NCBI GenBank assembly: GCA_963773695.1
Contig: CAVZCE010000001.1
Coordinates: forward strand, 205,702 to 269,701
Direction of reading: 5' to 3'
Source of the DNA: an uncultured Chloroflexia bacterium
GTDB taxonomy: Bacteria > Chloroflexota > Limnocylindria > QHBO01
Length of the DNA: 64,000 bases
Shown: positions 1 through 64,000 of the stretch, piece after piece
Numbering within the stretch: the stretch's first letter is position 1
How the letters are laid out: each line of letters begins with the position of its first letter
Made by a program: the position numbers and the translations under genes
Notes under the pieces: generated by a model
What the model was told of the DNA's origin: nothing
Seen by the model: only the letters and a program-made list of their open reading frames with translations
Databases searched by the model: none

Positions 1-505
1 TCTGCACGTTGTCGCCCACGACCAGGTCGCGCACGTGGATGGCGGCGTCGAGATCCACCAGGGGCGAGAGGTCCACGGCGATCTCGTGGGGGATGTCGCC
101 TGGCAGGGCGCGGATCCGCACCTGGCTGATGTTCGTGAGGAGCGTGCCGCCCATCTCGTCGAGGGCGGGGGCCGTGCCGGAGAAGACGAGCGGGATCTCG
201 ACTTCCATGGTCGCCTTGAGGTCCACCAGGAAGAAGTCGACGTGGAGCGCGTTCCCGGTGAGCGGGTTGCGCTGGACGCTCTTGATGATCGCCGACTCGG
301 CGCGCCCGTCGCCGATCTTCAGCTGCACCAGGCTCGAACGGCCGGCCGCGCGGTAGAGGAGCTCGAACTCCTTGGCGTCCATCTCGACGGCCGTGGACCC
401 CTTGCCCTTGCCGTAGACGACCGCGGGGACCTTGCCAGCCTGGCGCAGGCGGCGGTTCTGCTTGCCGAGCGCGACGCGCGCGTCAACGGCGATCTCATTT
501 GCCAT
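1..505 (-). CDS. rplY: 50S ribosomal protein L25 / general stress protein Ctc; start codon at 503-505, C-terminus runs off the window start (3' partial)
   Basis: The reverse-strand translation begins MANEIAVDARVALGKQNRRLRQAGKVPAVVYGKGKGSTAVEMDAKEFELLYRAAGRSSLVQLKIGDGRAES..., which is typical of the L25/Ctc N-domain. The six-frame track missed it because it is truncated by the window edge. Confidence 0.8.
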   Translation of the reverse strand, partial: MANEIAVDARVALGKQNRRLRQAGKVPAVVYGKGKGSTAVEMDAKEFELLYRAAGRSSLVQLKIGDGRAESAIIKSVQRNPLTGNALHVDFFLVDLKATMEVEIPLVFSGTAPALDEMGGTLLTNISQVRIRALPGDIPHEIAVDLSPLVDLDAAIHVRDLVVGDNVQ

Positions 506-657
506 ACGGGTGCTCAGATCTTCCTTCGAGGGGCCCGGGGCACGGCCGGGCAACGTGCGATCACGAGTGTGCGAGCCCGGATGGTACCAGCGGGCGGCAG
601 GTGCGGCAAGGAGGCGCCGGCGTGCAGAAGCCGCGGCGTCCCTATAATCCGGGGGCC

Positions 658-1353
658 ATGGCTGCCAACATCATGGTCGTCGAGGACGAGCCCGCCGTCG
701 CTCGCGGCCTGCAGGTCGCACTCGAGCGTGAAGGCCACAGCGTCTCCATCGCGCCCACCGGAGAGGATGCAGTGGCCCGCTTCGCCGACCTTGCGCCGGA
801 GCTCGTGGTCCTCGACGTGCGCCTCCCGGGGATCGACGGCTTCGAGGTCTGCCGCCGGCTTCGCCACGAATCGCGCGTGCCGATCCTGTTCCTCACCGCC
901 CGGACGGACGAGGTCGACAAGGTGGTCGGCCTGGAGATCGGTGCCGACGACTATCTCGTCAAGCCGTTCAGCATCCGGGAGCTTGCGAGCCGCATCAAGG
1001 CGCTCCTCCGCCGCGCCTACGGGGAGCTCGCCGACACCCAGGCCGGACGCGTCCTGCGTCGCGGAGACCTCGTCATCGACCTGGAGCGGCGCCGGGTGAC
1101 GCGCGACGGCGATCGCATCGCCCTCACGACGACGGAGTTCGACCTGCTCCGCCACCTTGCGTCGAAGCCCGGGCGCGTCTACACCCGCTCGCAGCTCCTG
1201 GAGCTCGTGCGCGACTACGAGGCGCTCGACCAGGACGAGCGCACGATCAATGTCCACGTCAGCCACATTCGCGAGAAGATCGAGCCGAATCCCGCCCAGC
1301 CACGCTACATCGTGACGGTGCGGGGGGTCGGCTATGCCTTCGCCGAGGGCTGA
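658..1353 (+). CDS. OmpR-family two-component response regulator (REC + winged helix), MprA/CseB-like
   Basis: MAANIMVVEDEPAVARGLQVALEREGHSV...LDVRLPGIDGF..ADDYLVKPFSIRELASRIKALLRR... then a winged-helix C-terminus (YIVTVRGVGYAF). The ATG at 658 was chosen inside the 499..1353 ORF. The gene order RR-HK-HtrA matches mprAB-pepD. Confidence 0.85.
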   Translation: MAANIMVVEDEPAVARGLQVALEREGHSVSIAPTGEDAVARFADLAPELVVLDVRLPGIDGFEVCRRLRHESRVPILFLTARTDEVDKVVGLEIGADDYLVKPFSIRELASRIKALLRRAYGELADTQAGRVLRRGDLVIDLERRRVTRDGDRIALTTTEFDLLRHLASKPGRVYTRSQLLELVRDYEALDQDERTINVHVSHIREKIEPNPAQPRYIVTVRGVGYAFAEG

Positions 1354-2908
1354 CACCACGACAGGATTCCTTCGTCGTCTCGACGTCCGCCTGGTGCTCG
1401 TCCTCTCGAGCATCGCCCTGGCGGCGCTGCTCCTGTCCGGGATCGCCCTGAGCTACATCCTCCCCGGCTACTTCAAGACGCAGGTCGAGCAGCAGCTCAA
1501 GGGGGCCGCCAACGCCACGGTCGTCTACATCCAGAACCGCGTGAACCAGGAGATCGAGAACAAGAACGCGGCCGCCGTCTCGACCCGCGAGCTCAGGGAC
1601 AGCCTGATCATCGCCCCGGGCGCGCAGTACGCAGCCACCCAGATCGCCCGGGCGACGGTGACCATCCGCTACAGCGCCGACGGCTCCCTCGCCGCCGAGG
1701 CAAGGCCGACGAACACCGGCCAGCTCGCCGACGAGGGGCTGGCCCCCGACACCGAGGTCGCACCACAGTCAGTCAGGACCACGCTCAACCTCGGCTCGGA
1801 CGAGACCGGCGCGGCCGCGGGGCTGCTGGGCATCGAGGTCATCGTCTCGGATCCCTACACCTCGCGAGCTGCCACCGAGGAGCAGGTCCGGGGGACGCTG
1901 ATCGCGGCGGGCATCATCGCCTTCGTCGGCTCGATCCTGCTCGGCCTGCTGGCCGCGCGCCAGCTCACCGGCTCCCTTAACCGGCTGCGGCGGGTGTCGG
2001 CGCGGCTCGCGCACGGTGAGCTGGGGGAGCGGGTCCCCCCGTCCGGAGTGATGGAGGTCGACCAGCTCGGCTCGCAGTTCAACGTGATGGCCGACCGCCT
2101 CTCGGAGTCGCTCCGGCTCCTCGAGGCGGACCGCGACCGCCTGCGCGAGTTCGTCGCGGACGTCTCCCACGAGCTTCGGACCCCCATCGCCGCGCTGCGG
2201 ACCTTCACCGAGCTCCAGCGTGAGGGATCCATCGACGAATCCACCCGGCAGGAGTTCCTGGCCCGCTCCAGCGAGCAGCTGCGCCGGCTCGAGTGGCTCT
2301 CCACCAACCTGCTCGACCTGTCGCGCATCGAGGCCGGCATCTTCCCCCTCGACGTGCGCGAGGGCGACCTCCGCGAGCCGATCCGGGCCGTCGTCGAGGC
2401 CCACGCCGAGGTCGCGGAGGAGCGCGGGGTCTCGCTCACCTCCGCCGTGCCATCCGATCCGGTCGCCCTGCGCTTCGATCGGGAGCGGGTGGTGCAGCTC
2501 GTCAACAACCTGGTGGGCAACGCGCTGAAGTTCACCGAGCCGGGCGGCGAGGTCTCGGTCGAGGTGGCCGATGCGCCCGGCACGGCCTCCATCGTCGTCC
2601 GGGACAGCGGGCCCGGGATCCCCGAGGCGGAGCTGCCGCACATCTTCGACCGCTTCTATCGGGGCACGAACGTGGGTGAAGCCCGCGCCTCGGGGAGCGG
2701 CCTGGGGCTGGCCATCGTGCGCTCCATCGTGGACATGCACGGTGGCGACATCGGGGTGGCGAGCGAGGTCGGGAGCGGCACCGCTTTCACCGTCACCCTG
2801 CCGCGGATTCCCGAGCCCTTCGCCGCCTCTGCGCCGGAGACCGATCCGCCGTCCCACCACGGCCTGCGGCGCCCCCGCCGGGGCCGCGAGGGTGGGGCCG
2901 ACGCCTGA
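1334..2908 (+). CDS. Sensor histidine kinase (two TM segments, HAMP, HisKA H-box, HATPase_c)
   Basis: The H-box is EFVADVSHELRTPIAAL. The N, G1 and G2 boxes are NLVGNALKFT, DSGPGI and GSGLGLAIV. Its start overlaps the response-regulator stop, indicating translational coupling. Confidence 0.85.
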   Translation: MPSPRADTTTGFLRRLDVRLVLVLSSIALAALLLSGIALSYILPGYFKTQVEQQLKGAANATVVYIQNRVNQEIENKNAAAVSTRELRDSLIIAPGAQYAATQIARATVTIRYSADGSLAAEARPTNTGQLADEGLAPDTEVAPQSVRTTLNLGSDETGAAAGLLGIEVIVSDPYTSRAATEEQVRGTLIAAGIIAFVGSILLGLLAARQLTGSLNRLRRVSARLAHGELGERVPPSGVMEVDQLGSQFNVMADRLSESLRLLEADRDRLREFVADVSHELRTPIAALRTFTELQREGSIDESTRQEFLARSSEQLRRLEWLSTNLLDLSRIEAGIFPLDVREGDLREPIRAVVEAHAEVAEERGVSLTSAVPSDPVALRFDRERVVQLVNNLVGNALKFTEPGGEVSVEVADAPGTASIVVRDSGPGIPEAELPHIFDRFYRGTNVGEARASGSGLGLAIVRSIVDMHGGDIGVASEVGSGTAFTVTLPRIPEPFAASAPETDPPSHHGLRRPRRGREGGADA

Positions 2909-2990
2909 TCGGGCAACATGAACGAATCTTCACCGTCCCCACGTCACGCCCGCAACGGGCGGGCATGACCATCAGGAGAGCCCCATCCCC

Positions 2991-4244
2991 ATGCCCTGGC
3001 AGCGCGAGACCGATCCCGTGGAGTACCAGAAGTACGGACCTCCTTCCACCGGTTCCCAACCGGAGTGGGAGCGGAGCGCGCCCGCATGGTCGACGCGTCC
3101 GCCAAGCTCCCCGGAGCCGCAGCCCGCGGCGCGGAGCGCGCTCCTGCCGGTCGTCATCGTGGCGCTCGTGGTCGGCATCGTCTCCGGCTCGCTGAGCTCG
3201 GTGGCGATCATGAACCTGGTAGGCCCCGGGCCTGCCTCCCAGCCGCTGGCGCAGTCCTCGAGCAGCGTCGCGACCAGCGTGAACCTGGAGGAGTCCTCCG
3301 CGGTCATATCCGCGGTGCAGCGCGTTGCTCCCGCCGTCGTCACCATCACCGCGGAGAGCGGGACGAACGCTTCCGGCAACGGCATCGGCTCGGGCTTCAT
3401 CTTCGACGCCAACGGCTGGATCCTCACGAACAAGCACGTCGTCTCCGGAGCGGACCGCCTGTCGGTCCGCCTCAACGACACGCGCTCGTTCCCGGCGACC
3501 GTCTACGGCATCGACACCCTCACCGACCTGGCGATCGTCCGCATCCAGGCCTCGGGGCTGCCCATCGCCCATCTCGGCAGCTCGGCGAACCTGCAGTCCG
3601 GCCAGGTGGCGATCGCCATCGGCAACCCGCTCGGCACGTTCGAGAACACCGTCACCACCGGCGTCGTCTCCGGCCTCGGCCGGCAGATCACCGCGGGCGA
3701 CTCGGGCGGCCAGACCGCAGAGGACCTGAACAACCTGATCCAGACCGATGCCGCCATCAACCCGGGCAACTCGGGCGGACCGCTCGTCGACTCGGGCGGC
3801 AACGTGATCGGCATCAACACCGCGGTGAACCAGAACGCGCAGGGCCTGGGGTTTGCGATCCCGATCGACGTTGCCAAGCCGATCGTGCGGCAGGCGCTGG
3901 CCGGCCATCCGCTCGCGCGTCCCTGGATCGGCGTCTACTACCAGCTGGTGACGAAGGGGCTGGCCCAGGATCGCCACCTCTCCGTGGACTACGGCGCCCT
4001 CGTCGGGTCATCCGATCCGACCGCGCCGGCGGTCTTCAGGGGCAGCCCGGCGGCGACCGCGGGGATCCGCGACGGTGACGTGATCCTGTCGATCGACGGG
4101 GTTCGGGTGGACGCGGCCCACGACCTGTCGAGTCTCATCGTGCCGCACGACCCCGGCGACCGGATCTCGCTGAAGGTCCTGCGCGGCGGACGGACGACGA
4201 CGGTCTCGCTCACGCTGGGGACGCTGCCCGCACAGAACGGCTGA
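2991..4244 (+). CDS. HtrA/DegP-family trypsin-like serine protease with C-terminal PDZ domain (PepD-like)
   Basis: GSGFIFDANGWILTNKHV (His), DLAIVRI (Asp) and GNSGGPLVD (Ser) form the catalytic triad context. A PDZ-like tail follows (GDVILSIDGVRV). There is an N-terminal TM segment, and an AGGAGAG RBS lies 11 nt upstream. Confidence 0.85.
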   Translation: MPWQRETDPVEYQKYGPPSTGSQPEWERSAPAWSTRPPSSPEPQPAARSALLPVVIVALVVGIVSGSLSSVAIMNLVGPGPASQPLAQSSSSVATSVNLEESSAVISAVQRVAPAVVTITAESGTNASGNGIGSGFIFDANGWILTNKHVVSGADRLSVRLNDTRSFPATVYGIDTLTDLAIVRIQASGLPIAHLGSSANLQSGQVAIAIGNPLGTFENTVTTGVVSGLGRQITAGDSGGQTAEDLNNLIQTDAAINPGNSGGPLVDSGGNVIGINTAVNQNAQGLGFAIPIDVAKPIVRQALAGHPLARPWIGVYYQLVTKGLAQDRHLSVDYGALVGSSDPTAPAVFRGSPAATAGIRDGDVILSIDGVRVDAAHDLSSLIVPHDPGDRISLKVLRGGRTTTVSLTLGTLPAQNG

Positions 4245-4252
4245 CCGACGGC

Positions 4253-4624
4253 TCAGCCGTCGCGGGGGCGACGGACGGTCACCTCCACCGCCTGGAACGG
4301 CCCGGGGAGCGGGGCGCGCGGCTTTCGCACCCGCACCTCCACCCGGCGCGCACCGCTGGACTCCAGCACGGCATCCGCGATCTTCCCGGCGAGGGCCTCG
4401 ATGAGGCGGAAGCTCTCCCCCTCCACGATGCGCGCCACGAGGCTGAAGACCGCCCCGTAGTCGATGGTGTCCTCCAGGGCGTCGCTCGCCGTCGGCCGGT
4501 CCAGGTCCGTCCACAGCTCAACGTCCACCTCGAAGGGCTGCGGCTCGAGGCGCTCCTCCAGCGTGACGCCGTGGCGTGCGAGGAAGAGCATGCCGCGCAG
4601 GACGATCCTGTCGTCGTCGGTCAC
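4253..4624 (-). CDS. folB: Dihydroneopterin aldolase
   Basis: VTDDDRIVLRGMLFLARHGVTLEERLEPQPFEVDVELWTDL..DTIDYGAVF.. matches the FolB family. The GTG start overlaps the folP stop as GTGA. Confidence 0.8.
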   Translation of the reverse strand: MTDDDRIVLRGMLFLARHGVTLEERLEPQPFEVDVELWTDLDRPTASDALEDTIDYGAVFSLVARIVEGESFRLIEALAGKIADAVLESSGARRVEVRVRKPRAPLPGPFQAVEVTVRRPRDG

Positions 4625-5508
4625 GACTCCGCGCTCCCGCCGGCTGCGGCAGCCGGCGTTCCGGTTCCGAAGCGGACGATGGCGTCCGCCACCCGGATCG
4701 TGCGGGAGATGGGGGCCACGTCGTGGACGCGCACGATGTCGGCGCCGCCGGCGATGGCGAGCGCGACGCTGGCCGCCGTCCCTTCCAGCCGATCGTCGGG
4801 CGGCGCCCCGTCCAGCAGCTCGCCGATGAACCGCTTGCGCGAGGTCCCGACCAGCACGGGCAGCCGGAGGACGGCCTTGATCCGGGCCAGCCCGTGCAGC
4901 AGCGCCAGGTTCTGGACGCGGGTCTTGGCGAAGCCGATGCCGGGGTCGACGACGATGCGTTCGCGCGGGACGCCGAGCCGGATCGCCGCGTCGACCGCCT
5001 CCGCCAGCCACGCGGTCACCGTCTCGACGACGCCGTCGGGGTAGTTGCCGGCCCCGCTGTTGTGCATGATCACGAGGTGGGCCCCGGCACGGGCGGCCGC
5101 GACGGCGGTTCCCGGGTCCCGCTGCGCGCCCCACACGTCGTTCACGATGACCGCCCCCGCGTCGAGTGCCGCGGCCGCCACCTCCCCGCGGCTGGTGTCG
5201 ATGCTCACCAGCGCCCGGCCCGCGAAGGCGCTCGCGAGGGCGGCCACGACGGGCACCGCGCGGGCCAGCTCGACCTCCGGATCGACCGGCTCCCGCTCAC
5301 CGTACGCACTCGGCGGCCGGGTCGACTCCGCGCCGACGTCGAGGATCTCCGCGCCCGACTCGACGAAGGCCCGCGCCTGCTCCAGCGCCGCGGCCACCGT
5401 TTCCGCCTCACTGCGCCCGGGGAGCGCCAGCCCGTCACCCGAAAAGGAGTCGGGCGTGACGTTCACGATGCCCATCAGCCAGGTCTTCTCGCCGAAGGTC
5501 AGCTCCAC
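4621..5508 (-). CDS. folP: Dihydropteroate synthase
   Basis: MELTFGEKTWLMGIVNVTPDSFSGDG...ILDVGAESTRP...VSIDTS...HDV match the pterin-binding DHPS fold. Its start overlaps the folC stop by 10 nt. Confidence 0.9.
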   Translation of the reverse strand: MELTFGEKTWLMGIVNVTPDSFSGDGLALPGRSEAETVAAALEQARAFVESGAEILDVGAESTRPPSAYGEREPVDPEVELARAVPVVAALASAFAGRALVSIDTSRGEVAAAALDAGAVIVNDVWGAQRDPGTAVAAARAGAHLVIMHNSGAGNYPDGVVETVTAWLAEAVDAAIRLGVPRERIVVDPGIGFAKTRVQNLALLHGLARIKAVLRLPVLVGTSRKRFIGELLDGAPPDDRLEGTAASVALAIAGGADIVRVHDVAPISRTIRVADAIVRFGTGTPAAAAGGSAES

Positions 5509-6965
5509 GTCGCGGCCTCCTCGCCGTTCGCATCATCATCTTCTCGCTCGCCGGTCAGGAGCGCGCGGATTGCGCCGACCAGGTACAGGGAGCCGGCCAC
5601 GACCACCGGCTCGTCGCCGCGCACCGCGGCGGAGGCGCGCTCGAGTGCGGCGCGAGGGCTGGCGGCGATCTCGCCGCCTTCGCCGCCGATCGAGCGCCAG
5701 GTGCGGAGGAGCTCCCGGGCCGGACGGGCATGGGGATCGTCCACCGCGGTGAAGACCGGGTGCATGTCGAGAGCCGCGAGCGGACGGAGGACGCGGGCTG
5801 GCGGCTTGTCGCGCATCGCGCCGAAGACGAGCGTGGACCCGCGGAGCCCCAGCGCGTCGAGCGCCCCCGCCAGCGCGGCGGCGCCTGCGGGGTTGTGGGC
5901 CCCATCCAGGAGGACGCGCGCCGCCCAGCCGGGACGCCCGTCCAGCAGCTCCATCCGTCCGGGCCAGCGCACCGTCTCCAGGCCGCGGCGCAGGACCGCC
6001 TCGTCGATGTGGATGGCCGCGCCGCGCCGCGCCGCGTCCTCCTCGATGGCGTCCAGCGTGGCGGCGGCCACCGCCGCGTTCGCCGCCTGGTGCTCGCCGA
6101 TCAGGCCGATGACGACGCCCTCGAAGCGCCCCCCGGGCGTCTCGAGGTCGACCACGATCCCATCCCATCCCATGGCCCGCAGGGTGGCCCGGTACGCCTG
6201 GCGATCCCCGGCTCGCCGCAGCGGAGCGCCGACCGTCGAGCATCGCTCGCGGATGGGCGTCAGGCCGCGACCCCATGCCCCGCTGACCGCCAGGTCGCCG
6301 GGTTTGATGATCGCCGCCTTCTCCGCGCCGATCCGTGCCAGGGTCGGACCCAGGTAGCGCTCGTGGTCATGGGCCACGTTGGTGATGACCGCCACGCCGG
6401 GGTCGAGGAGGTTCGTGGCGTCCAGGCGTCCGCCCAGACCGACCTCGACCACGACGAGATCGACCGCGGAGCGTGCCAGCACGCCGAAGGCTGCGGCGGT
6501 GAGCGTCTCGAACTCGGTGGGCGGCCCAAGCGCCGCCGCCACGGCATCGGCCGCCGGGAGGACCGCCGAGACCGCGGCCGCGAACCGTTCGCGGCTGATC
6601 GGTCTGCCGTCGATCGCGATCCGTTCGCGATAGCTGACCAGGTGGGGTTTGGGCATCGTTCCCACCCGCAGGCCGGCGGCCTGCAGGACGGAGCGGACCA
6701 TGGCGACCACGCTCCCCTTGCCATTCGTCCCGCCCACCAGGGCGCCGTGCAGCCGCGCCTCGGGATGGCCGAGCTCGTCGAGGAGGCGACCGATGCGCTC
6801 CAGCCCCAGGCTCATGCCGAGGCGGCCTCGCGCCTGCAGCTCCGAGACGGCCGCGGCGTAGTCGAGCGCCGCGGTACCACGCGTGGTCAGCGGCGGCTCA
6901 CCCGTTCTCGTCCTCGAAGAAGACGCAGTCGGGGAACTGGCCGGTGAGGCACAGGTCGCTGACAT
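5499..6965 (-). CDS. folC: Folylpolyglutamate synthase / dihydrofolate synthase
   Basis: The Mur-ligase-like P-loop is VGGTNGKGS, with VAVITNVAHDHERYLG and LLDGAHNPAG also present. The start is uncertain: the ATG at 6965 overlaps the upstream Cys-rich ORF by 68 nt. Confidence 0.8.
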   Translation of the reverse strand: MSATCASPASSPTASSSRTRTGEPPLTTRGTAALDYAAAVSELQARGRLGMSLGLERIGRLLDELGHPEARLHGALVGGTNGKGSVVAMVRSVLQAAGLRVGTMPKPHLVSYRERIAIDGRPISRERFAAAVSAVLPAADAVAAALGPPTEFETLTAAAFGVLARSAVDLVVVEVGLGGRLDATNLLDPGVAVITNVAHDHERYLGPTLARIGAEKAAIIKPGDLAVSGAWGRGLTPIRERCSTVGAPLRRAGDRQAYRATLRAMGWDGIVVDLETPGGRFEGVVIGLIGEHQAANAAVAAATLDAIEEDAARRGAAIHIDEAVLRRGLETVRWPGRMELLDGRPGWAARVLLDGAHNPAGAAALAGALDALGLRGSTLVFGAMRDKPPARVLRPLAALDMHPVFTAVDDPHARPARELLRTWRSIGGEGGEIAASPRAALERASAAVRGDEPVVVAGSLYLVGAIRALLTGEREDDDANGEEAATWS

Positions 6966-7455
6966 AGCCGCCGTCGAGATGGACCCCGGCGCGAAGCTCG
7001 CAGCGGCTCACCACGCCCTCCTGCTTCATGAGGGTGCGGAGCAGCTGGGGTGCCTGGACGGGCACCCGGCCCCGGCTGCCGTGGGTCAGGTAGAAGTGCG
7101 GGCAGGAATGGCGCCGCGGACGGTTGTACCCGAGCGGCACCCCCCGTCGCCCGACGTGGACGGTGAGCGGTTCGGGGGAATCGGCGTACCGCTTCTCGGC
7201 GATGGCGCAGCGGCCGGGCTCGCAGTCCTTCCCATCGTGGCAGCACGCCCGCGCCGGCCCGATGCCCTCCACCGCCCACAGCTCCCAGCAGGGGCGGCGG
7301 AGGATGAAGGCGGGGCAGCGGTAGCGAATGGAGAGGTCGCAGTTCTCGACCTCCCAGCACATCGTCCGACGGTCACCGCCGCGTCGATCGAGCGAGACCG
7401 CGTTTCCGGTCTGTCGGCGATCCGCTCCACTCCGCCGGTCGGTCTTGATGATCAC
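6898..7455 (-). CDS. Uncharacterised cysteine-rich protein (12 Cys in 186 aa; probable metal/Fe-S binding), function unknown
   Basis: The GTG start at 7455 is preceded by a GGAGAGGAGG RBS. The stretch MCWEVENCDLSIRYRCPAFILRRPCWELWAVEGIGPARACCHDGKDCEPGRC...SCPHF...DLCLTGQFPDC carries the cysteines. GC3 bias is strong from the internal ATG (MCWEV) onward, which is an alternative start. No confident family assignment could be made. Confidence 0.5.
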   Translation of the reverse strand: MIIKTDRRSGADRRQTGNAVSLDRRGGDRRTMCWEVENCDLSIRYRCPAFILRRPCWELWAVEGIGPARACCHDGKDCEPGRCAIAEKRYADSPEPLTVHVGRRGVPLGYNRPRRHSCPHFYLTHGSRGRVPVQAPQLLRTLMKQEGVVSRCELRAGVHLDGGYVSDLCLTGQFPDCVFFEDENG

Positions 7456-7566
7456 GGGCAGCCTCTCCTCCGTGCGCCGAGTGTAGCGGCTCGGGCCGCA
7501 CTCTCGCGGCGGCGGCGGTGCCTGCGCGCGCCGGGAAAGGACCGCGCCGCGACGCCTCCCCATGAC

Positions 7567-7588
7567 GAGAGCCGGCCTGTCGGCCGGC
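7567..7588 (-). terminator. Perfect GC hairpin (GAGCCGGCC-TGTC-GGCCGGCTC) about 45 bp downstream of the trxA stop; candidate intrinsic terminator without a strong U-tract
   Basis: A 9-bp perfect inverted repeat with a 4-nt loop is visible directly in the sequence. Confidence 0.4.
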
Positions 7589-7632
7589 TCGTGCGCCAGG
7601 TGATGGCCGGCATCGGTGCCGACGGGGCGGTT

Positions 7633-7956
7633 CTAGAGGTACTGCGCCAGGCGCTCCTCCATGGTCTCCTGCGGCATGTAGCCGACCAGGCGGGTCACCT
7701 CGCGTCCGTCCTTGAACACGATCAGGGTGGGGATGCTGAAGATGCTGTACCGCATGGCCAGCTGCTGGTTCTCGTCCGTGTTCACCTTCGCCGTCTGCAA
7801 CCTGTCCGGGTGTGCCTCACCGATCGCCTCCACCACGGGGGAGACGAGCCGGCAGGGCCCGCACCATGGCGCCCAGAAGTCCACGAGGACCGGCTTCTCG
7901 GCGTTCAGAACCTCCGCCTCGAAGGTCGTTACATCGACCGTGATCGGGGCTGTCAT
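7633..7956 (-). CDS. trxA: Thioredoxin
   Basis: MTAPITVDVTTFEAEVLNAEKPVLVDFWAPWCGPCRLVSP... contains the canonical WCGPC active site. The protein is 107 aa, and a GGGAGG RBS lies 10 nt upstream of the ATG. Confidence 0.9.
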   Translation of the reverse strand: MTAPITVDVTTFEAEVLNAEKPVLVDFWAPWCGPCRLVSPVVEAIGEAHPDRLQTAKVNTDENQQLAMRYSIFSIPTLIVFKDGREVTRLVGYMPQETMEERLAQYL

Positions 7957-8237
7957 CGTCTTGGTCGTGTGCCTCCCATGATCTGCCACTGGACTCGCTG
8001 GCAGTGCGCTGATGCTAGCACTCGGCTGCCGCTGCCGAGCCCGCGGGATGGCCGGGCAGCCTGCCGACCACTGCCCGCTGCTTCTGCCTGCTGAGTCTTC
8101 CTCCCGGGCAGACCCCACCGGTCTGACTCGCCCGGGGACTCACCGGGCGCGGATCGGGTGGGACTCGTGCGATATGAGTCCTCGACCGGCTCGTCCCGCG
8201 CGCCGCGGCCGGCATCCGCGCCCGGTGAGTCCCCGGC

Positions 8238-8306
8238 GGACTCAGGCAGCGGGTGGCAGCGGACTCAGGCAGCGGGTGGCAGCGGACTCAGGCAGCGGGT
8301 GGCACC
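8238..8306. repeat. Three tandem copies of a 23-bp unit (GGACTCAGGCAGCGGGTGGCAGC), embedded in a GGACTC/GAGTCC motif-rich intergenic region (8119-8315)
   Basis: The copies at 8238-8260 and 8261-8283 are perfect, and the copy at 8284-8306 has 2 mismatches. Flanking inverted repeats are GGGGACTCACCGGG (8137-8150) vs CCCGGTGAGTCCCC (8222-8235), and GGACTC-N9-GAGTCC near 8173-8193. Confidence 0.7.
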
Positions 8307-8315
8307 GCTGCGGTG

Positions 8316-9947
8316 TCAGGGAACGGCCGGCGGCGACGAGGGCGTCGGCGACGGCGTGGGCGTGGGAGTCGGGACCGGGGTCGGGGTGGGCGTGGGCGAC
8401 GGCGACGGCGTGGGCGTCGGCTCCGGGCCCTTGCTGATGTAGATGTCGACCTGTGAGCCCTTCGGGACCGTCTCGCCCTCGCCCGGCGCGGAGCGCGTCA
8501 CGGCCCCCTCGGGCTGGTCGGTGGAGTATTCCGGGGTCACGTTGCCCAGCTGCAGCCCGGCATTGGTCAGCGTCGTCTGCGCCTGCTGGCTCGTCTGGCC
8601 GACGAGTCGAGGCACGGTGACCGTCTCCTGTCCCGCGGAGACGACCACGGTGATCGTCTGGCCCCTGCTCACCGGAGAACCCGATGCCGGGTCCGTGCTG
8701 ATCACCTGGTCCTGCGGCACGCTGTCGGAGTTCTGCGTCTGCTCGTCCACGATGAGCCCGCGGTTGCTGGCATCCGCCTTTGCCTGGGTGATCGTCCCGC
8801 CCACCCAGTTGGGCATGGCGAAGGTCGCGACCGATGGCGACGGGCTCGCGCCCGAGCCTCCCAGCGAGGCGACGATCTGCGCCCCCAGGAAGCCCATGAC
8901 GCCCAGCAGCAGGACGGCGAGCAGGACCAGCAGCCAGATCCACCATGGCTGGCCCTCGCGCCGGGCCGGTCGGGCCTGGCGGCGCGGCGGCCCGGCGTAC
9001 GGGGCGCGGTCGGAGGGTCGTGCGACGGGCGGCGGCACGTAGACGGTGGGCTCCCCGGCCGGGGGCAGGGCGGCCGGTGGCGGCGCGGCGCCGACGAGGC
9101 CGGCGGGGGCCGAGCCCGGGTTCTGCTGCCAGCCGCGCAGCGCCTCCGCGAACGAGCCCGCATCCGGGAAGCGGCGGGCCGGGTCGCGCTCCAGGGCGCG
9201 GCGCAGGATCGCCTCGAGGCCGGCGGGCAGCGGCTGGCCGGCCACCATCGGCCTGGGGGGATCGTCCGTCAGTCGCTTCAGGGCAACCCCGGCGGCGGAG
9301 TCGCCCTCGAACGGCCGGCGGCCGGTGAGCATCTCGTAGAGGACGATGCCCAGTGCGTAGACGTCCGAGCGGCCGGTGACCTCGTCCCCGCGCGCCTGCT
9401 CGGGGCTGAAGTAGTGGACGCTGCCCAGCGTGGTGCCGGTGACGGTCATGGACGCCTCCGAGACCGCGCGGGCGATCCCGAAATCGGTCACCTTCACGTC
9501 CCCGTCGTCGGTGATGAGGATGTTGCCCGGCTTCACGTCGCGGTGGACGATGCCCCGCCGGTGCGCCGCCTCCAGGGCGGAGGCGACGGCAATGGCCACC
9601 TCCACCGCGTCATCGGTCGAGATGCGTCCGCGGTCGCGGAGGATGGTCGCCAGGTCCCGCCCGTTGACGAGCTCCATGACGATGAACTGCGTCTCGCCGT
9701 CCGGGTCGGTCCCGTAGTCGTAGACGCTGACGATGTTCGGGTGGGAGAGCGAGGCGGCCGAGCGTGCCTCCTGGCGGAACCGCGCGGCGAAGCCCGGATC
9801 CCCGGAGTACTGCGGGCGGAGGATCTTGACCGCCACCTCGCGGTCGAGCTGCTGGTCCACGGCGCGCCAGAGTGTGGCCATCCCGCCCTCGCCCAGTGGC
9901 CCATCCAATCGGTATCGTCCGCCGATCTCGCGGCCGATCATCTCCAC
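8316..9947 (-). CDS. Ser/Thr protein kinase with a TM segment, two extracellular PASTA domains and a Pro/Thr-rich C-terminal tail (PknB-like)
   Basis: The kinase motifs are LGEGGMATLWRA..VAVKIL, HRDVKPGNIL, DFGIAR and SPEQ. The TM segment is WWIWLLVLLAVLLLGVMGF. Two PASTA-like repeats are present (TVPRLVGQT..., AMPNWVGGT...). Confidence 0.85.
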   Translation of the reverse strand: MEMIGREIGGRYRLDGPLGEGGMATLWRAVDQQLDREVAVKILRPQYSGDPGFAARFRQEARSAASLSHPNIVSVYDYGTDPDGETQFIVMELVNGRDLATILRDRGRISTDDAVEVAIAVASALEAAHRRGIVHRDVKPGNILITDDGDVKVTDFGIARAVSEASMTVTGTTLGSVHYFSPEQARGDEVTGRSDVYALGIVLYEMLTGRRPFEGDSAAGVALKRLTDDPPRPMVAGQPLPAGLEAILRRALERDPARRFPDAGSFAEALRGWQQNPGSAPAGLVGAAPPPAALPPAGEPTVYVPPPVARPSDRAPYAGPPRRQARPARREGQPWWIWLLVLLAVLLLGVMGFLGAQIVASLGGSGASPSPSVATFAMPNWVGGTITQAKADASNRGLIVDEQTQNSDSVPQDQVISTDPASGSPVSRGQTITVVVSAGQETVTVPRLVGQTSQQAQTTLTNAGLQLGNVTPEYSTDQPEGAVTRSAPGEGETVPKGSQVDIYISKGPEPTPTPSPSPTPTPTPVPTPTPTPSPTPSSPPAVP

Positions 9948-10014
9948 GCGCGCTGCGTCCTCCGTGGCGTCCGACCCCCGGCAACAGGACGGTCGGGGGC
10001 GATGCTATCGGTTT

Positions 10015-10887
10015 CTAGTCTCGCAGGTCGAGGCCCCGGACGAACGATCGGATGGCGTCCGCGTCGTCGGACTCGAGCGCGACCGCGATCGTCGCCTTCA
10101 GCCAGCCCAGTCGCGTCCCGGCGTCGTGACGCTCCCCGTCGAACTGGCAGCCGAAGACGGCCTGCTCGTGACTGAGGGCACGGATGGCATCGGTCAGCTG
10201 GATCTCGCCCCCCGAACCGCGCGGCGTCGTCTCGAGGACGTCGAAGATCTTGGGGGTGAGGACATAGCGGCCCAGGACGGCGAGGTCCGACGGCGCCTCG
10301 TGCACGGCCGGCTTCTCGACCAGGTCCTCGATCTCGATGACCTTGCCCTCGTCGTGGCGGGGGGCGGCGATGCCGTAGCGCGTCACGTCCTCGGGCGGAA
10401 CGCGCTGCACGGCGATGACGGAGCCGCGATGGGCGTGGTACGCGTCGATGAGCTGGGCCGTGACGGGGGGGCCCCCCGGGTTGAGCATGACGTCGTCGCT
10501 GAGGAGGACGGCGAACGGCTCGTCTCCCACGAGCTCCTTGGCCATCAGCACCGCGTGGCCCAGGCCGAGCTGCTCCTTCTGGTGCACGAACGCGATGGTG
10601 CCGATCTCGCTGATGTGGCGAACGGCGCGCAGGTTCTCGATGTCCCCGCGCTCCTCCAGCCAGCGCTCCAGCATGGGGTTGGAGTCGAAGTGGTCCTCGA
10701 TGGCGCTGCGGCCCGAGGCGATGACGATGATGATCTGCTCGATCCCGGAGGCGACGGCCTCTTCCACGGCGTACTGGATGATCGGTCGGTCGACCAGCGG
10801 CAGCATCTCCTTGGGAACTGCCTTCGATGCCGGGAGGAAGCGGGTGCCGAATCCCGCGGCGGGCAGGACGGCCTTTCTGACGTGCAC
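10015..10887 (-). CDS. galU: UTP--glucose-1-phosphate uridylyltransferase
   Basis: VRKAVLPAAGFGTRFLPASKAVPKEMLPLVDRPIIQYAVEEAVASGIEQIIIV is a classic GalU N-terminus. The GTG start is preceded by an AAGGAG RBS. Confidence 0.85.
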   Translation of the reverse strand: MHVRKAVLPAAGFGTRFLPASKAVPKEMLPLVDRPIIQYAVEEAVASGIEQIIIVIASGRSAIEDHFDSNPMLERWLEERGDIENLRAVRHISEIGTIAFVHQKEQLGLGHAVLMAKELVGDEPFAVLLSDDVMLNPGGPPVTAQLIDAYHAHRGSVIAVQRVPPEDVTRYGIAAPRHDEGKVIEIEDLVEKPAVHEAPSDLAVLGRYVLTPKIFDVLETTPRGSGGEIQLTDAIRALSHEQAVFGCQFDGERHDAGTRLGWLKATIAVALESDDADAIRSFVRGLDLRD

Positions 10888-11120
10888 GATGAAGGGCTGG
10901 CTCCTTGCTGTCAGGTGGGGGAACGGCGCCCCGCCGCGCGCCGTGGCGCGCTGGATGGCGGGTACCTCTCGGGGTTCCTCACGGGGGGCCAAGTATACCG
11001 AAGTGCGTCCGCACGGGCCTCCGTGGCACCGGCGGCGGACCGATGGCGGCGCATCCGGCGTCCCGTTCCGGCCCCGGCGTTGCGCCCGGTGCCGGCTTCC
11101 GACGCTACAATCCCTTCCCG

Positions 11121-11642
11121 ATGTTCAGATCCCTGGCGCGCACCCTGCGAGGACCGAGCCGCGACCCACGGATGACCTACGTCAGCCGGCCGCTGCCGCG
11201 TGACCTGCACGACGAGCAGGTGCTCGCCGCGCTCGACATCGCGCTCGCCGCGGACCCGGATCCCGCCTACCTGGTCGAGACGCTCCCGCCGGCGCTGCGC
11301 GAGGCGACCGGCCGGGACTACGAGATCCTGGACCGCTCGGTGGGCGACGTGACCGGCGCCTTCACCCGGACGATGGTGATGATCCGGGACGGCAGCGTGG
11401 GCCTCTGGCCGGGCTATGCGGCGCGGTCCTATCCGCTCCTCGCTCGCGACGCGCGACGGAACGAGACCCGCGCGGCGATCGCCGAGGCGGAGGAGGCCGC
11501 CGCGCCCGACCGCAAGGCCGGCTGGGAGCCCCCCGCGCCCGTGGTGCGGACGCCGCCGCCGGAGGTTCCCGTCGGGACCGCCACCGGCGGCGCCAGCGAG
11601 GTGCAGGATGCCGGGCCGCTGGACGACGAGTCGAGGACCTGA
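11121..11642 (+). CDS. Hypothetical protein (no recognisable domain)
   Basis: This is an ORF with good GC3 bias; the ATG at 11121 was chosen within the 10905..11642 ORF. A TACAAT -10-like hexamer lies at 11104-11109, so a short or leaderless 5' UTR is possible. Its stop directly abuts the next small gene. Confidence 0.45.
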   Translation: MFRSLARTLRGPSRDPRMTYVSRPLPRDLHDEQVLAALDIALAADPDPAYLVETLPPALREATGRDYEILDRSVGDVTGAFTRTMVMIRDGSVGLWPGYAARSYPLLARDARRNETRAAIAEAEEAAAPDRKAGWEPPAPVVRTPPPEVPVGTATGGASEVQDAGPLDDESRT

Positions 11643-11655
11643 AGGAGCCTGAGGC

Positions 11656-11835
11656 ATGGGCCGCCAGAACATTCCGCGCGACCAGTGGCTGGAGATCGGG
11701 TCCGAGTGCCCGCACTGCGGTGAGCGGCTCAACGAGTCGTACGTCACCTCGTGGCGGCCGCTTCCCGAGGATCCGAAGCTGCTGATCCTCACCTGCCCGA
11801 ACTGCGGCGACCGGGTGGAGATCAACCACATCTGA
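11656..11835 (+). CDS. Small zinc-ribbon protein (59 aa, CPHCG...CPNCG)
   Basis: MGRQNIPRDQWLEIGSECPHCGERLNESYVTSWRPLPEDPKLLILTCPNCGDRVEINHI. A GAAGGAG RBS lies 8 nt upstream. It falls below the ORF-track size cutoff. Confidence 0.6.
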   Translation: MGRQNIPRDQWLEIGSECPHCGERLNESYVTSWRPLPEDPKLLILTCPNCGDRVEINHI

Positions 11836-11881
11836 GGGTCCGTCCGTGCACCGGCGCCGCGGGTGCCGGGACGGTGCGGTG

Positions 11882-11958
11882 TGGTACCCCCAACCGGATT
11901 CGAACCGGTGATCTCCACCTTGAAAGGGTGGCGTCCTAGGCCTCTAGACGATGGGGGC
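11882..11958 (-). tRNA. tRNA-Glu: tRNA-Glu (anticodon UUC), 77 nt including the encoded CCA
   Basis: The reverse complement is GCCCCCATCGTCTAGAGGCCTAGGACGCCACCCTTTCAAGGTGGAGATCACCGGTTCGAATCCGGTTGGGGGTACCA. The D-loop TAGAGGCCTAGGAC is typical of tRNA-Glu. The anticodon stem-loop is CCACC-CTTTCAA-GGTGG, giving TTC. The T-loop is GGTTCGAATCC. Confidence 0.9.
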
Positions 11959-12010
11959 GCCGCTGGAGCCGGGCCCGGAATGGCCGGTCTCAGCGCAGAT
12001 CGTACCGCGC

Positions 12011-12382
12011 TCAGCCCAGGCCGAAGGTGAGGAGGAGGATGATCGTGGCCGCCAGGGCGCCTGCTCCGACCACGACCGCCAGCCCACCCGCCACGGCGAT
12101 CCCCACCGCGCGCCCGGCGCAGCCGTCCCGCCACGAGCGCAGGGACCAGACCCAGGCCTTGACGAAGAGCAGCCCGCCGAAGACGACGGCGATCAGCCCC
12201 GCGGCGAGCAGGGAGTAGACGGAGACCTGCGTGTTCCGCACCAGCAGGCCGACGGCGACGAGCGCCCCGACCACGATGTAGGCCACCACGCCCAGGATCA
12301 GCCAGCGGAGGAACGGGTGGACGCGGCCGGATCGTCTCCGCGGGGAGCCGGCGGAGCGCGCGGCCATGGGTCCGGACCTCAC
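12011..12382 (-). CDS. Small integral membrane protein (3-4 predicted TM helices), hypothetical
   Basis: Hydrophobic segments include LILGVVAYIVVGALVAVGLLV, LLAAGLIAVVFGGLLFV and AVGIAVAGGLAVVVGAGALAATIILLL. The start is uncertain (GTG at 12382 or ATG at 12367). It lies downstream of the Mo-oxidoreductase, possibly as a partner. Confidence 0.5.
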   Translation of the reverse strand: MRSGPMAARSAGSPRRRSGRVHPFLRWLILGVVAYIVVGALVAVGLLVRNTQVSVYSLLAAGLIAVVFGGLLFVKAWVWSLRSWRDGCAGRAVGIAVAGGLAVVVGAGALAATIILLLTFGLG

Positions 12383-12406
12383 GGGCGGCCCCTTCGCAGG
12401 CGTCCG

Positions 12407-13009
12407 TCAGAACCCGGCGTAGCGGTCCTCCTTCCACGGATCGGCGGTGTTGCTGTAGCCGTTGCGCTCCCAGAAGCCCAGCCGGTCCTCCGTCGCGAAC
12501 TCGACGCCGCGCAGCCACTTCGCGCTCTTCCAGAAGTACTTGCCCGGGACGATGGCGCGCAGCGGGTAGCCGTGCTCCGTCTCCAGCGGCTCCCCGGCGA
12601 AGCTCCAGGCCAGGAGGCAGTCCGGCTGCATGGCCACCTCCAGCGGCACGTTGGCGGTGTAGCCGGACTCCGCGTGGAAGATGACGAAGCGAGCGTCCGG
12701 TGCGGGCCGGGCGACCTCCGCGATGTGCGTGAAGGGCACGCCCTCCCAGGTCGTGCCGAGCTTGGACCAGCGCGTGACGCAGTGGATGTCGAGCGTCACC
12801 GTCGTGGCGGGGAGCGCCCGGAACTCGGTCCACGCCAGGGTGAAGGGAGTCTCCACCTCGCCGAAGACGCGGAAGTCCCAGCGGGACAGGTCGGGGTACT
12901 CCGGGGTGTGGCCGAAGTGGAGGACCGGGAACTTCTCGGTGAGCACCTGGCCCGGCGGGATCCGCTCCAGGATCTCCGGGTCGTGCGTCGTCCTCTGCCA
13001 TGGGAACAT
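12407..13009 (-). CDS. Sulfite-oxidase-family molybdopterin oxidoreductase (MsrP/YedY-like, Oxidored_molyb domain)
   Basis: MFPWQRTTHDPEILERIPPGQVLTEKFPVLHFGHTPEY...DIHCVTRWSKLGTTWEGVPF...LLAWSFAGEPLETEHGYPLRAIVPGKYFWKSAKWLRGVEF is typical of the family. No signal peptide is evident. Confidence 0.75.
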   Translation of the reverse strand: MFPWQRTTHDPEILERIPPGQVLTEKFPVLHFGHTPEYPDLSRWDFRVFGEVETPFTLAWTEFRALPATTVTLDIHCVTRWSKLGTTWEGVPFTHIAEVARPAPDARFVIFHAESGYTANVPLEVAMQPDCLLAWSFAGEPLETEHGYPLRAIVPGKYFWKSAKWLRGVEFATEDRLGFWERNGYSNTADPWKEDRYAGF

Positions 13010-13098
13010 GGCGCGAAGGGTGCATGCACCGATGTCGGCCGTCAAGATCGACCGGTGCCTGACCGAACCTGGCACGGCCCGCGGCTAGACTCGAGCCG

Positions 13099-14862
13099 AT
13101 GGCCGGTCCGCACCACGGCTCCTCTCCGTTCGCGGCCTTCGCGGCGACCGCCGACGCGATCGCCGGCACGCGCTCGAAGCTCGTCAAGCGCGACCTCCTT
13201 GCCGCGTACCTCCGCGACCTTCCGGAGCCGGACCTGCCCATCGCCGCGACCTTCGTCTCGGGGCGTCCGCTGGCGGGAGCGGGGGACCGGCTGGGGCTCG
13301 GCTGGGTGCAGCTCTCCGGCGCGCTGCAGGCCGCGAGCGGTGCGGGCGACGACGAGCTGCGAGGCGCGTACCTGCGTCACTCGGATCCGGGGGATGCCGC
13401 CGCCGACCTCCTGGAACGGGTCCCGGCGGGTGCGGCGCTCACCCTCGCGGAGCTGGATGCGGGCTTCCGTGGCATGGCGGCGGCCCCCGGCACCGAGACG
13501 CGGACCGGGCTGATGGCCGGGCTCTTCGCACGGGCGAGCGCCGACGAGGCGCGCTACCTCGCGCGCATCGCGGCTCGCGAGCTGCGGATCGGCCTGCGGG
13601 AAGGGCTCCTGGAGGAGGCCATCGGGGCCGCGTTCGACCGCCCCCTGGAGGACGTGCGGCGCGCGCTCATGCTTGTCGGCGAGGCGGGTGAGGCTGCGGC
13701 GCTGGCCCGTGCCGGCCGGCTCGGCGAGGCGCGCCTTCGCCTTGGTCGTCCGGTCCGCTTCATGCTCGCGACCCCGGTCGCCGACGCCGGGGAGGTCGTG
13801 CGCCGCGTGGGCGCGGAGGCCTGGATCGAGGACAAGTACGACGGGATCCGCTGCCAGCTGCACCTGGGCCCGGGGACGGACGGCGCACGCCTCTTCAGCC
13901 GCGACCTGAACGAGATCACCGTCAGCTTCCCGGAGGTCGTGGCCTCCGCCGCGGAGCTGGGCCACGCGCTCGTCCTGGACGGAGAGCTGGTCCCGTTCCG
14001 CGAGGGCGCGGTGATGGACTTCGCCGCGCTCCAGACGCGCCTGGGCCGCGTCGACCCCGGACCGGAACTCGTCGCCGAGGTGCCGGTGGTGCTCGTGGCC
14101 TTCGACCTGCTGCATCTCGACGGGGAGGACCTGCTGGACGTCTCCCTGCGCGAGCGGCGCGGCGCGCTGGAGCGCCTCTCCCTGCCGGAGCGGAGCGCCG
14201 GCGGCCTCCTCTACTCGCACCTGGCGACGGTGCGCGGGCCGGCCGCCGTGGACGCCGCCTTCGACGAGGCACGCGAGCGCCACAACGAGGGCCTGATGAT
14301 CAAGGATCCGGCCTCGGCCTACCAGCCGGGCCGGCGCGGCCTGGGCTGGCTGAAGCTCAAGCGCGCGCTCGCCACGCTCGACTGCGTGGTGGTCGGCGTC
14401 GAATGGGGCCACGGCAAGCGGCGCGGCGTCCTCTCGGACTACACGTTCGCCGTCCTGGGACCCGACGGCGAGTCGCTGCTCACCATCGGCAAGGCGTACA
14501 CCGGCCTCACCGATGCCGAGATCGCGGAGATGACGCGCCACTTCCTGGCGACCACGGTGAGCGACCACGGGCGGTACCGCAGCGTGGTGCCGGAGGTGGT
14601 CGTGGAGATCGCCTTCGATCGCATCATGCGCTCGAGCCGGCACCGCTCCGGCTTCGCGCTGCGCTTCCCGCGCATCCTGCGGATCCGGAGCGACAAGGGG
14701 CCGGACCAGGTGGACGACCTGGCGGCGGTCGAGCGGCTCTTCGCGGAGCAGGCCTCCGGCCGGATCCTCCTCGCGACCGGCGCGGGAGGCGAGACGGAGC
14801 GGATCGCCGCGGGGCTGCGCGGCGCCGAGGATGCGACGCCGGGCGCGGGCGCTCGCCGCTAG
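13099..14862 (+). CDS. ATP-dependent DNA ligase (LigB-type: N-terminal DNA-binding domain, adenylation domain, OB fold)
   Basis: Motif I is WIEDKYDGIRCQLH (KYDGIR). The match continues through LVLDGELVPF, MIKDPASAYQPGRRGLGWLKLK and other motifs. Confidence 0.85.
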   Translation: MAGPHHGSSPFAAFAATADAIAGTRSKLVKRDLLAAYLRDLPEPDLPIAATFVSGRPLAGAGDRLGLGWVQLSGALQAASGAGDDELRGAYLRHSDPGDAAADLLERVPAGAALTLAELDAGFRGMAAAPGTETRTGLMAGLFARASADEARYLARIAARELRIGLREGLLEEAIGAAFDRPLEDVRRALMLVGEAGEAAALARAGRLGEARLRLGRPVRFMLATPVADAGEVVRRVGAEAWIEDKYDGIRCQLHLGPGTDGARLFSRDLNEITVSFPEVVASAAELGHALVLDGELVPFREGAVMDFAALQTRLGRVDPGPELVAEVPVVLVAFDLLHLDGEDLLDVSLRERRGALERLSLPERSAGGLLYSHLATVRGPAAVDAAFDEARERHNEGLMIKDPASAYQPGRRGLGWLKLKRALATLDCVVVGVEWGHGKRRGVLSDYTFAVLGPDGESLLTIGKAYTGLTDAEIAEMTRHFLATTVSDHGRYRSVVPEVVVEIAFDRIMRSSRHRSGFALRFPRILRIRSDKGPDQVDDLAAVERLFAEQASGRILLATGAGGETERIAAGLRGAEDATPGAGARR

Positions 14863-14917
14863 ATCGGCCGGGAACGGACGTCGGCGCCGACATCGGTCCT
14901 GCTAGCATCGGCGGACC

Positions 14918-15556
14918 ATGAGCGTCTTTGGAGATCCGTTCGGCTCCGACGTCACGACCGTCAGCCTGGACCTGTACACGACCGACTACCGCGTCTCCGG
15001 GAGCATGGCGACGCGCTTCTCCCGGGTCAGCGACATCCTCAACCAGGTCACCACGACCCACCTGCTGGTGGAGCAGGCGACGGTCTCCGAGTACGCCGAT
15101 CCCACGGCCACCCTGGGTTCGCGCCAGGTCCACGTAGCGCTCGACGAGATCCTCCTCTGCGTTGCCGCGACGGAGGGCACCCCGCGCCCGGAGATGCGCA
15201 TCCCCAAGCGTGCCGTGAAGGCGCAGCTCGGGATTCCGCCCTTCCGGGTCACCGGCACGGTCCACGTCCCGCAGGGGAGCCGGCCGGTGGACGGGCTGCT
15301 GAACGCGGCGGACCGCTACGTCACCGTGACGGATGCGGCGATCGCCTCCGCGGCGCACCCGGAGCTGTCGCGGAACGTGGCCGCGGTCGCGGTCCAGCGC
15401 CGCCGCGCGCACATCCTGCTCGTGGCCGACGACGAGCGCCCCGACGAGCTGCTGGCGGAGATCCTCGACGAGGCGACCGCGAAGGGCTGGCTCGGCGAAC
15501 GTGATCCGGGCCGCCAGCCCGGGCCGGGCCCGGCGGGGAGCCCGGAGCGGGGCTAG
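14918..15556 (+). CDS. Hypothetical protein
   Basis: ORF of 212 aa with good GC3 bias and no recognisable motif. Confidence 0.45.
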   Translation: MSVFGDPFGSDVTTVSLDLYTTDYRVSGSMATRFSRVSDILNQVTTTHLLVEQATVSEYADPTATLGSRQVHVALDEILLCVAATEGTPRPEMRIPKRAVKAQLGIPPFRVTGTVHVPQGSRPVDGLLNAADRYVTVTDAAIASAAHPELSRNVAAVAVQRRRAHILLVADDERPDELLAEILDEATAKGWLGERDPGRQPGPGPAGSPERG

Positions 15557-15559
15557 CTC

Positions 15560-16330
15560 CTACGCCGTCCCGGGAACCGATCCGCCCCGGCGAGCTGAAC
15601 CGCCCGTGGCCGGCGGCTCATCCCCGGACCGGCTCGTCTCGATCACCGACTCGGCGAACGCGATCACCCGCTCCGCGTTGAGCCGCTGCACCCGGCCGAT
15701 GGCGTTCGCCCACCACGGCGCGTTGTCGGTGGTGATCACCTCCGAGTCGGGCTCCTCCAGGATGAGTCGGCTGCGACGGTCCGGGAAGGCGACCGCCGCC
15801 TCGAGCGGGAGGTTCTCGTGGCCCGCGTCGCGCGCCCAGGCCGCGACGGCATTCCGTGCGGCGGTTCCCTCGTACGAGGGGTTGGTGATGCACGGGATCC
15901 AGCCCCGGCGGCTGTGCGTGTCGAACTCCCAGCCGTGGCCGCGGACGCGGTAGCGCCCCTGCCAGCGCCGTGCGATCAGGGCCCGCACGCCGGGCGGACC
16001 CACCAGCAGCGCCTCCACCTCCGGGGGGACTCCCGGGAGCCGCGGCCCGAGCAGGAGCAGGTAGGCGTCGTCGAGGGCGTCGGAGAGAAGGCGGACGAGG
16101 TCGTCCGGGGCGCCGGAGGTGCGCGCCCGCAGCACCTGGCCGAGCATCCCGGCCCCGATCCCCAGGCCCAGGGCGGCCACGATCGCCAGGACCGCACGCG
16201 CCTCCGGCTGGCGCTGGGGGCCGGCGATGGCGAGCACGGCGGCCACCCCGCCCACCGCGAGCATGACGCCGGCGAGGATTCCCGGTCCCCGGCGGGAGCG
16301 TTCCGGGCTGGAGAGACGGATCACGCGCAC
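15560..16330 (-). CDS. Membrane-anchored protein with a C-terminal NERD-like (nuclease-related) domain; start uncertain
   Basis: The C-terminal half (VRALIARRWQGRYRVRGHGWEFD...CITNPSYEGTAARNAV...LILEEPDSEVITTDNAPWW) resembles NERD. TM helices are LAGVMLAVGGVAAVLAIAG and AIVAALGLGIGAGMLG. The GTG at 16330 was chosen because it has a GGGGAG RBS. Confidence 0.45.
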   Translation of the reverse strand: MRVIRLSSPERSRRGPGILAGVMLAVGGVAAVLAIAGPQRQPEARAVLAIVAALGLGIGAGMLGQVLRARTSGAPDDLVRLLSDALDDAYLLLLGPRLPGVPPEVEALLVGPPGVRALIARRWQGRYRVRGHGWEFDTHSRRGWIPCITNPSYEGTAARNAVAAWARDAGHENLPLEAAVAFPDRRSRLILEEPDSEVITTDNAPWWANAIGRVQRLNAERVIAFAESVIETSRSGDEPPATGGSARRGGSVPGTA

Positions 16331-16401
16331 CGGGCCGGCTCCCCGGATCCGCGCAGCCCTCGCGTCCGCCCGGTCGCGGGCACCGATGCTAGAGTCCGCG
16401 A

Positions 16402-16884
16402 ATGTCCCGGCTGAGCGTTCTCGCGACCTTCCTCGACCCCGCGCAGGGGATGCAGGTCGAGGCGACCACGGATGGCGGCGCGCGGGTGGTGTTCGACTCG
16501 CCGCCGCCCGGCGAGGAGAGCGCCGGCGCGAGCCCGCGCGAGACGGTCCTCGCCGCGCTGGCGGCCTGCACCGCGATGGATGTCGCCAGCATCCTGCGCA
16601 AGAAGCGGCAGCCGGCATCGGGCTACCAGATCGCGGTGAGCGGCGAGGCGCGCGACGACGAGCACCCGCACGTCTTCACCACCATCGTCGTGGAGCACCG
16701 CGTCAGCGGGATGGTTGAGGTGCAGGCGCTGGCGCGGGCGATCGAGCTCTCCGCGACGCGCTACTGCCCGGTGAGCGCCATGCTCTCCGCGGGCCTGCCG
16801 ATCGAGCATCGCTACCGGCTCGCGACACCGGACGGGGAGGAGCATTCCGGGCTCGCCGCGCGCACCGGACCGGAGCTCGCCTGA
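16402..16884 (+). CDS. OsmC/Ohr-family peroxiredoxin
   Basis: ALAACTAMDVASIL and HVFTTIVVEHRVSG...LSATRYCPVSAML carry the two conserved Cys of the OsmC family. Confidence 0.8.
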   Translation: MSRLSVLATFLDPAQGMQVEATTDGGARVVFDSPPPGEESAGASPRETVLAALAACTAMDVASILRKKRQPASGYQIAVSGEARDDEHPHVFTTIVVEHRVSGMVEVQALARAIELSATRYCPVSAMLSAGLPIEHRYRLATPDGEEHSGLAARTGPELA

Positions 16885-16932
16885 CGCGCCGGATCGAGCC
16901 CGCGGCCCGGGCGGCTCCGCTTCACGGCGCGC

Positions 16933-17367
16933 TCAGCGCGAGGCCCAGCGATCCGATGGAGCCTCGATGGCGTCCAGCACCGCGTCGTGGAACCGGTCGA
17001 TGTCGAACGGCTTGGCGACGATGGGGCCGAGAGGCTCGAGCTCGTGCAGTCGGGCGCGGGAGGCGGCGCTGACGAAGACGGCCGGGATGCCCGGCCAGGT
17101 CTCGCGGAGCAGCTCGGCAATGTCGCCGCCGTCGCCGTCGGGCAGCATGACGTCGACGACGAGCAGGTGCGGCAGGGCGACCGCCATCAGGTCTCCCAGC
17201 TCCACGATGCGGGAGCAGGTGACCACCGTGTAGCCAAGGTCCCGGAGGAGATCCGCCTCCAGCGCCGCGATGTCCGGGTCGTCCTCCAGGACGTAGGCGC
17301 GGAACGACTCCTCCTCGTCGGGGGCGGTGGTCGCCGGCTGGGCAGCGGTGTACGGCGATGCGGTCAT
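16933..17367 (-). CDS. Single-domain response regulator (CheY-like receiver only)
   Basis: FRAYVLEDDPDIAALEADLLRDLGYTVV...PHLLVVDVMLPDGDGGDIAEL...VFVSAASRARLHELEPLGPIVAKPFDIDRF shows the DD...D...K receiver signature with no output domain. Confidence 0.75.
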   Translation of the reverse strand: MTASPYTAAQPATTAPDEEESFRAYVLEDDPDIAALEADLLRDLGYTVVTCSRIVELGDLMAVALPHLLVVDVMLPDGDGGDIAELLRETWPGIPAVFVSAASRARLHELEPLGPIVAKPFDIDRFHDAVLDAIEAPSDRWASR

Positions 17368-17618
17368 GGCGCGAGTGTGGCGGCGACGCACCACGCCGGC
17401 AATGGCGGAATCAGGCCATCGGGCTGGTACCTCCGGCGTACTCATGGCGCCGCGGGGGCGGAGGCCCCGGCGATGCGAAAACCGCGGCCCGGTCGCCGTC
17501 CGCCATCGGTCAAGGGGAGACGATCGGCACACTTGTTGCGCCGTTGTATGGTTACGGCCCGCGCCGACCTCTCGAGGGCTCTGCGAGGGCGCGGGCGAGC
17601 GAAGCGAGGCGATCGGAC

Positions 17619-18668
17619 ATGGCGCGATCGATGTGGCGGGGGGCGATCCAGTTCGGGCTGGTCACCATCCCGGTCAAGCTCTACCTGGCGACCGAGAGCA
17701 CGAGCATCGGCTTCAACCTGCTCCACGAGACCTGCCTGAACCGGATCCAGATGAAGATCTACTGCCCGTACCACGACGAGGTGATCCCGCGGTCGGAGAC
17801 GGTCCGGGGCTACGAGTGGAGCAAGGGCAAGTACGTCGTCATCACGGAGGAGGACCTCGAGTCGGTTCCGCTCAAGACGGTCCGCACCATCGAGATCGAG
17901 AAGTTCGTGGAGGCCAACGAGGCGGAGGAGTCCGCCGCCCGCTTCGTGAAGCAGGAGTACTACCTGGAGCCCGACGAGATCGGGCGCAAGGCGTTCTACC
18001 TGCTCAAGAGCGTCCTGGCCGATGCCGGCAAGACCGCGATCTGCAAGATCGTCCTCAAGGACCGCGAGCAGCTCGCCGCCCTCTCCCCGTACGCGGAGAC
18101 GATGCTCCTCACCACGCTCCACTGGCCCGACGAGATCCGTTCGCTGGAGGAGCTGGAGCTTCCCGAGGACTCGATCCAGATCAAGGACGGCGAACGGAAG
18201 ATGGCCGAGCAGCTCGTGGCGAGCCTGACCGGCGATTTCGACCCTGCCGAATACACCGACGAGTACCGCGAGGCGCTGATGGGCGTCATCGAGGCGAAGG
18301 TCGCGGGCGAGGCGCCGCAGCCGTCCGCCAGGGCGGAGCCCACCCGCATCGGCGACCTGATGGCCGCCCTCGAGGCGTCGGTCGCCGCGGCCCGGGAGGG
18401 CCGTCGCGCACCGGCCGAGGCGGAGTCGCAGGCGAAGGCGGCCGGCGAGGCGAGCCGCGGCGAGAAGCCGTCGGACGGGCGCGCATCACCGAAGGCGTCC
18501 GCGAAGGGCGTGGGCCGGACCGCATCGGGCAAGGCCGCCGCGGGCAAGGCCGCCGCAGGCAAGGCCGCCGCGGCGAAGGCCGCCGCCGGCAACGGCTCGA
18601 GCTCCCGACGGAAGGGATCCCACGAGACGGAGGAGGAGCGGCCCGCCCGCCGGCGGAAGACCGCCTGA
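17619..18668 (+). CDS. ku: Ku protein (NHEJ DNA-end-binding) with a Lys/Ala-rich basic C-terminal tail
   Basis: MARSMWRGAIQFGLVTIPVKLYLATE... is the canonical bacterial Ku N-terminus. The C-terminus (KAAAGKAAAGKAAAAKAAAGNG) is encoded by about 4 tandem 15-bp repeats. Confidence 0.9.
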   Translation: MARSMWRGAIQFGLVTIPVKLYLATESTSIGFNLLHETCLNRIQMKIYCPYHDEVIPRSETVRGYEWSKGKYVVITEEDLESVPLKTVRTIEIEKFVEANEAEESAARFVKQEYYLEPDEIGRKAFYLLKSVLADAGKTAICKIVLKDREQLAALSPYAETMLLTTLHWPDEIRSLEELELPEDSIQIKDGERKMAEQLVASLTGDFDPAEYTDEYREALMGVIEAKVAGEAPQPSARAEPTRIGDLMAALEASVAAAREGRRAPAEAESQAKAAGEASRGEKPSDGRASPKASAKGVGRTASGKAAAGKAAAGKAAAAKAAAGNGSSSRRKGSHETEEERPARRRKTA

Positions 18669-18693
18669 GCGGTGGGCGGGTAGCCTGTCGCCC

Positions 18694-19395
18694 GTGACCG
18701 GCGACCAGCTCAGCCTCCCCCTCGAGACGCCACCGGGCGTCTCACGCCTGCCGCAGCGGATCGCGCCCATGCAGGCCACCACCGTGGACGCGCCCTTCGA
18801 CGACCCCGAGTTCTTCTTCGAACCGTGGTGGCCCGGCGCACGTGCGCTCGCGTTCGCGGAGCGCGGACGGCTCCGGCTGCAGGTCGCCGGCCTCTCCGAC
18901 GCGCTCGCAGCCTTCCCCGAGCTCGCGGAGCTCCCCGACCAGCTGACGGATGACGGGGTGGTCCTCGACGGGACGCTGCTGGTCCTGGACGCGTCCGGCA
19001 GACCGGACGGTGGCCTCCTCCGCCGGCGCCTGGGCCGGGGAGGCGGCGAAGGCCGCGGCGCCGGGCGTCCCGCGTACGTGGCCTCGGACCTGCTCTGGAG
19101 CGGCGGGGCGTCGTGGATGCGGCGTTCCTTCGCGGCGCGCCGTGAACGCCTGACGGCGGTCCTGGCTCCCGGGGACCGGGTGATCGTGGGGCACGGCTAC
19201 TCCCGCGAGGGAACGCTGGTCGCGGAGGCGCTCGCCATGCTGGGGATCGAAGGCCTGTCGGCTCGGTGCCTCACCGCCCGGTACCGCGGCGGTCCCGCGG
19301 GCGACGCCTGGCTGCGCGCATCGATCGTCCCGCCGGAACCGCGGCCGCGTCCCACGCTCGCGCTCCTCCTCCGGCTCCCGCTGGACCAGGGCTGA
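18694..19395 (+). CDS. LigD-like ATP-dependent ligase (adenylation) domain protein with all catalytic lysines replaced: predicted inactive pseudo-ligase
   Basis: It aligns colinearly with the LigD ligase domain: PMQATTVDAPFDDPEFFFEPWWPGARALAF (motif I KxDGxR becomes WWPGAR), VVLDGTLLVLDASG, SDLLW (motif III), EGLSAR (motif IV K to R) and WLRAS (motif V KxK lost). It sits 25 nt after the Ku stop. Confidence 0.55.
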   Translation: MTGDQLSLPLETPPGVSRLPQRIAPMQATTVDAPFDDPEFFFEPWWPGARALAFAERGRLRLQVAGLSDALAAFPELAELPDQLTDDGVVLDGTLLVLDASGRPDGGLLRRRLGRGGGEGRGAGRPAYVASDLLWSGGASWMRRSFAARRERLTAVLAPGDRVIVGHGYSREGTLVAEALAMLGIEGLSARCLTARYRGGPAGDAWLRASIVPPEPRPRPTLALLLRLPLDQG

Positions 19396-19408
19396 CGCAC
19401 CCCTCGCG

Positions 19409-21649
19409 TCAGCCGTTCGCCGGAAGGAGCGCGTCCCATTCGGCCAGCCAGCCCTGCGGCGGGGTGAGCCGCTGCGCGCTCGCCACGAAGCCGTCGCCCG
19501 GATAGGGCCGGAAGGTCGCGATGTCCCAGATCAGGCGAGGCTGGCCGCCGGGCGTCGTGGGGATGGGTCGCCCGCGGAGCAGGACCCCCATGACGGCAGC
19601 GTGCGTGGTGTCCTCGCCCCAGTGCTGCTGCAGGAGCACGGCGACGTCCCACGTCAGCACCTCGGCCGGGCCCTGTTGCTCGGCGACGGCCAGCGCGTCG
19701 CTCGCGGCACGACGATCGCCGACCATCGCGTAGGCGAGGGCGCGCACCGCCGGAGCGGTGTAGCGCTCGGGCGTGATCGGATAGTCCTGTGTCCGGCGCG
19801 CGGCGAGGAGGGCGAGCTCGCCGGTGGCCAGGTTGCCCTCCGCGGGGAGCGTGGTCCCCGGGTCCACCCGCCGCGGCCAGTGGATGGCGAAGCTCGTGTC
19901 GTACGTGGTGAGGAGCGATCGGCGGAAGGCGTCATCGGCGAGGGCGTGGTCGCCGAGCTTCTCGTAGACGATGGCGGCGTTGATCAGCTCGCGCCCTCCC
20001 ACCGCGGCGTAGGCGACCGCCGGACCGGCGGCGTCCAGGGCGCAGGCGCGGTCGCCGGCGGCCTCGCAGAGGATCGCCAGGTTCGCCCAGGACTGGGCAT
20101 CGCCGGCGTTCAGCTGGGTGGCGCGGCGCGCGGCGTCGAGGGCCAGCGCGCGGTTCCCCGCGTAGTCGGCGGCCACCGCCAGCGCCTTTGGCCCGGTCGG
20201 CTGCCAGGGGTCGAGCACCACCGCCCGCTGGTAGCCGGCCTCTGCGGCCTGCCAGCGCAGCGCCCACGCGTCGTCAGAGGCGGCACGGTAGGTCACCGCC
20301 GCGGTGTCGACCAGGAAGACGGGAACGAGGAGGGCGATGGCGCCGATGCCGGCGAGGACGGCGCCACTCACCGCGGCCGGGCGGCCGAGCCGTGATCCGG
20401 CGCCGCGGCGGAGCGGCAGCCAGCGGACGGCATCGGCGTCGAGGAGAGCGACGGCGGCGAGCAGCAGCACGAGCAGGTCGAACCCGGGCAGGAAGGTGAG
20501 GTCCTCGAAGAGCCCGGCCGCCCCGATCCCGATGAGGACCGATGACGCGAGACGGCCGCCCAGCGTGCGCGAGCGGTGCGGACCAGCCAGCCAGACGAAG
20601 ACTGCGACGACGGCCAGGGCCGCGACCAGGCCCACGATGCCGGCGTCGCCGAGCACCCCGAGCGCCAGGTCGTGGGAGTGCGGCTGGTGCACCGGGAAGC
20701 TGCCGGCGGGCGCGGCCGCCTCTCGCGCAAAGGGCATGACGCCCGGCCCGACGCCGAGGATGGGGTTCGCCGACCACGCGCGAAGCGTGTCGCGCCACAG
20801 GTTCTCCCGGTAGAGGAGCGAGCTCACCGCGACAGCCCGGTGACCGGCGTAGATGCCGCCGCCCACGAGGACGACAACGCCCGCGATCCAGGCGGCGACG
20901 CCACCCGGCGTGGTCGGCAGTCGGGGACGCAGCCGCAGCCGTCTCCTGGCGCGGAGCAGGACCGGCACGAGCATGGCCAGTGCCGTGACCCCCATGGCGA
21001 TCCAGGCGGAGCGCGAGCCGGACAGGAGCGCGAGGGGGATCCCGGCCAGGATGAGCCCGGCCTGCAGGACGAGGCGCAGGACCCGGTGGGGGACGAGGAA
21101 GGTCAGCCCGAAGCAGGCGAGGAGGATGAAGGGGGCGACGGCGACCGATCCGAAGGCCGTCGTCTCGCCCGGCAGCCGGATCGGCGGCAGGCCCGGTGCG
21201 CCGGAGGTGACCCAGCGCAGCCTGCGGATCAGCATGTCGACCAGGGTGAGGAGGGCCACCCCGGTCACCGGGACGATCACCGCCAGCGCCGTGATCGCCG
21301 GCCGGCGCCGGGTAACCACCAGGGCGACCGGCAGCAGGAGCGCCCAGGCGATGCTCACCGCGAAGGCCCGCGCGGAGAGGCCGGGATTCTCGCTCGTGAT
21401 GGTCGCCACGCCCAGCGTCACGAGCAGGACGAGGAGGGGCAGCTCCAGCGCGGAGCGCGGAACCGGGAGGCCGCGCAGTGCCATGATCGCCAGGCCGGCG
21501 ACGGCCGCCCCGGCGAGGAGGTGGAGCAGCGCCTGGGAGGTCGGATCCCAGAGGGGCTCGTCCCAGGCGAGGTAGCCGAACACGGCGAGCCCGGCGGCCA
21601 GGGCGCCGAGCTCAACGAGCGAGAAGCGCGCCGGGCCCAGGCGGATCAC
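19409..21649 (-). CDS. O-antigen ligase/polymerase-like (Wzy_C) polytopic membrane protein with a C-terminal TPR-repeat domain
   Basis: There are more than 10 TM helices with the O-antigen-ligase motif LSGSRSAWIAMGVTALAML. The C-terminal TPR-like repeats include AWALRWQAAEAGYQRAVVLDP and AQSWANLAILCEAAGD. The GTG start overlaps the CYTH stop as GTGA. Confidence 0.65.
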   Translation of the reverse strand: MIRLGPARFSLVELGALAAGLAVFGYLAWDEPLWDPTSQALLHLLAGAAVAGLAIMALRGLPVPRSALELPLLVLLVTLGVATITSENPGLSARAFAVSIAWALLLPVALVVTRRRPAITALAVIVPVTGVALLTLVDMLIRRLRWVTSGAPGLPPIRLPGETTAFGSVAVAPFILLACFGLTFLVPHRVLRLVLQAGLILAGIPLALLSGSRSAWIAMGVTALAMLVPVLLRARRRLRLRPRLPTTPGGVAAWIAGVVVLVGGGIYAGHRAVAVSSLLYRENLWRDTLRAWSANPILGVGPGVMPFAREAAAPAGSFPVHQPHSHDLALGVLGDAGIVGLVAALAVVAVFVWLAGPHRSRTLGGRLASSVLIGIGAAGLFEDLTFLPGFDLLVLLLAAVALLDADAVRWLPLRRGAGSRLGRPAAVSGAVLAGIGAIALLVPVFLVDTAAVTYRAASDDAWALRWQAAEAGYQRAVVLDPWQPTGPKALAVAADYAGNRALALDAARRATQLNAGDAQSWANLAILCEAAGDRACALDAAGPAVAYAAVGGRELINAAIVYEKLGDHALADDAFRRSLLTTYDTSFAIHWPRRVDPGTTLPAEGNLATGELALLAARRTQDYPITPERYTAPAVRALAYAMVGDRRAASDALAVAEQQGPAEVLTWDVAVLLQQHWGEDTTHAAVMGVLLRGRPIPTTPGGQPRLIWDIATFRPYPGDGFVASAQRLTPPQGWLAEWDALLPANG

Positions 21650-22341
21650 GGATCGTCGGACGCTGCGGCGTCCCGCCTTCGGACGACCGCGCCGGATCCG
21701 CCGATCAGCTCCAGCGCGCGCTCGAGCTTGCTGCGTGGATCCGGCCGCAGGCCCTCGACCGCCGAGAGAGAGCGCGCGAGGGCTTCGACGAGCTTCCTGT
21801 CGCCGGCAGCGTCTTCGGCGAGCTCCAGCTCCACGATGCAGAAGGCGCCCGCGTGGGCCCCGCCGTGGCGGACCTCGACGCGGTCCAGGCTCAGGGTGCC
21901 GACCGACCTGCCGCCCGCCGAGACGGCGCGCTCGGTGCGCTCCTGGAGGAGGCGGAAGCGCTCGACGAGCGGTGCCCCGTGGGCGAGGGTGGCGACCAGG
22001 TCGCGGGCCGCGGAGGGTGGCCACGACGTCGGATCCGGGCGGTCCGATGCCGGGCCCTCGCGTTCGGGACGCCGGTGCAGGGCCGAGCCGGGCGTCTCGC
22101 TGCCGCCGGGGCCCTTGAGCGAGACGACGATCCTGCCCTCCCGGCGGCGCAGCCGGCAGGCCCAGCGGGCCCGCGCCAGCCGTCCGTCGGGGGTGTCGAG
22201 GTAGCGGTCCGTCTCCGAGACGGTCCTCGCCGGCCCCAGCACCGCGCGTCCCAGGGTCGGCGCGCGGGACAGGGCGTCCAGCGGACCGGCATCGGCGGCG
22301 ATCAGCTTCAGCTCGACCTCGTCGTGATCAGGCGCTGCCAT
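21646..22341 (-). CDS. CYTH-domain protein (triphosphate tunnel metalloenzyme family)
   Basis: The N-terminal EVELKLI (ExExK) motif is followed by DRYLDT, LRRREGRIVVSLKG and CIVELELAEDA. The ATG at 22341 overlaps the WYL-regulator stop by 14 nt. Confidence 0.7.
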   Translation of the reverse strand: MAAPDHDEVELKLIAADAGPLDALSRAPTLGRAVLGPARTVSETDRYLDTPDGRLARARWACRLRRREGRIVVSLKGPGGSETPGSALHRRPEREGPASDRPDPTSWPPSAARDLVATLAHGAPLVERFRLLQERTERAVSAGGRSVGTLSLDRVEVRHGGAHAGAFCIVELELAEDAAGDRKLVEALARSLSAVEGLRPDPRSKLERALELIGGSGAVVRRRDAAASDDP

Positions 22342-23431
22342 CCACCTCACCGTACCGCGCGGCGGCGGCGCGCAGCGATGCCGCGACCGACGCCCGCAGC
22401 TCGGCAGGCGCCAGCACCTCCACCCCGTCGCCCCAGGAGAGGATCCACGGCCGAATCTCCACGATGCCGGCCACCGTCACGCTCAGCTCGACGCCGCCAT
22501 CGGGCAGCTCCGTGAGCCGCTGGGACCGGTGCCAGACCGCCTCCCGCACGCGATGTGCCACGGCCGGGTCGAACCGCAGCCGGACCTCCGCGGTGGGAGT
22601 CGTGTCGGAGGACCAGATGCCCCAGGAGTTCGCCAGCCAGCGATCGGGATCGAAGCCGGCGGGGATCTCGTAGCGCTCCGCCAGGAGGGTCGCGGAGCGG
22701 ATCCGCTCGATCTTGAAGGTGCGCATGGCATCGGCACCCTCGTCGAAGCAGATGAGGTAGACGCTGCGCAGCGCGGCATCGGGCTCCAGGAAGTAGGGGC
22801 GCACGCGGGTGACGCGGCGGGTCCCCTCGCCGGGCTCGTAGTCGATCTCCACGACGCGGCCCTCGGCCCACGCCCGGGCCACGGTCGAGAAGGTGCGCGT
22901 GAACGGCTCGTTGGGGGAGTGGGCGCCCACGGCCAGCATGGTGGCCGCCACGTGGCGCGCGATCGGCTGGGGGAGCAGGTCCGCGAGCTTGGTGAAGGCG
23001 CTGACCACCGCCTGGTCGTACTCGTCGCTCCAGCGGGCGATGAGGCGCGCGGCCAGGAAGAGGACGATCGCCTCCGGCACGGAGAGCCGCAGCGGCGGGA
23101 GGAAGTACTTGCGCTCGATCCCGTACCGTCCACGGCCCGCCTGGAAGATGGGGACACCGAGCTCGGTGTCGAGGGCGTTGATGTCGCGATAGACGGTGCG
23201 GGTCGTCATCCCCGTCAGGCGCGCGATCTCGGATACCGGGACGCCGTGCTCGCCGCTCCCGGCGGTGTAGAGGATCGAGGCGACGCGGAGGAGCCGCGCC
23301 AGGCGGTCGCGCTTGCGGCCGATGCGGTCATCGGCGTCGACCGGATCGTCCCGGTCGCCAATCCAGGGATCCGGCGCGCGCCCGTCGACCACCCGCTCGT
23401 CAGGGCTCGCGGGACGCTCGGGAGTGGCCAT
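22328..23431 (-). CDS. WYL-domain transcriptional regulator (HTH + WYL + WCX; PafBC/BrxR-like)
   Basis: The HTH is LARLLRVASILYTAGSGEHGVPVSEIARLTGMTTRTVYRDINAL. The WYL region is VTRVRPYFLEPDAALRSVYLICFDEGADAMRTFKIERI. The N-terminal 40 aa are low-complexity, so the start is uncertain. Confidence 0.75.
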   Translation of the reverse strand: MATPERPASPDERVVDGRAPDPWIGDRDDPVDADDRIGRKRDRLARLLRVASILYTAGSGEHGVPVSEIARLTGMTTRTVYRDINALDTELGVPIFQAGRGRYGIERKYFLPPLRLSVPEAIVLFLAARLIARWSDEYDQAVVSAFTKLADLLPQPIARHVAATMLAVGAHSPNEPFTRTFSTVARAWAEGRVVEIDYEPGEGTRRVTRVRPYFLEPDAALRSVYLICFDEGADAMRTFKIERIRSATLLAERYEIPAGFDPDRWLANSWGIWSSDTTPTAEVRLRFDPAVAHRVREAVWHRSQRLTELPDGGVELSVTVAGIVEIRPWILSWGDGVEVLAPAELRASVAASLRAAAARYGEVDGSA

Positions 23432-23516
23432 GCGCGCGATGGTACGCGCTCCCCGGGGGATGCGCGGGCCGGCCTCCGGTCGCCGCCGGAGCCCGGCTCG
23501 CCCCGCCCGTCCCGCT

Positions 23517-24281
23517 TCAGCTGGCCGGGGTGGCCGTCGCGCTCGAGGCCGGAGAGCTGCTCGTCGCCGCGCTGCCGCCCGGGGCGGCGGAGGCGCTGGG
23601 ACTCGGCGTGGGTGCGGGCTGTCCGGGGAGCGCGGCGATCATCGCCCGGTTCGTGGCGTCGCTCGACCCGGTCAGCAGGAAGACGTACTCGCCGGAGGAC
23701 CAGCAGTAGAACGTGGTGCCCGGGAGGGTTGCCTCGTCCTCGCCGCGCATCCAGACCTGCTTGCCATCCACGCTCGTGGCCTTCCAGAGCGCCGGATCGA
23801 GATTGCTGGCGCCGATGTAACGCCCGGCCTTCACGAGGTACGGCCGCAGGTCCGCGGTATCGACCGGGGGCGGCGCAACCCGGACGGCGTACAGGGAGAG
23901 CCGGGGCTTGACGATGTAGGCGATCACCAGCGACTCGAAGCGCAGCCCGACATCGCCGAAGGCTGCCGTTCCCATGTCGCCGGGCGAGACGCCGTAGCCG
24001 GTCGGGTCGGGCTTGACGACCGTGGCGCCGTCGACCGTGTCGGGAATCAGGGCTTCCAGGGTCGCGTCCGGGTGGCTGCTGTAGTCCGGCGTCGGCTGGG
24101 GGGTCGGCGTCGGTGTCGGCGTGGGCGCCGGCGTCATGCCGCTCGGCGTGGCGGCGGGGAGGCTGCCGCTCGGCTGCGTGGTCGAGGAACAGGCGACGAG
24201 CACCACGGGCAGCAGCGCCGCACCGATCAGGCGAAGGAGCCGGCGCGCGCGCGGCGCACCGAGGTAGGGGCAGTTCGGCAT
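23517..24281 (-). CDS. Lipoprotein (signal peptide with LVAC lipobox; Pro/Thr-rich linkers), function unknown
   Basis: RRLLRLIGAALLPVVLVACSS is followed by PTPTPTPTPQPTP and a C-terminal PS/T-rich tail. Confidence 0.6.
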   Translation of the reverse strand: MPNCPYLGAPRARRLLRLIGAALLPVVLVACSSTTQPSGSLPAATPSGMTPAPTPTPTPTPQPTPDYSSHPDATLEALIPDTVDGATVVKPDPTGYGVSPGDMGTAAFGDVGLRFESLVIAYIVKPRLSLYAVRVAPPPVDTADLRPYLVKAGRYIGASNLDPALWKATSVDGKQVWMRGEDEATLPGTTFYCWSSGEYVFLLTGSSDATNRAMIAALPGQPAPTPSPSASAAPGGSAATSSSPASSATATPAS

Positions 24282-24338
24282 GGGAGCCGCGATTCTACCA
24301 GTCCGCGCGATCGGCGCTCGGATCGCGTCGCCCCGGGC

Positions 24339-27300
24339 TCAGGCGGCGCCCTGCTCCGATGCGCTGTCGGCGCGGCGTCGCCCGCGGGTGATGGGGCGCA
24401 CGCGCGGTGCAACCACGGTGCGCAGCGCGTCGAGCACCTCGTGCCGCACGGTGGGTGTGCGTGCCGGCAGCTCCGCGAGCGCACGGCGCACCGCGGAACC
24501 GCCGCCCGCCTGCCCGCCGGCGGCCGCGTCGTAGTGGTTCGCCGCGGCGACGATCTCCGCGCCCAGGGAGATGGGCCCGCGGCCGCGGCGGCGGGCGCCG
24601 GCGACCAGCCGGCGCTCGGCATCGAGGATCTCGCGCACGCCGTGCAGGGAGCGCACGCCGTCGAGCTGCTCGGTACGGATCTCGTCGAGGCCGTGGAGCC
24701 TGGCCGCGAGCTCGATGGTGTCGGCTTCGTGCTCCGGACAGCCAAGACGCACCGAGACGGCGCGGGCCAGCTTCGCGACCCGGTCGGCGTGGCGACGCGT
24801 GGCCGCGTCCTGCGCGCCGAGGCTGCGCGCCATGGCGAGGACCGCGTCTCGCAGGGCCGCCGACGCCTCGTCGTCGATGCCGGATCCGAGCCGGGCGGCC
24901 TGCTCGACGAGCTGTTCCATGTGGCCGGCCTCCTCGGGGTGGAGGAGGGCGGCGCGGGCGAGCTGGTCGAGGGTCCCGCGCAGGGCGCGCATCTCGCGCG
25001 GCACGTCGCCGATGCGGACGACCCGGTTCTCCCCGGCCTGCTTCCCGTAGTAGAGCGCAGTGTCGGCGGCCGAGATGAGGCTGTTCTTGTTGCGCGCATC
25101 GCCCGGGTAGGCGGCCACGCCCACGGTGATCGTCACCGGGTTCGCCTCCCCGGCGGTCAGCTGGGCGACGGCGCGGCGGATCCGGTCACCGACCAGGGCG
25201 CTGTCGGCCGCGTCCACGCCGTGCAGGACCACGACGAACTCGTCTCCGCCGTAGCGGAACGCCCGGTCGTCGGTCCGCGATGCATGCGTGATCGCCTTGC
25301 CGATGGCGTTGAGGAGCGCGTCGCCGGCGGGATGGCCGAGGCAGTCGTTGTACTCCTTGAAGCGGTCGAGGTCCATCATCAGGAGGCCGAACGGGGGTTC
25401 CCCGGCCTCGTCGTCCACATGTTCGAAGAGGTCGTCGAGGTAGCGCTGGAAGGCGCCGTGGTTGCCGAGCCCGGTGAGGGCGTCCGTCTCGGCCCGCTGG
25501 CTGACCGCGTAGTGGGCATCCGCGTTGCGCAGCGCGATTGACGCCTGCCCGGCGAAGAGCTTGACCAGCTCGAAGTCGGTCTCGGAGAAGTGCGCCTCAG
25601 CCCCGCCGATCCGCGAGATGTTCAGCGATCCGATGACGAAGCCATCGCTGACGAGCGGCACCACGCACAGCGACTCGGGGTCGGCCGGCGTCCCCGGGAT
25701 CTGCATGGCGCGCGGGTCGTCGAGCGCGTCATTGGCGAGGACCGGTTCGCCGTGGTCGACGGCCCAGCCCATGAGCCCGCGACCGAAGGGGATCTGGTAG
25801 CGCGATACGACGGCCTCGTGGCGGTCGCGGCTGAGCACCGGCTTCAGGATCCGCTCCGCGTGGTCGGCGCGATAGACCGAGAGGTTGTCGTAGCGCACGA
25901 CGCTGAGCAGGCCGTCGGCGATGAGCTCCAGGACGTGGGGCTGGTCGAAGGTCGACAGGAGCCGCTCGTTGATCTCCAGCAGACGGCGCTGGGACTGGAG
26001 CTGCCGCGCCAGCTCGGCCGACTGGCGCTCGAGCTGCTCGTACGACCGCGCGTTCGCGATCGCCTGCGCGGCATAGCCCGCGAAGATCTTCATCGTCTGC
26101 AGGTCGTCGTTCGTGAACTGCCCGATGCCGAGCTTGCTGAGCGCAACGACGCCCAGCGCCCGGCCCTCGTACAGCATCGGCACCACGAGCATCGACTCGT
26201 CGATGTCATCGGTCCCGGCGATGGTGAGGCCGCGCTGGTCCGCCAGCGCGTCGTTGATGAGGAGCGGCTCGCCGGTCTCGGCCACGGTGCCGGTGAACGA
26301 TCCGGGGCCGATGGTCACGCGAAGCTGCTCGACGAAATCGCCGCCCTCGCCGAGGAGGCGCCGGGTGAAGGCGATCGGCTCGCAGACCCGTCGCTCCCAG
26401 TCGACCTCGTAGACGCGGATGTCGTGGTACTCCGCCAGCGTGCTCGCCTCCGCCACGATCGCCTCGGCGATCGCACGGACATCGGTCAGGCGGTTCAACC
26501 GCGCGGAGAGGTCCTGGATCGACCGCATGCGGGCCGCCTGGTCCAATGTCGCCCGGTAGAGCCGGGCGTTGCTGATCGCCACGGCCGCCTGGTTTGCGAG
26601 GGCCTGGGCGAGGTTCAGCTCGTCGGACGGCCAGTCGTGGCGCTTCAGGTGATAGAGGCCAAGGACGCCCATCGTGCGATCGTTGCTCACGAGCGGCACC
26701 AGGCAGGCGCTGTCGATACCCTCCGCCTCGTAGACCTCGTGCAGCACGCCCACCGTCGGGTCCGCGCCGGCACCCTGCACCACGTGCGTCCGCCGCTCCA
26801 GGACCGCCCGAACGCCAACGGAGGGCGAGTCCAGGGTCAGGGACCGGATGCGGGCCTGGAACGAATCGCCGATGCCGCGTGAGGCGCCGAGCTGGAACGT
26901 CGGGCTGCCCTCGGTGAGCAGCCAGAGGCCGACCTTGTCCGCGTCGAACAGGGCGCGCGCGCGATCGGCGATCTCGTCGAGGACCGCCGGAAGGTCGAGC
27001 TGACCGATGAGGTCCTGGATGACGACGCGGAGCGCGCGGGCCCGGGTGAGCTCACGGCGGGCGCGTGCCAGCATCCGGGCGTTGTGGATCGTGGCGCCGA
27101 GGGCTCCCGCCACGGTGCGCAGGAATGAGAGGTCCTGCTCGCCCAGCTCGCCGCTCGCCGCTCGGGTGATGACCAGGACACCCAGCAGCTCGGATCCGGC
27201 GCGCAGGGGCAGGCGGAGCTCAGGGCCGCCCTCCCCGTTGCGGAGGCTCGGTTCGCGGCTGCGATCCAGCGCATGGACCTCTGCGGGGTCGATGGTCGTC

Positions 27301-27803
27301 GCCGGGGCAACCCGGTATCCGGCGTGGGTCTCGAGCCGCATCGAGCGGCGACCGGCGAGGTAGATGGCGACTCGCTCGTACCCGAACTGGGTGCGGAGCG
27401 CGTCCATTGCCACGCGGCAGACCGCGACGGGGCTGGGACCACCGGCGCCCTGGGCGAGGCGGGTGAGCACGGCCACCTCCGCGTCCCGGCGCGTGGCCCC
27501 CGGATGGGTTGCGGTGGCGGGCTCCGCGGCCTGGCTGCCCTCGGCCAGCAGCATCTCGAGGTCGGCTCGCCGGAAGCGGCGATCGCCGCGAGCGTTGATC
27601 CGATAGGCGGGGAGCCGGCCGGCATCGGTCCAGGCGCGAATCGTGTTCGGGTGCACGCCGAGCTGGGCGGCTGCCTGCGCGACGCTGACGAGTGCCTGGG
27701 GATCGCTCCCCCGGTCGCGGCCTATGGTCGACACCGTGTCTGCTCCCGAGCCGGTCCCGATCTTCGTGCGCTCCTGCTGGAGCTTCTGTGAGGAACCGTG
27801 CAA
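24339..27803 (-). CDS. Large c-di-GMP signalling protein: N-terminal MerR/excisionase-type HTH, multiple GAF domains, a GGDEF diguanylate cyclase domain and a C-terminal HD(-GYP)-like domain
   Basis: The HTH is LVSVAQAAAQLGVHPNTIRAWTDAGRLPAYRINARGDRRFRRADL. The GGDEF region is RYGGDEFVVVLHG. The HD-like region is HADRVAKLARAVSVRLG...IELAARLHGLDEI. The start is TTG at 27803 or GTG at about 27741. Confidence 0.75.
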   Translation of the reverse strand: MHGSSQKLQQERTKIGTGSGADTVSTIGRDRGSDPQALVSVAQAAAQLGVHPNTIRAWTDAGRLPAYRINARGDRRFRRADLEMLLAEGSQAAEPATATHPGATRRDAEVAVLTRLAQGAGGPSPVAVCRVAMDALRTQFGYERVAIYLAGRRSMRLETHAGYRVAPATTIDPAEVHALDRSREPSLRNGEGGPELRLPLRAGSELLGVLVITRAASGELGEQDLSFLRTVAGALGATIHNARMLARARRELTRARALRVVIQDLIGQLDLPAVLDEIADRARALFDADKVGLWLLTEGSPTFQLGASRGIGDSFQARIRSLTLDSPSVGVRAVLERRTHVVQGAGADPTVGVLHEVYEAEGIDSACLVPLVSNDRTMGVLGLYHLKRHDWPSDELNLAQALANQAAVAISNARLYRATLDQAARMRSIQDLSARLNRLTDVRAIAEAIVAEASTLAEYHDIRVYEVDWERRVCEPIAFTRRLLGEGGDFVEQLRVTIGPGSFTGTVAETGEPLLINDALADQRGLTIAGTDDIDESMLVVPMLYEGRALGVVALSKLGIGQFTNDDLQTMKIFAGYAAQAIANARSYEQLERQSAELARQLQSQRRLLEINERLLSTFDQPHVLELIADGLLSVVRYDNLSVYRADHAERILKPVLSRDRHEAVVSRYQIPFGRGLMGWAVDHGEPVLANDALDDPRAMQIPGTPADPESLCVVPLVSDGFVIGSLNISRIGGAEAHFSETDFELVKLFAGQASIALRNADAHYAVSQRAETDALTGLGNHGAFQRYLDDLFEHVDDEAGEPPFGLLMMDLDRFKEYNDCLGHPAGDALLNAIGKAITHASRTDDRAFRYGGDEFVVVLHGVDAADSALVGDRIRRAVAQLTAGEANPVTITVGVAAYPGDARNKNSLISAADTALYYGKQAGENRVVRIGDVPREMRALRGTLDQLARAALLHPEEAGHMEQLVEQAARLGSGIDDEASAALRDAVLAMARSLGAQDAATRRHADRVAKLARAVSVRLGCPEHEADTIELAARLHGLDEIRTEQLDGVRSLHGVREILDAERRLVAGARRRGRGPISLGAEIVAAANHYDAAAGGQAGGGSAVRRALAELPARTPTVRHEVLDALRTVVAPRVRPITRGRRRADSASEQGAA

Positions 27804-27884
27804 CGGATGCTAGAAGTGGCAACCGCTGGGGACGATGGGTCGTTGGTACCGGGTGGCGAGGTACCCTGCGGCGCGTGGGTCCGC

Positions 27885-28637
27885 TCAGGAGCCGATGAGC
27901 TGGCCGACGACGGCCGCCGCGGCGGCGGCGACCAGGACGACGACTCCCGCGCCCAGGGCACCGATGGCGAGCCTCAGCTGCCCGCGCCGCGCGCCGCCGA
28001 GGAGGCGCATCGCCGCGTCGAGCTCGAGCGCCGAGACGAGGTAGCCGCCCGGCGGCGGGGCGAGGGTCGGCCCCTCGGGGTCCAGCCTGACGTCGGCGAG
28101 GACGAGCAGGGAGTCCACCACGGAGATCGTGCGGGTCACGGCCCGCGCCGCGGTGGGCGGACCCTCCTCCGCGGCCAGCCGGGCGACCGCGGAGGCGTGC
28201 GGCTCCTCCAGCTCGTCCGGGCGCCCTTCCCACACCAGCGGGATGGTGATCAGCGGCTCGGCCGCCTCCGCGGGGTCCAGGACGAGCGACCCGGCGTGGT
28301 CCCACAGCTCGAACGAGCGGCCGGCGCGAATCCGCTCGATCGTGCGCCACCGTCCGTCGGGCATCCGCACCGCGACGTCGCGATGGAAGGCGACGAGGCG
28401 CTCGTCGTCGGGGGCCACGAGCGGGTCGGAGCAGCGGATCCGGCCCGAGAGGCGGATGGGGCGCTCCGGCGCGGCCTCGAGGTCCAGGACGTCGGCAACC
28501 GCCAGCGGCCGTGCACCGGCCAGGCGGCGGGCGGTCCGGGGGTCCGCGCCGATGAGGCGCATCCATGCGAAGCCGCCGACGAGGAGCGCGGCGCCGAGCA
28601 CGGCGAGGCCGAGGGCGACGAGGAAGAGCGGGGGCAT
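27885..28637 (-). CDS. Hypothetical membrane protein (N- and C-terminal TM helices)
   Basis: MPPLFLVALGLAVLGAALLVGGFAW... is a TM segment, and a C-terminal hydrophobic helix follows. No known motif was found. Confidence 0.45.
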   Translation of the reverse strand: MPPLFLVALGLAVLGAALLVGGFAWMRLIGADPRTARRLAGARPLAVADVLDLEAAPERPIRLSGRIRCSDPLVAPDDERLVAFHRDVAVRMPDGRWRTIERIRAGRSFELWDHAGSLVLDPAEAAEPLITIPLVWEGRPDELEEPHASAVARLAAEEGPPTAARAVTRTISVVDSLLVLADVRLDPEGPTLAPPPGGYLVSALELDAAMRLLGGARRGQLRLAIGALGAGVVVLVAAAAAAVVGQLIGS

Positions 28638-28797
28638 CGCCCGGAGTATACGGGCCGATAACGGCGCGATAAGCCGTCGCCGCTAGGGTGGGGCTCCCGC
28701 TGCTCCCTCGGCGGCGGCGCAGGCAAAACGGAGGTGGTCACCGCCGGCAGGAGGCTCCGTCATCGGCTTTCCCGAACGCACGAACGGAGGATGCACC

Positions 28798-29865
28798 GTG
28801 TCCACCCGATTTCCCGTCGTCCCGCGCCGGGGCCGTTCCCCGCGGGGCGCGCTCGGCGCGCTGCTGGCCGCCGGGCTGACCGTCTCGCTCGGCATCGCCT
28901 CGTCGGCGAGCGCCGGTCAGCCGCTCGCCACCACCTTCCTCTCCGCCGCGGACGCCCGTCGCGCCGGCCTGGAGATCGCCATCTCGCGTCACCCCACCGG
29001 GAGCGGCGTGCTCGTGGCCGTGACCGCCCCGGGCGCCGCCGCCGCGCACGCCGGACCGAGTGCGCCTCCCGAGGAGCAGGATCGCCGCCAGGCGCTGCGC
29101 CTGCTCGACGCCAGCCCGTCCGGCGCGGTTGCCGTCGCCGATGCCATCGGCGACCGGGCGGCCGGCCTCACCATCGTCGATCCCGAGGGGAATCAGCTGC
29201 GCGTCTCGCTGGGCGGCGTCGGCGGCGCCGTCTTCGCGCCTGCGGGCTGGCTCGCCGCCGTCGACGCCGCCGGACGCGCCTGGCGCGTCGACCCGGAGTC
29301 CGGTGCCGCCCACCTGCTCGGCGAGGGACCGTACGGGGGCCGGCTCGACGTCGGCGCGGACGGGGCCCTGATTCTCGTGGAGCTCAGCTCCGTCGAGGCG
29401 CCATTCTCCTCGCGGGTCGTGCGCCTCGACCCCGAGTCGGGTGTCGCGCGTCCCATGACGGACGAGAACGTCGGCCTCGTGTTCGCGGCTCGTGCGCTGG
29501 CCGACGGGGCCCTGGCGCTCGTCTCGCACCGCCCCGGACACGGAGTCGAGCTGCTCCGCCTCGACGGCGGCGAGATCGCCGTGGCCGCGGAGCTGGATCC
29601 CGATGCCGTCGACCCCTCCATCAGCGCCGACGGGTACGCGGCTGCCTACGCCGTCGCCGGGGACGGCAGCTACCTGGTCCGCGCGGGTGCTCAGGCGACC
29701 CGCCTCGGTAATGGAACGCTTCCGCGCCTCGCGCCCGACGGCGGTTCGATCGCCCTGCTCAGCGACGGTCGGACGGTGGTGGTGGATCCGGCAGGGCGGC
29801 GGCTCCAACAGCTGTCGTCGGCCCTCACCGCGTGGGCCCGCTGCGATGGAGGGTGCGAGCGATGA
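28798..29865 (+). CDS. Secreted protein with a signal peptide; possible beta-propeller repeats
   Basis: The GTG start is preceded by a GGAGGA RBS. The signal peptide is LGALLAAGLTVSLGIASSASAG. Repeated G-rich beta-strand-like segments follow. Its stop overlaps the M23 peptidase start as ATGA. Confidence 0.5.
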   Translation: MSTRFPVVPRRGRSPRGALGALLAAGLTVSLGIASSASAGQPLATTFLSAADARRAGLEIAISRHPTGSGVLVAVTAPGAAAAHAGPSAPPEEQDRRQALRLLDASPSGAVAVADAIGDRAAGLTIVDPEGNQLRVSLGGVGGAVFAPAGWLAAVDAAGRAWRVDPESGAAHLLGEGPYGGRLDVGADGALILVELSSVEAPFSSRVVRLDPESGVARPMTDENVGLVFAARALADGALALVSHRPGHGVELLRLDGGEIAVAAELDPDAVDPSISADGYAAAYAVAGDGSYLVRAGAQATRLGNGTLPRLAPDGGSIALLSDGRTVVVDPAGRRLQQLSSALTAWARCDGGCER

Positions 29866-30845
29866 TCGGTCGTGCGCTCATCGGCCTCGCGTTCGCGGTG
29901 CTCGCCGCCATCGGCTCGGGCGGCAGGGCCCTCGCGGCGGATGACTACACCCTGCCCTTCTACGACCCGTCGGTCTCGCTGAGCTACGGCGTCGACCGGG
30001 ATTCCCGTGGCTGCCGGCAGCGCGACTGGGCGAACACGTTGTGGAGCGACTGCAACCTGCACTACGGCCGCGTCTACGACGGCCACACCGGGATGGACTA
30101 CCCCATGCCCCTCGTCAGCCCGGTTGCGGCAAGCCGGGACGGGACGGTCGTCGACCTCTACACCGGGTACGGTACCCAGCAGTTCGGCACCTATGGCAAC
30201 TACGTGCTGGTCGCGCACGCGGACGGTCGCCGCACGCTCTACTACCACCTCGCCTACCACGGAGCCCGCGTCTCCGTGGGCCAGTCGGTGACCGCCGGCC
30301 AGTGGATCGCGGACTCGGGATGCAGCGGCCAGTGCTATGGCGCCCATCTCCACTGGGAGATGCGGGCGGTGGTCGGCGGACGCTGGACCTTCATCGATCC
30401 GATCTACCTCCACCTCTTCACGACCAGCCCGGGGCGGGTGCCGTTCCTGGCCGCGTACCGGCGCGAGTCGAATACCGGAACGGAGGTGATCCCGCAGTAC
30501 ACCACCGTGACCCACTGGGTCGAGTTCGTGAACCGCGGCGGCCGCACCTGGCGCAGCACCGTGTCGAAGGGGCGGACCTATCTCGCCACCTGGGACCCGG
30601 CGGGGCACCCCAGTGCCTTCGCCGCCGCCGACTGGCCCTACAGCTGGGTCCCGACCGCGCTCGACCAGGCCTCGGTGCCGCCCGATGGGGTCGGCCGCTT
30701 CACCTTCGGCCTGTACGGCGGTCGACCGCCGGGCCGCTACGTGGAGCGATTCGACCTCCTCGCGAACGGCCTGCGCTGGTTCGACTGGTCACGGCTCGGC
30801 TCGTTCTACGTCCCGATCTACGTGGTCTCCCATCAGGTCGAGTGA
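29862..30845 (+). CDS. M23-family (LytM domain) metallopeptidase with a signal peptide
   Basis: YDGHTGMDYPMP, NYVLVAHADGRRTLYYHLAY and CYGAHLHWEMR form the HxxxD / HxH zinc-binding signature. Confidence 0.8.
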   Translation: MIGRALIGLAFAVLAAIGSGGRALAADDYTLPFYDPSVSLSYGVDRDSRGCRQRDWANTLWSDCNLHYGRVYDGHTGMDYPMPLVSPVAASRDGTVVDLYTGYGTQQFGTYGNYVLVAHADGRRTLYYHLAYHGARVSVGQSVTAGQWIADSGCSGQCYGAHLHWEMRAVVGGRWTFIDPIYLHLFTTSPGRVPFLAAYRRESNTGTEVIPQYTTVTHWVEFVNRGGRTWRSTVSKGRTYLATWDPAGHPSAFAAADWPYSWVPTALDQASVPPDGVGRFTFGLYGGRPPGRYVERFDLLANGLRWFDWSRLGSFYVPIYVVSHQVE

Positions 30846-30898
30846 GCACAGCCGGGGCGGGGAGCCATCCTCCCTGCCCCTCTCTGGAGGGTTTGCGA

Positions 30899-31417
30899 AT
30901 GGAAGAGGTCACACGCTCCCCGGCCATGGCGGCCGCCAGGCTCCGGCGGCTCCTCGTCCCGGGGGCGATCGCCCTGGCGCTCGTCGCCTGCGCCGGGACA
31001 GGTGCCGGCACAGGGTCGCCGTCCGCGTCCGCGTCCGAACGTGCCACGGCAGGCGGGCCGAGCATCGGCGGGCTTCCCTCGTCCGGCGGAACGGATGCTG
31101 CCACGCGGCCGCCGACGGGGACCTCGGCGCCCCCCGCGCTGCCGCCCCGCTTCCCGGTGATGCCCGGCGCCTCGTCCGGGCCGCTGCCCTCGGGGCCGGG
31201 TGTCGTGGCCCGCTGGACCGTGGAGATGGTGGGCTCCGCGCCGTACGACTTCTACCTGCACGCCCTTCCCGCGGCTGGCTATCCCATCGTCGGTCGCTAC
31301 CCCACCGAGCACGCGGCGCTGATCCGTTTCGAGGTCAGCGCCGGCACCATCTGGCAGCTGCTCCTGGAGGAGGCCGGCGATGCGACGCTGGTGACGGTGC
31401 AGACGGACAGGCCCTGA
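30899..31417 (+). CDS. Lipoprotein (LVACAG lipobox), function unknown
   Basis: MEEVTRSPAMAAARLRRLLVPGAIALALVACAG, with a GGAGGG RBS upstream. Confidence 0.55.
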   Translation: MEEVTRSPAMAAARLRRLLVPGAIALALVACAGTGAGTGSPSASASERATAGGPSIGGLPSSGGTDAATRPPTGTSAPPALPPRFPVMPGASSGPLPSGPGVVARWTVEMVGSAPYDFYLHALPAAGYPIVGRYPTEHAALIRFEVSAGTIWQLLLEEAGDATLVTVQTDRP

Positions 31418-31441
31418 GGGCCGGCGGGAGCGCCGTGCCCG

Positions 31442-31957
31442 TCAGGCGGTTCGCTCCGCCGCCACGGATGCGACACGTGCGCCGGCGGCGGCGGCCAGCG
31501 CCCGCGGGGCCACGGCGAACACGGCGTCCGGCAGTCCGGCGGCCGCCCAGACCGTGGCGTGCTCGAGGAGATGCTCGTCGATCACCACCGGCACGGGCTG
31601 GCGGTGGCCGATGGGCGGGATCCCGCCGATGGCGAAGCCGGTCGCCTCGCGCGCCTCGTCGGCGGAGGCGCGCCGCACTGTCGAGGCGTCGAGAACCGCC
31701 GCGAGGCGCTCGGTGTCGACGCGGTCGGCGCCGGAGACGAGGGCGATGACGACCTGATCGTCGGCGACGAACACCAGCGACTTGACGATCTGGCCCACCT
31801 CGCAGCCGACCGCCCGTGCCGCATCCTCCGCGGTCCTGGTGCCCACTGCGTGGCGGCGAACCTCGATGGCGAGGCCGCGCTCGGCGGCCGCGCGGGTGAC
31901 GCGCTCGACGTTGCGATGGTCCGGCTCGGAGGCCGCGGCATGCTCGGCATCGGTCAT
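31442..31957 (-). CDS. YbaK/ProX-family aminoacyl-tRNA editing deacylase
   Basis: VKSLVFVADDQVVIALVSGADRVDTERLAAVL...GFAIGGIPPIGH is typical of the YbaK domain. Confidence 0.7.
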   Translation of the reverse strand: MTDAEHAAASEPDHRNVERVTRAAAERGLAIEVRRHAVGTRTAEDAARAVGCEVGQIVKSLVFVADDQVVIALVSGADRVDTERLAAVLDASTVRRASADEAREATGFAIGGIPPIGHRQPVPVVIDEHLLEHATVWAAAGLPDAVFAVAPRALAAAAGARVASVAAERTA

Positions 31958-32002
31958 GGCTCGATGATGCCACGCGTGGTACCCTCGCGGCGACAGCTCA
32001 AG

Positions 32003-32095
32003 AGCGACAGGGGAGCGCGCGAAGCGCTGAGAGTGCGGGCGACCGCAGACCCTCGAACCTGATCTGGGTCATGCCAGCGAAGGGAGTCGGTGTTC
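32003..32095 (+). promoter_or_regulatory. TPP (thiamine pyrophosphate) riboswitch, THI element
   Basis: GGGGAGCGCGCGAAGCGCUGAGAGUGCGGGCGACCGCAGACCCUCGAACCUGAUCUGGGUCAUGCCAGCGAAGGGA contains the conserved CUGAGA, ACCCU/GAACCUGAUCUGG.UAAUGCCAGCG.AGGGA cores. It is followed by a GGCGCATCCAC/GTGGGTGCGCC hairpin (expression platform) and an AAGGAG RBS. Confidence 0.85.
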
Positions 32096-32198
32096 ACCTT
32101 CGCGGCGCATCCACCTGTGGGTGCGCCGTTGTCGTTCTCCGAGCCGATGGTGCCGCCGCGCCGTGCGTGGCGGCAGTGGAAAGGAGCGACGCGGCGCG

Positions 32199-32855
32199 AT
32201 GCGAGCGGTGGTGGTGGCCGATGGCGACCCCGCGCCCTCGGATGCGAGCGTCCTCGCGGACGCGGACCTGCTGATCGCCGCCGACGGCGGAGCCGGCTGG
32301 CTCGAACGGATCGGGCGACGGCCGGACCTCCTCGTGGGCGATCTCGACTCGGTAGATCCGGAGACTGCGGAGCGCCTGGCCGGATCGGGCACGGAGGTCA
32401 TCCGCCACCCGGTGGAGAAGGATGCCTCCGACACGGAGCTGGCCCTCGAGGTCGCGTTCGAGCGTGGGGCCGACGAGGTCCTGCTGCTCGGCGTCCTGGG
32501 CGGCCGGAGGATCGACCACGAGCTGGCGAACCTCCTGCTGCTGGCCGACGCGGACCTGGCGTCGAAGGACGTCCGGATCGTCCGGGGCGGCACGACGGTG
32601 CGGGTCCTGGCCGGGCCCGGCGCGCTGCCCCTCGTCGCGGGCCCGGGCGCGGCGGTCACGCTGCTGCCCCTCGCCGGCGACGCGCATGGCGTCACGACGC
32701 GGGGGCTGCGCTACCCGCTCCGTGCCGAGACGCTCAGGGTCGGACGCTCCCGTGGTCTCTCGAACGAGGTCGTCGAGGCTCCGGCATCGGTCCGCCTCGA
32801 GGCCGGGTCGCTCCTGGTGGTGGAGATCGCCGCAGGCGATGGAGGAGACGAATGA
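32199..32855 (+). CDS. thiN: Thiamine pyrophosphokinase
   Basis: MRAVVVADGDP...LLIAADGGAG...VGDLDSV... matches the TPK catalytic and thiamin-binding domains. An AAGGAG RBS lies 11 nt upstream. Confidence 0.75.
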   Translation: MRAVVVADGDPAPSDASVLADADLLIAADGGAGWLERIGRRPDLLVGDLDSVDPETAERLAGSGTEVIRHPVEKDASDTELALEVAFERGADEVLLLGVLGGRRIDHELANLLLLADADLASKDVRIVRGGTTVRVLAGPGALPLVAGPGAAVTLLPLAGDAHGVTTRGLRYPLRAETLRVGRSRGLSNEVVEAPASVRLEAGSLLVVEIAAGDGGDE

Positions 32856-33439
32856 ACCGAATGCAGCAGTCGCCCGGTGGGTGGCGGCTCGTGGACATCG
32901 TGACCGCGTCGGTGATCGGCGCAGTCGCGGGCGTCGTGTTCTGGGGGTGGGGGGTCTGGACGCTCCCGCTCTTCAGCGGGCAGGTGAACCCCTTCGCCTA
33001 CCTGGTGTCGGGGATGTGGCTGGTCGCCGGCGTGCTGGCCATGCTCATCGTCCGCAAGCCGGGCGCCGCTCTCTTCGCCGAGGTCGTGGCCGCGGTCATC
33101 TCCGCCCTCCTCGGGTCGTACTGGGGCCTCGACGTGGTGCTCTCCGGCGCCGTCCAGGGCGCGGGGGCCGAGCTCGTCTTCGCGGTCTTCCTGTACCGAT
33201 CCTTCGGCCTGCCTGTCGCCCTCCTTGCCGGGGCAGGGGCGGCCGTCGGGGAGTGGCTCCACGACATGCCCGTGTACTACGCGGACGTCAGCACCGGCAT
33301 CCAGCTGAGCTACGGGGTGTTCATGCTGATCAGCGGCATCCTGATCGCCGGTCTCGGCTCCTGGCTGCTCGTGCGAGCACTGGCGCAGACCGGCGTCCTC
33401 GCCCCGTTCGCCTCCGGTCGGTCGCAGACCCCCGTCTGA
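32852..33439 (+). CDS. ECF transporter S (substrate-capture) component, YkoE/HmpT-like
   Basis: It has five to six TM helices and sits in the thiN-ECF operon downstream of the TPP riboswitch. Its ATG overlaps the thiN stop as ATGA. Confidence 0.65.
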   Translation: MNRMQQSPGGWRLVDIVTASVIGAVAGVVFWGWGVWTLPLFSGQVNPFAYLVSGMWLVAGVLAMLIVRKPGAALFAEVVAAVISALLGSYWGLDVVLSGAVQGAGAELVFAVFLYRSFGLPVALLAGAGAAVGEWLHDMPVYYADVSTGIQLSYGVFMLISGILIAGLGSWLLVRALAQTGVLAPFASGRSQTPV

Positions 33440-33468
33440 GGACCTCCGGCCACGGATACCCTCGGGAC

Positions 33469-34935
33469 ATGAGCCGCCCTGTCGGGATCGCGGCGGAGGG
33501 CTGGGGCTGGCGCCACGCGGGGCGCCGGGCGTGGGCCCTGCGCGACGTCAGCCTGCGCATCGAACCCGGCGAGCGGGTGCTGCTCCTGGGCCCGTCGGGG
33601 GCGGGGAAGTCCACCCTGCTCCTCGGCCTCGCGGGCCTCCTGGACCCCGCCGGAGGGGCGGAGGACGCGGGCAGCCTCCTGCTCGACGGCGAGGCGCCGG
33701 GCGCGGCGCGCGACCGGACCGGAATCGTCTTCCAGGACCCCGAGACGCAGATCGTGATGGGTCGTGCGGGGGACGACGTCGCCTTCGGGCTCGAGAACCG
33801 CTGCGTGCCCACGGCCGCGATCTGGCCCCGGGTGGACGCGGCGCTGGAGGCGGTGGGGTTCGGCTACGGGCGCGACCGGGCCACGGGGGCGCTCTCCGGC
33901 GGTGAGAAGCAGCGGCTGGCGCTGGCCGGAGTGCTGGCCCTGGCTCCGGGCCTGCTTCTGCTGGACGAACCCACGGCGAACCTGGACCCCGAGGGCGCCG
34001 AGCGCCTCTGGCAGGTGCTGCGGGAGGTTGCGGCCGGGCGCGACACGACCATGGTCGTCGTGGAGCATCGCGTGGAGGCCGTCCTGCCGCTGGTTGACCG
34101 CGTGATCGTGGTGGCGCCCGGCATGGGCGTGGTGGCCGATGGCGCCCCGCTCGATGTGTTCAGCCGCGAGGCCTCGGCGCTCGCCGCGGCGGGGGTCTGG
34201 GTCCCGGGCCTGCGCGCGGTCCCGCCACCGCGCCCGCCCGACGCCGGCCACGAGACGCTCGTCCTCGCGGAGGAGGCCACGTTCACGTATCCGGGGGACG
34301 GCCGCCCGGCGCTGGCGCGCACCTCCGTGCGCCTGCGTTCCTCGGAGGTCCTCGCGGTGACCGGCCCGAACGGATCGGGCAAGACGACCCTGGCCCTCCT
34401 GCTCGGCGGGCTCCTCCGGCCGAGCGGCGGCGGGGTGGTGGCGGGTGAGGCGCTCGCCGCGGGCCATGCGCGCGAGCCCATCGCCGGCTGGTCGGCGGAA
34501 CGGCTGGTTGGCGCGGTGGGGAGCGTCTTCCAGGAGCCGGAGCACCAGTTCCTGGCGAACAGCGTGCGGGCCGAGCTCGCCATCGGTCCGGGCCGGCTGG
34601 GCCTGGCGCCCATGGAGATCGCCCGACGAGTCCACGAGCTGCTCGAGCGGCTGCACCTGGCCCACCTGGCGGAGGCCAACCCGTTCACGCTCTCCGGTGG
34701 CGAGAAGCGCCGCCTCTCGGTTGCCACCGCGCTGGCCACCGCGCCGTCGGTCCTCGTCCTGGACGAGCCGACCTTCGGCCAGGACCGGCGCACGTGGGCG
34801 GAGATGCTGGGGCTGCTCGCCGCCCTGCGCACGGAGGGCCGGGCGATCTGCACCGTCACCCACGACCGCGAGTTCGCGACCGCCCTGGCCGACCGCACCC
34901 TGCGCCTGGCCGTGGCCGAGCCCGGAGCGGCCTGA
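33469..34935 (+). CDS. ECF transporter duplicated ATPase component (two fused ABC ATPase domains, YkoD-like)
   Basis: Two Walker A motifs (GPSGAGKST and GPNGSGKTT), two LSGGEKQR/LSGGEKRR signatures, and two Walker B motifs (LLLDEPTANLD and VLVLDEPTFGQD) are present. Confidence 0.85.
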   Translation: MSRPVGIAAEGWGWRHAGRRAWALRDVSLRIEPGERVLLLGPSGAGKSTLLLGLAGLLDPAGGAEDAGSLLLDGEAPGAARDRTGIVFQDPETQIVMGRAGDDVAFGLENRCVPTAAIWPRVDAALEAVGFGYGRDRATGALSGGEKQRLALAGVLALAPGLLLLDEPTANLDPEGAERLWQVLREVAAGRDTTMVVVEHRVEAVLPLVDRVIVVAPGMGVVADGAPLDVFSREASALAAAGVWVPGLRAVPPPRPPDAGHETLVLAEEATFTYPGDGRPALARTSVRLRSSEVLAVTGPNGSGKTTLALLLGGLLRPSGGGVVAGEALAAGHAREPIAGWSAERLVGAVGSVFQEPEHQFLANSVRAELAIGPGRLGLAPMEIARRVHELLERLHLAHLAEANPFTLSGGEKRRLSVATALATAPSVLVLDEPTFGQDRRTWAEMLGLLAALRTEGRAICTVTHDREFATALADRTLRLAVAEPGAA

Positions 34936-34938
34936 TCC

Positions 34939-35736
34939 GTGCAGCTCGCCACGCCGCTCTCCGTCCGCGCCGATGCGCCGCTCGGGTCGCTCGATCCGCT
35001 GGCCCGGATCGGAGCCGCGGTGATCCTCATGGGATTCGGGTTCGTCGCCCTGGACGGCGTCACCGCCGGCATCATCCTGGCCGGCATCCTCGCGGTCACG
35101 CCCATGACCGGCATCGGGCTCCGCGCGCTCTCGCGGCGGGCGTGGCCGATCGTCGTGGCCGCGGTGCTCATTGCGCTGGTCAACGCCGTCCTCGGCCCGC
35201 CGCGAGGGGCCGTGGTGCTGGCGGCCGGTCCCGTCGCCGTCCACGGCGGCAGCCTCCTCGCCGGCGCGGCCCTGGGGCTCCGGATCCTGGCGATCGCCCT
35301 GGCGGGGGTCGTGGCGCTCGCCGCGACCGACCCCACCGACCTCGCGGACGCCCTCGTCCAGGAGCTTCACGCGCCGCCGCGCTTTGCCCTGGGGGCGCTC
35401 GCCGCGCTGCGGCTCATGCCGCTCCTCGCCCAGGAGTGGCAGCTCGTCGGGCTCGCGCGCCGCGCGCGCGGCGTGAGCGCCCGGTCGCCTCTTGGCTGGG
35501 TGCGCCTCCAGGCTGGGCGGCTCATGGCCCTGCTGGTGGGCGCCATTCGCCGGGCGACGCGGCTTGCGCAGGCCATGGAGGCGCGGGGCCTCGGGTCGCG
35601 CCGATGCCGGACGGCTGCCCGGCCGCAGCGGATGACGCGCCTGGACGGCGCCGTCCTCGGGGGCGCGCTCCTGCTGGGCGCGGCCGCCACCGTGGTCAGC
35701 CTGCTGCTGGGCACGTACCGCCCGCTCTTCGGCTGA
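34939..35736 (+). CDS. ECF transporter T (transmembrane/EcfT/CbiQ-like) component, YkoC-like
   Basis: It is a polytopic membrane protein with the conserved ARGxR-like segment LAQAMEARGLGS, and it is the last gene of the operon. Confidence 0.7.
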   Translation: MQLATPLSVRADAPLGSLDPLARIGAAVILMGFGFVALDGVTAGIILAGILAVTPMTGIGLRALSRRAWPIVVAAVLIALVNAVLGPPRGAVVLAAGPVAVHGGSLLAGAALGLRILAIALAGVVALAATDPTDLADALVQELHAPPRFALGALAALRLMPLLAQEWQLVGLARRARGVSARSPLGWVRLQAGRLMALLVGAIRRATRLAQAMEARGLGSRRCRTAARPQRMTRLDGAVLGGALLLGAAATVVSLLLGTYRPLFG

Positions 35737-35756
35737 CTCCGCCTGAAGCGAAGAGA

Positions 35757-37058
35757 TCAGGCCGGCCCGGCCTCGAAGGCGCCGGCCCAGGTGGGCTCCC
35801 GCGGACCGGCGGCGTACCGCGCGGGGTCGAACGGGTCGAGCGGAAGCGTTCGCGCGGCTCCGTCGACGATGAGCTCGGCGAGGAGCTGTCCGAGGATGGG
35901 CGTGTACGGCAGCCCGTGCCCCGTCAGCCCGCACACGAGGTAGCCGCCCGGCACCGCTGTCCCGTTCGCCGCGGGCAGCGCGCCCGCCATGGGGATCTCG
36001 AGGGCGGCGAAGTCCAGGAGGCCGGCCCAGCTGCGGACCACGCGGGCATCGCGCAGCGCCGGATGGAAGCGGCCCAGGAGCGTCGCCAGCCGCGGCGGGA
36101 TGCGGCGGCGCACGGCCATGGAGTACGAGCCGATGCCCATCCCCTCGTCGGCGGCGGCGAACCCGCCCACGAGCACCTCGCCGGTGGGCTCCTGGCGCCA
36201 GTACTCGTTGCACAGGTTCGTCTCGAAGCCCTGGTGGAGGATCCGGGGCAGCCGCTCGGTGACGAGCACGTGCTCGCGGATCGGCGTCAGGTTCGGCGCG
36301 ATGGCCGGGACGAGCCACGGCGTCCACGCGTTCGCGGCAAGGAGCACGGCGCCCGCTGAGACGCTGCCGTGCGAGGTCTCCACGCCGGAGACCCGGCCCC
36401 CGCGCGCAGTGACCCGCTCGACGCGGACCCCGGTGACGATGCGCCCGCCGCGCGCCGCGACCTCCTCGAGGAGCCCGTACACGAGCTTGAACGGGTTGAG
36501 CTGCCCGTCGCCCGGGGTCCACTTCGCCCCCCGCACCGTCGCGGGATCGAGGGCCGGCGCCAGCTCCGCGACGGCAGCGCGGTCCAGCATCCGCACCTCC
36601 AGGCCGGCGGCCGTTTCCTCGGCCGCGAGAGCGCGTGCCTGGGTCTCCTCGGCCTCGCTCGTGAGCAGGTCCAGCGAGCCACAGCGCTCCCACTCGATGC
36701 CGCCGGGGACGGTTCCGTCGAGCGATTCGAAAAGGTCCAGGGAGCGGCGCGTGTAGTCGACGATCGACCCGGCGCCCGCCTCTCTGACGAGCCGGTCGAC
36801 ACGACCGAAGTGGCCTCCCAGCCCGGCCAGCGCGAGTCCGCAGAGCCGGCCGGAGGCGCCGGAGGCCGGGGAGTTCGCCTCGATGACCAGCGGACGGACG
36901 CCGGCGCGGGCGAGGTGCCAGGCCGCGAACGCTCCGCTGAAGCCCGCGCCCACCACGACGACCTCGGCGGTGGGCGGCAGCGCGCTCCGGGGATCGGCGC
37001 GGAAGGGGACCGGCTCCGGAGGCGGCCGGAGAGGGTCCCTGCCCTGGTCGGCGTTCAT
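35757..37058 (-). CDS. FAD-dependent oxidoreductase (DAO family; glycine/D-amino-acid oxidase-like)
   Basis: VVVVGAGFSGAFAAWHLARAG is the Rossmann GxGxxG motif, and the DAO-type C-terminus is GHGLPYTPILG. Alternative upstream starts exist at 37085 and 37106. Confidence 0.7.
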   Translation of the reverse strand: MNADQGRDPLRPPPEPVPFRADPRSALPPTAEVVVVGAGFSGAFAAWHLARAGVRPLVIEANSPASGASGRLCGLALAGLGGHFGRVDRLVREAGAGSIVDYTRRSLDLFESLDGTVPGGIEWERCGSLDLLTSEAEETQARALAAEETAAGLEVRMLDRAAVAELAPALDPATVRGAKWTPGDGQLNPFKLVYGLLEEVAARGGRIVTGVRVERVTARGGRVSGVETSHGSVSAGAVLLAANAWTPWLVPAIAPNLTPIREHVLVTERLPRILHQGFETNLCNEYWRQEPTGEVLVGGFAAADEGMGIGSYSMAVRRRIPPRLATLLGRFHPALRDARVVRSWAGLLDFAALEIPMAGALPAANGTAVPGGYLVCGLTGHGLPYTPILGQLLAELIVDGAARTLPLDPFDPARYAAGPREPTWAGAFEAGPA

Positions 37059-37083
37059 GGGAGGCCGAGTGTACCCTCGTGGC

Positions 37084-38070
37084 ATGCCGCGACCGCTCGA
37101 GATCACCTTCAGCGCCGGGGAGGTCGCGCTCGCCGGGGAGCTGCTCCTGCCCGACGCCGATCCGCCCCCCGACCGGCGCGGACGGTACCCCTGGGTCCTG
37201 CTCGTTGCGAGCTGGCTGCCCAGGGACCGCGACGGCGCCTTCGACCGCCGCCGCCACCCTGGCTGGTTCGCCCCGAATCCGATGCCGACCGCCCATCCGG
37301 GGCTGCTCGCCCGGCTGGCAGCCGCCCTCGCCGGGCACGGCGTCGCCTCGTTCCGCTACGACATGCGCGGGTGCGGGACCTCCGGGGGCGACTGGGCGGC
37401 GAGCGACCTCTTCACCCGCATCGACGATGCGCGCGACGCCCTGGGCGCCATGCGCGGCCGCCGGGAGCTCGACCTCGCCCGAACCGGGATCGCGGGGCAC
37501 GGCGAGGGCGTCGCCATCGCCCTTTCGGTCGCCATCGCCGATCCGGCGATCAGCGCGCTGATGCTCCTGGCGCCGGCGGCGCGCACGCCGCGGGACGGGC
37601 TGCGGCGGGGCATCGCGGAGCGCGCGCGGACCGGCGTCGACCGCGAGCACCCGATCGTCGCCGCCCTGGACCGTGCGGGCGAGGAGCTGATCGAGCGGGT
37701 TGCGCGGCACGAGCCGGAGATGACGCTGCGCCTCGGGGGCGGTGCGCCATCGGTCTCGCTCAACCTGGCGGCCTGGGAGCAGTCGTTCGCCACCCCGCCG
37801 ATGGCGCTGGCGACCATGCTCCATCGGTCCGTCGCGCTCGTCCACGGCAGCGCGGATGCCTGGAGCGACCCCGACGAGTCGCGGCTCCTGGCGGGCGTCC
37901 TCCGCTCGGCGGGCAACGAGCCCGGCCTGCAGATCGTGGAGGGCGCCGGTCACGACCTCGTCGAGGCGTCCGATGCGGTGATCGACGGGATCGCCGCCGG
38001 CCTCGCCGCCAGGATCCAGGCGCGCTCCCTCCCCCCGGTCCTCCTCGCGCTGGAGGAGTCCGAACCCTGA
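37084..38070 (+). CDS. Alpha/beta-hydrolase fold protein
   Basis: The GHGEG nucleophile-elbow-like motif (IAGHGEGVAIAL) and a C-terminal GAGHDL are present. It is transcribed divergently from the oxidoreductase. Confidence 0.6.
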   Translation: MPRPLEITFSAGEVALAGELLLPDADPPPDRRGRYPWVLLVASWLPRDRDGAFDRRRHPGWFAPNPMPTAHPGLLARLAAALAGHGVASFRYDMRGCGTSGGDWAASDLFTRIDDARDALGAMRGRRELDLARTGIAGHGEGVAIALSVAIADPAISALMLLAPAARTPRDGLRRGIAERARTGVDREHPIVAALDRAGEELIERVARHEPEMTLRLGGGAPSVSLNLAAWEQSFATPPMALATMLHRSVALVHGSADAWSDPDESRLLAGVLRSAGNEPGLQIVEGAGHDLVEASDAVIDGIAAGLAARIQARSLPPVLLALEESEP

Positions 38071-38085
38071 CGCTACGATGCGCGA

Positions 38086-38553
38086 ATGACCAGACCGAAT
38101 CCCGGCGACCCCGCTCCGAGCTTCAGCATGACCAGTGACGAGGGCGATGAGGTCTCGAACGAGAGCCTCGCCGGCCGGCGCTACGTCCTCTACTTCTACC
38201 CGAAGGACGACACGCCCGGCTGCACCACGCAGGCGTGTGGCCTGCGCGACGGCTGGGACCGGATGGCGGGGACAGGGGTCACCCTCTACGGCGTCTCGCC
38301 CGATTCGGTGGACAGCCATCGGAAGTTCCGCGACAAGTACGCCCTGCCGTACCCGCTCCTCGCCGATGCCGGGCACCGCACGGCCGACGCCTACGGCGTC
38401 TGGATCGAGAAGTCGCGGTACGGACGCACGTACATGGGGAACGAGCGGACGACCTTCGTGGTCGGCCCGGACGGCCGTGTGGAGCACGTCCTGCCCCGGG
38501 TCAAGCCGGAGGAGCACCTCGACCAGCTGCTGGACGTCCTGGGGGCGGCGTGA
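38086..38553 (+). CDS. bcp: Thiol peroxidase / peroxiredoxin Bcp
   Basis: YVLYFYPKDDTPGCTTQACGLRD is the canonical Bcp active site (PxDxTxxCxxxxC). Confidence 0.85.
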   Translation: MTRPNPGDPAPSFSMTSDEGDEVSNESLAGRRYVLYFYPKDDTPGCTTQACGLRDGWDRMAGTGVTLYGVSPDSVDSHRKFRDKYALPYPLLADAGHRTADAYGVWIEKSRYGRTYMGNERTTFVVGPDGRVEHVLPRVKPEEHLDQLLDVLGAA

Positions 38554-38699
38554 CCTGGATCGGGGCGGCCGTTGCGCTCGCCGCGTGGCTGGCGGGACTG
38601 CTGCTCGGGCTGGGCGCCACCGCGAACCTGCTCCTCGTGGCGGCCGCCGTCCTGCTCGTCGCCCAGGCCGTCACCCGGCGCGGGCGGCGTGCGAGCTGA
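38550..38699 (+). CDS. Possible small hydrophobic membrane peptide (49 aa)
   Basis: GTG overlapping the bcp stop encodes VTWIGAAVALAAWLAGLLLGLGATANLLLVAAAVLLVAQAVTRRGRRAS. The call rests only on hydrophobicity and coding bias. Confidence 0.3.
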   Translation: MTWIGAAVALAAWLAGLLLGLGATANLLLVAAAVLLVAQAVTRRGRRAS

Positions 38700-38774
38700 T
38701 CGGAGATGGCACGCAACGTGCGTTCCCTCGAGGTCCAGCACGCCTGCCGGTGTGCATAGGAAGGAGGAACTCGA

Positions 38775-38921
38775 ATGCTCTGGGCGCTCATCGTCGTCCT
38801 GCTCGTGCTCTGGCTGCTGGGCCTGATCGGCAACATCGCCGCGGGATTCATCCACATCCTGCTGGTCCTCGCCCTGGTGGTCCTGCTCTTCCAGCTCCTC
38901 GCTGGACGCCGCGCCGCCTAG
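38775..38921 (+). CDS. Small membrane protein of the lmo0937/DUF5670-like family (48 aa)
   Basis: MLWALIVVLLVLWLLGLIGNIAAGFIHILLVLALVVLLFQLLAGRRAA, with a strong GGAAGGAGGAA RBS 5 nt upstream. It falls below the ORF-track cutoff. Confidence 0.6.
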   Translation: MLWALIVVLLVLWLLGLIGNIAAGFIHILLVLALVVLLFQLLAGRRAA

Positions 38922-38951
38922 GCTTCTTCTCCGCTTCCGACCCGATGTGAC

Positions 38952-38972
38952 GAGCCGCCTCCCGGGCGGCTC
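38952..38972 (+). terminator. Perfect hairpin GAGCCGCC-TCCCG-GGCGGCTC 30 bp after the small membrane protein gene; candidate terminator with no U-tract
   Basis: An 8-bp perfect stem is seen directly in the sequence. Confidence 0.35.
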
Positions 38973-39037
38973 GCTCCGCGTGTCCTCGCGACAGCCGAGC
39001 TGTCACGCCGATCGGCTACCCTTCGGACCGATCGCGC

Positions 39038-40129
39038 ATGAAGCTCCTGCATTTCGCCGACCTGCACCTTGACGCCCCGTTCGCGTGGGCGCGACCGGAG
39101 ACGGCGCTCGTCCGGCGGCGCAACCGGCGCGAGACCCTCACGCGGATCCTTCGCACCGCGGCGGAGGAGCACGTCGACGCCGTCCTCTGCGCCGGTGACC
39201 TCTTCGAGCACGACCGGGTCACGCCGGCGACCGTCGAGTTCCTGCGGTCGAGCTTCGCCGATGCCGGCGTCCCCGTGTACCTCGCGCCCGGCAACCACGA
39301 CTGGCTCTCGCCCACCAGCCCCTATGCGCTCGCGGAGTGGAGCCCCAACGTCCACATCTTTCGAGCCGCGCGGCTCGAGCCGCTGGCCCTCGCCGACGGC
39401 CTCACGCTGTGGGGCGCGGCCCACCGGGCGCCGGCGAACACCGACGGGTTCTTCACGGGGTTCCGCCCGGACCGCGACGGCGTCCATCTCGCGCTCGCGC
39501 ACGCTTCGGAGCGCGGCGCGCTCGGCTGGCAGGAGAGTGGCAAGCAGCCGCACGCCCCGTTCGAGCCCGGGGAGCTGGAGACGGCGGGGATCGCCCACGC
39601 ATTCCTCGGCCACTACCACCTGCCGCGCGACGCGGATCGCTACACGTACCCGGGCAACCCCGACCCGCTCGAGTTCGGCGAGACCGGTGATCGCGGGGCG
39701 GTCATCGCGGAGGTGATGCCGGACGGCTCGGTACGCCGCGAGCGCCGCGCGGTCGCGGTGAGCGAGGTGCACGACCTCACCGTCGCGCTCGACGGCGCCG
39801 CGCACATGGACGAGGTGGAGGCCGCCATCGGGGCGGCGTCCGCCGGGCTGCACGGCTGCATCCGGGTGACCCTGGTGGGAGAGGTTGCGCCCACCCTCGA
39901 GCTCGACCGGCGAGAGCTCGCCCGCATCGCCGCGGGTGCCGGGGACCTCGTGCTCCGGGTCGGTTCGGTGCGGACCGGCTACGCCCTCGAGGAGATCGAG
40001 CGCGAAACCACCGTGCGAGGCCAGTTCGTGCGGGCGGCCGCGGGCATCGAGGACGCGGAGCTGCGGCGTCGCGTCATCCTCACCGGGCTGCGGGCACTGG
40101 AAGGGCGCCCGGACCTGGAGGTGGCCTGA
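39038..40129 (+). CDS. Metallophosphoesterase DNA-repair exonuclease (SbcD/Mre11-like, YhaO-type)
   Basis: MKLLHFADLHLD, AVLCAGDLFEH, LAPGNHD and GHYH are the calcineurin-like phosphoesterase motifs I-IV. Confidence 0.75.
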   Translation: MKLLHFADLHLDAPFAWARPETALVRRRNRRETLTRILRTAAEEHVDAVLCAGDLFEHDRVTPATVEFLRSSFADAGVPVYLAPGNHDWLSPTSPYALAEWSPNVHIFRAARLEPLALADGLTLWGAAHRAPANTDGFFTGFRPDRDGVHLALAHASERGALGWQESGKQPHAPFEPGELETAGIAHAFLGHYHLPRDADRYTYPGNPDPLEFGETGDRGAVIAEVMPDGSVRRERRAVAVSEVHDLTVALDGAAHMDEVEAAIGAASAGLHGCIRVTLVGEVAPTLELDRRELARIAAGAGDLVLRVGSVRTGYALEEIERETTVRGQFVRAAAGIEDAELRRRVILTGLRALEGRPDLEVA

Positions 40130-40130
40130 G

Positions 40131-42980
40131 ATGCGCATCCGCCGGGTCGTCGCCCATGCCTTCGGCCCCTTCGTGGAGGAGGCCCTCGAGCTCGCGGAGG
40201 GCATGACGGTCGTGGCCGGGCCGAACGAGGCCGGCAAGTCGAGCTGGCACGCGGCGACGCGACTGGCCCTCACCGGCCTGCGCCGCGGCCGCGGTCGCAC
40301 GACGAAGGAGGATGCCGCGCTGGCGGAGCGGCATCGGCCGTGGGACAACCCGGATCGGTGGGAGGTGGAGGCCCGCCTGGACCTCGATGACGGCCGGACG
40401 ATCGATATCAACCAGGACCTGGCAGGCAAGGTTGCCTGCCGCGCCGTCGACGTGGCACTCGGGCGCGACGTCTCCGACGAGATCCTCGACGGCACCCCGG
40501 ATGCGTCGCGCTGGCTCGGGCTGGACCGGGACGCCTTTGCCACGACGGTCTCCGTGAACCAGGCGGAGATCATGGCCGTCGCGGAGGCCGCGGACGCCCT
40601 CCAGGAGCAGATGCAGCGAGCCGCCTCGACGCGCGGCACGGATGCCACCGCCGCGCAGGCCATCGAGCGGCTCACCGACTTCCGGCGCGAGGTCGTGGGG
40701 GCCGACACCATCGCGGCCAAGGGGCCGCTGCGCATGGGCCGCAACCGCCTCGCCGCCGCGACGGAGGCGCTGGCGGTCGCGCGCCAGCGGCACGTGGCGT
40801 ACCTCGACGAGACGCGTCGGACGGAGGAGGCGGAGCGGCGGGTGACGGCCGCCAGGGGGGAGCTCACGCTCGCGGAGGCGGCAGCGGCCCGTCTGCGGGC
40901 CCGTCGGTCGACCGAGCAAGCAGCACGCGCCACCGCGCTCGCGGCCCGGCACCCTGCACCCCCGCCGGCGCTATCCGCGCGCGACGCCGCCGCGGATCTC
41001 GTCGCGTCCGCGATCTCCGGCTGGGAGCGACGTCCGGCCCCGGTCGAGCTCGCCGGCGCCTCCAGCGCCTCGATCACGGAGGAGCTCGCGCGCCTGCCCG
41101 CGGCGCCCGGCGGCCCGCTGCAGCCGGAGCCGGAGCTTCGCGGCCTGCTGGCGGAGCTGGACCGCGCGGAGGAGGCCCTGGGCCTGCTCGCTCCGCAGCA
41201 CGCTCTCCTCGAGGCACCCCCGGACGACCTCGCCGGGCAGGCTGAGCGGATGCGGGCCCTCGCCCGGCGCCTTGCCTCGCCGACCCCGGTGGGTGCCGAG
41301 GCGCTCGAGACGGAGCTGGTGGAGGCGCGCCAGGCGGCCTCCGGCGCCGGGCGACCCGGCATCCTGTCGACCGCCCTCGGGCTGGCTCTCGCGATCGCCG
41401 GCGTGGTGCTCGCGCTCGTGACGGGCCCGCTGATCGGCGGTGCCGCCCTTGTCGCCGGACTCCTGGTGGCGGGCTGGGGATGGATGGCAGGCTCGACCGC
41501 TCGCGCCGCCGACCGACGGGTGGCGGCTGCCGAGGCGGCTCTCGCGCCGTACCGCATTGCCCTGGAGCGCTCGGCCGATGATCGCCGCGCCGCCGCGAGG
41601 GAGGCGCGTCAGGCAGGGTGGCCGGACGATGCGGCAGCGCTGGATGCCCTCGCGGATCGAACCCACGAGATGGTCCGCGACGCCGCGCGCGATCTCTCCC
41701 TCGCGGCGGAGGAGCGGGCGCGGCGGGCCAGCGTGGAGGCGCGCCGGGACGATGCGGCCCGCCGTCTCACCCGGGCGCTTGCCGAACATGGCATCGCGGG
41801 GCACCCGGATGCCCGCGCCGCGTGGTCCGCGTACGAGGCGTCGTGCTCCGAGCGCGCGCGGCAGGCCGCGGAGGCCGCGCAGGCCGAACCCCTGCGGCGC
41901 GCGCTCGCGTCCCGCCGCGCCGCGGAGGAGACGGCCGCGGGGGTCCGCCGGGCCATCGACGCGGCCCGCGCCGGGCTCGTCCAGGCGGCGGAGGCGGCCG
42001 GCGTCGCGCCGAACCCGGATCCGGGGCGCCTGGTGGAGGAGCTTCGTGCATGGCAGGCCGCTCGCGCCGCATCGATGACGACGAACCAGCGGGCGATCGA
42101 GGAGTGGCGCGAGCTCACGAGCCTGCTCGACGGCCGCACCCTGGATGCGATCCGGGAGGAGGCCCGCGAGCGCGCACGGGAGGCGGACCAGCGGGCGCGT
42201 GGGCTCGACGACGCAGAGATCGATCACCTTGCCGGCCGGCCGGACCTGGAGAGCGTGGTGGCGGACCGGCGACGGGCGACGGCGGAGGTGGAGCGCGTCG
42301 CGCACGCCCTTCGGGGCGGCCTCGATGTCCTCGCCATCGGCGTGCCCGACGTCGCCGCCGCCGAGGAGGCGGTGGAGTCGGCGACCGCGGAGCTCGCGCG
42401 CGTGCAGGCACTGGCCACGACCATCGACGAGACCCTCCGCCTCCTGCGCGAAGCACAGGACCGCGTGCATCGCGACCTCGCGCCGGTCCTCGCGCAGGCC
42501 GTGGGGCGATGGCTGCCGGTCGTGAGCGGCGGCGCCTACGTGGAGGTGAGCGTCGATCCGGCGAACCTGGCGGTGACCGTCAAGGAGGCAGCCACGGGGC
42601 TGTGGCGGCAGGCGCGGCTCCTCTCCGCCGGGACCCGGGAGCAGATCTACCTGCTGCTGCGCGTTGCGATGGCGCAGCACCTGGTCACGACCGGGGAGAC
42701 GGCACCGCTCCTGCTCGACGAGGTCACCGCCCAGGCGGACCCGGAGCGTCGGGCCGGGCTGTTGCGCGTGCTCCACGAGCTCAGCCGGGAGCGGCAGGTG
42801 ATCCTCTTCAGCCACGACGAGGCCGTGGCGGCATGGGCCGAGCGGAGCCTTGCCGCACCGCGCGACTGCCTCGTCCGCCTGGCCGGCAGGACGGCGCGGG
42901 CGAGCGGATCGGGGGCCGATGGCGGTCATCCAGGCGAGATGGCGGACCCGCGCCCCACGACGCTGACGCTCTCCGCCTGA
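40131..42980 (+). CDS. SbcC/Rad50-like AAA ATPase (YhaN-type) with a long coiled-coil region
   Basis: The N-terminal Walker A is GPNEAGKSS. An Ala/Arg/Glu-rich coiled coil follows. The C-terminal Walker B / D-loop is LLLDEVTAQADPERR...VILFSHD. Its ATG lies 1 nt after the sbcD-like stop. Confidence 0.75.
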   Translation: MRIRRVVAHAFGPFVEEALELAEGMTVVAGPNEAGKSSWHAATRLALTGLRRGRGRTTKEDAALAERHRPWDNPDRWEVEARLDLDDGRTIDINQDLAGKVACRAVDVALGRDVSDEILDGTPDASRWLGLDRDAFATTVSVNQAEIMAVAEAADALQEQMQRAASTRGTDATAAQAIERLTDFRREVVGADTIAAKGPLRMGRNRLAAATEALAVARQRHVAYLDETRRTEEAERRVTAARGELTLAEAAAARLRARRSTEQAARATALAARHPAPPPALSARDAAADLVASAISGWERRPAPVELAGASSASITEELARLPAAPGGPLQPEPELRGLLAELDRAEEALGLLAPQHALLEAPPDDLAGQAERMRALARRLASPTPVGAEALETELVEARQAASGAGRPGILSTALGLALAIAGVVLALVTGPLIGGAALVAGLLVAGWGWMAGSTARAADRRVAAAEAALAPYRIALERSADDRRAAAREARQAGWPDDAAALDALADRTHEMVRDAARDLSLAAEERARRASVEARRDDAARRLTRALAEHGIAGHPDARAAWSAYEASCSERARQAAEAAQAEPLRRALASRRAAEETAAGVRRAIDAARAGLVQAAEAAGVAPNPDPGRLVEELRAWQAARAASMTTNQRAIEEWRELTSLLDGRTLDAIREEARERAREADQRARGLDDAEIDHLAGRPDLESVVADRRRATAEVERVAHALRGGLDVLAIGVPDVAAAEEAVESATAELARVQALATTIDETLRLLREAQDRVHRDLAPVLAQAVGRWLPVVSGGAYVEVSVDPANLAVTVKEAATGLWRQARLLSAGTREQIYLLLRVAMAQHLVTTGETAPLLLDEVTAQADPERRAGLLRVLHELSRERQVILFSHDEAVAAWAERSLAAPRDCLVRLAGRTARASGSGADGGHPGEMADPRPTTLTLSA

Positions 42981-43091
42981 GGGAGCCGCGAAGGACCATG
43001 GCCGGCGCATCGGCCGGCGGCTGCTAGGATTGCGCAGCCGCAGCGCGCCCGGCCTCTTTCGTGCCGTGCCGGCGGCGAACCGTCTCACCGA

Positions 43092-43817
43092 ATGCAGATG
43101 CCGACTGACCGCCTGCCCACCCCGGACCGCGTCCTCGTGGTCGCCGCTCATCCCGACGACATCGAGTTCGGCGCTGCCGGCACGGTCGCACGCTGGATCG
43201 ACGAAGGCGCCAGGGTGCGCTACCTCCTCGTCACCCGGGGTGACAAGGGCAGCGACGATCCCGACGTGGATCCGGGACGGCTCGCCGCGCAGCGCGAGCG
43301 CGAGCAGCGCCAGGCGGCGGACGAGCTGGGCGTCGAGGGGGTCGACTTCCTCGAGGAGCCGGACGGCCAGGTGGAGGCCAGCCTGCGCCTCCGCGAGCGG
43401 ATCACGTACGCCATCCGCGCCTTCCGGCCGGAGATCGTGATGACCCATGACCCCACGGTCCTCTTCGTGAACAACGAATGGGTCAACCATCCGGATCACC
43501 GCGCGGTGGGCATGGTGACGGTGGACGCCGTCTTCCCCACGGCCCGTGACCCGCTGAACCTCCATGAGCACCTCGACGCCGGCCTCGGACCGTGGAAGGT
43601 GGCGGAGCTCTACCTGTGGAGCACGAACGAGGCGAACCAGCTCGTGGACATCGGCGAGACCCTGGACCGCAAGATCGCGGCGCTGAGCTGCCACGAGAGC
43701 CAGTTCCGCGACTTCGCGGAGACGGAGCGCTGGCTGCGCCGCACCTCCGAGGAGCTCGGTGAGCGCGCCGGCTACCGCGCCGCCGAAGGCTTCCGCAGGG
43801 TGATGCTGGCCCGATGA
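43092..43817 (+). CDS. PIG-L/LmbE-family N-acetylglucosaminyl deacetylase
   Basis: VLVVAAHPDDIEFGAAGT and HPDHRAVG are the PIG-L zinc-binding motifs. Confidence 0.75.
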   Translation: MQMPTDRLPTPDRVLVVAAHPDDIEFGAAGTVARWIDEGARVRYLLVTRGDKGSDDPDVDPGRLAAQREREQRQAADELGVEGVDFLEEPDGQVEASLRLRERITYAIRAFRPEIVMTHDPTVLFVNNEWVNHPDHRAVGMVTVDAVFPTARDPLNLHEHLDAGLGPWKVAELYLWSTNEANQLVDIGETLDRKIAALSCHESQFRDFAETERWLRRTSEELGERAGYRAAEGFRRVMLAR

Positions 43818-45913
43818 CCGGCTGGCGGGGGAGCACACGGGCCCGCGCCCGGGCCGCGGTGCTCGGCACGCTCCTGCTCCTCGCCGCCTGCTCGACGGGC
43901 CCCGCGCCGACGCCATACCCGACCCAGGCGCCGATGCCGCCTGCCGGCCGTGCTTCGAAGGTCGCAGGCGAGTTCCTCGCCGCCTGGCAGGCGGGCAACG
44001 TGGAGGACATGTGGGCCATGCTGGCTCCAGCCGACCGCGCGGCCGTGGGCCACGATCGATTCGTCAGTCTCTATACGGAGTTCGCCGCGCTCGTCCGCCT
44101 CACCAGGCTCACCGCCACCGCCGATCCCGCGGTCCCCACCGCGCTCCCGCCGGAGCCGCTCCCCCCCGACCTGCGGGTGACGCCCGAACCGGTGGCGTCG
44201 GGGACCGCATCGGGGTCGCCGACGGCATCGGCCGCTGCGAGCGCATCGGCCTCTCCGGTCCCATCTGCCTCGGTGGCCGCGTCGCCATCGGCCTCGACAG
44301 CCGGCTCGCCGGCGCCTCCGGTGCTCGCCGGCCCCGTGCCGGCCATGGCGGTGAACGCCCACATCAGCCTGACCACCGACCTCTTCGGCCGGGTTGCGCT
44401 GGATCGGACGATCACGCTCGTCCGCGGTGCCTCCGACTGGCAGGTGCGCTGGAGCCCGGCCTGGCTCTTTCCGGCGCTCGCCGCGGACGGGACCCTGGCG
44501 CTGTCACGCCAGGCCTCCCCGCGCGGCCGGATCGTGGCCGAGGACGGGACCGTATTCGCCATGACCCGCTCGAACGGGATGCGTGTCTACCCGCAGGAGT
44601 ACCTGGCGGGGCAGGCCGTGGGCTACGCCAGCAGGGTCACCGCGGCGGACCTGAGGGGCGGCCTCGCCGCGCGCGGCTACGAGGCGGGGGACTGGGTGGG
44701 CCGCAGCGGCCTCGAGGCGGGCGCGGAGTACCTCCTGCGCGGGACTCCGGGATTCACGCTGTCCGCCGTTCGGCCCGGCCAGGATCCGGTCACCGTCCTC
44801 CAGACGCCCATGACCCCAGGCGCGAATGTCACCATCACCCTGCAGCCCGCCCTCCAGCGCACCGCGGAGTCGGCGATGGCCCGCTATCCGCGGGTCGGAA
44901 GCGCGGCCATCGATCCGCGAAACGGCGACGTGCTGGTCCTCGCCTCGCTGCCGCGGTTCGACCCCAACGCCATGACCCTCGGCACGACCCTCAAGGGGGT
45001 GGCCCTGGCGAAGCCGTCGTCGGCACAGATCGCGGACAAGGCCGTCATCGGCGCGTACCCCGCGGGATCGGACTTCAAGCCGTTCACCCTCGGCGCGGCA
45101 CTGCAGACCGGCACGGTCAAGTCGACGGACACGATGCTCTGCCCGAGCACCTGGACGTACGACGGGTTCCGGTTCAAGAACTGGATGTTCGAGACGCTTC
45201 CCGGCCAACGGACGTGGGTCGACACCATGGCCCTCTCCTGCAACACGACCTACATGCCCCTGAGCATCCGCGTCTACCAGAAGGACAACAGCGCGCTGAC
45301 GGACCTGCTCCACAGCTTCGGGTTCGGGCAGCCCACCGGCATCCCGTTCCTCGCCGAGAGCACCGGCCGCCTCCCGGATGCGGCCTACTACGAGACCCAC
45401 AAGCGCTGGAACGGGAAGATGTCCCCGTACGGGCCTTTCGACCAGATCCAGCTTGCCATCGGCCAGGGAGAGTTCCTGGGCACGCCGCTCCAGCTGGCCA
45501 CCGCCTACGCCGCGTGGGGCAACCGCGGGACCCTCTGGCAGCCGCGGATCGTGGTGCGGGCCACGCTTCCGGACGGGACGGTCGTCTATGACAGCCAGCC
45601 CACCGTCCACACCCGCATCCCCCTGCGCCGGGACGTGATGGACTACGTGGTGAAGACCATGCGCGCCGTGGTCACCTCGCCGCTCGGCACGGCGCACCGA
45701 TCCTTCCTGGGCTTCCCGTACACGGTCGCCGGCAAGAGCGGCACCGCGGAGACCGGCGGCCCGGATCCCGACGCGTGGTTCCCCTCCTTCGCCCCGGTGA
45801 ACGACCCGACCATCGCCGTGGCGGTCGTCGTCGTCACGGTCCCGCTCGGCAACGGCGGCGACTTCGCAGCCCCCATCGTGCGGCGAATCATGGAGACCCA
45901 CTTCAGTCACTGA
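43814..45913 (+). CDS. Penicillin-binding protein 2-type transpeptidase (class B PBP)
   Basis: The motifs are SDFKPF (SxxK), SCNTTY (SxN) and KSGTAE (KSG). There is an N-terminal lipobox/TM, and the ATG overlaps the deacetylase stop as ATGA. Confidence 0.8.
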   Translation: MTGWRGSTRARARAAVLGTLLLLAACSTGPAPTPYPTQAPMPPAGRASKVAGEFLAAWQAGNVEDMWAMLAPADRAAVGHDRFVSLYTEFAALVRLTRLTATADPAVPTALPPEPLPPDLRVTPEPVASGTASGSPTASAAASASASPVPSASVAASPSASTAGSPAPPVLAGPVPAMAVNAHISLTTDLFGRVALDRTITLVRGASDWQVRWSPAWLFPALAADGTLALSRQASPRGRIVAEDGTVFAMTRSNGMRVYPQEYLAGQAVGYASRVTAADLRGGLAARGYEAGDWVGRSGLEAGAEYLLRGTPGFTLSAVRPGQDPVTVLQTPMTPGANVTITLQPALQRTAESAMARYPRVGSAAIDPRNGDVLVLASLPRFDPNAMTLGTTLKGVALAKPSSAQIADKAVIGAYPAGSDFKPFTLGAALQTGTVKSTDTMLCPSTWTYDGFRFKNWMFETLPGQRTWVDTMALSCNTTYMPLSIRVYQKDNSALTDLLHSFGFGQPTGIPFLAESTGRLPDAAYYETHKRWNGKMSPYGPFDQIQLAIGQGEFLGTPLQLATAYAAWGNRGTLWQPRIVVRATLPDGTVVYDSQPTVHTRIPLRRDVMDYVVKTMRAVVTSPLGTAHRSFLGFPYTVAGKSGTAETGGPDPDAWFPSFAPVNDPTIAVAVVVVTVPLGNGGDFAAPIVRRIMETHFSH

Positions 45914-45990
45914 CACCGGCGGCAACCGCCCATCCGGGACCGATGGTGGCCGCCCGGCGACCTGTGGCCGCATCTGGATGTGCGAATTCT

Positions 45991-46020
45991 TTGACACATC
46001 GAGCACGCGGACGGTAGCAT
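45991..46020 (+). promoter_or_regulatory. Candidate sigma-A-type promoter (TTGACA-N18-TAGCAT) upstream of the flavoprotein/cytochrome b operon
   Basis: TTGACA at 45991-45996 and TAGCAT at 46015-46020 lie in a 171-bp non-coding gap. The only support is the -35/-10 consensus match. Confidence 0.35.
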
Positions 46021-46084
46021 CGGCCTGCCGCGACTCCGCCCCACCGCGCCTGAGCGCGCATGCAGGACCGAGCGAACGACGCCC

Positions 46085-48037
46085 TTGATCTCCCAGAACG
46101 CAATCCCTCTCCGATTCCAGACGGCCGAGGTTGGCGTCGACTGGTTGCAGTGCAACATCGAATGCCAGGAAGGCTGCCCCGTCAACACCAACTGCCGGGG
46201 CTACCTCATGCTGGCCGCGGAAGGGCGCTTCGAGGAGGGGTACATCCTCGCCCGCGACCCCAACCCGGTGGCCGCCATCTGCGGGTACGTCTGCAGCGCG
46301 CCGTGCGAGAAGGCCTGTCGCCGCGCGGACATCGACAAGCCGCTCGCCATCCGGGCCATGAAGCGCTTCCTGGTCGACTGGCACTACGCCAACAACATGC
46401 CCGACCAGGTCGATGTCGCTCCGCCCACCGGCAAGAGCGTGGGAGTGGTGGGCGCCGGCCCGGCGGGCCTCTCGGTCGCCAGGGACCTGGCCGCCGACGG
46501 CCACGAGGTCCACGTCTACGACGCGCTCCCCTCGGCGGGAGGCACCACCCTCATCGGCGTGCCGGCCTTCCGGCTGCCGCGCGACATCATCGAGCTCGAC
46601 GTCGCCTACGTCGCCAGCCACGGCGTGGAGTTCCACTACAACGTGGAGATCGGCCGCGACATCACGCTCGACGAGCTGCGCACGCGCCATGACGCGGTGG
46701 TTGTCGCCACCGGCTGCATGTTCCCGGTCGCCATGAACGTGCCCGGCGAGGAGCTCGACGGGGTGATCTACGGGGTCGACTTCCTGAAGCGGGCCAACCT
46801 GGGCCAGGAGCAGTGGGTGGGCGAGCACGTCCTCGTCATCGGTGGCGGCTACACCGCCATGGACTCCTCGCGCACCGCGCTGCGTCTCGGCGCCCGGACC
46901 TCCACGATCCTGTACCGCCGCGGGCCCGACGAGATGGTGGTCGACGAGGAGGAGCAGCACGAGACCCGCTTCGAGGGCGTGCAGTTCGAGTTCTTCGCCT
47001 CGCCGGTCGAGGTGCTCGGCGACGAGCACGGCAAGGTGGTCGGGATGCGGTTCCAGCGAACGCGCCTCGGGCCGCCGGACGCCACCGGGCGCCGCTCGGC
47101 GGAGCCCATCCCCGGCAGCGAGTTCGTGGTCCCCTGCGACATGGTCATCCCCTGCACCAGCCAGGCCGCCGACAACAACGTGCTGGGTCGCTACGGGAGC
47201 CAGCTCAACCGGCACCTGGGCGTGACCGACTCGCGCGCCGTGGTGGCCGGCGGCTCCACCTCCGCCTGGCGCACGGCGCCACCGTCCGTGGAGGGCGAGA
47301 CCGATGGCGACGCCTTCGACTTCCGGCGCGGCTACCTCACCATCAACCCCGACACGTTCGAGACGAGCGTCTCCGGCGTCTTCGCCTGCGGCGACTACGT
47401 GACCGGTCCGGCAACGATCATCGAGTCCGCCGGCCGGGGACGCCGGACCGCCCGCGCCGTGAGCCGCTGGCTGGGCGGGGTCCCCCAGGAGGAGCTCGCC
47501 GAGCTGCCGGTGATCAACCGCGCGGTGATCACCCAGGCGCTCGAGCACGACATGCCCAAGGACTACGAGGCGTTCGAGCGCCACCACATCCCCATGGCCC
47601 CGCCGGAGCTGCGCCGCGACTTCACGAGCCTCGTGGAGATCGGCTACGACACCCGGTCTGCCATCGAGGAGGGGGCCCGCTGCCTGCAGTGCAACCACAA
47701 CATCAACATCGACGGCCCGCGCTGTATCCTCTGCGGCCTCTGCGCCGACGTCTGTCCCGAGGGCGTGATCTACATGATCGACAAGGGGCAGGTGGGCGGC
47801 GACGATCCCGAGATCGAGGCGTTCCAGTCCTGGCCCCGCGGCATTGCCATGATCATCGACGAGGAGCGCTGCATCCGCTGCAACCTCTGCGTCGAACGGT
47901 GTCCGACCAACTGCATCACGATGGACCGCCTCGAGCTGGAGCGGTTCACGCCTGACGGGAAGGTTCTGTTGGAGAGCTACAAGGACAACGTCCTGGGACA
48001 GATCGGTCAGCAGGCCGGATCGGTGGTGCGACGATGA
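46085..48037 (+). CDS. GltD/NfnB-like NAD(P)H-dependent FAD/Fe-S oxidoreductase with two C-terminal 4Fe-4S ferredoxin motifs (soluble)
   Basis: The N-terminal Cys clusters are [11 protein letters not shown]...[23 protein letters not shown] and [12 protein letters not shown] are the two Rossmann motifs. The C-terminal [26 protein letters not shown] and [12 protein letters not shown] are ferredoxin motifs. It starts with TTG (uncertain), and its stop overlaps the cytochrome b6 start as ATGA. Confidence 0.75.
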
Positions 48038-48768
48038 GCTTCCCCGGACCGGGCGACTGGTACCGCGGCCTGAAGGAGACGCAGGTCTGGCGCTCACTCT
48101 TCCGCCAGCCATATCCGTCCACCAGCCGCACGCGCGCGCTGGCGGTCATGAACAACGTCTTCCTGCACCTGCACCCGGTGCGGGTCAAGAGGCACGCGGT
48201 TCGCTACACGTACACCTTCTGCCTGGGCGGGATCAGCTTCTTCCTCTTCCTGGCCCTGACCGTGACCGGCCTGTACCTCATGTTCTTCTACGTGCCCTCG
48301 GTCAGCCGCGCCTACCAGGACATCCTGGCTATCGAGAACTCGGTGGCCTTCGGGGAGCTCGTCCGGAACATGCACCGATGGGCGGCGCACCTCATGGTGC
48401 TCACCGTCTTCCTCCACATGATCCGCGTCTTCTATCACGGCGCCTACAAGCCGCCGCGCGAGTTCAACTGGGTGATCGGGGTCCTGCTCCTCTTCTCGAC
48501 CCTGTGGCTCAGCTTCACCGGCTACCTGCTGCCGTGGGACCAGATCGCCTTCTGGGCCATCACGGTCGGCACGCAGATGGCCACCTACGCCCCGCTCCTC
48601 TCACAGCAGTCGTCGCTCTTCCTCCTCGGCGGGATCGAGGTGGGCCAGGGCACCCTGCTCCGGTTTTACGTGTTCCATGTCATCGCCTTCCCGCTGATCG
48701 CCGCCATCCTGATGATCGTCCACTTCTGGAGGATCCGGAAGGACGGCGGAATCAGTGGGCCGGTGTGA
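48034..48768 (+). CDS. petB: Cytochrome b6-type cytochrome b (4-helix N-terminal half, bis-heme)
   Basis: Heme-ligand histidines are present in [23 protein letters not shown] and [20 protein letters not shown]. The W..LP (PEWY region) lies in the next gene, so cytochrome b is split. Confidence 0.8.
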
Positions 48769-48795
48769 GCGCGGTAGGATAGGGACGGCAGACCC

Positions 48796-49413
48796 ATGAC
48801 CATCGAGAAGCGGCCAAACGCGACCGCCGACAAGAACGCTCCGACCCAGGCGCCACGGGTGCCGACCGTCGAGCGCGGAGGCGGGCCAAAGCTTCCCGGA
48901 CCCCCCGGCGTGCCGGGGACCGAGCGGTTCCGCCTGCTCGCCTACGTCAAGCAGGAGTCCATGGTCCGCGTCGACAAGCGACCGGACGAGACCGTCCTGA
49001 CCTGGCCCCACCTGCTCCGAGCGGAGTTCCTGATGGCCGCGCTGATCACCGGGCTCCTGGTGGTCGCATCGGTCTTCATCCAGGCGCCGCTCGAGCAGAT
49101 GGCGAACGCGGGCAACACGCCGCACGTCGCCAAGGCGCCGTGGTACTTCCTGGGTCTGCAGGAGATTCTCAGCTACTTCAACCCTGCGGTGGCCGGCGTC
49201 TTCGTGCCGACCATCTACCTGGGTGGCCTCGCGATCGTCCCGTTCCTCGACCGCTCGCCGTTCAAGGCGGCCCGTGACCGGAAGCTGATCTGGGTCTTCT
49301 TCATGTGCCTGATGGTGGGCGGCCTGATCGTCACCTTCATCGGGTCCTTCTTCAGAGGCCCGGGCTGGAACTGGGTCTGGCCGTGGGAAGGGGGCATCTT
49401 CTTCAACCTATGA
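48796..49413 (+). CDS. petD: Cytochrome b C-terminal domain / b6f subunit IV-like
   Basis: PHVAKAPWYFLGLQEILSYF contains the PEWY-equivalent motif. It has three TM helices. Confidence 0.75.
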   Translation: MTIEKRPNATADKNAPTQAPRVPTVERGGGPKLPGPPGVPGTERFRLLAYVKQESMVRVDKRPDETVLTWPHLLRAEFLMAALITGLLVVASVFIQAPLEQMANAGNTPHVAKAPWYFLGLQEILSYFNPAVAGVFVPTIYLGGLAIVPFLDRSPFKAARDRKLIWVFFMCLMVGGLIVTFIGSFFRGPGWNWVWPWEGGIFFNL

Positions 49414-50072
49414 GCAGTCGCACGAATCTTTCCTATGGAGCCGTCACGGGCGCTCCCCAGCGGGAGATCAGCCGCCGGACCTTCATGCGCCGCATGCTCG
49501 GCGCGGGCATGGGCCTCCTGGGGCTCGAGTTCCTGGGCGGCACCCTGGCATTCCTGTGGCCGAACCTCTCGGGCGGCCTGGGCGGCAAGATCACGCTCGG
49601 TTCCGCGAGCGACATCATGACCGTCTGGCCGGACTGGGCGAAGGGGCAGCCCTACACGTACCAGAAGGCGCGCCTCTTCTTCGTCAACGTCCCCGCCGGC
49701 GAGCAGCTGGTGGACGGCAAGACCCCGAACGTTCCCGACCCGGGCAAGAAGGTGGACGAGACCATCCCCGTCAAGGACCGCTCGGTCCTGGCCCTCTACC
49801 GCAAGTGCCCGCACCTCGGCTGCCAGATCCCTCCGCTGTGCGAGAAGAGCCACTGGTTCGAGTGCCTCTGCCACGGCAGCAAGTACACGATCCTGGGCGA
49901 GAAGCGTGACGGCCCCGCCCCGCGCGGGATGGACCACTTCCCGGTGCTGGTCGACAGCTCCGGTGTCTACACGGTGGACACCGGAAAGAAGGTCACGGGC
50001 TCCCCGGTGGGGACCGTCACCTTCGACCCGCGCACCGCGGCCGATCTCACCGGCAAGCACTGCTCGGGCTGA
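49410..50072 (+). CDS. Rieske [2Fe-2S] iron-sulfur subunit with a twin-arginine signal
   Basis: The Tat motif is RRTFMRRMLGAG. CPHLGC and CLCHGSKY are the Rieske boxes. The ATG overlaps the upstream stop as ATGA. Confidence 0.85.
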   Translation: MSSRTNLSYGAVTGAPQREISRRTFMRRMLGAGMGLLGLEFLGGTLAFLWPNLSGGLGGKITLGSASDIMTVWPDWAKGQPYTYQKARLFFVNVPAGEQLVDGKTPNVPDPGKKVDETIPVKDRSVLALYRKCPHLGCQIPPLCEKSHWFECLCHGSKYTILGEKRDGPAPRGMDHFPVLVDSSGVYTVDTGKKVTGSPVGTVTFDPRTAADLTGKHCSG

Positions 50073-50076
50073 GGCG

Positions 50077-50883
50077 ATGCGGATCAAGACGCTTGGAGTC
50101 CTGGTGGTGAGCGCGCTGGCGATCTTCACCATGTTCTACTGGTTGACGGACTCCTCGCGCCTCTCTTCCCGGCAGCAGACCGCGCAGGAGGAGCAGCTCG
50201 CCTTCGGCAAGGAGGTCTTCGCCAACAACCCGAACGACCCGTCCGCCGCGGGCTGCGCGCGCTGCCACGGCGCGGACGGAATGGGCGGTCCCGTCCCCGG
50301 GCAGCCGGGGCTCAACGCGCCGAATCTCCACAGCCCCAGCCTCGCGAGCAAGCTGAAGGTCAACCCGGATTACGTCAACCTCGTGATCCGGTTCGGCGGC
50401 GTCGTCGTCTCCGGCAACGTGAGCTCGGTGATGCCGGCCTGGAGCACGGAGGTCGGCGGACCGCTCACCGTGCAGCAGATCGATGCGCTCACTGCGCTCG
50501 TGACGGGCTGGGCGAAGGAGAACGCGAACGCCAGCCAGTCGCCGCCACCCAACACCGCCGACGCGGGCAAGGAGGTCTACAACTCGGTCGGCTGCGTCAG
50601 CTGCCACCAGGCCGACCTGGGCGGCGTCCCCGGCACCTTCCCGAGCCTGCAGAACGTCGGGAACGAGATCGGGACCGGGCTCCCGAATCCGCCGTCGGGG
50701 CTGGACCAGATGAAGGCGGACTACGCGAAGGATCCGGCGACCTTCTTCACGAAGTGGATCCGCGACTCGTCGAACAACTACAACGGCGGCACCGCGACGG
50801 GAATGCCTGCCTTCCCCCAGTCGCAGCTGTCCGACGACCAGCTGCAGGCGCTCATCACCTTCCTGCTGACGCAGAAGCAGTGA
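50077..50883 (+). CDS. Membrane-anchored diheme cytochrome c
   Basis: Two CxxCH motifs (CARCHG, CVSCHQ) follow an N-terminal TM helix. Confidence 0.8.
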   Translation: MRIKTLGVLVVSALAIFTMFYWLTDSSRLSSRQQTAQEEQLAFGKEVFANNPNDPSAAGCARCHGADGMGGPVPGQPGLNAPNLHSPSLASKLKVNPDYVNLVIRFGGVVVSGNVSSVMPAWSTEVGGPLTVQQIDALTALVTGWAKENANASQSPPPNTADAGKEVYNSVGCVSCHQADLGGVPGTFPSLQNVGNEIGTGLPNPPSGLDQMKADYAKDPATFFTKWIRDSSNNYNGGTATGMPAFPQSQLSDDQLQALITFLLTQKQ

Positions 50884-50920
50884 GCTCCTCGCAGCACGAC
50901 GTGGAGACCGTGACGGACCT

Positions 50921-51550
50921 ATGAGCCTGAACCGACCGCGATCCAGGATCACCGGCGCCAACCTGCTCGGCGAGGTCGACGACTTCATGAGCTGGCTGCT
51001 GTACGGCTACGAGACGTGGCTGATCGCCGTCCTCAAGGGCGTCCCGCTCTTCCTCTACGTCTACTTCCTGCTCGCCTACGTGCCGAACTACGTCTACTAC
51101 GGGGTGACGCAGTACCTGGGCTTCATCAAGTTCACGCCCGAGACGGGCTTCATCTTCGCGTTCGGCGCCGGCAGCGCCAACCTCGTGGTGTTCATCGTCC
51201 TGCTGATGTGGACGCAGGCCGGACGCGGGCGGCGCGGCTTTGCCTGGACCTTCGTGCGGATCGTGGACTTCCTGCAGCTGCTCTTCGTGTACCTCCTGCT
51301 CATCCCGCTCCTCGCCTTCAACATGGCGGGCGGCACGTTCGTGCCGCCGGAGGGGACGCCGTGGTACGGCCCCACCATCACGATCTCCCTCGGTGCCCAG
51401 GTCGCGATCCCGCTCGCCATCGCCTTCGGCATCCTGGTCGCCATCCTGGGGGCTGTGGTGCTCCTCTTCTTCGTGGTCGAGTACCGCCGCGTGACGCGCC
51501 GCGCAGCGCTGCCGGCGGAGGCACAGTCGACCGCCTACCTGCCGGGCTGA
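50921..51550 (+). CDS. Hypothetical polytopic membrane protein (4 TM helices), possible accessory subunit of the Rieske/cyt b complex
   Basis: It is hydrophobic, co-oriented, and starts 37 nt after the cytochrome c gene with a GGAGA RBS. Confidence 0.5.
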   Translation: MSLNRPRSRITGANLLGEVDDFMSWLLYGYETWLIAVLKGVPLFLYVYFLLAYVPNYVYYGVTQYLGFIKFTPETGFIFAFGAGSANLVVFIVLLMWTQAGRGRRGFAWTFVRIVDFLQLLFVYLLLIPLLAFNMAGGTFVPPEGTPWYGPTITISLGAQVAIPLAIAFGILVAILGAVVLLFFVVEYRRVTRRAALPAEAQSTAYLPG

Positions 51551-51636
51551 TCCGGCCCGCCGCCATCGACGCTCGCCGCTCCGGCTCGTCGCATCGCCCG
51601 CGATCCTGGCTCGCCCATGCCGCGTGGTCGGCGCTC

Positions 51637-51930
51637 GTGCTGCTCCTCGCCGCGATCCTCGTCGGGCTGGAGCTCGGCAGCCGCTGTCCGCCCGGCGGTC
51701 CGCTCGCCTTCGGCAGCTGCACGGTGCGTCCCACCGCCATCGGCGTCGTGGCGCTGGGCGCCGTGCTCTACGTCGCCGGCCTGACGGCGGTCCTCGCCTG
51801 GGTCGGCGGCCTGCAGCGGCGGCGAGTGGCGGATGCCCGCGCGGCGCGCGACTGGTACCTGCTGGCAGCGACCATCGGCCTGCCGATCGCCCCCCTTCTG
51901 GCCTTCACCGTTGTCCTCGCCCTTCGCTAG
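51637..51930 (+). CDS. Possible small membrane protein (98 aa), low confidence
   Basis: A GTG start opens a hydrophobic ORF with very high GC3 (VLLLAAILVGL...LAFTVVLALR). The exact start is uncertain. Confidence 0.3.
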   Translation: MLLLAAILVGLELGSRCPPGGPLAFGSCTVRPTAIGVVALGAVLYVAGLTAVLAWVGGLQRRRVADARAARDWYLLAATIGLPIAPLLAFTVVLALR

Positions 51931-51967
51931 GATGGGTACCTACCCTCCTACGGAGCGACTCTTCGAC

Positions 51968-53419
51968 ATGACCGTCTCCTCATCGCAGGAGCTCGTTGAT
52001 CTCCTCTCCGGTGCCGCCCGGATCAGCGGCGATCGCCTGTCCGTGACCGATGCCGGCCGGTTCCGGTCGGAGGTGATCGACCGTCTCGTCCGCGAGGCCG
52101 TCTTCAACGCCGACGAGGGGCTGCGCACCGCCGCCCGCTGGATCATCTGGGAGGCGAGCATCGAGCTCGGATGCCCGTCGGCCTCGATCCACGAGCTGTA
52201 CATGGCGCGGGGCCGGGGCGAGTTCGGGCCCACCGACTTCACCGTGCCGGCCATCAACGTCCGCGCGGATGCCTACCTCACCGCCCGCCAGGCCTTCGCC
52301 GCCGCCATGGAGCGCGACGCGGGCGCCATGATCTTCGAGATCGCCAAGAGCGAGATGGCGTACACCGACCAGCGGCCGGCGGAGTACACCGCGGTGATCC
52401 TGGCCGCCGCCATCCGCTCCGGCTGGCCCGGACCGGTCTTCCTCCAGGGCGACCACTTCCAGTTCAACGCCACGAAGTGGGCGGCGGACCCCGAGAAGGA
52501 GATGGCCGGCCTGCGTGAGCTCACGACGGAGGCCATCGGCGCCGGCTTCCTGAACATCGACATCGACTCGAGCACCCTGGTCGACCTCTCGCAGCCCACG
52601 GTCCCCGAGCAGCAGCGGACGAACGCAGAGAACAGCGCCTCGCTGACCCGGCTGATCCGCGAGCTGGAGCCCGATGGGGTCACCATCTCGGTGGGTGGCG
52701 AGATCGGCGAGGTCGGCAAGGCGAATTCGAACGAGGAGGAGCTGCGCGCCTACCTCGACGGGTACCTCGGCATGCTTCCCTCGGGCATGGCCGGCGTGAG
52801 CAAGGTGAGCATCCAGACCGGCACGAGCCACGGCGGCGTGGTCCTGCCGGACGGCACCGTGGCCCAGGTCAAGATCGACTTCGACACCATGAAGCGCCTC
52901 TCGACGGTGGCGCGCAGCGAGTACGGCCTGGCCGGCTGCGTCCAGCACGGCGCATCGACCCTGCCCGACGAGGCGTTCCACCACTTCCCCGGCAACGGGA
53001 CCGCGGAGATCCACCTGGCCACCGGCTTCCAGAACATCCTCTACGACGCCGGAGGGCTTCCCCACGCGCTGCGCGAGCAGATGATGGCGTGGGTCGCGGA
53101 GAACCTGGCCGGCGAGCGCAAGGAGGGCGAGACCGAGGAGCAGTTCCTCTACAAGTCGCGCAAGAAGGCCATCGGCCCGTTCAAGCGTGTCGTGTGGGAC
53201 CTGCCCGATGCTGCCGCGGACGAGATCGCGGGGCACCTGCGCGACAAGTTCGGCTTCCTCTTCGACCAGCTGAAGATCGCCGGGACCCGCGAGGTCGTCG
53301 ACCGGTTCGTCCACCCGGTGGCGGTCCATCGTCCACTGCCGAGGACGCTGGGCGGCGGCGCCGTCGCCGCGACGACGGCGGGCGCCCACGTCTTCGAGGA
53401 CGACGGCTCCGGGGAGTAA
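51968..53419 (+). CDS. Class II (metal-dependent) fructose/ketose-bisphosphate aldolase family protein, long form (483 aa)
   Basis: FLQGDHFQ, ISVGGEIGEVG, IQTGTSHGG and CVQHGASTL correspond to the HTDH / ELG / NVHG / FHGGSG zinc and active-site motifs of class II FBA. Confidence 0.7.
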   Translation: MTVSSSQELVDLLSGAARISGDRLSVTDAGRFRSEVIDRLVREAVFNADEGLRTAARWIIWEASIELGCPSASIHELYMARGRGEFGPTDFTVPAINVRADAYLTARQAFAAAMERDAGAMIFEIAKSEMAYTDQRPAEYTAVILAAAIRSGWPGPVFLQGDHFQFNATKWAADPEKEMAGLRELTTEAIGAGFLNIDIDSSTLVDLSQPTVPEQQRTNAENSASLTRLIRELEPDGVTISVGGEIGEVGKANSNEEELRAYLDGYLGMLPSGMAGVSKVSIQTGTSHGGVVLPDGTVAQVKIDFDTMKRLSTVARSEYGLAGCVQHGASTLPDEAFHHFPGNGTAEIHLATGFQNILYDAGGLPHALREQMMAWVAENLAGERKEGETEEQFLYKSRKKAIGPFKRVVWDLPDAAADEIAGHLRDKFGFLFDQLKIAGTREVVDRFVHPVAVHRPLPRTLGGGAVAATTAGAHVFEDDGSGE

Positions 53420-53679
53420 CCCGGAGGGACGTGACGGCCGACCCCGTGCGGACCGCCGTACCCGCCGGCCGTACCCACCGGGTGGGCGAGCGGTGACGGA
53501 GCTCCTCGAAGGAGGGGTGTCAGGGCCGATCCATGCACCCCATGGGTGAGGGGCGGCCGGAACCGGAGCGTCGGTATCGTCCCCACCCGCGGGGTGGGTG
53601 GACAGGGCCGGAGATGGATCGCAACCCGGCCCGGGTCACTCCCCGCCCGCCGGGTGAATAGCGCGGCCGCGCGGTGACC

Positions 53680-54414
53680 CTAGCGGCCGAGGGCGCGGCG
53701 CAGGCCGGGAACCGAGGCGAGGCCGACCAGGCGACGGAGCGCCGCCGGCGAGAGCCCCGCGACCAGGCGGGCGGCGCGCGCCAGCTCCTGGGGCTCGACG
53801 GATTCGAGGAGGCTGACGAGCCGCGCCAGCATCGCCTCGTCGAGCTCGCCCAGGACGGCGAAGAGGCGTTCGGTGGCGGACGGCTCCGCGTCCACGAAGA
53901 TGCCCACGCCGCGATCGAAGAGGTTGACGAAGCGCAGGAGGCCCTCCAGCCGGTCGCTGAGCGCGGCGAGCTCGGCGTGCTCATCTGAGGCGGCCGCCTT
54001 CGCCGGCCCGGACCCCTCCCGGGCAAGCCGGGCGCAGCGGGCGATGACCGGGACGACGGGGTCCGTCTCGCGCTCCTTGCGCGCCTTCGCGACGCGTCGG
54101 AACCACTCCCAGTTGTCGCCGACCACCACATACGCGGCGGCCTCCGGCCCGCGCCTCCCCGTCCGCCGCCCCGTCTCGGTGCGGTCGATCAGCCCCCACT
54201 CGCTGCATTCGGCGAGCGCCATGGAGGCGGCCCGGTGGGAGAGCCCCAGGGCGCGGCGGATCTCCGGCTCGGTCAGCGGGCCTCCGTGGACCAGGAAGTA
54301 GCCCTGCACCGCGGCCGTGGAGGGAGCCACGCCCCATGCCGCGCCGATGGCGCCCCACGCCTGCGCGAACTCGCGCCGGATCCCCTCCGCGTCCGAGATT
54401 CGGTGCGTCTCCAT
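53680..54414 (-). CDS. GbsR/MarR-family winged-helix transcriptional regulator
   Basis: YFLVHGGPLTEPEIRRALGLSHRAASMALAECSEWGLI is a GbsR-like HTH. A GCGCGGCCGCGCG palindrome follows directly after the stop. Confidence 0.6.
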   Translation of the reverse strand: METHRISDAEGIRREFAQAWGAIGAAWGVAPSTAAVQGYFLVHGGPLTEPEIRRALGLSHRAASMALAECSEWGLIDRTETGRRTGRRGPEAAAYVVVGDNWEWFRRVAKARKERETDPVVPVIARCARLAREGSGPAKAAASDEHAELAALSDRLEGLLRFVNLFDRGVGIFVDAEPSATERLFAVLGELDEAMLARLVSLLESVEPQELARAARLVAGLSPAALRRLVGLASVPGLRRALGR

Positions 54415-54550
54415 TGCATCTCCGGCCATGGCCCCTCGATCCATACCTGCTGCCCTACGGTAGCCGATTTGGCCGGCCGGCTCCCACCCCCCGGGCGGCG
54501 CGCCGCAGGTGGCGTCTCGCGTCGCGGGCTTCCGGCGCCGGACAGCGCAA

Positions 54551-54572
54551 GGCCCCGGATCGCTCCGGGGCC
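54551..54572 (-). terminator. Perfect hairpin GGCCCCGG-ATCGCT-CCGGGGCC 30 bp downstream of the erpA-like gene stop
   Basis: It is an 8-bp GC stem followed on the transcribed strand by TTGCGCTGTC. Confidence 0.45.
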
Positions 54573-54601
54573 CCGCGGTGATCGCCGAGAGGGAGAGGGA
54601 T

Positions 54602-55027
54602 CTAGTGGGCGCAGCCGCCGGCGCGCGCGGGCGAACCGTCCGTGTTGAACGACTGGCCGCACGAGCAGCTGGAAACGGCGTTCGGGTTGTTGATGGCGAA
54701 GCCGGAGCCCATCAGCGAGTCGACGTAGTCGATCTCCGCCCCCTCGACGTGCTGGGCGCTGAAGGCGTCGATCACGATCGGCACGCCGCCGTGATCCTCG
54801 ACGCGGTCGTCGTCGGCAAGCCGATCGTCGAAGGCCAGGCCGTAGCTGAAGCCGGAGCAGCCGCCGGACTTCACGAAGAGCCGAAGGCGAGCATCCGGCT
54901 TGCCCTCGCGCGTGCGGAGCTCGTTCACCTTCGTCGCGGCGGCATCGGTCAGGGTGACGAGCGGCTCGGCTGCAGGGGCCGGGGCCGCCTGGGGGATCGG
55001 CTGCGGCGTCGTCTCGGACATGGTCAT
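54602..55027 (-). CDS. A-type Fe-S cluster carrier (ErpA/IscA/SufA, HesB family)
   Basis: LRLFVKSGGCSGFSY and CSCGQSF are the three conserved Cys. An AGGAGA RBS lies 13 nt upstream of the ATG. Confidence 0.85.
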   Translation of the reverse strand: MTMSETTPQPIPQAAPAPAAEPLVTLTDAAATKVNELRTREGKPDARLRLFVKSGGCSGFSYGLAFDDRLADDDRVEDHGGVPIVIDAFSAQHVEGAEIDYVDSLMGSGFAINNPNAVSSCSCGQSFNTDGSPARAGGCAH

Positions 55028-55281
55028 TGGACGCGGATTCTCCTCTCGGCGCTCTGGCGAGCGACGTTGGCGGTGATGGTCGCTCTGGAAAGTATACCAG
55101 TGACGATTCTCGAGCCGGCAATGGCCCGATGGAGCCAGATCTCGCACGCGACGTGCCGTGATGCCATCAGGGCCATTCCGCACGGGTGGTCGGGACCGAT
55201 GGAGGTCGGCGACCGCAGGCCACCATCGGTACACTCACAGGACGCACCCAGACCTATGTTCGCGCAGGAGAGGCACCCAAG

Positions 55282-56493
55282 GTGAAGCTTGCCAGCCGCA
55301 TGGACCTGATCGGCACTGAGACAGCGTTCGAGGCGGCGGCCCGAGCCCGCGCCCTGGAGGCAACCGGCCGCGAGGTGATCCACCTCGAGATCGGTGAGCC
55401 CGACTTCGACACGCCGCGTCACATCTCCGAGGCCGCTGCCCACGCGGTCCTCGAGGAGGGGATGACCCATTACACCGGGGCCACGGGGATCCCGCAGCTC
55501 CGCGAGGCGATCGCCGCCGACGTGAAGCGCTGGAAGGGGATCGAGACCAGCCCCGAGCGCGTGGTCGTCACGCCCGGCGCCAAGCCCATCATGTTCTACG
55601 CCATGCTCGCCCTGATCAATCCGGGCGACGAGGTGATCTACCCCAACCCCGGATTCCCGATCTACGAGAGCATGGCCCGCTACGTGGGTGGAACGCCGGT
55701 TCCCGCGCCGCTGCGCGAGTCCAACGAGTTCCGGATGGACGTCGCCGAGATCGAGTCGCTGGTGACCGACCGCACGCGCCTGATCGTCTTCAACTCGCCG
55801 CACAACCCGTGCGGCTCGACCCTGTCGCAGGACGATATCCGTGAGATCGCGCGCATCGCGGTCGAGCACGACCTCGTGGTCCTCGCCGACGAGATCTACG
55901 GTCGCCTCCAGTACGAGGGCAGCCTCCTCTCGATCGCCACCCTGCCCGGCATGGAGGAGCGGACGATCACCCTGGACGGCTTCTCCAAGACGTTCGCCAT
56001 GACCGGCTGGCGCCTGGGATACGGGGTCCTGCCGGAGTGGCTCGTGCCCACGTTCAGCCGCCTGGTGATCAACAGCGTGAGCTGCACGAACGCGTTCGCC
56101 CAGGTCGGGGCGGTCGCCGCTCTCACGGGGCCGCAGGACGAGCCGGATGCCATGCGCGCGGAGTTCATCGCCCGTCGCAAGCTGATCGTGGACGGCCTCA
56201 ACGCCATCCCGGGCGTCAGCTGCGTGATGCCCCACGGTGCCTTCTACGCCTTCCCGAACGTGAAGAGCTTCGGACGCAGTAGCAACGAGATCGCGGACCA
56301 CCTCCTCTACGACGCGGGCGTCTGCGGCCTCTCCGGGACGGCCTTCGGCTCCTACGGGGAGGGCTACCTGCGCTTCAGCTACGCGAACTCGCGCGAGAAC
56401 CTCGCGAAGGCGCTCGAGCGCGTGGCGGCGTCGCTGGCGAAGCTGGAGCGCACCGGCGAGCTCGTGTCGGCCGGCGCCGGTGCGTCCCGATGA
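55282..56493 (+). CDS. PLP-dependent aminotransferase class I/II (aspartate aminotransferase-like)
   Basis: The motifs are IHLEIGEPDFDTP, LIVFNSPHNPCGS and GFSKTFAMTGWRLGY (PLP lysine SKTF). The GTG start has an AGGAGAGG RBS. Confidence 0.85.
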   Translation: MKLASRMDLIGTETAFEAAARARALEATGREVIHLEIGEPDFDTPRHISEAAAHAVLEEGMTHYTGATGIPQLREAIAADVKRWKGIETSPERVVVTPGAKPIMFYAMLALINPGDEVIYPNPGFPIYESMARYVGGTPVPAPLRESNEFRMDVAEIESLVTDRTRLIVFNSPHNPCGSTLSQDDIREIARIAVEHDLVVLADEIYGRLQYEGSLLSIATLPGMEERTITLDGFSKTFAMTGWRLGYGVLPEWLVPTFSRLVINSVSCTNAFAQVGAVAALTGPQDEPDAMRAEFIARRKLIVDGLNAIPGVSCVMPHGAFYAFPNVKSFGRSSNEIADHLLYDAGVCGLSGTAFGSYGEGYLRFSYANSRENLAKALERVAASLAKLERTGELVSAGAGASR

Positions 56494-58859
56494 CCACCAC
56501 CCGCCCCGACACCACGGAGCGCCTCCTGCAGGAGGCGGCGGGCTCGTTCGAGCACTGGGAGCTGCTGCGCGAGGTGATCGACGAGACGATCGACCTCTCC
56601 CTCAACTACCGCCAGTCGGGCCACCCCGGCGGCTCGCGATCGAAGGTCCATCTCTTCCTGGCGCTCCTCCTCTCGGGGGCCATGCGCTGGGACATCCGGC
56701 GCCCGTGGCGAACGTTCTCGGACCGCTTCGTCCTCTCCGCCGGCCACACCGTCCCGCTCGTCTACTCGACGCTGGCGATCCTCAACGAGGTGCTGCGCGC
56801 ACGCCAGGAGCGTGACCCTCGCGAGGCCTTCGCCTTCCCCGATGGCGGCCGCTGGGCGCTGACCTGGGAGGATCTCCTGGGGCTGCGCCACAACCGCGGC
56901 CTGGCGGGGCATGCGGAGATGGAGGGCAAGACCCTCTTCCTCAAGTTCAACACCGGTCCCTCCGGCCACGGCATGCCGCCGGCGGCCGGCGAGGCCACGG
57001 CGCTCAAGCTCGCCGGCTGCGAGGAGGTCAAGGTCTTCGTGGTCGAGGGCGAGGGCGGCCTCACCCCGGGCGCCAGCCACGAGACGCGCAACACCGCGTG
57101 GGGCCTGGGCCTGTCGAACCTTGTCTTCCTCATCGACTGGAACGACTTCGGGATCGACGACACGCCCATCAGCCGCGTTGTGCCCGGGACCCCGGAGAGC
57201 TGGTTCGGCGGCTACGACTGGCGCGTCACCGGGACGCTCGCCGGTTCGGAGTGGGAGCCGGTGACACGGGCAGTCCTCGAGGCGGCCCGTGGTGAGAACC
57301 CGCGCGGCATCCCCTCGGTCGCCTGGTTCAAGACGCGCAAGGGGCGCGGCTACGGCAAGTACGACAACAAGAGCCACGGCAGCCCGTGGCCCATGAACGC
57401 CCCGGAGTTCTGGGCGGTCCGCAAGGAGTTCATGGCGCGCCACGGCGTGGAGTACGCCGGCGTCGACCAGCCGGCGCCATCGGACCCGGCCGCGCGCGAG
57501 GCGCAGGCCCGCCACAACTTCGAGGTGGTGATGGGGGTCCTGCGGGCCCACCCCGAGGTGGTGGACGCCGTCAGCGACCGGCTCGTGGAGCTGGGAGCAT
57601 CGGTCCCGGAGCACGTCGAGGGGTTCAATCTCGGAGGGCGCGGGGCGGAGCTCTTCTCGGACGCCCGGATCACCGACGTGCGCTCGTATCCCGCATCCCT
57701 GTGGAAGGCGCCCGGGGAGAAGGCGCCGAACCGCGCCGCGCTGGCGGCCTGGGGCGCCTGGATCAACGCCTTCGCGAAGGCGGAGTACGGGCGGCCGCTG
57801 GTCATCGCCTGCAGCGCCGACCTGGCCGAATCAACGAACATCGCCGGCTTTGCCAAGGACTACGAGGGCATGCCCGGCTGGGGCTGGTACGACCGCGAGA
57901 CGAACCCGCGCGGGACCCTGCTCCCCCAGGAGATCACGGAGTTCACCAACGCGGGCCTCATGGCCGGGCTGGCGACCGTCAACCTGGCGGATGATCCGAT
58001 GGCGACCTTCAACGGGTTCTGGGGCGCGAGCTCGACCTACGGCTCGTTCAGCTACCTCAAGTACGGCCCCATGCGCCTCTTCAGCCAGCTCGCCCAGGAC
58101 ACCCAGCTCAAGCTGGGCAAGGTGATCTGGGTCGCCGGCCACTCCGGCCCGGAGACCGCCGAGGATTCGCGCACGCACTTCGGGATCTTCGCGCCGGGAG
58201 TCACGCAGCTCTTCCCGGAGGGCCACGTCATCGACCTGCACCCGTGGGAATACAACGAGGTCCCCGTGGTCCTCGCCGCGGCGCTGGCCACCGACGTCCC
58301 GATCGTGGCGCTCCACCTGACCCGACCGTCGGTCGAGATCCCGGACCGCGCCGCCCTCGGCATGGCGTCGCACTTCGAGGCGGCGCGCGGCGCGTACGTG
58401 CTGCGGGCCGTGGACCCCGACCAGCCGGCTGCGGGCACCGTCTACGTGCGGGGCACGGTGACCACCGCCACCGTGGTGAAGCTCCTGCCGGAGCTCGACG
58501 CGCGCGGCATCAACGTCCGGATCGTGGCCGCCATCAGCCCGCAGCTCTTCCGCCGGCAGGAGGTCGCCTACCGCGAGCTCCTCTGCTCGGACGCGGATCG
58601 CTTCAACGGCATGGCGATCACGAACGGCGCGGGGAAGCTCATGCGCGACTGGGTGGAGGGCCCCATCGCGGCGGAGTACTCCCTCTCCGCCGACCGGGAC
58701 GACCGCTGGCGGACAGGTGGAACCGTCGAGGAGGTCATGGAGGAGGCCGGGCTGGGCCCGGAGCAGATCCTGGCCGCCATCGAGCGCTACGCGAACGACC
58801 GCGAGATCCGCCTCCGGCGTCTCCGCAACGTGCTGGCGGCCATCGAGCGCGGCGACTGA
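56490..58859 (+). CDS. Transketolase-family TPP-dependent enzyme, long form (789 aa)
   Basis: The motifs are NYRQSGHPGGSRS, DRFVLSAGHTVPLVYSTLA and VEGEGGLTPGASHE. The ATG overlaps the aminotransferase stop as ATGA. Confidence 0.7.
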   Translation: MTTTRPDTTERLLQEAAGSFEHWELLREVIDETIDLSLNYRQSGHPGGSRSKVHLFLALLLSGAMRWDIRRPWRTFSDRFVLSAGHTVPLVYSTLAILNEVLRARQERDPREAFAFPDGGRWALTWEDLLGLRHNRGLAGHAEMEGKTLFLKFNTGPSGHGMPPAAGEATALKLAGCEEVKVFVVEGEGGLTPGASHETRNTAWGLGLSNLVFLIDWNDFGIDDTPISRVVPGTPESWFGGYDWRVTGTLAGSEWEPVTRAVLEAARGENPRGIPSVAWFKTRKGRGYGKYDNKSHGSPWPMNAPEFWAVRKEFMARHGVEYAGVDQPAPSDPAAREAQARHNFEVVMGVLRAHPEVVDAVSDRLVELGASVPEHVEGFNLGGRGAELFSDARITDVRSYPASLWKAPGEKAPNRAALAAWGAWINAFAKAEYGRPLVIACSADLAESTNIAGFAKDYEGMPGWGWYDRETNPRGTLLPQEITEFTNAGLMAGLATVNLADDPMATFNGFWGASSTYGSFSYLKYGPMRLFSQLAQDTQLKLGKVIWVAGHSGPETAEDSRTHFGIFAPGVTQLFPEGHVIDLHPWEYNEVPVVLAAALATDVPIVALHLTRPSVEIPDRAALGMASHFEAARGAYVLRAVDPDQPAAGTVYVRGTVTTATVVKLLPELDARGINVRIVAAISPQLFRRQEVAYRELLCSDADRFNGMAITNGAGKLMRDWVEGPIAAEYSLSADRDDRWRTGGTVEEVMEEAGLGPEQILAAIERYANDREIRLRRLRNVLAAIERGD

Positions 58860-58874
58860 GGCGACGAGCGAAGC

Positions 58875-59084
58875 GTGCCGGATCTCAAGCAGCATCCCTA
58901 CGAGCACCAGCGGCCGCAGCGACCGAGCCACCTGCCGTACCGGACCGACCCCCCGCCGGAGCGGCGCGGGGCGCCCGACATGCGCCTGGCGCTCTACGTG
59001 GGGCTGGTGCTGCTCGGGATCGTGGCCTTCTTCGCGGTGCCGTACATCGTCCAGTACCTGCTTCTGTGGCTGACCGGGGGCTGA
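58875..59084 (+). CDS. Possible small protein with a C-terminal TM helix (69 aa), low confidence
   Basis: It ends LALYVGLVLLGIVAFFAVPYIVQYLLLWLTGG and starts with GTG. There is no family match. Confidence 0.25.
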   Translation: MPDLKQHPYEHQRPQRPSHLPYRTDPPPERRGAPDMRLALYVGLVLLGIVAFFAVPYIVQYLLLWLTGG

Positions 59085-59097
59085 GGCGCCGGACGGT

Positions 59098-59922
59098 TCA
59101 GACCTGGGCGGTCCAGACGTACACCGTCCCGCCGGTGACCTTCACCTTCGGCCGGGAGAGGGGCGGGAGCGAGATCGGGTAGGCTGCCGCATCGCCGGCG
59201 TAGGCGCCCGATGCCCGCCATTCGCGGGGTCCGTTGGCCAGCTGGCCGTTCAGGTCGAAGCTCGCCCCGTGGCACGGGCAGCGCAGATCCTGCCAGTCCG
59301 GGCGGTAGTGCAGGGTGCAGCCCATGTGGGTGCAGACCGCCGCCAGGGCCCGGATCTCTCCCGCGTCGTTCACGACGTAGCCGTCGAAGGCGGCGGTGGT
59401 GAAGCGGACCGCACTGCCCGCCGGCAGGTCGGCCACGGCGACGACGGGGTGCCAGTACCCCTCGCCGGAGACGAGGGGCGTCGACCCGCCGGCCAGCAGG
59501 CCTCCGGAGGACGATGGCTCGCCGCGCAGGGCGGCCATTCCCAGGGCGCCGGCGGCCAGGCCCGCGGCCGCGCCGATGCCGCCCTGCAGCAGGGCGCGCC
59601 GCGAGAGGCGCACGCGTCCCGAAGGGGTGGGCGCCGTCGGCACGACGGGATGACGCAGCGGAGGCGGGGTCCGGACCGCCGCGATGCCGGCATCGGCCTG
59701 GCGCATCCGGAGCCGGAGCTGCTCGACGAAGGCAGGATCGGGATCCTGGCCGGTCCCCGTGGTGCCGGCCAGCTCAGCGGCGGTGCGGGCCATCTCGGCT
59801 TCGTCGCGGCCGGCGACGTTCTCCGGCGAGGGACGCTCGCCGCTCACCAGCGCGTCGAGATAGCGATCGAAGCGGTCGGCCATCCCGGGCTCGTCGGCAG
59901 GCCGGCCCGGTCGGTCAGGCAT
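59098..59922 (-). CDS. Putative anti-sigma factor: cytoplasmic N-domain, one Tat-like TM segment, and an extracytoplasmic Rieske [2Fe-2S] domain
   Basis: The ATG overlaps the ECF sigma stop as ATGCCTGA. SRRALLQGGIGAAAGLAAGALG is the TM/Tat-like segment. CTHMGCTLHY and CPCHGASF are the Rieske boxes. Confidence 0.6.
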   Translation of the reverse strand: MPDRPGRPADEPGMADRFDRYLDALVSGERPSPENVAGRDEAEMARTAAELAGTTGTGQDPDPAFVEQLRLRMRQADAGIAAVRTPPPLRHPVVPTAPTPSGRVRLSRRALLQGGIGAAAGLAAGALGMAALRGEPSSSGGLLAGGSTPLVSGEGYWHPVVAVADLPAGSAVRFTTAAFDGYVVNDAGEIRALAAVCTHMGCTLHYRPDWQDLRCPCHGASFDLNGQLANGPREWRASGAYAGDAAAYPISLPPLSRPKVKVTGGTVYVWTAQV

Positions 59923-60574
59923 CCGGCGCCTCCTCGAGGAGCGCGGCCTTCCGCAGCGCCCGGTACTGCAGCACCTTGGCATTTCCGTGGCTGATGCCCA
60001 TCCGATCCGCCGTCTCCGCCACGGAGAGGCGCTGGAGGAACCGCAGCTCCAGGACCCGCCGGTAGTTCTCCGGCAGGCGCCGCAGGAGCGCCGCGACCCG
60101 GTGGCTGGCCGCGTCGGCGGCGGATCGCTCCTCCGCCGTCTGCGGGGACTCGCCGGCCGTCGCCATCGGCGCCGGATCCGCGGGCTCCCAGCCGGGGGCG
60201 ACCTGGTCACTGGCCACCAGCGGCAGGCGGTAGAACGCGCGCCAGTAGTCGGCGATGGCGTTCTGGCTCACCCGGTAGAGCCAGCTGGCGATCTGTCCGG
60301 GGTCCCGGGTCGTGTCGAGCTGCTCAACGGCGCGCAGGAAGACCTGGGCGGTGAGGTCCTCCGCGTCGGGACGGTTCCCGACACGGGCGTAGATGAAACG
60401 GTAGATGGGCACCACCTGGGCGTCGTAGATCTCCTCGAAGCGTCCGCGCGGAGCCGGGACGGCGGGCGAGGGGCTCTCCGCGGCAGCGTCCGCGCCGGGA
60501 GCACCAGGTGTCGGCGAGCCTCCTGCGGGTGAAGGCACCGGGAGGTCGCGCGGCGCTCGTGGGCGAGTGGCCAT
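59915..60574 (-). CDS. ECF (sigma-70 group 4) RNA polymerase sigma factor
   Basis: Region 2 is FEEIYDAQVVPIYRFIYARVGNRPDAEDLTAQVFLRA. Region 4 is YRRVLELRFLQRLSVAETADRMGISHGNAKVLQYRALRK. The N-terminal 45 aa are low-complexity, so the start may be internal. Confidence 0.8.
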   Translation of the reverse strand: MATRPRAPRDLPVPSPAGGSPTPGAPGADAAAESPSPAVPAPRGRFEEIYDAQVVPIYRFIYARVGNRPDAEDLTAQVFLRAVEQLDTTRDPGQIASWLYRVSQNAIADYWRAFYRLPLVASDQVAPGWEPADPAPMATAGESPQTAEERSAADAASHRVAALLRRLPENYRRVLELRFLQRLSVAETADRMGISHGNAKVLQYRALRKAALLEEAPDA

Positions 60575-60605
60575 CCCGACCTGATACGCCGCCGGTTACG
60601 GCCCG

Positions 60606-61100
60606 CTAGGGCCGCGGCCGCAGGGGAGCGAGGAGCGCGGCGATCTCCTCCAGGAAGAGCCGGTCCGTCTCGTCGAAGGCGGCGGGGTCGGATGCATCGA
60701 TGTCGATCTCGCCCACGACCTGCCCCTCGCTCAGGATGGGGACCACGATCTCGCTGCGGGTGGTGGCGAAGCAGGCGAGGTAGCGTGGGTCCGCGCTGAC
60801 GTCGTCCACGATCTCCGTCTGGCCCGATGCCGCCGCGGCGCCGCAGATCCCCTCCCCGATCGGGATCCGGGTGTGCTCCGTGGCCTCCGGTCCGATCCAC
60901 GGCCCCAGGACGAGGTCCGTGCCGTTGACGTCGACCCAGTAGATGCCGATCCAGTCGTAGTGCGGGAAGCGCTCGTGCAGCTCTTCCACCGCGCGCTGGG
61001 CTGCAGCCTCCGGGCCCGGCGCCTCGGCCACCGCCTGGCGGACCAGGTTGAGGGCGTCGCCATGGGCGAGGGGTCGCTCCTCGAGGACGGGATGGCTCAT
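60606..61100 (-). CDS. GAF-domain protein (free methionine-(R)-sulfoxide reductase / fRMsr-like)
   Basis: HYDWIGIYWVD...GEGICGAAAASGQTEIVDDVSADPRYLACFATTRSEIVVPI is the fRMsr-type GAF. The ATG overlaps the HxlR stop as ATGA. Confidence 0.65.
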   Translation of the reverse strand: MSHPVLEERPLAHGDALNLVRQAVAEAPGPEAAAQRAVEELHERFPHYDWIGIYWVDVNGTDLVLGPWIGPEATEHTRIPIGEGICGAAAASGQTEIVDDVSADPRYLACFATTRSEIVVPILSEGQVVGEIDIDASDPAAFDETDRLFLEEIAALLAPLRPRP

Positions 61101-61474
61101 GATCTCGCCGCCCAGCGGTCCGCCCACGCGTTGATGGGCAGGATGAGCAGCCGCAGGTCCTCGCCCTTGGGCGTCAGCGAGTACTCGACCCAGGGTGGGA
61201 CCTCCGAGATGAGGCGCCGCTTCACGAGGTCCTGGTCCTCCATCAGCTTCAGGCGCTGGGAAAGGGTGGCCGAGTTCGCGCCGCCCAGCGCGTCCTGCAG
61301 CTCGCAGAAGCGCTGCGTCCGACCCCCCAGGGCCCACACGATGCGGAGCACCCACTTCTGCCCGAGGACGGTGAGGGCGGCGGTCGCGGGACACTCGGCG
61401 TGGCGTGCGGCGTCGCGCCGCTCGGCCCGCGAGCGGACGTGGGAAGGGGTCGGTGAAGCGACGGCGGCGTTCAT
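61097..61474 (-). CDS. HxlR-family transcriptional regulator
   Basis: CPATAALTVLGQKWVLRIVWALGGRTQRFCELQDALGGANSATLSQRLKLMEDQDLVKRR is typical of HxlR. Confidence 0.8.
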   Translation of the reverse strand: MNAAVASPTPSHVRSRAERRDAARHAECPATAALTVLGQKWVLRIVWALGGRTQRFCELQDALGGANSATLSQRLKLMEDQDLVKRRLISEVPPWVEYSLTPKGEDLRLLILPINAWADRWAARS

Positions 61475-61532
61475 CGGGCGTCGAACGGTAGCACCGCCCT
61501 ACAGGGGGGTCAACCGTCGTCGACGAGGCGGC

Positions 61533-62000
61533 TCAGCTCTCGGCGACGCGCTCCAGGGTGCGCCGCAGGCGCTCGAGGTCGCGCGCGGGGATGCGGTCCA
61601 GGAAGTGCTCGCAGACGCCCCGCAGGTGGACCGGCGTCGCGTCGCGCAGGCGGACGAGGCCGGCATCGGTCAGGTGGGCCCAGAGGCCGCGGCGATCCGT
61701 CGCGCAGGAGGTGCGCTGGACCAGGCCGTCCGCCTCCAGCCGATCGACGAGACGGGTGGCGCCGCTCCGCGAGAGGAGGAGCCGATCCGCGAGCTCGCTC
61801 ATCCGGAGGCGGCGCGCCTCGGCGACGGCGAGCTGGTAGAGGACGTCGTAGTCGGCGAGGGAGAGGTCCTGCTCGACCTGGAGCTCGTGCTCGAGCTGGC
61901 GCGTCACCTGGGCGTGAGCCCGGAGGAAGGTGCCCCACGCGACGAGTCGTTCGTCGTCGGTCGGCTCGCTGGAGGTCTGGGTCTGCGGCTCGGGGGACAT
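61533..62000 (-). CDS. MarR-family transcriptional regulator
   Basis: LSLADYDVLYQLAVAEARRLRMSELADRLLLSRSGATRLVDRLEADGLVQR is a MarR winged helix. Confidence 0.8.
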   Translation of the reverse strand: MSPEPQTQTSSEPTDDERLVAWGTFLRAHAQVTRQLEHELQVEQDLSLADYDVLYQLAVAEARRLRMSELADRLLLSRSGATRLVDRLEADGLVQRTSCATDRRGLWAHLTDAGLVRLRDATPVHLRGVCEHFLDRIPARDLERLRRTLERVAES

Positions 62001-62122
62001 CGGTCGCGTGCGCTCGCCTGGGTACGGGAGGATCGTCAGCCAGCGCGTGCGCTGGCGTGACAAAGGATACCGGCTCCGCTCGTGCCGCGACAAACAGGGA
62101 GCGCCGCCCTCAGGTTTCGCCC

Positions 62123-62341
62123 TCAGGCCCCGTTCTCGGCCCCGTTCTCGGCCGCATCGACCGCGTTGGCCGCATCGGCCGCATCGTCGATGGTGTCGTA
62201 CCGTCGCGAGTCGAGGAACTCCCGCTTGCCCTTCGCGTTGCGGTGCCAGAGCTCCACGATCACGGCGGTGGGGAACTCCTCCGCCTCCACGACCAGCAGC
62301 TCTGCCGGCCCGTGCTGGTTCTTCCGTACACGCTCGCCCAT
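62123..62341 (-). CDS. Small hypothetical protein (72 aa) with a low-complexity acidic DAA/ENGA tail
   Basis: The ATG lies 6 nt after the histidine-kinase stop. The C-terminus (AADAANAVDAAENGAENGA) is encoded by short tandem DNA repeats. Confidence 0.35.
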   Translation of the reverse strand: MGERVRKNQHGPAELLVVEAEEFPTAVIVELWHRNAKGKREFLDSRRYDTIDDAADAANAVDAAENGAENGA

Positions 62342-62347
62342 CTGTTC

Positions 62348-63490
62348 CTACCCTACTCGTCCGTCCTCGTCGCCGCGCTCGGTTCCGGCCGCGGGGATAT
62401 CGATCCAGAACGTGCTGCCCTGGCCCACCTCGCTCTCGGCGCTCGCCGACCCCCCGTGGGCCTCCGCGATGTGCCGCACGATCGCGAGCCCCAGCCCGGC
62501 ACTGCCGGTCCGCAGCTCGTCGTCGGCGCGATCCTCATCGCGCGCCCGCGAACGATCCACCTTGTAGAACCGCTCGAAGATGCGCCCGAGGTGACCGGGT
62601 GGAATCCCGATCCCACGATCGCGAACCCAGAAGCGCACGTAGCCTGCGCGCAGCTCCCATCCCACCGTGACGGTCCCGTCGGAATGGCTGAACTTGATGG
62701 CGTTGTGGACGAGGTTGACGAGTGCCTGCTCGAGCCGTGGCTCGTCCGCCGCCGCCATCTCCGAAACGGGTGCCGCTGCCGGCTCTGCGGCCTCCAGGCG
62801 GATCCGGTTGCGCTCCGCCAGGGGGTGCATTCGCCGAACCACGCTCTTCACCACCGCGTCGGGCGCCACGGCTTCGATCGTGAGCTGTACCTCCCCCGAC
62901 TCGATCATCGAGAGCTCCAGGAGCTCGTCGACGAGCTGCGCCAGCTGGTCGACCTCGCGCTCGACCTGGCCGGCGAAGTCGCGGGCGGTCTCCACGTCGT
63001 CCACCGCGCCCCCGGAGAGCGTCTCCGCGATGAGCTTGATGGAGGCGAGCGGCGTGCGCAGCTCGTGGCTGATGTTCGCGATGAAGTCGCGACGCACCTG
63101 CTCCGCCCGCCGGATCCGGGTCACGTCGTGCAGGAAGAGCAGCAGTCCGCCATTTCGCAACGGCATCGCCTCGACGTGGTAGGTCTGGGAGCCCAGGTGG
63201 CCGAGGCGCACCTCGCCCTGTCGCTGGCTGCCCCGCTCCGAGGCCTCGCGGGCCACCGCATCGAGGGCGGCCGAGCCGAAGGCGGCGATGAGGCTCATTC
63301 CCGCCAGGTCCTCCGCCCGGCGCTCCGCGAGGCGCGCAGCGGTTGCCCCCGCCTGCCGGATGCGCAGCCGCTCGTCGGTGAGGATGAGGAACCCCGAGGC
63401 GGTGCCGCGCAGGAGCGCCTCGAGTGCGGCGCCGGCCAGCTCCGCCTCCCGGGAGGCAGCTGTGTCCGCATCGGCCGGATGGAGCGTCAC
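62348..63490 (-). CDS. Cytoplasmic PAS-domain sensor histidine kinase (no TM helix)
   Basis: A PAS-like N-terminus is followed by the H-box FIANISHELRTPLASI and by HNAIKFS, DRGIGI and GLGLAIV. The start overlaps the response-regulator stop as ATGA. Confidence 0.85.
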   Translation of the reverse strand: MTLHPADADTAASREAELAGAALEALLRGTASGFLILTDERLRIRQAGATAARLAERRAEDLAGMSLIAAFGSAALDAVAREASERGSQRQGEVRLGHLGSQTYHVEAMPLRNGGLLLFLHDVTRIRRAEQVRRDFIANISHELRTPLASIKLIAETLSGGAVDDVETARDFAGQVEREVDQLAQLVDELLELSMIESGEVQLTIEAVAPDAVVKSVVRRMHPLAERNRIRLEAAEPAAAPVSEMAAADEPRLEQALVNLVHNAIKFSHSDGTVTVGWELRAGYVRFWVRDRGIGIPPGHLGRIFERFYKVDRSRARDEDRADDELRTGSAGLGLAIVRHIAEAHGGSASAESEVGQGSTFWIDIPAAGTERGDEDGRVG

Positions 63491-64000
63491 GCCGCCTCCC
63501 CCGGGGAGAAGGCGTAGCCAACGCCGCGCACCGTTCGGAAGTAGTTGTGCCCGTCGGCGGCGCGCAGCTTGGAGCGCAGCCAGCTGACGTGGACGTCAAC
63601 GGTGCGCCCGTCGCCGACGTAGTCGTAGCCCCAGATCCGCGTCAGGAGCTGGTCGCGGGTGAAGATGCGGCCGGGATGATCGGCCAGGTAGGCGAGCAGC
63701 TCGAATTCCTTCGTGGTGAGGTGCACCGCTTCGCCGCGGACGCGCAGCTCGCGGTGCTCCCGGTCGATCTCGATCTCGCCCAGCCGGATCGGCGAGGCAG
63801 CGTCTCGCTCCGCCTGTTCGTCGCGGTCGCCGTGGTCCCGGCGGCTGCGACGGAGCACGGACTCGATGCGGGCCAGCAGCTCGGGACGGGAGAACGGCTT
63901 GGCGATGTAGTCGTCCGCGCCGACCTTGAGTCCGACCACCCGGTCGATCTCCTCGCCCTTGGCGGAGAGGATGATCACCGGAGTGTCGCGTCCCTCGCGA
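63487..64000 (-). CDS. OmpR-family response regulator (5' end beyond the window; end of the receiver domain plus the winged-helix domain visible)
   Basis: ...ILSAKGEEIDRVVGLKVGADDYIAKPFSRPELLARIESVLRR... is followed by the winged helix (FRTVRGVGYAF). Confidence 0.8.
   Translation of the reverse strand, partial: REGRDTPVIILSAKGEEIDRVVGLKVGADDYIAKPFSRPELLARIESVLRRSRRDHGDRDEQAERDAASPIRLGEIEIDREHRELRVRGEAVHLTTKEFELLAYLADHPGRIFTRDQLLTRIWGYDYVGDGRTVDVHVSWLRSKLRAADGHNYFRTVRGVGYAFSPGEAA

Follow-up and report, generated by a model that had tools for sequence, protein, structure and literature searches.

Textbook accounts of bacterial NHEJ describe two proteins, Ku and LigD. The locus analysed here raises the question of what a LigD-like ligase domain stripped of its catalytic residues could be doing when it is encoded directly behind Ku. 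The gene, which we refer to as the pseudo-ligase, lies in a 64-kb window (the whole stretch of DNA that was analysed), the rest of which is ordinary chromosomal content; its host is a soil bacterium. The genes and the control element on which the analysis rests are as follows.

13099–14862, + strand: LigB-type ATP-dependent DNA ligase with three domains (PF04675, PF01068, PF04679; NF002868, E 4e-108) and the motif KYDGIR, predicted active

17533–17552, + strand: conserved promoter-like element TTGTTGCGCCGTTGTATGGT, 67 nt 5' of the Ku start

17619–18668, + strand: Ku, 349 aa (Pfam PF02735, E 1.3e-40; TIGR02772 Ku_bact, E 1.4e-80)

18694–19395, + strand: pseudo-ligase, 233 aa, a stand-alone dead LigD-type NTase (adenylation) domain without an OB domain

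The pseudo-ligase open reading frame begins with GTG, 25 nt separating position 18694 from the Ku TGA that ends at 18668. Its residues 18–209 match LigD ligase domains (NF007210, the NCBIfam LigD model, E 1e-25; TIGR02779, E 2.8e-17), and HMMER comparison with the M. tuberculosis (Mtb) LigD structures PDB 1VS0 and 6NHX gave E-values of about 2e-13 to 3e-13; the PF01068 score of 24 bits falls slightly under the Pfam gathering threshold of 26.2 bits. An AF2 model (pLDDT 79, pTM 0.79) found its best Foldseek matches among the NTase domains of ATP-dependent DNA ligases (TMq 0.73, E 2.7e-14). The protein is genuinely homologous to the LigD adenylation domain, and the predicted model indicates that the ligase NTase fold is retained. 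In the alignment to Mtb LigD and LigB the C-terminus comes only 25 residues past motif V, and the OB domain (PF04679) is therefore missing. The GC content at the three codon positions (0.80/0.58/0.89) is typical of the coding bias of this genome. NCBI annotates a shorter product of 208 aa (P0001) for this gene and lists pseudo-ligases as hypothetical, while the automated JGI/KO pipelines name them "bifunctional NHEJ protein LigD"; comparative surveys that take a LIG domain as the sign of NHEJ competence will therefore misclassify such genomes.

The initial annotation described a dead LigD-like domain directly after Ku in which every catalytic position is substituted (WWPGAR, EGLSAR and WLRAS), starting 25 nt after the Ku stop and with a KYDGIR-bearing LigB about 4 kb upstream. 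All of these sequence statements held, and aligning the protein residue by residue with Mtb LigD and with the LigB of the window shows that the motif III Glu and the motif IIIa aromatic are lost as well. The degenerate motifs are located at the following positions.

18820–18843, + strand: motif I, EPWWPGAR (expected ExKxDGxR; Trp stands in place of the Lys nucleophile and Pro in place of the Asp)

18967–18975, + strand: motif III, DGT (expected DGE; LDGE of the active form becomes LDGT)

19075–19098, + strand: motif IIIa, YVASDLLW (in active ligases the residue before the Asp is aromatic)

19249–19266, + strand: motif IV, EGLSAR (expected EGxxxK; active form EGVIAK)

19309–19323, + strand: motif V, WLRAS (expected WxKxK; active form WVKxK)

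These substitutions are fixed throughout the family. Motif I, which reads EGKWDGYR in the active ligase and EPWWPGAR in the pseudo-ligase (K to W, D to P), has W45, W46, P47 and G48 invariant in 121 of 121 family sequences, with EPWWPGxR present in 119 of the 120 homologues retrieved. The motif III position, Glu in active relatives, is T94 in 120 of 121 members. At motif IIIa, where WAFDLL has become VASDLL and the aromatic is gone, S131 stands for the Phe of xAFDLL (Ser in 100, Ala in 13 and Gly in 7 of the 121). The motif IV Lys of active relatives is replaced by R191 in 118 of 121, while motif V carries R208 in every member, followed by Pro or Ser at position 210. The motif I Arg, the Asp-Gly of motif III and the Glu-Gly of motif IV are still present. 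The 121-sequence alignment contains no conserved Lys or His anywhere. Lacking any possible lysine nucleophile, the protein cannot be a ligase, a conclusion that we draw from sequence alone, with adenylylation and sealing inferred to be absent. Since all residues needed for ligation have been lost, the pseudo-ligase is probably an undescribed non-enzymatic helper in break repair.

The family comprises more than 120 proteins and 216 species-level genomes in the class Limnocylindria of the Chloroflexota; the 120 homologues retrieved with the window protein are 63–83% identical to it, and an intact open reading frame of the same length with identical dead motifs was found for more than 120 proteins and 80 genomes. 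The pseudo-ligase evolves under purifying selection, with dN/dS (0.14–0.34) similar to that of Ku (0.26–0.39) and LigB (0.19–0.34). The closest active relatives of the family, at 35–37% identity, are LigDs encoded downstream in operons that also contain Ku and a pseudo-ligase, and the best active match of the family profile is P0133. A related ligase paralogue without the Lys (P0173) adjoins another Ku–LigD locus (L096), and further ligase families without the Lys are represented by P0164, P0195 and P0248. A phage or defence-system origin was considered and rejected, the open reading frame having no PADLOC or PHROG match and no IMG/VR relative.

The association with Ku is equally persistent. 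The Ku product, which in a PHROG search matches Ku-like (E 1.5e-54), has an extended, Lys/Ala-rich C-terminus with RRRKTA as its final residues. Its gene lies immediately upstream of the pseudo-ligase in all loci for which upstream sequence is available (~80 genomes), and the distance from the Ku stop to the pseudo-ligase start is between -4 and 14 nt in 67 of 71 pairs (8 nt in slightly more than half); the remaining gaps are the 25 nt of the window and three outliers that are probable assembly or parsing artefacts. Adjacency is maintained by pseudo-ligases of only 43–47% identity in unrelated neighbourhoods (L085 and L086), the exception being an intermediate family member (P0150, locus L088) with no Ku in front. 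The promoter-like element ahead of Ku follows the consensus TTGC-N6-GGTG-TAnnnT, in which TTG, G(G/T)TG and TAnnnT are near-invariant across 79 aligned Ku upstream regions; the 64-kb window contains a single match to this pattern, and 100 shuffled versions contain none. A WYL-WCX regulator is encoded in the neighbourhood. A scan around the gene pair detected neither a sigma-70-type promoter nor an intrinsic terminator between Ku and the pseudo-ligase, consistent with both genes forming a single transcription unit. The gene order therefore meets what is expected of an NHEJ operon component, namely close-coupled, co-directional adjacency to ku, with co-transcription remaining an inference.

Does the pseudo-ligase simply stand in for LigD? 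The proposal that it occupies the position of LigD held only in part: in a sister clade the operon order is Ku, pseudo-ligase, active LigD (L090, and also L089 and L092, both of which contain frameshifts), and the LigD status of the window genome is undetermined. These operons indicate that the pseudo-ligase is an added third component and not simply a LigD replacement. Most Limnocylindria pseudo-ligase loci have no adjacent LigD, and canonical LigD genes also occur in the class. The 64-kb window itself contains no LigD POL or PE domain and no dnaN. LigB lies 1–5 kb upstream in most Limnocylindria loci; because this synteny is restricted to the Limnocylindria lineage and LigB is missing at L085, we counted LigB as context and not as evidence for a functional partner.

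Close inspection of the two ends of the protein revealed conserved peptides that had been overlooked.

18706–18723, + strand: N-terminal hexapeptide QLSLPL (residues 5–10), a candidate β-sliding-clamp-binding motif

19351–19383, + strand: C-terminal tail PTLALLLRLPL, left over from the linker and the first β-strand of the lost OB domain

In the N-terminal hexapeptide Q5, L6 and L8 are invariant in all 94 homologues that cover this region, and the GTG start lies exactly 4 codons before it in most of 84 loci. The pattern [DE]QLxLx[LIF] persists in representatives below 50% identity; its background rate is 1.6e-4 per residue and it was found within the first 20 aa of none of 512 neighbouring proteins. 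A few members have RLxLxx instead, and in the clade with the Ku–pseudo-ligase–LigD order the first Gln is replaced (PLPLEF, RLPLQF). The segment is modelled as a disordered coil (AF2 pLDDT 53–71). QLSLPL is the experimentally validated clamp-binding hexapeptide of Hda, and engineering it into the epsilon subunit of Pol III strengthens clamp binding (PMC3836487, PMC4703070). The pseudo-ligase thus fits the clamp consensus (QL[SD]LF or QLxLx[LF]) in a disordered terminal segment conserved beyond chance, with binding to DnaN inferred from the motif; to our knowledge, bacterial NHEJ has not been linked to the β clamp and has no known clamp client. At the other end, P220, T221, L222, A223, L224, L228, P229 and L230 show little or no variation in the family alignment. 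The tail, given as LALILRLPL across the family and as LLxLLxRLPL in distant representatives, aligns to ATLDCVVVG of LigB and RPTQELVVAGY of LigD, and has an AF2 pLDDT below 50.

We consider it more probable than not (roughly 0.6) that the pseudo-ligase is a non-catalytic NHEJ adaptor, a third subunit co-transcribed with Ku, with binding to both Ku and the clamp inferred. The earlier suggestion of a pseudo-enzyme NHEJ partner is supported by the conserved dead motifs, the purifying selection, the NTase fold and the Ku adjacency, physical binding again being an inference. Its more specific form, a Ku-binding scaffold or DNA-end sensor, is refined by the terminal motifs, since the match to the β-clamp hexapeptide points to an adaptor rather than only to a scaffold or sensor. 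According to this model, the NTase half of a Chloroflexota LigD would have been duplicated, would then have lost the OB domain together with all residues for nucleotide and adenylyl transfer, and would have been retained as a co-transcribed third subunit of the Ku-dependent end-joining machinery. The folded domain would dock on Ku-bound DNA ends. Its contact could be the surface with which M. tuberculosis LigD touches a Ku C-terminal arm, retained basic residues able to reach a 5'-phosphate end, or both. Both disordered tails may serve as tethering peptides, the N-terminal motif fitting into the β sliding clamp at its hydrophobic cleft and the C-terminal LLxLLxRLPL binding a second cleft or another partner. 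The adaptor could thereby recruit sealing and processing enzymes, clamp-associated or otherwise (LigA, LigB, LigD, polymerases), to breaks held by Ku or, alternatively, couple NHEJ to clamps that remain on broken DNA.

The proposed docking surface has a structural counterpart. The Mtb Ku C-terminus touches the LigD LIG NTase at D522, R567, T572, K579 and L580, and a D522R variant shows no measurable binding to Ku alone but still binds DNA-bound Ku strongly (preprint 10.64898/2025.12.12.693941). In the pseudo-ligase, the helix equivalent to the Mtb Ku-contact helix, R149-R150-x-x-L153, is invariant, but the contacts are only partly conserved: Asp or Glu occupies the D522 position in 81 of the 121 family sequences, and R567 and T572 have no match. 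Ligase-dead mycobacterial LigD is reported to still support NHEJ, with LigC sealing (Akey 2006; Aniukwu 2008); a LIG domain that is inactive but acts structurally would thus have a precedent.

The pseudo-ligase can be compared with several known systems. It shares with the LIG domain of Mtb LigD (Rv0938; 1VS0, 6NHX) the NTase fold (~29% identity, Foldseek TMq 0.64–0.69), the position next to ku and the helix with which the Mtb domain touches the Ku C-terminus. Unlike that domain, it lacks the Lys nucleophile and the OB, POL and PE domains, is degenerate in motifs I, III, IIIa, IV and V, and carries family-specific N- and C-terminal peptides. Like the LigC and LigB back-up ligases, it is a separate gene of the ATP-ligase family accompanying Ku in 'non-conventional' NHEJ sets; those enzymes, however, have an active NTase and OB core plus a DBD, whereas the pseudo-ligase is the inactive half of a ligase core. 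The resemblance to Hda/HdaA, clamp clients with QL[SP]LPL or QLxLxL, consists of an identical QLSLPL in a disordered segment near the N-terminus, but the folded domains are unrelated and clamp binding by the pseudo-ligase is only inferred. Eukaryotic XRCC4, XLF, PAXX and APLF offer a parallel to the proposed role, being non-enzymatic and using short peptides to link Ku to the ligation machinery, although they are neither homologous to the pseudo-ligase nor derived from ligases. A further comparison is mycobacterial LigD K481A/K484A, in which an inactive LIG domain reportedly aids Ku-dependent joining structurally while another ligase seals (Akey 2006, Aniukwu 2008); these are laboratory point mutants of the full three-domain LigD, in contrast to the separate, truncated and naturally selected pseudo-ligase.

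Among the alternatives, all of which we consider unlikely, the leading one is a negative regulator or decoy, in which the dead domain would compete with LigD or other ligases for the Ku C-terminal arm or the 5'-phosphate end, and the clamp peptide might direct this competition to replication-associated clamps and restrain mutagenic NHEJ. The dead NTase fold, the Ku coupling and the terminal motifs underlie this reading as they do the adaptor, an active LigD in the same operon is compatible with a modulator, and dominant-negative pseudoenzymes are a common pattern. Against it, most Limnocylindria loci have no adjacent LigD, leaving nothing nearby to antagonise, and tight co-translation with Ku at a ratio of ~1:1 would block Ku function constitutively; no data separate activation from inhibition. 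Less likely is a ligand or DNA-end sensor, whose remodelled pocket (Trp-Trp-Pro, with Arg in place of Lys) would hold a nucleotide, 5'-adenylated DNA or a 5'-phosphate end without a covalent bond and thereby signal to, or protect, Ku-bound ends. The retained residues of motifs I, III and IV, the conservative replacement of the motif IV and V lysines by Arg (R191, R208) and two invariant Trp that could stack on a base speak for a sensor. However, seven nucleotide-contacting positions are altered jointly, among them the motif IIIa aromatic that stacks on adenine and the motif III Glu that contacts the ribose, and without an OB domain a closed clamp around nucleotide or DNA cannot form.

It appears very unlikely that the gene serves a function unrelated to NHEJ and merely hitch-hikes in the ku transcription unit. 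Function is indeed inferred from gene order only, and the member at L088 has no upstream Ku, but the ~8-nt adjacency outlasts total neighbourhood turnover and divergence down to 43% identity, and the pseudo-ligase is itself derived from the NHEJ ligase, its gene lying between ku and ligD in the sister clade. An error of sequencing or assembly, or a LigD pseudogene in recent decay, might be suspected from the sub-threshold PF01068 score, the shorter NCBI product (P0001) and the frameshifts at L089 and L092. This explanation is all but excluded: relatives were surveyed and the same substitutions recur in 119 of 120 homologues, which rules out an error, and recent decay is incompatible with the intact frames in more than 120 proteins and 80 genomes, the dN/dS of 0.14–0.34, the typical coding bias (GC3 0.89), the family-specific invariant residues and terminal motifs, and the confidently predicted fold.

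The claim that the arrangement is undescribed held in the literature searched, which contained no description of a Ku-linked pseudo-ligase. Under the adaptor reading, a conserved dead ligase-domain protein encoded with Ku would add to bacterial NHEJ a non-enzymatic accessory subunit with a role analogous to that of XRCC4, XLF or PAXX, and the pseudo-ligase provides a natural experiment on what the LIG domain contributes structurally, apart from catalysis. The Hda-type motif yields a directly testable hypothesis joining NHEJ and the sliding clamp. A bolder reading, which we consider possible but less likely than not and whose binding events are inferred, is that Chloroflexota NHEJ is a three-component system in which the hexapeptide, and perhaps the tail ending in LxLPL, couples Ku-bound ends to the β clamp. 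If true, it would give bacterial NHEJ its first physical connection to the replisome clamp and would reveal the first natural pseudo-ligase subunit in any end-joining machinery, and the paralogues without the Lys near other Ku–LigD loci (such as P0173 at L096) would point to a general, overlooked class.

The gene directly downstream of Ku encodes a protein that retains the fold and homology of a LigD adenylation (NTase) domain and lacks its catalytic residues. The relevant coding sequences are as follows.

13099-14862, + strand: active LigB-type ligase (KYDGIR; three ligase Pfam domains), upstream of Ku
17619-18668, + strand: Ku (Pfam Ku, E = 1.3e-40; TIGR02772, E = 1.4e-80)
18694-19395, + strand: pseudo-ligase, 233 aa, GTG start, 25 nt past the Ku stop

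The initial annotation had described this open reading frame by its position, its LigD homology and its substituted motifs, and had placed an active LigB-type ligase upstream; both descriptions held. Residues 18-209 match LigD ligase-domain models (NF007210, E = 1e-25; TIGR02779, E = 2.8e-17) and the Mycobacterium tuberculosis (Mtb) LigD ligase-domain structures 1VS0, 6NHX and 6NHZ (E about 2e-13). Two of the checks it had suggested, alignment to PF01068 and structure prediction, gave a score of 24 bits, slightly below the gathering score of 26.2, and an AlphaFold2 model with the ligase NTase fold (alignment of 32 family members, mean pLDDT 79, pTM 0.79). The top Foldseek matches of this model in the PDB, mycobacterial LigD included, are all NTase domains of ATP-dependent DNA ligases (TMq 0.73, E = 2.7e-14).

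The motif changes were read column by column in an alignment with Mtb LigD and the active LigB of the window.

Ligase motifs in active enzymes and in the pseudo-ligase
Motif I: active EGKWDGYR, pseudo-ligase EPWWPGAR
Motif III: active LDGE, pseudo-ligase LDGT
Motif IIIa: active WAFDLL, pseudo-ligase VASDLL
Motif IV: active EGVIAK, pseudo-ligase EGLSAR
Motif V: active WVKxK, pseudo-ligase WLRAS

The adenine-stacking aromatic, the ribose-contacting glutamate and the phosphate-contacting lysines are lost together. Many positions are invariant in the family alignment (among them W45, W46, P47, G48, T94, D132, R149, R150 and R208), but a conserved lysine or histidine, sought across its whole length, was not found, so the family has no alternative nucleophile. 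An OB domain completes every ligase core; here the chain ends 25 residues past motif V, and the domain is therefore absent. The protein meets the fold and homology expected of a DNA ligase but not motif I, motifs III-V or the OB domain, and its NTase fold is incapable of forming the lysyl-AMP intermediate. Other lysine-less proteins were also recovered. One of them, P0173 (L096:979-2046, 355 aa), belongs to a different ligase-like family with NTase and OB domains kept (motifs I FEVLWDGVR, III DGVIV and V LAMRV) and lies convergent beside a Ku–active LigD pair (LigD, 2056-4839, minus strand; Ku fragment, 4859-5224) in an unrelated organism (GC 64%). Further representatives from the profile search are P0164, P0195, P0248, P0149 and P0152, and it is possible that inactive ligase paralogues recur close to NHEJ genes.

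The degenerate protein is conserved. A search of 5.8 billion proteins listed 120 homologues at 63-83% identity, almost all 228-246 aa long, and the survey of relatives proposed at the outset returned the same substitutions, with EPWWPGxR in 119 of them. When a single genome was scanned for each GTDB species, 216 encoded a relative, the best 80 being nearly all Candidatus Limnocylindria or Chloroflexota MAGs. Pairwise dN/dS between the window gene and three orthologues is 0.14-0.34 (Ku, 0.26-0.39; LigB, 0.19-0.34), and the pseudo-ligase is under purifying selection. Its codon-position GC (0.80/0.58/0.89) is usual for genes of this 72% GC genome. PADLOC and PHROG gave no match to the frame, and no relative of it turned up in IMG/VR.

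Conservation extends to both termini. The chain begins M-T-G-D-Q-L-S-L-P-L, where Q5, L6 and L8 do not vary in any of the 94 homologues covering this region, and [DE]QLxLx[LIF] persists in cluster representatives below 50% identity. Most of the 84 loci have a GTG start precisely four codons 5' of the motif, while its x positions take different residues (P, S, R, H, D, K), which shows selection at the protein level. The segment is modelled as coil (pLDDT 53-71). Among 512 other proteins of the same loci, QL.L.[LIVMF] has a background of 1.6e-4 per residue and never occurs within the first 20 residues. E. coli Hda uses exactly this hexapeptide, QLSLPL, to bind the β sliding clamp (Kurz et al. 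2004, cited in PMC3836487), and engineering it into the Pol III epsilon subunit gave stronger clamp binding (PMC4703070). The NCBI call for the window gene is a shorter, 208-aa product from Met26, which removes the conserved QLSLPL. At the other end, ...RPRPTLAL(I/L)(L/Q)RLPL hardly varies, if at all, and is predicted to be disordered; in LigB and LigD its counterpart in the alignment is the linker plus the first OB-domain β-strand, which makes it a retained OB remnant, also ending LxLPL. An intermediate family member, P0150 (L088:317-1060; motif I EPRWGGRR, without lysine, motif III DGE kept), carries both peptides (DQLSLKL ... VLALIQRLPLE), and its upstream neighbour is a PPK2-like gene fragment, not Ku.

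Ku lies directly 5' of the pseudo-ligase on the same strand in all 84 loci wherever upstream sequence exists (two contigs begin inside the gene). Of 71 pairs, 67 have a spacing of -4 to 14 nt between the Ku stop and the first codon of the pseudo-ligase, and slightly more than half have exactly 8 nt; the 25 nt of the window is the largest genuine gap, the three other values (-1023, 518 and that of L073, with an over-long called product) being apparent assembly or parsing artefacts. A scan found no sigma-70-type promoter or terminator between the two genes. Two relatives only 43-47% identical, P0121 and P0123, also sit directly 3' of Ku (4-nt overlap or 5-nt gap) in otherwise unrelated neighbourhoods (urease, MoxR and, downstream, a β-CASP nuclease); the surrounding gene order has wholly turned over while the pair is kept. 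Gene order shows an obligate operonic coupling to Ku.

Several other features of the neighbourhood were observed. A promoter-like TTGC-N6-GGTG-TAnnnT element (17533-17552, + strand), unique within the window, is kept 5' of ku at some 75 of the 79 loci, those with a Ku–LigD or Ku–pseudo-ligase–LigD order included; with a short spacing of about 10 nt it is unlike a sigma-70 promoter, and it recalls the LexA-independent damage promoters of actinobacteria. In almost every Limnocylindria locus an HTH-WYL-WCX regulator of PafBC-like architecture (22328-23431, - strand; PADLOC WYL, E = 1.5e-38) lies shortly 3' of the pair, and most also have a CYTH-domain protein there (21646-22350, - strand); the WYL protein could regulate the ku operon. 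In the window Ku (349 aa, against about 285-335 in relatives) the C-terminal extension is unusually long and carries GKAAA-type repeats (18500-18600, + strand), and the terminal RRRK(T/S)A is kept in all loci. A DUF6812 protein (14918-15556, + strand) directly follows LigB, syntenic with it in most Limnocylindria loci, and may partner LigB in some unknown role. A large SbcC/Rad50-like ATPase (39870-42980, + strand; AAA_27, SMC_N, AAA_23), a further double-strand-break processing gene, lies some 20 kb away from Ku. In a single case (L085:7261-8394), a β-CASP/RMMBL nuclease gene, of the family of eukaryotic Artemis, directly follows a divergent Ku–pseudo-ligase pair.

When the family profile was run against 1.84 billion representatives, a Chloroflexota LigD (P0133) was the top active match. 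Among the loci of this LigD and its relatives is an operon (L090) in which Ku is followed by a 248-aa pseudo-ligase (EPWWPGIR, C-terminus ...FLALLRRLPL, sharing 46% identity with the window protein) and then by a full active LigD (PE-LIG-POL, EPKWDGYR). The same order recurs in L089 and L092, both with frameshift-split genes: the pseudo-ligase frame is broken in each (L089, about 770-2600; L092, 4300-4985), as is Ku in L089, which could reflect genuine decay or indel errors from long reads in high-GC MAGs. The pseudo-ligase therefore co-exists with active LigD as an extra component and is not merely its stand-in; the earlier statement that it occupies the LigD position held only in part, as in these three loci it lies between ku and ligD. 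Other Chloroflexota have plain Ku–LigD pairs (L093-95) or a solitary LigD carrying a Limnocylindria annotation (L091). With the LIG domains of the LigDs in the three-gene operons the window protein shares 35-37% identity, the highest value among ligases tested. The simplest history, which is inferred, would be a tandem duplication of the LIG domain beside ku, after which the copy lost catalysis and its OB domain; in the window lineage the LigD gene would later have been separated or lost. No POL or PE domain was found in the 64-kb window, and the LigD status of its own genome is undetermined.

We infer, without binding or end-joining data, that the domain is a non-catalytic NHEJ subunit, and lean modestly (probability about 0.6) towards a general adaptor model. 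The folded domain would sit on Ku-bound ends, while the terminal peptides would tether the β clamp and also, by way of the clamp or by direct contact, an enzyme for sealing or processing. Three points lend plausibility to the subunit reading. In Mtb, NMR, MST and AF3 locate one Ku C-terminal arm at residues D522, R567, T572, K579 and L580 of the LIG NTase domain, and D522R abolishes measurable binding to Ku alone but leaves strong binding to the DNA-bound form (preprint 10.64898/2025.12.12.693941). In the pseudo-ligase the corresponding residues are D86, A139, R144, E151 and L153; the R149-R150-x-x-L153 helix is invariant in the family and the others are kept only in part. Finally, NHEJ is reportedly still supported by a ligase-dead mycobacterial LigD, LigC doing the sealing, so a LIG domain without activity can be structural. 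Of the individual contacts, binding of the Ku arm could as well be true as not, and clamp binding, inferred from the motif without binding data, is rather the more doubtful.

The alternatives fare less well. An artefact or decaying pseudogene, the explanation the initial annotation had left standing, is contradicted by the shared dead motif, the low dN/dS and the coding GC pattern, which leave it almost no room. A decoy or negative regulator seems unlikely; so does a remodelled sensor of a ligand or of 5'-phosphate ends, in a fold whose adenine, ribose and phosphate contacts have gone. Less likely than either is an unrelated hitch-hiker, given a pairing with Ku that outlasts its neighbourhood. 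The adaptor reading agrees with the original proposal of a pseudo-enzyme NHEJ partner, refined by the extra-subunit status and the terminal motifs; the partner role itself remains inferred.

The pseudo-ligase works like no described bacterial NHEJ protein, its nearest functional analogies being the non-catalytic NHEJ scaffolds of eukaryotes and laboratory ligase-dead LigD. The claim that the arrangement is undescribed held in a full-text literature search covering bacterial NHEJ pseudo-enzymes, lysine-less ligases, clamp links and Limnocylindria DNA repair. The main comparative survey of bacterial NHEJ sorts genomes by the presence of LIG, POL and PE domains with catalytic residues unchecked (PMC7719229), and family members are annotated as "bifunctional NHEJ protein LigD" by JGI but as "hypothetical protein" by NCBI. 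What would surprise a specialist is a dead LIG domain under selection, lying between ku and ligD and bearing a textbook clamp-binding peptide; we infer that it may represent a third, pseudo-enzymatic and motif-bearing subunit of bacterial NHEJ.

Follow-up and report, generated by a model that had tools for sequence, protein, structure and literature searches.

Gene content of the operon

The window, a stretch of 64,000 nucleotides from a soil bacterium of the Chloroflexota (class Candidatus Limnocylindria), contains a seven-gene operon that codes for a Rieske/cytochrome b6 respiratory complex and an NADP(H)-type iron–sulfur flavoprotein (Table 1). A preliminary description, made from the sequence alone, had placed the genes, the domains, two ATGA overlaps and a promoter-like site correctly, and the Pfam search of the products that it had suggested shows that its gene and domain assignments are correct; the lineage is neither the high-GC Gram-positive-like one that it assumed nor an actinobacterial one.

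Table 1. Features of the Rieske/cytochrome b6 operon (positions in the window)
Feature	Position	Strand	Basis
Sigma-70-type promoter candidate	45991..46020	+	TTGACA, 18-nt spacer, TAGCAT
650-aa Fe–S flavoprotein	46085..48037	+	Pfam, NCBIfam, PDB matches, AF2, Foldseek
Four-helix cytochrome b6	48034..48768	+	Pfam Cytochrome_B
Subunit-IV-like (SUIV) cytochrome b C-terminal domain	48796..49413	+	Pfam Cytochrom_B_C, 2e-10
Tat-exported Rieske [2Fe–2S] protein	49410..50072	+	Pfam Rieske; RRTFMRR
Membrane-anchored dihaem class I cytochrome c	50077..50883	+	two CxxCH; hydrophobic N-terminus
Membrane protein 1, polytopic, 209 aa	50921..51550	+	no Pfam/NCBIfam match; GC3 0.96; conserved
Membrane protein 2, small, ~100 aa	~51637..51930	+	GC3 0.91; tblastn conservation

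The first ATGA, in which the stop codon of the flavoprotein gene overlaps the start codon of the b6 gene, is legible directly in the sequence; the second joins SUIV to the Rieske gene. The flavoprotein and b6 genes overlap in the same way in 22 of the 25 Limnocylindria loci, even where the proteins are as little as 53% identical, which bears out the translational coupling proposed earlier, and a sequence scan found no credible terminator inside the operon.

The TTGACA-18-TAGCAT site is the sole match of a promoter scan between 45500 and 52500 (7 kb), where 0.4 would be expected by chance; on its own, such a single match is weak evidence. The promoter-like site was nevertheless rightly noticed: an element of the form TTGACA/TTGC.C ... 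(G)GGTAGCATCG is present upstream of the orthologous flavoprotein gene in 11 relatives, in which the -35 box and the extended -10 box (GGTAGCATCG) are kept while the flanking intergenic sequence has diverged. Transcription from this candidate promoter would give a leader of about 55–60 nt.

The TTG start of the flavoprotein is supported by the N-terminus (M/V)IS(E/Q)NAIPLRFQ, which is conserved in relatives. The protein begins with an NfnB/GltD-type module, in which two N-terminal Fe–S sites precede the folds for FAD and for NADP(H), the latter with a YRR motif, and ends with a C-terminal 2x[4Fe–4S] ferredoxin-like domain; Pfam matches are Fer4_20 at residues 21–104, Pyr_redox_2/Pyr_redox at 118–324 and two Fer4 motifs at 540–615, and the protein has invariant cysteines. 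It has no signal peptide and is cytoplasmic. Its matches among PDB sequences are a subunit of NfnABC (9n5u, 3e-100), NfnB (4ylf_B, 8e-84) and GltD (2vdc_G, 1e-65), and residues 533–618 match FwdF (5t5i_F). With the AF2 model (pLDDT 83), Foldseek ranks 9n5u_A, 9bov_A and 8oh5_C first, in alignments about 700 columns long that take in the part beyond the GltD-like module; NfnB and GltD come next. The combination of an NfnB/GltD-type FAD and NADP(H) module with a FwdF-like dicluster domain gives the same two structural homologues as for the anammox proteins Kustd1483/Kuste4570 (PMC12954380). A true GltD, which the preliminary description had considered as a possible refutation if a gltB partner existed elsewhere, was rejected: every GltD/GOGAT NCBIfam model scores far under its cut-off, and there is no gltB among the window ORFs scanned.

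Cytochrome b6 has the b6-type histidine spacing (H114/H128 and H216/H231) and keeps the haem-cN cysteine (C63 in FCLGG); its residues 60–244 align with residues 32–215 of the cyanobacterial protein 1vf5_A (E 1.6e-46). Its extended n-side N-terminus carries the motifs WRSxFR and NxFLHLHP (H45, H47). This N-terminal motif is common to all the flavoprotein-linked cytochromes b that were aligned, and the histidine of NxFLH is present in nearly all linked loci. The match to the ExtP profile begins only at residue 38, so that residues 1–37 form an extra n-side segment. The ExtP family is not known to carry such a flavoprotein. The SUIV-like protein has the Qo motif APWY, found as APWY[FL] in all the linked loci from which SUIV could be retrieved, and a segment WPHLLRAEF whose histidine and glutamate we take, from an alignment by eye to PetD, to adjoin the equivalent of Phe40 near haem cN; this segment may thus stand at the haem-cN pocket. 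The complex is a member of the "APWY clade", or cytochrome b "subfamily G".

The Rieske protein has a Tat motif (RRTFMRR) and the cluster motifs CPHLGC and CLCHGSKY. The latter, box II, contains a Ser-Tyr pair and is conserved across the Limnocylindria loci; this pair predicts a high midpoint potential, "above 260 mV" according to a rule given in a passage of Kao & Hunte 2014 (PMC4122944) that cites ten Brink 2013. The cytochrome c (haem motifs CARCH and CVSCH) matches Pfam Cytochrom_C and Cytochrome_CBB3, over two stretches each. Its counterparts are 48–89% identical to it within the close clade, and for those of the 53% clade the figure is about 30%. We class it as a generic class I cytochrome c with two domains. 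With 41 bits it stays far below the cut-off of the bc1_QcrC_actin model (200), and its assignment to the actinobacterial QcrC type was rejected; the hybrid with that type that had been suggested fails with it.

Membrane protein 1 occurs at the same position, with 43–68% identity, in the close Limnocylindria clade only, and is possibly a supernumerary subunit. Fifteen relatives have membrane protein 2 downstream of the operon according to tblastn (45–77% identity), and in one locus, L001, the gene calls include it with a length of 99 aa. Its conservation extends from about 51601 and the first canonical start codon is the GTG at 51637; its start is uncertain. Since both ORFs are conserved in relatives, the "one or two" extra membrane proteins first counted are two real genes.

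Distribution and known relatives

Among the 80 genome loci with a gene for a flavoprotein relative, 61 have those for cytochrome b6 and SUIV next to it and 12 are without them; in the other 7 the flanks are too short, which makes 61 of the 73 loci with enough flanking sequence. The linked loci include Acidobacteriota, an anammox Scalindua, Victivallales and Acidimicrobiia, and three further look-ups found the same cluster in Nitrospinae, Chloroflexi and Verrucomicrobia. The linkage is kept across at least six phyla despite a rearranged gene order, and it is not by chance that the flavoprotein gene lies beside those for the Rieske protein and cytochrome b.

Complexes of this kind are not new: descriptions exist for anammox bacteria, and their presence in other phyla has been noted. 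Chloroflexi cytochromes b were placed in the APWY clade by Kao & Hunte 2014 (PMC4122944), and Dibrova et al. [quoted passage not shown] Its comparison with anammox bacteria, on the contrary, was apt. There is no biochemically characterised complex of the APWY clade in the literature.

Identity to the Scalindua cluster is highest in b6 (60%), followed by SUIV (42%), the flavoprotein (33%) and the Rieske protein (28%). The Limnocylindria version is distinct in its gene order (flavoprotein-b6-SUIV-Rieske), its conserved 4-nt overlap between the flavoprotein and b6 genes, its haem-cN cysteine, its high-potential-type (Ser-Tyr) Rieske motif and its dihaem, rather than octahaem, cytochrome c.

A proposed role for the flavoprotein and its alternatives

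We propose that the NfnB/GltD-like NADP(H) flavoprotein is an integral n-side subunit of a Rieske/cytochrome b6 complex which most likely lets NADP(H) exchange electrons with the chain of low-potential b haems, and probably reduces NADP+ with quinol; taken as a whole, we give this reading an even chance. That the flavoprotein is a subunit is well supported; that electrons flow from quinol to NADP+ under physiological conditions is an analogy with anammox bacteria that we make tentatively.

In such an assembly, the flavoprotein would bind the cytochrome b6 dimer from the cytoplasm, with the extended N-terminus of b6 as the probable contact, and its four Fe–S clusters would wire the FAD to the n-side haems bN and cN, and possibly to an extra interfacial haem. 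After the mechanism proposed for anammox bacteria, the Qo site would oxidise menaquinol and send one electron downhill to the high-potential Rieske centre and cytochrome c, while the other would pass through unusually low-potential b haems and the Fe–S chain to the FAD, where NADP+ is reduced. On the p side, the path would lead from the Rieske protein to the dihaem cytochrome c and presumably to a terminal oxidase.

The production of NAD(P)H in anammox bacteria is itself a proposal, based on Rieske potentials and AlphaFold3 models: the equivalent Rieske proteins of Kuenenia were measured at +303 and +335 mV, values which according to the authors make the reduction of NAD(P)+ feasible. Along with the Ser-Tyr pair of box II, these potentials were counted for the direction from quinol to NADP+. 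With menaquinol, we estimate that the reaction is near thermoneutral, because electron transfer from the Qo site to the n side opposes the membrane potential. The haem-cN cysteine and the adjoining histidine and glutamate of SUIV suggest that the Qi site could still reduce quinone, in which case it would compete with the electron path to the flavoprotein, a problem that the anammox authors also raise.

The same assembly could work in reverse, although we find this rather unlikely: the flavoprotein would oxidise NAD(P)H and pass the electrons to haem bN/cN, from where they would reach quinone in the Qi site, much as ferredoxin/FNR supplies haem cn of b6f during cyclic electron flow. NAD(P)H would thereby pay for part of the quinol that is consumed at the Qo site, and the complex would on balance be an NAD(P)H:cytochrome c oxidoreductase that conserves energy. 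This reaction is strongly downhill, C63 and the SUIV residues suggest a working Qi pocket, FNR has reportedly been co-purified with b6f (Zhang et al. 2001, as cited in PMC5600118) and an aerobic heterotroph has no obvious need for reverse electron flow. However, this direction needs neither a high-potential Ser-Tyr Rieske protein nor the APWY motif, and the anammox authors consider this route from NAD(P)H to quinone wasteful compared to complex I. Moreover, most members of the wider family are without the haem-cN cysteine and yet keep the flavoprotein, which is therefore not conserved for haem cN or Qi chemistry. A flavin-based bifurcation of the FixABCX or NfnABC/StnABC kind, in which an NfnB-type FAD would split the electron pair of NADPH between two Fe–S arms, a high-potential one to cytochrome b and quinone and a low-potential one to a soluble ferredoxin, or the reverse confurcation, seems improbable to us. 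The best structural matches are indeed the bifurcating subunits of NfnABC and StnABC, and the flavoprotein has two separate Fe–S domains, N-terminal and C-terminal; but the AlphaFold3 models of the anammox homologues (PMC12954380) put the four clusters in a single linear chain from haem to FAD, and there is no gene for a ferredoxin or an NfnA-like partner in the operon or among the window ORFs scanned.

Last, the flavoprotein could stand outside the complex, as a soluble enzyme of the NAD(P)H:ferredoxin or GltD-like type whose gene is only co-transcribed with those of an ordinary menaquinol:cytochrome c reductase. Close paralogues in Thermomicrobiales and Desulfobacterota have the same domain architecture and no cytochrome b nearby, and the one locus inspected, L057 from Desulfobacterota, adjoins a thioredoxin-reductase-like enzyme and a 2-oxoacid:ferredoxin oxidoreductase; the architecture alone does not therefore imply membrane docking. 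Neither is there a natural flavoprotein-cytochrome b fusion among 150 representatives. We regard this explanation as very improbable in the face of the linkage across phyla, the conserved stop/start overlap, the signatures specific to the linked cytochromes b (N-terminal extension and APWY), the scores under the GltD-family cut-offs and the Kuenenia complexome data cited in PMC12954380, in which all subunits co-migrate. Counted for the flavoprotein being a subunit were the linkage (61/80), the 4-nt overlap, the conserved promoter, APWY, NxFLH and the co-migration in Kuenenia.

The operon and its host

Seven consecutive open reading frames lie on the + strand at positions 46085-51930 of the window, whose G+C content is about 72%, and their third-position G+C is that of real genes. 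The table lists their products: the flavoprotein (an NfnB/GltD-like iron–sulfur protein), cytochrome b6, a subunit-IV-like C-terminal domain protein of cytochrome b (SUIV), a Rieske protein, a cytochrome c and two membrane proteins, both considered to be genes because they are conserved in relatives. ATGA overlaps between stop and start codons are read in the sequence at the flavoprotein/b6 junction (48034-48037) and at the SUIV/Rieske junction (49410-49413). The TTG at 46085 is the earliest possible in-frame start of the flavoprotein, and the N-terminus that it gives agrees with the conserved (M/V)IS(E/Q)NAIPLRFQ of the relatives. The topology signals are those of a Tat-exported Rieske protein and an anchored cytochrome c, with no signal on the flavoprotein.

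Genes of the flavoprotein/cytochrome b operon in the window
Product	Position	Strand	Domains and motifs
Flavoprotein, 650 aa	46085-48037	+	Pfam Fer4_20 (21-104), Pyr_redox_2/Pyr_redox (118-324), two 4Fe-4S ferredoxin motifs (540-615)
Cytochrome b6, 244 aa	48034-48768	+	Pfam Cytochrome_B
SUIV, 205 aa	48796-49413	+	Pfam Cytochrom_B_C
Rieske protein	49410-50072	+	Pfam Rieske; Tat motif RRTFMRR
Dihaem class I cytochrome c	50077-50883	+	Pfam Cytochrom_C, two stretches
Membrane protein 1	50921-51550	+	no Pfam match
Membrane protein 2	about 51637-51930	+	no Pfam match

The promoter-like sequence TTGACA-18-TAGCAT is the sole match in 7 kb, where 0.4 would be expected by chance, which on its own is weak evidence of a promoter. 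The -35 element and the extended -10 element (GGTAGCATCG) are also found 5' of the orthologous gene in 11 relatives, and since the other intergenic DNA differs, we take them as the phylogenetic footprint of a real promoter. A riboswitch or another Rfam element in the leader of the operon is rejected: the Rfam matches in the window are a TPP riboswitch and a tRNA, both elsewhere. Directly 5' of the operon, genes for a PIG-L family deacetylase and a PBP2-like transpeptidase are found at 43092-45913 (+), and the same pair occurs in a relative of 82% identity (L001, 7235-9911). The conserved promoter separates the flavoprotein gene from the PBP gene, which suggests that the PBP gene and the operon are separate transcription units. 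On the other side, 38 nt past the last reading frame of the operon, a class-II aldolase-like gene (51969-53419, +; F_bP_aldolase, 9e-12; weak similarity to GatZ/KbaZ) is possibly co-transcribed with the operon in the window, but this arrangement is not conserved: the gene was not found after the operon in L001.

More than 120 cluster relatives share 81-91% identity with the flavoprotein, and those that are named come from Chloroflexota or Candidatus Limnocylindria MAGs; a genome scan gives the same lineage. The preliminary description had assigned the DNA to a high-GC Gram-positive-like lineage, and this assignment is therefore wrong. Limnocylindria is a class of Chloroflexota, abundant in soil and aerobic.

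The flavoprotein and its linkage to cytochrome b

The PDB sequences closest to the flavoprotein are the NfnB-like subunit of NfnABC (9n5u, 3e-100), StnC (8oh5_C), NfnB (4ylf_B, 8e-84) and GltD (2vdc_G, 1e-65), while the matches of its last 80 residues are the polyferredoxin FwdF (5t5i_F) and NuoI. The AlphaFold2 model (mean pLDDT 83) retrieves the same proteins as best PDB folds, with TM-scores of 0.66-0.67 over about 700 columns for NfnABC and StnABC, and of 0.77-0.79, normalised to the target, for NfnB and GltD. With NfnAB, NfnABC, StnABC and GltD the flavoprotein shares the fold and the cofactor motifs over its N-terminal 470 residues, including a YRR motif at the NADPH-binding position of GltD and NfnB; from this homology we infer that it prefers NADPH. 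It differs from them in having an extra C-terminal dicluster domain and no NfnA, NfnC or GltB partner, its genomic partner being instead a membrane cytochrome b complex. The cysteines that are invariant in 27 diverse relatives are those of the N-terminal sites, of an RCxxC pair and of two CxxCxxCxxxCP motifs.

Disorder in the model is restricted to residues 373-416, an insert of about 45 residues, and to the C-terminal tail of about 20 residues (629-650), where the pLDDT falls below 50. The insert is missing in most of the distant relatives of the flavoprotein. The insert or the tail could be a docking element.

Two enzymes of similar fold were considered and rejected as identities for the protein. 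It is not GltD proper, the scores of the three models being far below their cut-offs (TIGR01317, 190.9 versus 447.7; TIGR01318, 256.4 versus 482.95; TIGR01316, 316.6 versus 471.75), and no gltB was found among the window reading frames scanned. Nor is it part of an NfnAB transhydrogenase: the NfnB-like fold is present, but the [2Fe-2S]/FAD, FNR-like partner NfnA was not found, as neither the operon nor the window reading frames scanned contain an NfnA-like gene.

Relatives of the flavoprotein were searched in one genome per GTDB species, using an alignment of 8 sequences as the query (an alignment of 27 sequences was too diverse for this purpose), which gave 80 loci. A tblastn search with the window proteins showed that b6 and SUIV directly adjoin the flavoprotein in 61 of them; they are absent from 12, and the flank is too short in the other 7. 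The carriers of the linked genes include two Limnocylindria clades (80-90% and about 53% identity), a Chloroflexia MAG, many Acidobacteriota, among which the isolate Geothrix campi SG10, Victivallales, the anammox genus Scalindua, an Acidimicrobiia MAG and others. Three further look-ups via cytochrome b revealed the same cluster in Nitrospinae, in another Chloroflexi MAG and in Verrucomicrobia. Of the 25 Limnocylindria loci, 22 preserve the 4-nt overlap between the flavoprotein stop and the b6 start. A BLAST search against 150 flavoprotein representatives detected no fusion to b6, SUIV or Rieske protein.

The preliminary description was thus right about the gene and its linkage, which are real and located where it had placed them: the flavoprotein gene is present in relatives, no terminator is found at the flavoprotein/b6 junction, and a glutamate synthase small subunit is not what the GltD models indicate.

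In a neighbour-joining tree of the flavoproteins, computed from a numpy distance matrix, the Limnocylindria proteins form a deep branch of their own. Linkage to cytochrome b is also seen in a second large branch, made up of Acidobacteriota, Scalindua and others; the members of a third (Thermomicrobiales, Desulfobacterota) are mostly unlinked. Two of the unlinked paralogues were inspected. In a Thermomicrobiales MAG (L027, 5499-9806), the mechanically called reading frame continues from a rubrerythrin-type rubredoxin domain; the paralogue of Desulfoluna, the single Desulfobacterota locus inspected (L057, 7797-12999), is followed by genes for a thioredoxin-reductase-like enzyme and a 2-oxoacid:ferredoxin oxidoreductase. 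Among the set L007, L016, L022 and L040, MAGs labelled 'Steroidobacteraceae', 'Dormiibacterota' and 'Anaerolineaceae' bear loci of the Limnocylindria type (54-84% identity) and one 'Limnocylindrales' MAG bears a locus of the acidobacterial type; these mismatches between label and locus are likely the result of mis-binned contigs.

A member of the anammox-type and APWY family

The cytochrome b of the window is split into a four-helix b6 and a separate SUIV (Cytochrome_B and Cytochrom_B_C match separate reading frames), with His pairs 14 and 15 residues apart. The SUIV has APWYF, and all linked loci that yielded a SUIV share the Qo motif APWY[FL]. The b6 aligns to the cyanobacterial b6 of the PDB from residue 60 on, and it has the haem cN motif FCLGG, in which C63 is aligned with Cys35 of b6; this Cys is found in the Chloroflexota versions, and most of the clusters from Acidobacteriota, Scalindua, Nitrospinae and Verrucomicrobia are without it. 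An N-terminal histidine in the motif NxFLH, H45 in the window, is shared by almost all linked cytochromes b, and in most of them a WRSxFR segment comes before it. The window has both H45 and H47, in NNVFLHLHP, and the first His is present in all the linked cytochromes b where the motif was found, the anammox member of the comparison being Scalindua. Box II of the Rieske protein reads CxCHGS.Y in Chloroflexota (Ser-Tyr) and CPCHGS.F in most others; the window protein (CLCHGSKY, with Ser and Tyr) is predicted to be of the high-potential type by the rule of ten Brink and of Kao & Hunte.

These features are best compared with those of the anammox bacteria. Kartal et al. (2013) proposed that two complexes of Kuenenia stuttgartiensis, Kuste4569-4574 and Kustd1480-1485, reduce NAD(P)+ by quinol bifurcation. 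The potentials of the Kuenenia Rieske proteins were measured at +303 and +335 mV (Hauser et al. 2025, PMC12954380). In the AlphaFold3 models of the same study, four Fe–S clusters connect the FAD to the n-side haems by way of an extra interfacial haem b, which is predicted to be held by an N-terminal His of each cytochrome b (His43 of Kuste4571, His62 of Kustd1481). Common to these complexes and to the window are the split b6 and SUIV, the Rieske protein, a cytoplasmic NAD(P)-binding FAD protein with four Fe–S sites, the haem-cN motif and the high-potential-type Rieske signatures; the structural homologues of the window flavoprotein (NfnB/GltD type, FwdF 5t5i) are those reported for Kustd1483/Kuste4570, the likeness to Kuenenia being drawn from description. 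With the cluster of Scalindua the window shares the N-terminal LHLHP and APWY, and the two flavoproteins are 33% identical over residues 25-618. Unlike the anammox complexes, the window operon begins with the flavoprotein gene, whose stop overlaps the b6 start, and ends with two extra small membrane proteins. Its p-side cytochrome c is of dihaem class I, as opposed to the hexa- or octahaem proteins of the anammox type, an HAO-like partner is lacking, and the host belongs to a soil lineage of Chloroflexota that has no anammoxosome.

The complex can be assigned to the APWY clade of cytochromes b (Kao & Hunte 2014, PMC4122944), which corresponds to subfamily G of Dibrova et al. (2013/2017, PMC5600118). 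With this group the window shares the APWY Qo motif and a mostly short cytochrome b with CxGG, and the patchy spread of the clade over several phyla, including Chloroflexi, resembles that of the family described here. The Rieske proteins of the clade have mid-plus to high predicted potentials, and no member has been characterised (PMC4122944). Dibrova et al. (PMC5600118) reported that subfamily G co-occurs with large NAD(P)-binding Fe–S oxidoreductases, as noted earlier for planctomycetes, 'in many other cases'. These papers are phylogenomic surveys, in which the Limnocylindria operon is not described and no function is given. Our search of the literature gave neither an account of complex III in Limnocylindria nor experiments outside the anammox bacteria.

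The clusters L037-L084 (Acidobacteriota, Scalindua, Nitrospinae and Verrucomicrobia) have the order flavoprotein–Rieske–cytochrome b(–SUIV)–cytochrome c. They resemble the window in their homologous flavoprotein (about 33-37% identity), APWY and the N-terminal NxFLH His. They differ in that the Rieske gene lies between those of the flavoprotein and cytochrome b, that box II of the Rieske protein has S-F instead of the S-Y of the window, and that cytochrome b is often fused to SUIV. Such fused proteins, of 410-440 aa, are encoded at 10351-11583 in Scalindua L051 and at 6001-7300 in L082, L083 and L084 (hosts: Nitrospinae, a Chloroflexi MAG and Verrucomicrobia), and a search with the cytochrome b of Scalindua yielded members of this fused family only. 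In the clusters inspected in Geothrix, Acidobacteriaceae and Scalindua, the last gene encodes an octahaem cytochrome c (about 680 aa), where Limnocylindria have the dihaem protein; L082-L084 have a Cytochrom_C-family protein or multihaem cytochromes. Very large multihaem cytochromes and a molybdopterin oxidoreductase border the cluster of L083, an indication that the p-side partners vary with the host.

Two other systems were set aside. The hybrid with the actinobacterial QcrC type put forward in the preliminary description is not borne out, since the QcrCAB models score far too low (bc1_QcrB_actin, 105 versus 500 bits; QcrC, 41 versus 200; QcrA, 29 versus 275); QcrCAB itself or a hybrid of it is also ruled out by the split cytochrome b with APWY and by the Chloroflexota host. 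The second system is ExtOPQ, the complex of the selenite/tellurite operon of Geobacter. The b6 narrowly passes the NCBIfam cytb_ExtP equivalog (296.5 versus 290 bits), because it belongs to the same cytochrome b clade, but SUIV fails memb_ExtQ (53.7 versus 150 bits), so that only ExtP passes. The window locus has no Ext porin–cytochrome or selenite/tellurite context, and we know of no such flavoprotein in Ext clusters. The ExtP profile has no counterpart of the first 37 residues of the window b6: it begins at residue 38, and the alignment to b6 at residue 60, so that these first approximately 37 residues are an additional n-side extension.

As judged from its genes and motifs, the window operon has the defining parts of the anammox-type/APWY flavoprotein complexes, save the multihaem cytochrome c. 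It is not a new type of system but a new member of a known family, with some features of its own, and this family of flavoprotein-bearing Rieske/b6 complexes is more widely spread than the anammox literature suggests.

Possible function, and other genes of the window

We favour a mechanism in which the oxidation of quinol is split between the Rieske protein and NADP+, by the same argument as that made for Kuenenia. The flavoprotein would sit on the cytoplasmic face of the b6 dimer and mediate electron exchange between NADP(H) and the chain of low-potential haems; the conserved linkage and the overlapping reading frames are indirect evidence that it associates with the membrane subunits. When a quinol is oxidised, its first electron would pass to the Rieske protein, the dihaem cytochrome c and an oxidase, and the second would go to NADP+. 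The quinone is presumably menaquinone, as we assume from what is generally known of Chloroflexota. A Ser-Tyr Rieske protein combined with such a low-potential quinone leaves extra drive for the low-potential branch, and it is for this reason that we prefer the direction from quinol to NADP+. On the other hand, the transmembrane step of the electron would be opposed by the membrane potential, and the retained haem-cN pocket could still reduce quinone.

The reverse direction, a Q cycle fed by NAD(P)H, would use the same components, and we consider it somewhat unlikely. Flavin-based bifurcation to ferredoxin, which the NfnB-like fold brings to mind, appears unlikely. It is very unlikely that the flavoprotein is a soluble enzyme merely co-transcribed with the cytochrome genes, which it adjoins in most of the loci scanned. 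Regarding the split of quinol oxidation between the Rieske protein and NADP+, a broader proposal is that the Limnocylindria complex acts as a complex III and a quinol-bifurcating NADP+ reductase in one, or else that an NfnB-type flavin splits the electrons of NADPH between quinone and ferredoxin; taken as a whole, we regard this proposal as rather unlikely. If the complex were a complex III/NADP+ reductase, O2 would be the pulling acceptor, via the dihaem cytochrome c and the oxidase, and the menaquinol pool would yield NADPH directly, with no need for complex I to run in reverse. Either bifurcating reading, if true, would be a new way to couple respiration with the supply of reductant, relevant to organisms in which trace gases supply the quinone pool.

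So far, the discussion of Rieske/cytochrome b complexes that incorporate an NAD(P) oxidoreductase has been confined almost entirely to anammox bacteria, where their function is a proposal. The window locus and the 60-odd related loci place the module in Chloroflexota, Acidobacteriota, Planctomycetota, Nitrospinota, Verrucomicrobiota and Acidimicrobiia, some lineages of which probably respire oxygen. The existence of a stripped-down form, with a dihaem cytochrome c only, removes the anammox-specific partners from the problem, and cultured carriers are identified, such as Geothrix campi SG10 (L045), in which it can be tested whether NAD(P)H is formed by quinol-based bifurcation. For the window itself the gain is mainly the right annotation, where automatic pipelines say 'FAD-dependent oxidoreductase' and 'cytochrome b6'.

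Elsewhere in the window, the TPP riboswitch (Rfam RF00059; 31999-32102, +; 67.5 bits versus a gathering score of 54.3) lies just 5' of a reading frame at 32121-32855 and about 3 kb 5' of an ECF CbiQ-type transporter gene (34939-35736), so that these genes probably form a thiamine-regulated uptake operon. ARAGORN predicts two tRNA-Glu genes, at 1216-1305 (-) and 11882-11958 (-). The latter, a tRNA-Glu(TTC) of 77 nt, is confirmed by Rfam; the former, a tRNA-Glu(CTC) of 90 nt, is not, and as it lies inside a likely coding reading frame (499-1353) it is probably a false positive. An ATP-dependent DNA ligase with three ligase domains (13099-14862, +) and Ku (17358-18668, +) are encoded a few kb apart and make up a bacterial NHEJ pair. 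Last, the gene at 24339-27803 (-) codes for a protein of 1154 aa that combines an HTH of the MerR type with three GAF domains and a GGDEF diguanylate cyclase domain; judged by its predicted domains, it joins a DNA-binding domain to a c-di-GMP synthase, which is unusual.

Follow-up and report, generated by a model that had tools for sequence, protein, structure and literature searches.

Overlapping genes for a BldN-like ECF sigma factor and a putative anti-sigma factor with a Rieske domain, conserved across phyla

Two overlapping genes on the minus strand of a 64-kb window (the whole stretch of DNA analysed here) encode an ECF sigma factor and a membrane protein that combines a helical N-domain, a twin-arginine segment and a C-terminal Rieske domain (Table 1), and it is likely that the two constitute an ECF sigma/anti-sigma module. 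Together, they look like an undescribed switch that would read the redox state outside the cytoplasm or the integrity of the Rieske cluster. We infer that the N-domain binds the sigma factor and inhibits it, and that the cluster provides the redox- or iron-sensing function. Bacteria monitor the space outside the cytoplasm to a large extent by way of ECF sigma/anti-sigma pairs, and for most groups the signal is unknown. A literature search returned no paper on a Rieske-domain anti-sigma factor, or on an ECF sigma factor associated with a Rieske protein and a cupredoxin, and the main text of the ECF re-classification paper makes no mention of Rieske proteins.

Table 1. Features of the sigma/Rieske locus, with positions in the window
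Feature	Position	Strand	Description
Anti-sigma-like protein gene	59098..59922	-	274 aa; N-domain, Tat motif with transmembrane segment, Rieske domain
Extracytoplasmic Rieske [2Fe-2S] domain (predicted)	59101..59460	-	Residues 155-274; Pfam Rieske at residues 157-234, E 7e-15
Tat signal-anchor (predicted)	59527..59604	-	Residues 107-132; S-R-R-A-L-L and Gly/Ala-rich hydrophobic segment; read from sequence
Cytoplasmic N-domain (predicted)	59671..59883	-	Residues 14-84; three helices with flexible linkers; AlphaFold models
Start/stop overlap ATGCCTGA	59915..59922	-	Contains the ATG of the Rieske gene; 8 bp shared with the sigma stop; read from sequence
ECF sigma factor gene	59915..60574	-	219 aa; sigma2 and sigma4 only
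Promoter-like bipartite motif GTAACCGGCGGCGTA	60585..60599	-	YGTAAC-N6/7-CGTA; lies in the 31 nt that separate the GAF and sigma genes
GAF protein gene, free Met-R-sulfoxide reductase type	60606..61112	-	Pfam; 3mmh, E 7e-30, both Cys kept
HxlR-family regulator gene	61097..61474	-	Pfam; RrpB-like match

The sigma factor and its overlapping partner gene

The sigma factor is recognised by the Pfam models Sigma70_r2 (E 7e-11) and Sigma70_r4_2 (E 7.7e-12), and with 81.5 bits against TIGR02937 (sigma70-ECF; cut-off 42.9) its domain content is that of an ECF (group 4) sigma factor. Its first ~43 residues form a Pro/Ala-rich extension that is absent from 172-aa relatives. The top NCBIfam model is TIGR02952, i.e. 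the BldN family, whose score of 105.8 bits stays below the 206.45 bits set for the BldN-family equivalog (ECF121 in ECF classification 2.0), and the best solved relative in a PDB search is BldN itself in its complex with RsbN (6dxo_A, E 3e-21). Judged by its sequence, the protein is BldN-like. Among the 13 alignable BldN residues that contact RsbN according to the published residue lists (PMC6101532), eight are identical and three conservatively replaced in the window's sigma factor.

The gene for the Rieske protein begins within the end of the sigma gene, and the overlap ATGCCTGA bears the signature of translational coupling, by which the sigma factor and the 274-aa protein would be made together. 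In the window's clade the overlap has the form ATGnnTGA, and in distant clades it is ATGA or GTGA. An equivalent methionine is the start in 120 homologues, which span 94-100% of the 274-aa protein. A longer open reading frame in the same frame (59098..60210) was rejected as an artefact of a missing stop codon. The succession of N-domain, Tat segment and Rieske domain is common to 120 close and 120 distant full-length homologues.

Besides the GAF and HxlR genes, a MarR gene and a transketolase-like gene lie in the window's flank. The initial annotation had described these surroundings as redox-themed, which holds for the GAF (fRMsr-type) and HxlR genes, but the flank is clade-specific and lies outside the conserved module: its synteny is confined to the Limnocylindria-like clade.

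Twin-arginine anchor and Rieske domain

The S107-R-R-A-L-L motif is followed by a helix at residues 108-132 in the AlphaFold model, and a motif of the [ST]RRx[LVF][LIV] type is kept in almost all of the 240 family members. The protein thus presents the sequence features of a Tat substrate, namely a twin-arginine motif, a mildly hydrophobic segment and a cofactor domain downstream. The Rieske domain, modelled with the Rieske fold and with pLDDT values of 89-98 across residues 151-230, carries the boxes C197-T-H199-M-G-C202 and C215-P-C217-H218 (codons at 59269..59334), in which C197, H199, C215 and H218 are the cluster ligands and C202 and C217 form the disulfide pair of the bc type. This set of ligands and disulfide cysteines (CTHMGC...CPCHG) is that of the high-potential bc1/b6f type, and CxHxxC...CxCH is kept in 236 of the 240 members with the gap fixed at 12 residues. 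In combination, the two segments indicate that the Rieske domain is probably cluster-bearing and extracytoplasmic, with the twin-arginine segment retained as an anchor. Three structural claims of the initial annotation, that the Rieske gene overlaps the ECF sigma gene, that its product has a single Tat-like transmembrane segment and that a Rieske domain ends the protein, are all borne out.

The nearest solved structures to the domain are the Chlorobaculum Rieske protein (8hn2), the cyanobacterial PetC3 (5cxm) and Kuenenia kuste4569 (9rk4). With these stand-alone Rieske proteins of the bc type it shares the compact fold, the CxHxxC...CxCH signature, the disulfide and a Tat-type signal-anchor, whereas they possess neither a cytoplasmic helical domain of ~106 residues nor a sigma partner.

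The N-domain and known anti-sigma factors

AlphaFold predicts helices at residues 14-26, 39-54 and 63-84 of the N-domain, followed by a Pro-rich linker that extends to residue 106, and a conserved P-D-P stands immediately ahead of helix 3. The length of about 85 aa assigned to the N-domain at the outset hence describes its helical part well, but the full cytoplasmic stretch measures about 106 aa. The N-domain is as conserved as the Rieske domain. Modelled in isolation, it gives three helices and no fixed tertiary fold (pTM 0.31), which matches the expectation for a partner-binding domain.

A check of the N-domain for an anti-sigma fold, as the initial annotation had proposed, gave a negative answer at the level of known families: with E values up to 10, Pfam and NCBIfam contain no known anti-sigma domain that matches the whole protein or any of 20 isolated N-domains, N-domain profiles built from the close clade or from both clades gave only chance matches among PDB sequences with RsbN (6dxo) absent, and Foldseek of the N-domain model against the PDB returned nothing meaningful. 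Among 1.84 billion representative sequences the N-domain profile is confined to the family of N-domain and Rieske proteins, and a local HMM finds the domain also in the sigma fusions described below. Neither these representatives nor a database of 5.8 billion sequences yielded a new N-domain architecture, the matches being N-domain and Rieske proteins, fragments and frameshifted calls. The N-domain was never found in these scans together with other sensor domains, in contrast to many anti-sigma modules. A mutual-information scan over 44 sigma/N-domain pairs mainly reflected phylogeny, and its outcome was set aside.

The closest analogue in layout is RsbN, the inhibitor of BldN in Streptomyces venezuelae and bearer of a class III anti-sigma domain (PDB 6dxo), in which residues 1-91 contain three helices connected by flexible linkers, with a P-x-P hinge preceding helix 3, and residues 118-139 form a transmembrane helix (PMC6101532). 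The Rieske protein likewise places three cytoplasmic helices in its first ~90 residues, with a Pro-x-Pro hinge leading into a long helix 3, a single transmembrane helix near residues 110-130 (108-132 in the model) and an extracytoplasmic C-domain, and its gene adjoins that of a BldN-like sigma factor. It has the class III layout, while profile searches against the PDB (E up to 10) and Foldseek detect no sequence or fold similarity to RsbN. The two proteins further differ in that the 272-aa outer domain of RsbN is not a Rieske domain and in that RsbN homologues are reported in Streptomyces only. To our knowledge, RsbN is not a Tat substrate.

The class I anti-sigma factors of the RsrA, ChrR, RslA or RskA type are more distant: no zf-HC2 or RskA-type profile matches the protein at E values up to 10, and the N-domain has three helices instead of four and contains neither a Cys/His motif nor HxxxCxxC. 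RsrA is a cytoplasmic protein that senses via Cys thiols and zinc within its anti-sigma domain. The module resembles RsrA/SigR in that an ECF sigma factor would be held by an anti-sigma factor with a redox-active centre as the proposed input, and differs from it in that sensing is proposed to reside in a [2Fe-2S] domain of its own outside the cytoplasm. A precedent for Fe-S control is RsmA/SigM from Streptomyces coelicolor, in which the anti-sigma factor contains a [2Fe-2S] cluster. RsmA is a soluble cytoplasmic protein with a kinase (HATPase-type) fold that acts on a non-ECF sigma factor and has no Rieske fold, membrane anchor or Tat export.

Conservation of the pair and sigma fusions

A protein with N-domain and Rieske domain is encoded at 68 related loci, which include members from Chloroflexota/Limnocylindria, Amycolatopsis, Mycobacterium, Dormibacteraeota and soil metagenomes. 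A complete ECF sigma gene lies directly upstream at 52 of them, and at eight more the upstream sigma gene is interrupted by a contig end or a frameshift; at five the upstream DNA is too short to judge. A sigma gene is hence found directly upstream at 60 of the 63 judgeable loci, usually with an overlap of 4 or 8 bp. Of the three exceptions, L036 retains a sigma remnant, L038 has a gene truncated at its 5' end, and L041 shows an inversion, with TatA lying between. Among 31 Rieske loci that lack the N-domain and serve as a control, none has a sigma factor of this family. A single family (local HMM, E 1e-50 to 1e-81) accounts for the sigma factors that accompany distant Rieske homologues, and these are the only invariant neighbour across phyla, the remaining flanking genes being unrelated between lineages. 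The family comprises hundreds of non-redundant sequences and is common in soil Actinomycetota and Chloroflexota.

Ten loci encode a divergent paralogous sigma factor that carries a copy of the N-domain at its C-terminus in one polypeptide, without a transmembrane segment and without a Rieske domain. The occurrence of sigma factor and N-domain in a single chain argues for direct physical contact between the two. Judging from this distribution, the pairing of the sigma factor with the Rieske protein is not coincidental. The initial annotation had named orthologues that are never adjacent to sigma factors as the observation that would speak for a chance overlap; the outcome (60/63 against 0/31) favours its reading as a sigma/anti-sigma pair, which the ten fusions support as well.

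Several other genes recur near the related loci, among them those for amicyanin-like cupredoxins (lipoproteins), a second Tat-Rieske protein, DoxX-type membrane proteins, and cytochrome bd or Ccm proteins. Loci of the Mycobacterium type possess dedicated TatA/TatC genes beside the module.

A bipartite motif with a short spacer

The motif GTAACCGGCGGCGTA ends 10 nt ahead of the ATG of the sigma gene and is the sole match in the 64-kb window, where 0.05 matches are expected; the window contains no second copy of GTAAC-N6/7-CGTA and no cupredoxin gene. Among the relatives, GTAAC-N6/7-CGTA precedes the sigma gene in most clades, and it is also found before neighbouring cupredoxin, DoxX and other genes, with 58 matches in 494 kb of loci as opposed to about 7 in shuffled sequence. 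The BldN promoter, CGTAAC-N16-CGTTGA, has similar boxes with a spacer that is about 10 bp longer.

The spacer of 6-7 bp contrasts with the canonical ECF -35/-10 distance of 15-18 bp, at which no box lies. GTAAC could also be read as a normal -35 box whose -10 box lies 16-18 bp further on, but this was rejected for most genes, since the start codon follows CGTA after only 1-14 nt and no conserved box exists where it would be required. Enumeration of pairs of a 5-mer and a 4-mer with spacers of 14-19 bp gave GC-rich noise only, and a scan for the sigma-70 consensus gave nothing. As the spacer does not fit the canonical geometry of ECF promoters, autoregulation by the sigma factor is put forward here as a proposal only, and the motif may instead be bound by another regulator, for example an OmpR-family protein that recognises direct repeats.

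Proposed mechanism

From the order of the predicted segments, the Rieske domain may be loaded with its [2Fe-2S] cluster while in the cytoplasm and may then be exported in folded form by the Tat system, while the twin-arginine signal would stay behind as membrane anchor and leave the three-helix N-domain in the cytoplasm. By analogy to RsbN and BldN, the N-domain could wrap around sigma2 and sigma4 and keep the sigma factor at the membrane; helices 1 and 2 would rest on sigma4, and the long helix 3 would be placed between sigma2 and sigma4. An altered extracytoplasmic Rieske centre would then bring about release of the sigma factor. The centre could become oxidized or reduced, or the cluster could be lost when oxidants or copper act on it or iron is scarce, and the sigma factor would most likely be set free as the anti-sigma factor is destabilized and proteolysed. 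Conceivably, this resembles the situation in RsiV and RsiP, single-pass anti-sigma factors for which site-1 cleavage by signal peptidase is reported (PMC8844934), and in which membrane-proximal cleavage depends on the state of the outer domain. A similar route is plausible here, as the Tat segment that serves as anchor resembles a signal peptide, whereas the sensors of RsiV and RsiP bind lysozyme or beta-lactams. Once freed, the sigma factor would transcribe its own operon and, in many relatives, could also drive the neighbouring genes for extracytoplasmic redox proteins (cupredoxin lipoprotein, DoxX-type) that bear GTAAC-N6/7-CGTA.

Alternative explanations

The downstream protein could instead be an ordinary electron-transfer Rieske protein, a subunit or partner in a small extracytoplasmic redox chain with cupredoxin, its gene being simply a target within the sigma factor's operon. 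Its N-domain would then not bind the sigma factor but would offer a built-in site for a chaperone during Tat targeting or the proofreading of the cofactor. The complete bc-type centre, the electron carriers among the nearest solved relatives and the recurrence of genes for cupredoxins, a second Tat-Rieske protein, DoxX and cytochrome bd or Ccm proteins all point in this direction, as do the absence of the N-domain from proteins with other sensor domains and its lack of a match to any anti-sigma family in the above searches. Yet, such a function leaves unexplained why ten sigma factors are fused to an N-domain without transmembrane or Rieske part, and why the sigma gene, with overlapping codons, is the sole invariant neighbour across phyla. 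In addition, a cytochrome b gene adjoins the Rieske gene neither in the window nor in those related loci that were annotated and inspected, and we know of no requirement for a structured region of 106 residues before the Tat motif in Rieske export. We therefore consider an electron-transfer role without sigma binding improbable.

A direct contact is also compatible with a Rieske protein that acts as a positive factor or membrane tether, which stabilizes or activates the sigma factor instead of inhibiting it. The fusions resemble ECF sigma factors with fused regulatory C-terminal extensions, which are able to activate as well as to inhibit (PMC7826278), and BldN is poorly soluble without RsbN (PMC6101532). 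Against this stands the classical anti-sigma layout with a helical cytoplasmic domain, one transmembrane segment, an outer domain and an overlapping downstream gene, together with the fact that RsbN, the nearest structural analogue, is an inhibitor; a positive role hence appears quite unlikely. Adjacency might finally reflect nothing but inherited synteny or the packing of high-GC operons without any functional link. Compact high-GC operons often contain overlaps of 4 to 8 bp, and within Limnocylindria the entire neighbourhood is syntenic. The pair, however, outlasts a complete turnover of its flanks over four phylum- or order-level lineages, Rieske loci without an N-domain have no such sigma gene, and fusion proteins exist, so that mere synteny is strongly disfavoured and has a very small probability. 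A sigma/anti-sigma module accounts for the invariant sigma neighbour as well as for the fusions and is preferred here.

Implications

In its full form, the proposal would describe the first anti-sigma factor that senses by means of a Tat-exported extracytoplasmic Rieske centre, paired with a sigma factor that uses promoter boxes spaced by 6-7 bp; both parts being correct at once is a slim prospect. Should the promoter part be true, the -35-like GTAAC and the -10-like CGTA would lie near -24 and -12, which brings them closer together by one helical turn than in the BldN, ShbA and SigD promoters, and such an arrangement would call for a way of engaging promoters that has not been described for factors of the sigma-70 family. 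A genuine GTAAC-N6/7-CGTA promoter would also be missed by standard ECF searches, which are restricted to spacers of 15-18 bp.

The proposed sensor is a spectroscopically tractable Rieske [2Fe-2S] cofactor with a measurable redox potential. As this cofactor is chemically defined, the stimulus is directly testable by EPR, UV-vis and ligand mutants, and the culturable Amycolatopsis and Mycobacterium carriers make such experiments feasible. For the family as a whole, the anti-sigma architecture of the RsbN type (class III) may extend well beyond Streptomyces. If sensing proceeds as proposed, the Rieske centre could read the redox state of cupredoxin-type carriers that are under the control of the same sigma factor. 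Moreover, if the Rieske protein is an anti-sigma factor, its cofactor loading and its export in folded form would link the activity of the sigma factor to Fe-S assembly and to the function of the Tat system.

Layout of the gene pair and the probably exported Rieske domain

The upstream gene of the pair encodes a sigma factor that exceeds the cut-off of the ECF superfamily model (81.5 bits against 42.9). Its best solved relative is BldN as found in the RsbN–BldN complex of Streptomyces (6dxo_A, E 3e-21), and the BldN family also provides its best NCBIfam model, with a score of 105.8 that lies under the cut-off of 206.45. The Pro/Ala-rich N-terminal extension of the sigma factor is absent from 172-aa relatives; BldN is synthesised as a proprotein extended at its N-terminus (PMC7826278).

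For the downstream gene, a same-frame ORF from a mechanical ORF list (59098..60210) was ruled out, because all homologues begin at a Met within the overlap. Its product carries a Rieske domain at residues 157–234 (Pfam, E 7e-15) with the ligand boxes CTHMGC and CPCHG. In an AlphaFold model built on an alignment of 58 homologues, the cytoplasmic N-terminal domain (N-domain) forms helices 14–26, 39–54 and 63–84 (pLDDT about 70–79), followed by a Pro-rich linker, a helix 108–132 that opens with S-R-R-A-L-L, and a confident Rieske beta-sandwich (pLDDT 89–98 across residues 151–230). The initial annotation, which had described the overlap, the Rieske domain, the N-domain and the SRRALL helix, was thus accurate for both genes.

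In 236 of the 240 family members, the four cluster ligands occur together with two extra cysteines, the disulfide pair of bc1/b6f-type Rieske proteins, and with a gap that is always 12 residues long. Nearly all 240 have a twin-arginine motif of the [ST]RRx[LVF][LIV] type before the hydrophobic segment. Among solved structures, the nearest are compact Rieske proteins anchored in the membrane, i.e. those of Chlorobaculum (8hn2), cyanobacterial PetC3 (5cxm) and Kuenenia kuste4569 (9rk4). No cytochrome b gene accompanies the Rieske gene in the window or the related loci inspected. Rieske domains must gain their cluster in the cytoplasm and then cross the membrane folded via the Tat pathway, hence an N-in, C-out topology would result. 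These family-wide features strongly indicate an exported, cluster-bearing Rieske domain. Dedicated tatA genes, in one case with tatC, adjoin the pair in three Mycobacterium-type loci and fit Tat-dependent insertion of the Rieske protein. One member, P0163, has the degenerate boxes CTHLGV...CPCR and probably lacks a [2Fe-2S] cluster; its sigma partner and N-domain are retained.

Features of the window and of related loci (coordinates of the latter are within each locus)
Feature	Locus	Coordinates	Strand	Remarks
ECF sigma gene	window	59915..60574	minus	219 aa; sigma-70 regions 2 and 4 only
N-terminal extension of sigma	window	60446..60574	minus	~43 aa
Rieske-protein gene	window	59098..59922	minus	274 aa
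Octamer ATGCCTGA	window	59915..59922		sigma stop codon overlaps Rieske-gene start codon
Motif GTAACCGGCGGCGTA	window	60585..60599	minus	fills 31-nt GAF–sigma gap; ends 10 nt before sigma ATG
GAF protein gene	window	60606..61112	minus	free methionine-R-sulfoxide reductase type (3mmh, E 7e-30)
HxlR regulator gene	window	61097..61474	minus	overlaps GAF gene; resembles redox regulator RrpB
69-aa protein gene	window	58875..59084	plus	one hydrophobic helix; convergent with Rieske gene
Transketolase-like (unusually long, 789 aa), aminotransferase and IscA/HesB-type Fe-S assembly genes	window	54602..58859
Motif	L010, L013, L016, L019, L030	3854, 5678, 5693, 2798, 4217
Motif	L045	2094/2120/2889
Motif	L066	2129/2910
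Sigma–N-domain fusion genes	L066, L045	2157..2939, 2124..2915
Sigma–N-domain fusion genes	L050, L053, L060, L063, L064, L069, L071, L082
Amicyanin-like cupredoxins	L013, L014, L030, L038, L010, others	5720..6109, 2342..2827, ~4290..4763, 1495..2040, 3957..4406
tatA	L014, L015, L041	3041..4266, 661..921, 415..711		L014 plus tatC
P0163	L019	3906..4559		degenerate cluster boxes
Second, short Tat-signal Rieske protein	L066	4217..4750		no N-domain

Conservation of the pairing

Close relatives from Chloroflexota/Limnocylindria MAGs share 59–79% identity over 94–100% of the Rieske protein, and in all of them the sigma gene lies immediately upstream and overlaps the Rieske gene by the same 8 bp. Taken alone they prove little, because their genomes are syntenic over many genes, and therefore the search was widened with a profile built from just the N-domain. 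Just 48 of 1.84 billion representative proteins matched. Every full-length match consists of an N-domain, an RR motif with a hydrophobic segment and then a Rieske domain, including members of 217–246 aa with N-domains just ~20–35% identical to that of the window. A profile of distant members retrieved 234 more proteins, among others from Amycolatopsis, Mycobacterium, Pseudonocardiales, Dormibacteraeota and other Chloroflexota. In five distant lineages with mutually unrelated flanks, an ECF sigma gene lies immediately upstream with a 4-bp ATGA/GTGA overlap.

A metagenome scan added 80 loci, and all loci were scored with local HMMs of the sigma factor and of the N-domain. Among the 68 loci encoding an N-domain protein, a complete sigma gene is directly upstream in 52, eight have one interrupted by a contig end or frameshift, and five have too little upstream DNA to judge. 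Of the three exceptions, L036 retains a sigma remnant, the gene is 5'-truncated in L038, and in L041 an inversion has put TatA between both genes. In the same scan, none of 31 Rieske loci without an N-domain had a sigma gene of this family. The initial annotation had let its reading depend on orthologues lying next to sigma factors, and 60 of the 63 informative loci are paired. A single family (local HMM, E 1e-50 to 1e-81) includes every sigma next to a distant Rieske homologue, and the pair has therefore been passed on as one unit.

The N-domain and its likeness to RsbN

Ten metagenome loci contain an extra gene just upstream of the sigma gene that encodes a divergent sigma paralogue ending in a copy of the N-domain; Pfam identifies region 4 in the paralogue. 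These fusion proteins have neither a membrane segment nor a Rieske domain. Because both parts occur as one chain elsewhere (Rosetta-stone), the N-domain likely contacts the sigma factor physically. It is conserved as strongly as the Rieske domain. In a model of the N-domain by itself, its three helices adopt no confident tertiary arrangement (pLDDT 71, pTM 0.31), as would be expected of a segment folding onto a partner.

An anti-sigma-domain fold, as sought by the initial annotation, did not emerge: Pfam and NCBIfam assigned the N-domain to no known anti-sigma family, and neither its profiles against all PDB sequences nor Foldseek against the PDB gave an anti-sigma match. Instead, the likeness lies in the overall plan. 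RsbN, the founding class III anti-sigma, has three helices with flexible linkers within residues 1–91, of which helices 1–2 lie on sigma4 and the long helix 3, preceded by a P-K-P hinge, is gripped by sigma2 and sigma4 from either side; next come one transmembrane helix (118–139) and an extracytoplasmic domain (PMC6101532). The window protein shares this arrangement of three helices and a transmembrane helix, with a conserved P-D-P before helix 3. RsbN-contacting residues of BldN were taken from the same work and mapped via the sigma/6dxo_A alignment (~44% identity overall across the regions holding them). Of the 13 within aligned regions, eight are identical in the window sigma (F15, Y19, D20, F48, F137, L138, Q161, Y162), three conservative and two different. 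The resemblance concerns layout and the partner's binding surface rather than demonstrated homology, and RsbN homologues are reported from Streptomyces only. Hence, the N-domain is termed class III-like for its architecture and regarded as a candidate member of the family.

A short-spacer motif and the neighbouring genes

An alignment of the sequences preceding the sigma genes brought out a motif, YGTAAC-N6/7-CGTA(K), that nearly all clades share. The window copy is the sole match in 64 kb (0.05 expected), and the loci together gave 58 matches, shuffled sequence about 7. Among 56 unique instances, 19 have a 6-bp and 34 a 7-bp spacer, and no further conserved box was seen upstream. The motif also precedes the fusion genes, amicyanin-like cupredoxin lipoprotein genes in three separate clades (L010, L013, L030), genes for a Tat-signal PAP2/vanadium-haloperoxidase-like protein and a Lipoprotein_15 protein, as well as divergent membrane-protein genes, themselves without Pfam match, in L027 beside a Pfam-confirmed DoxX protein.

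CGTA usually lies 1–14 nt, sometimes 21–30 nt, before the start codon, which would place it at the -10-box position of a leaderless or short-leader mRNA. Both boxes resemble the -35/-10 elements recognised by the nearest characterised sigma factors, namely BldN (CGTAAC-N16-CGTTGA; PMC2375139), ShbA (CGTAAC-N16-CGATGA) and SigD (GTAAC-N17-18-CGAT; PMC12019637). However, the spacer is about one helical turn shorter than in these and falls ~10 bp short of what a canonical ECF promoter has; alternatively, the motif may be a direct-repeat site for another regulator instead of the sigma's promoter. If it is the promoter, sigma4 would somehow have to reach a box at about -24. The short-spacer motif is the most unusual loose end. 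As standard ECF promoter searches accept only spacers of 15–18 bp (PMC7776599), they would miss it.

Of the 68 loci, 21 contain cupredoxin genes, which often come right after the Rieske gene and in several cases bear the motif. The recurring ones encode lipoproteins with the copper loop C-x2-H-x2-M, often followed by a metallophosphoesterase gene. The 64-kb window holds neither a cupredoxin gene nor a second motif copy. In L066, the second Rieske gene lies directly downstream of the anti-sigma-like one, with Lipoprotein_15 and PAP2-family genes after it.

The flank of the gene pair had been called redox-themed. The GAF protein, which keeps both catalytic-position Cys residues, and the HxlR regulator fit an oxidative-stress theme, yet their synteny with the sigma gene is confined to the Limnocylindria clade. 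The same clade limit applies to the transketolase-like gene, which in its N-terminal region scores far under the cut-offs of transketolase models, and to the aminotransferase and IscA/HesB-type genes. The 69-aa protein has no Pfam or NCBIfam family and occupies the same position in Limnocylindria relatives (55–88% identity).

Implications

Taken together, the comparative evidence supports the initial interpretation, and the two genes quite probably form a sigma/anti-sigma pair. We infer that the N-domain would bind and inhibit the sigma factor and that the module would sense redox changes. It follows the classical single-pass ECF anti-sigma plan with an RsbN-like cytoplasmic part, and departs from all the described systems found in having a Rieske [2Fe-2S] domain as its proposed sensor, predicted membrane insertion via a Tat signal-anchor, and an N-domain in no annotated anti-sigma family. 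Databases name the family proteins solely as Rieske, cytochrome b6-f or ferredoxin subunits. In full-text literature searches, no paper connected anti-sigma factors to Rieske domains; the ECF re-classification paper does not name the latter in its main text, and its supplementary group descriptions may hold a brief mention.

Following a change of the cluster, the sigma factor would most likely be released by destabilisation and then regulated proteolysis; one possible route is cleavage at the signal-peptide-like anchor, as happens with RsiV and RsiP. High-potential Rieske centres have natural redox partners in blue copper proteins. In one attractive reading, the anti-sigma would monitor an extracytoplasmic electron-carrier system that is controlled by its own sigma factor.
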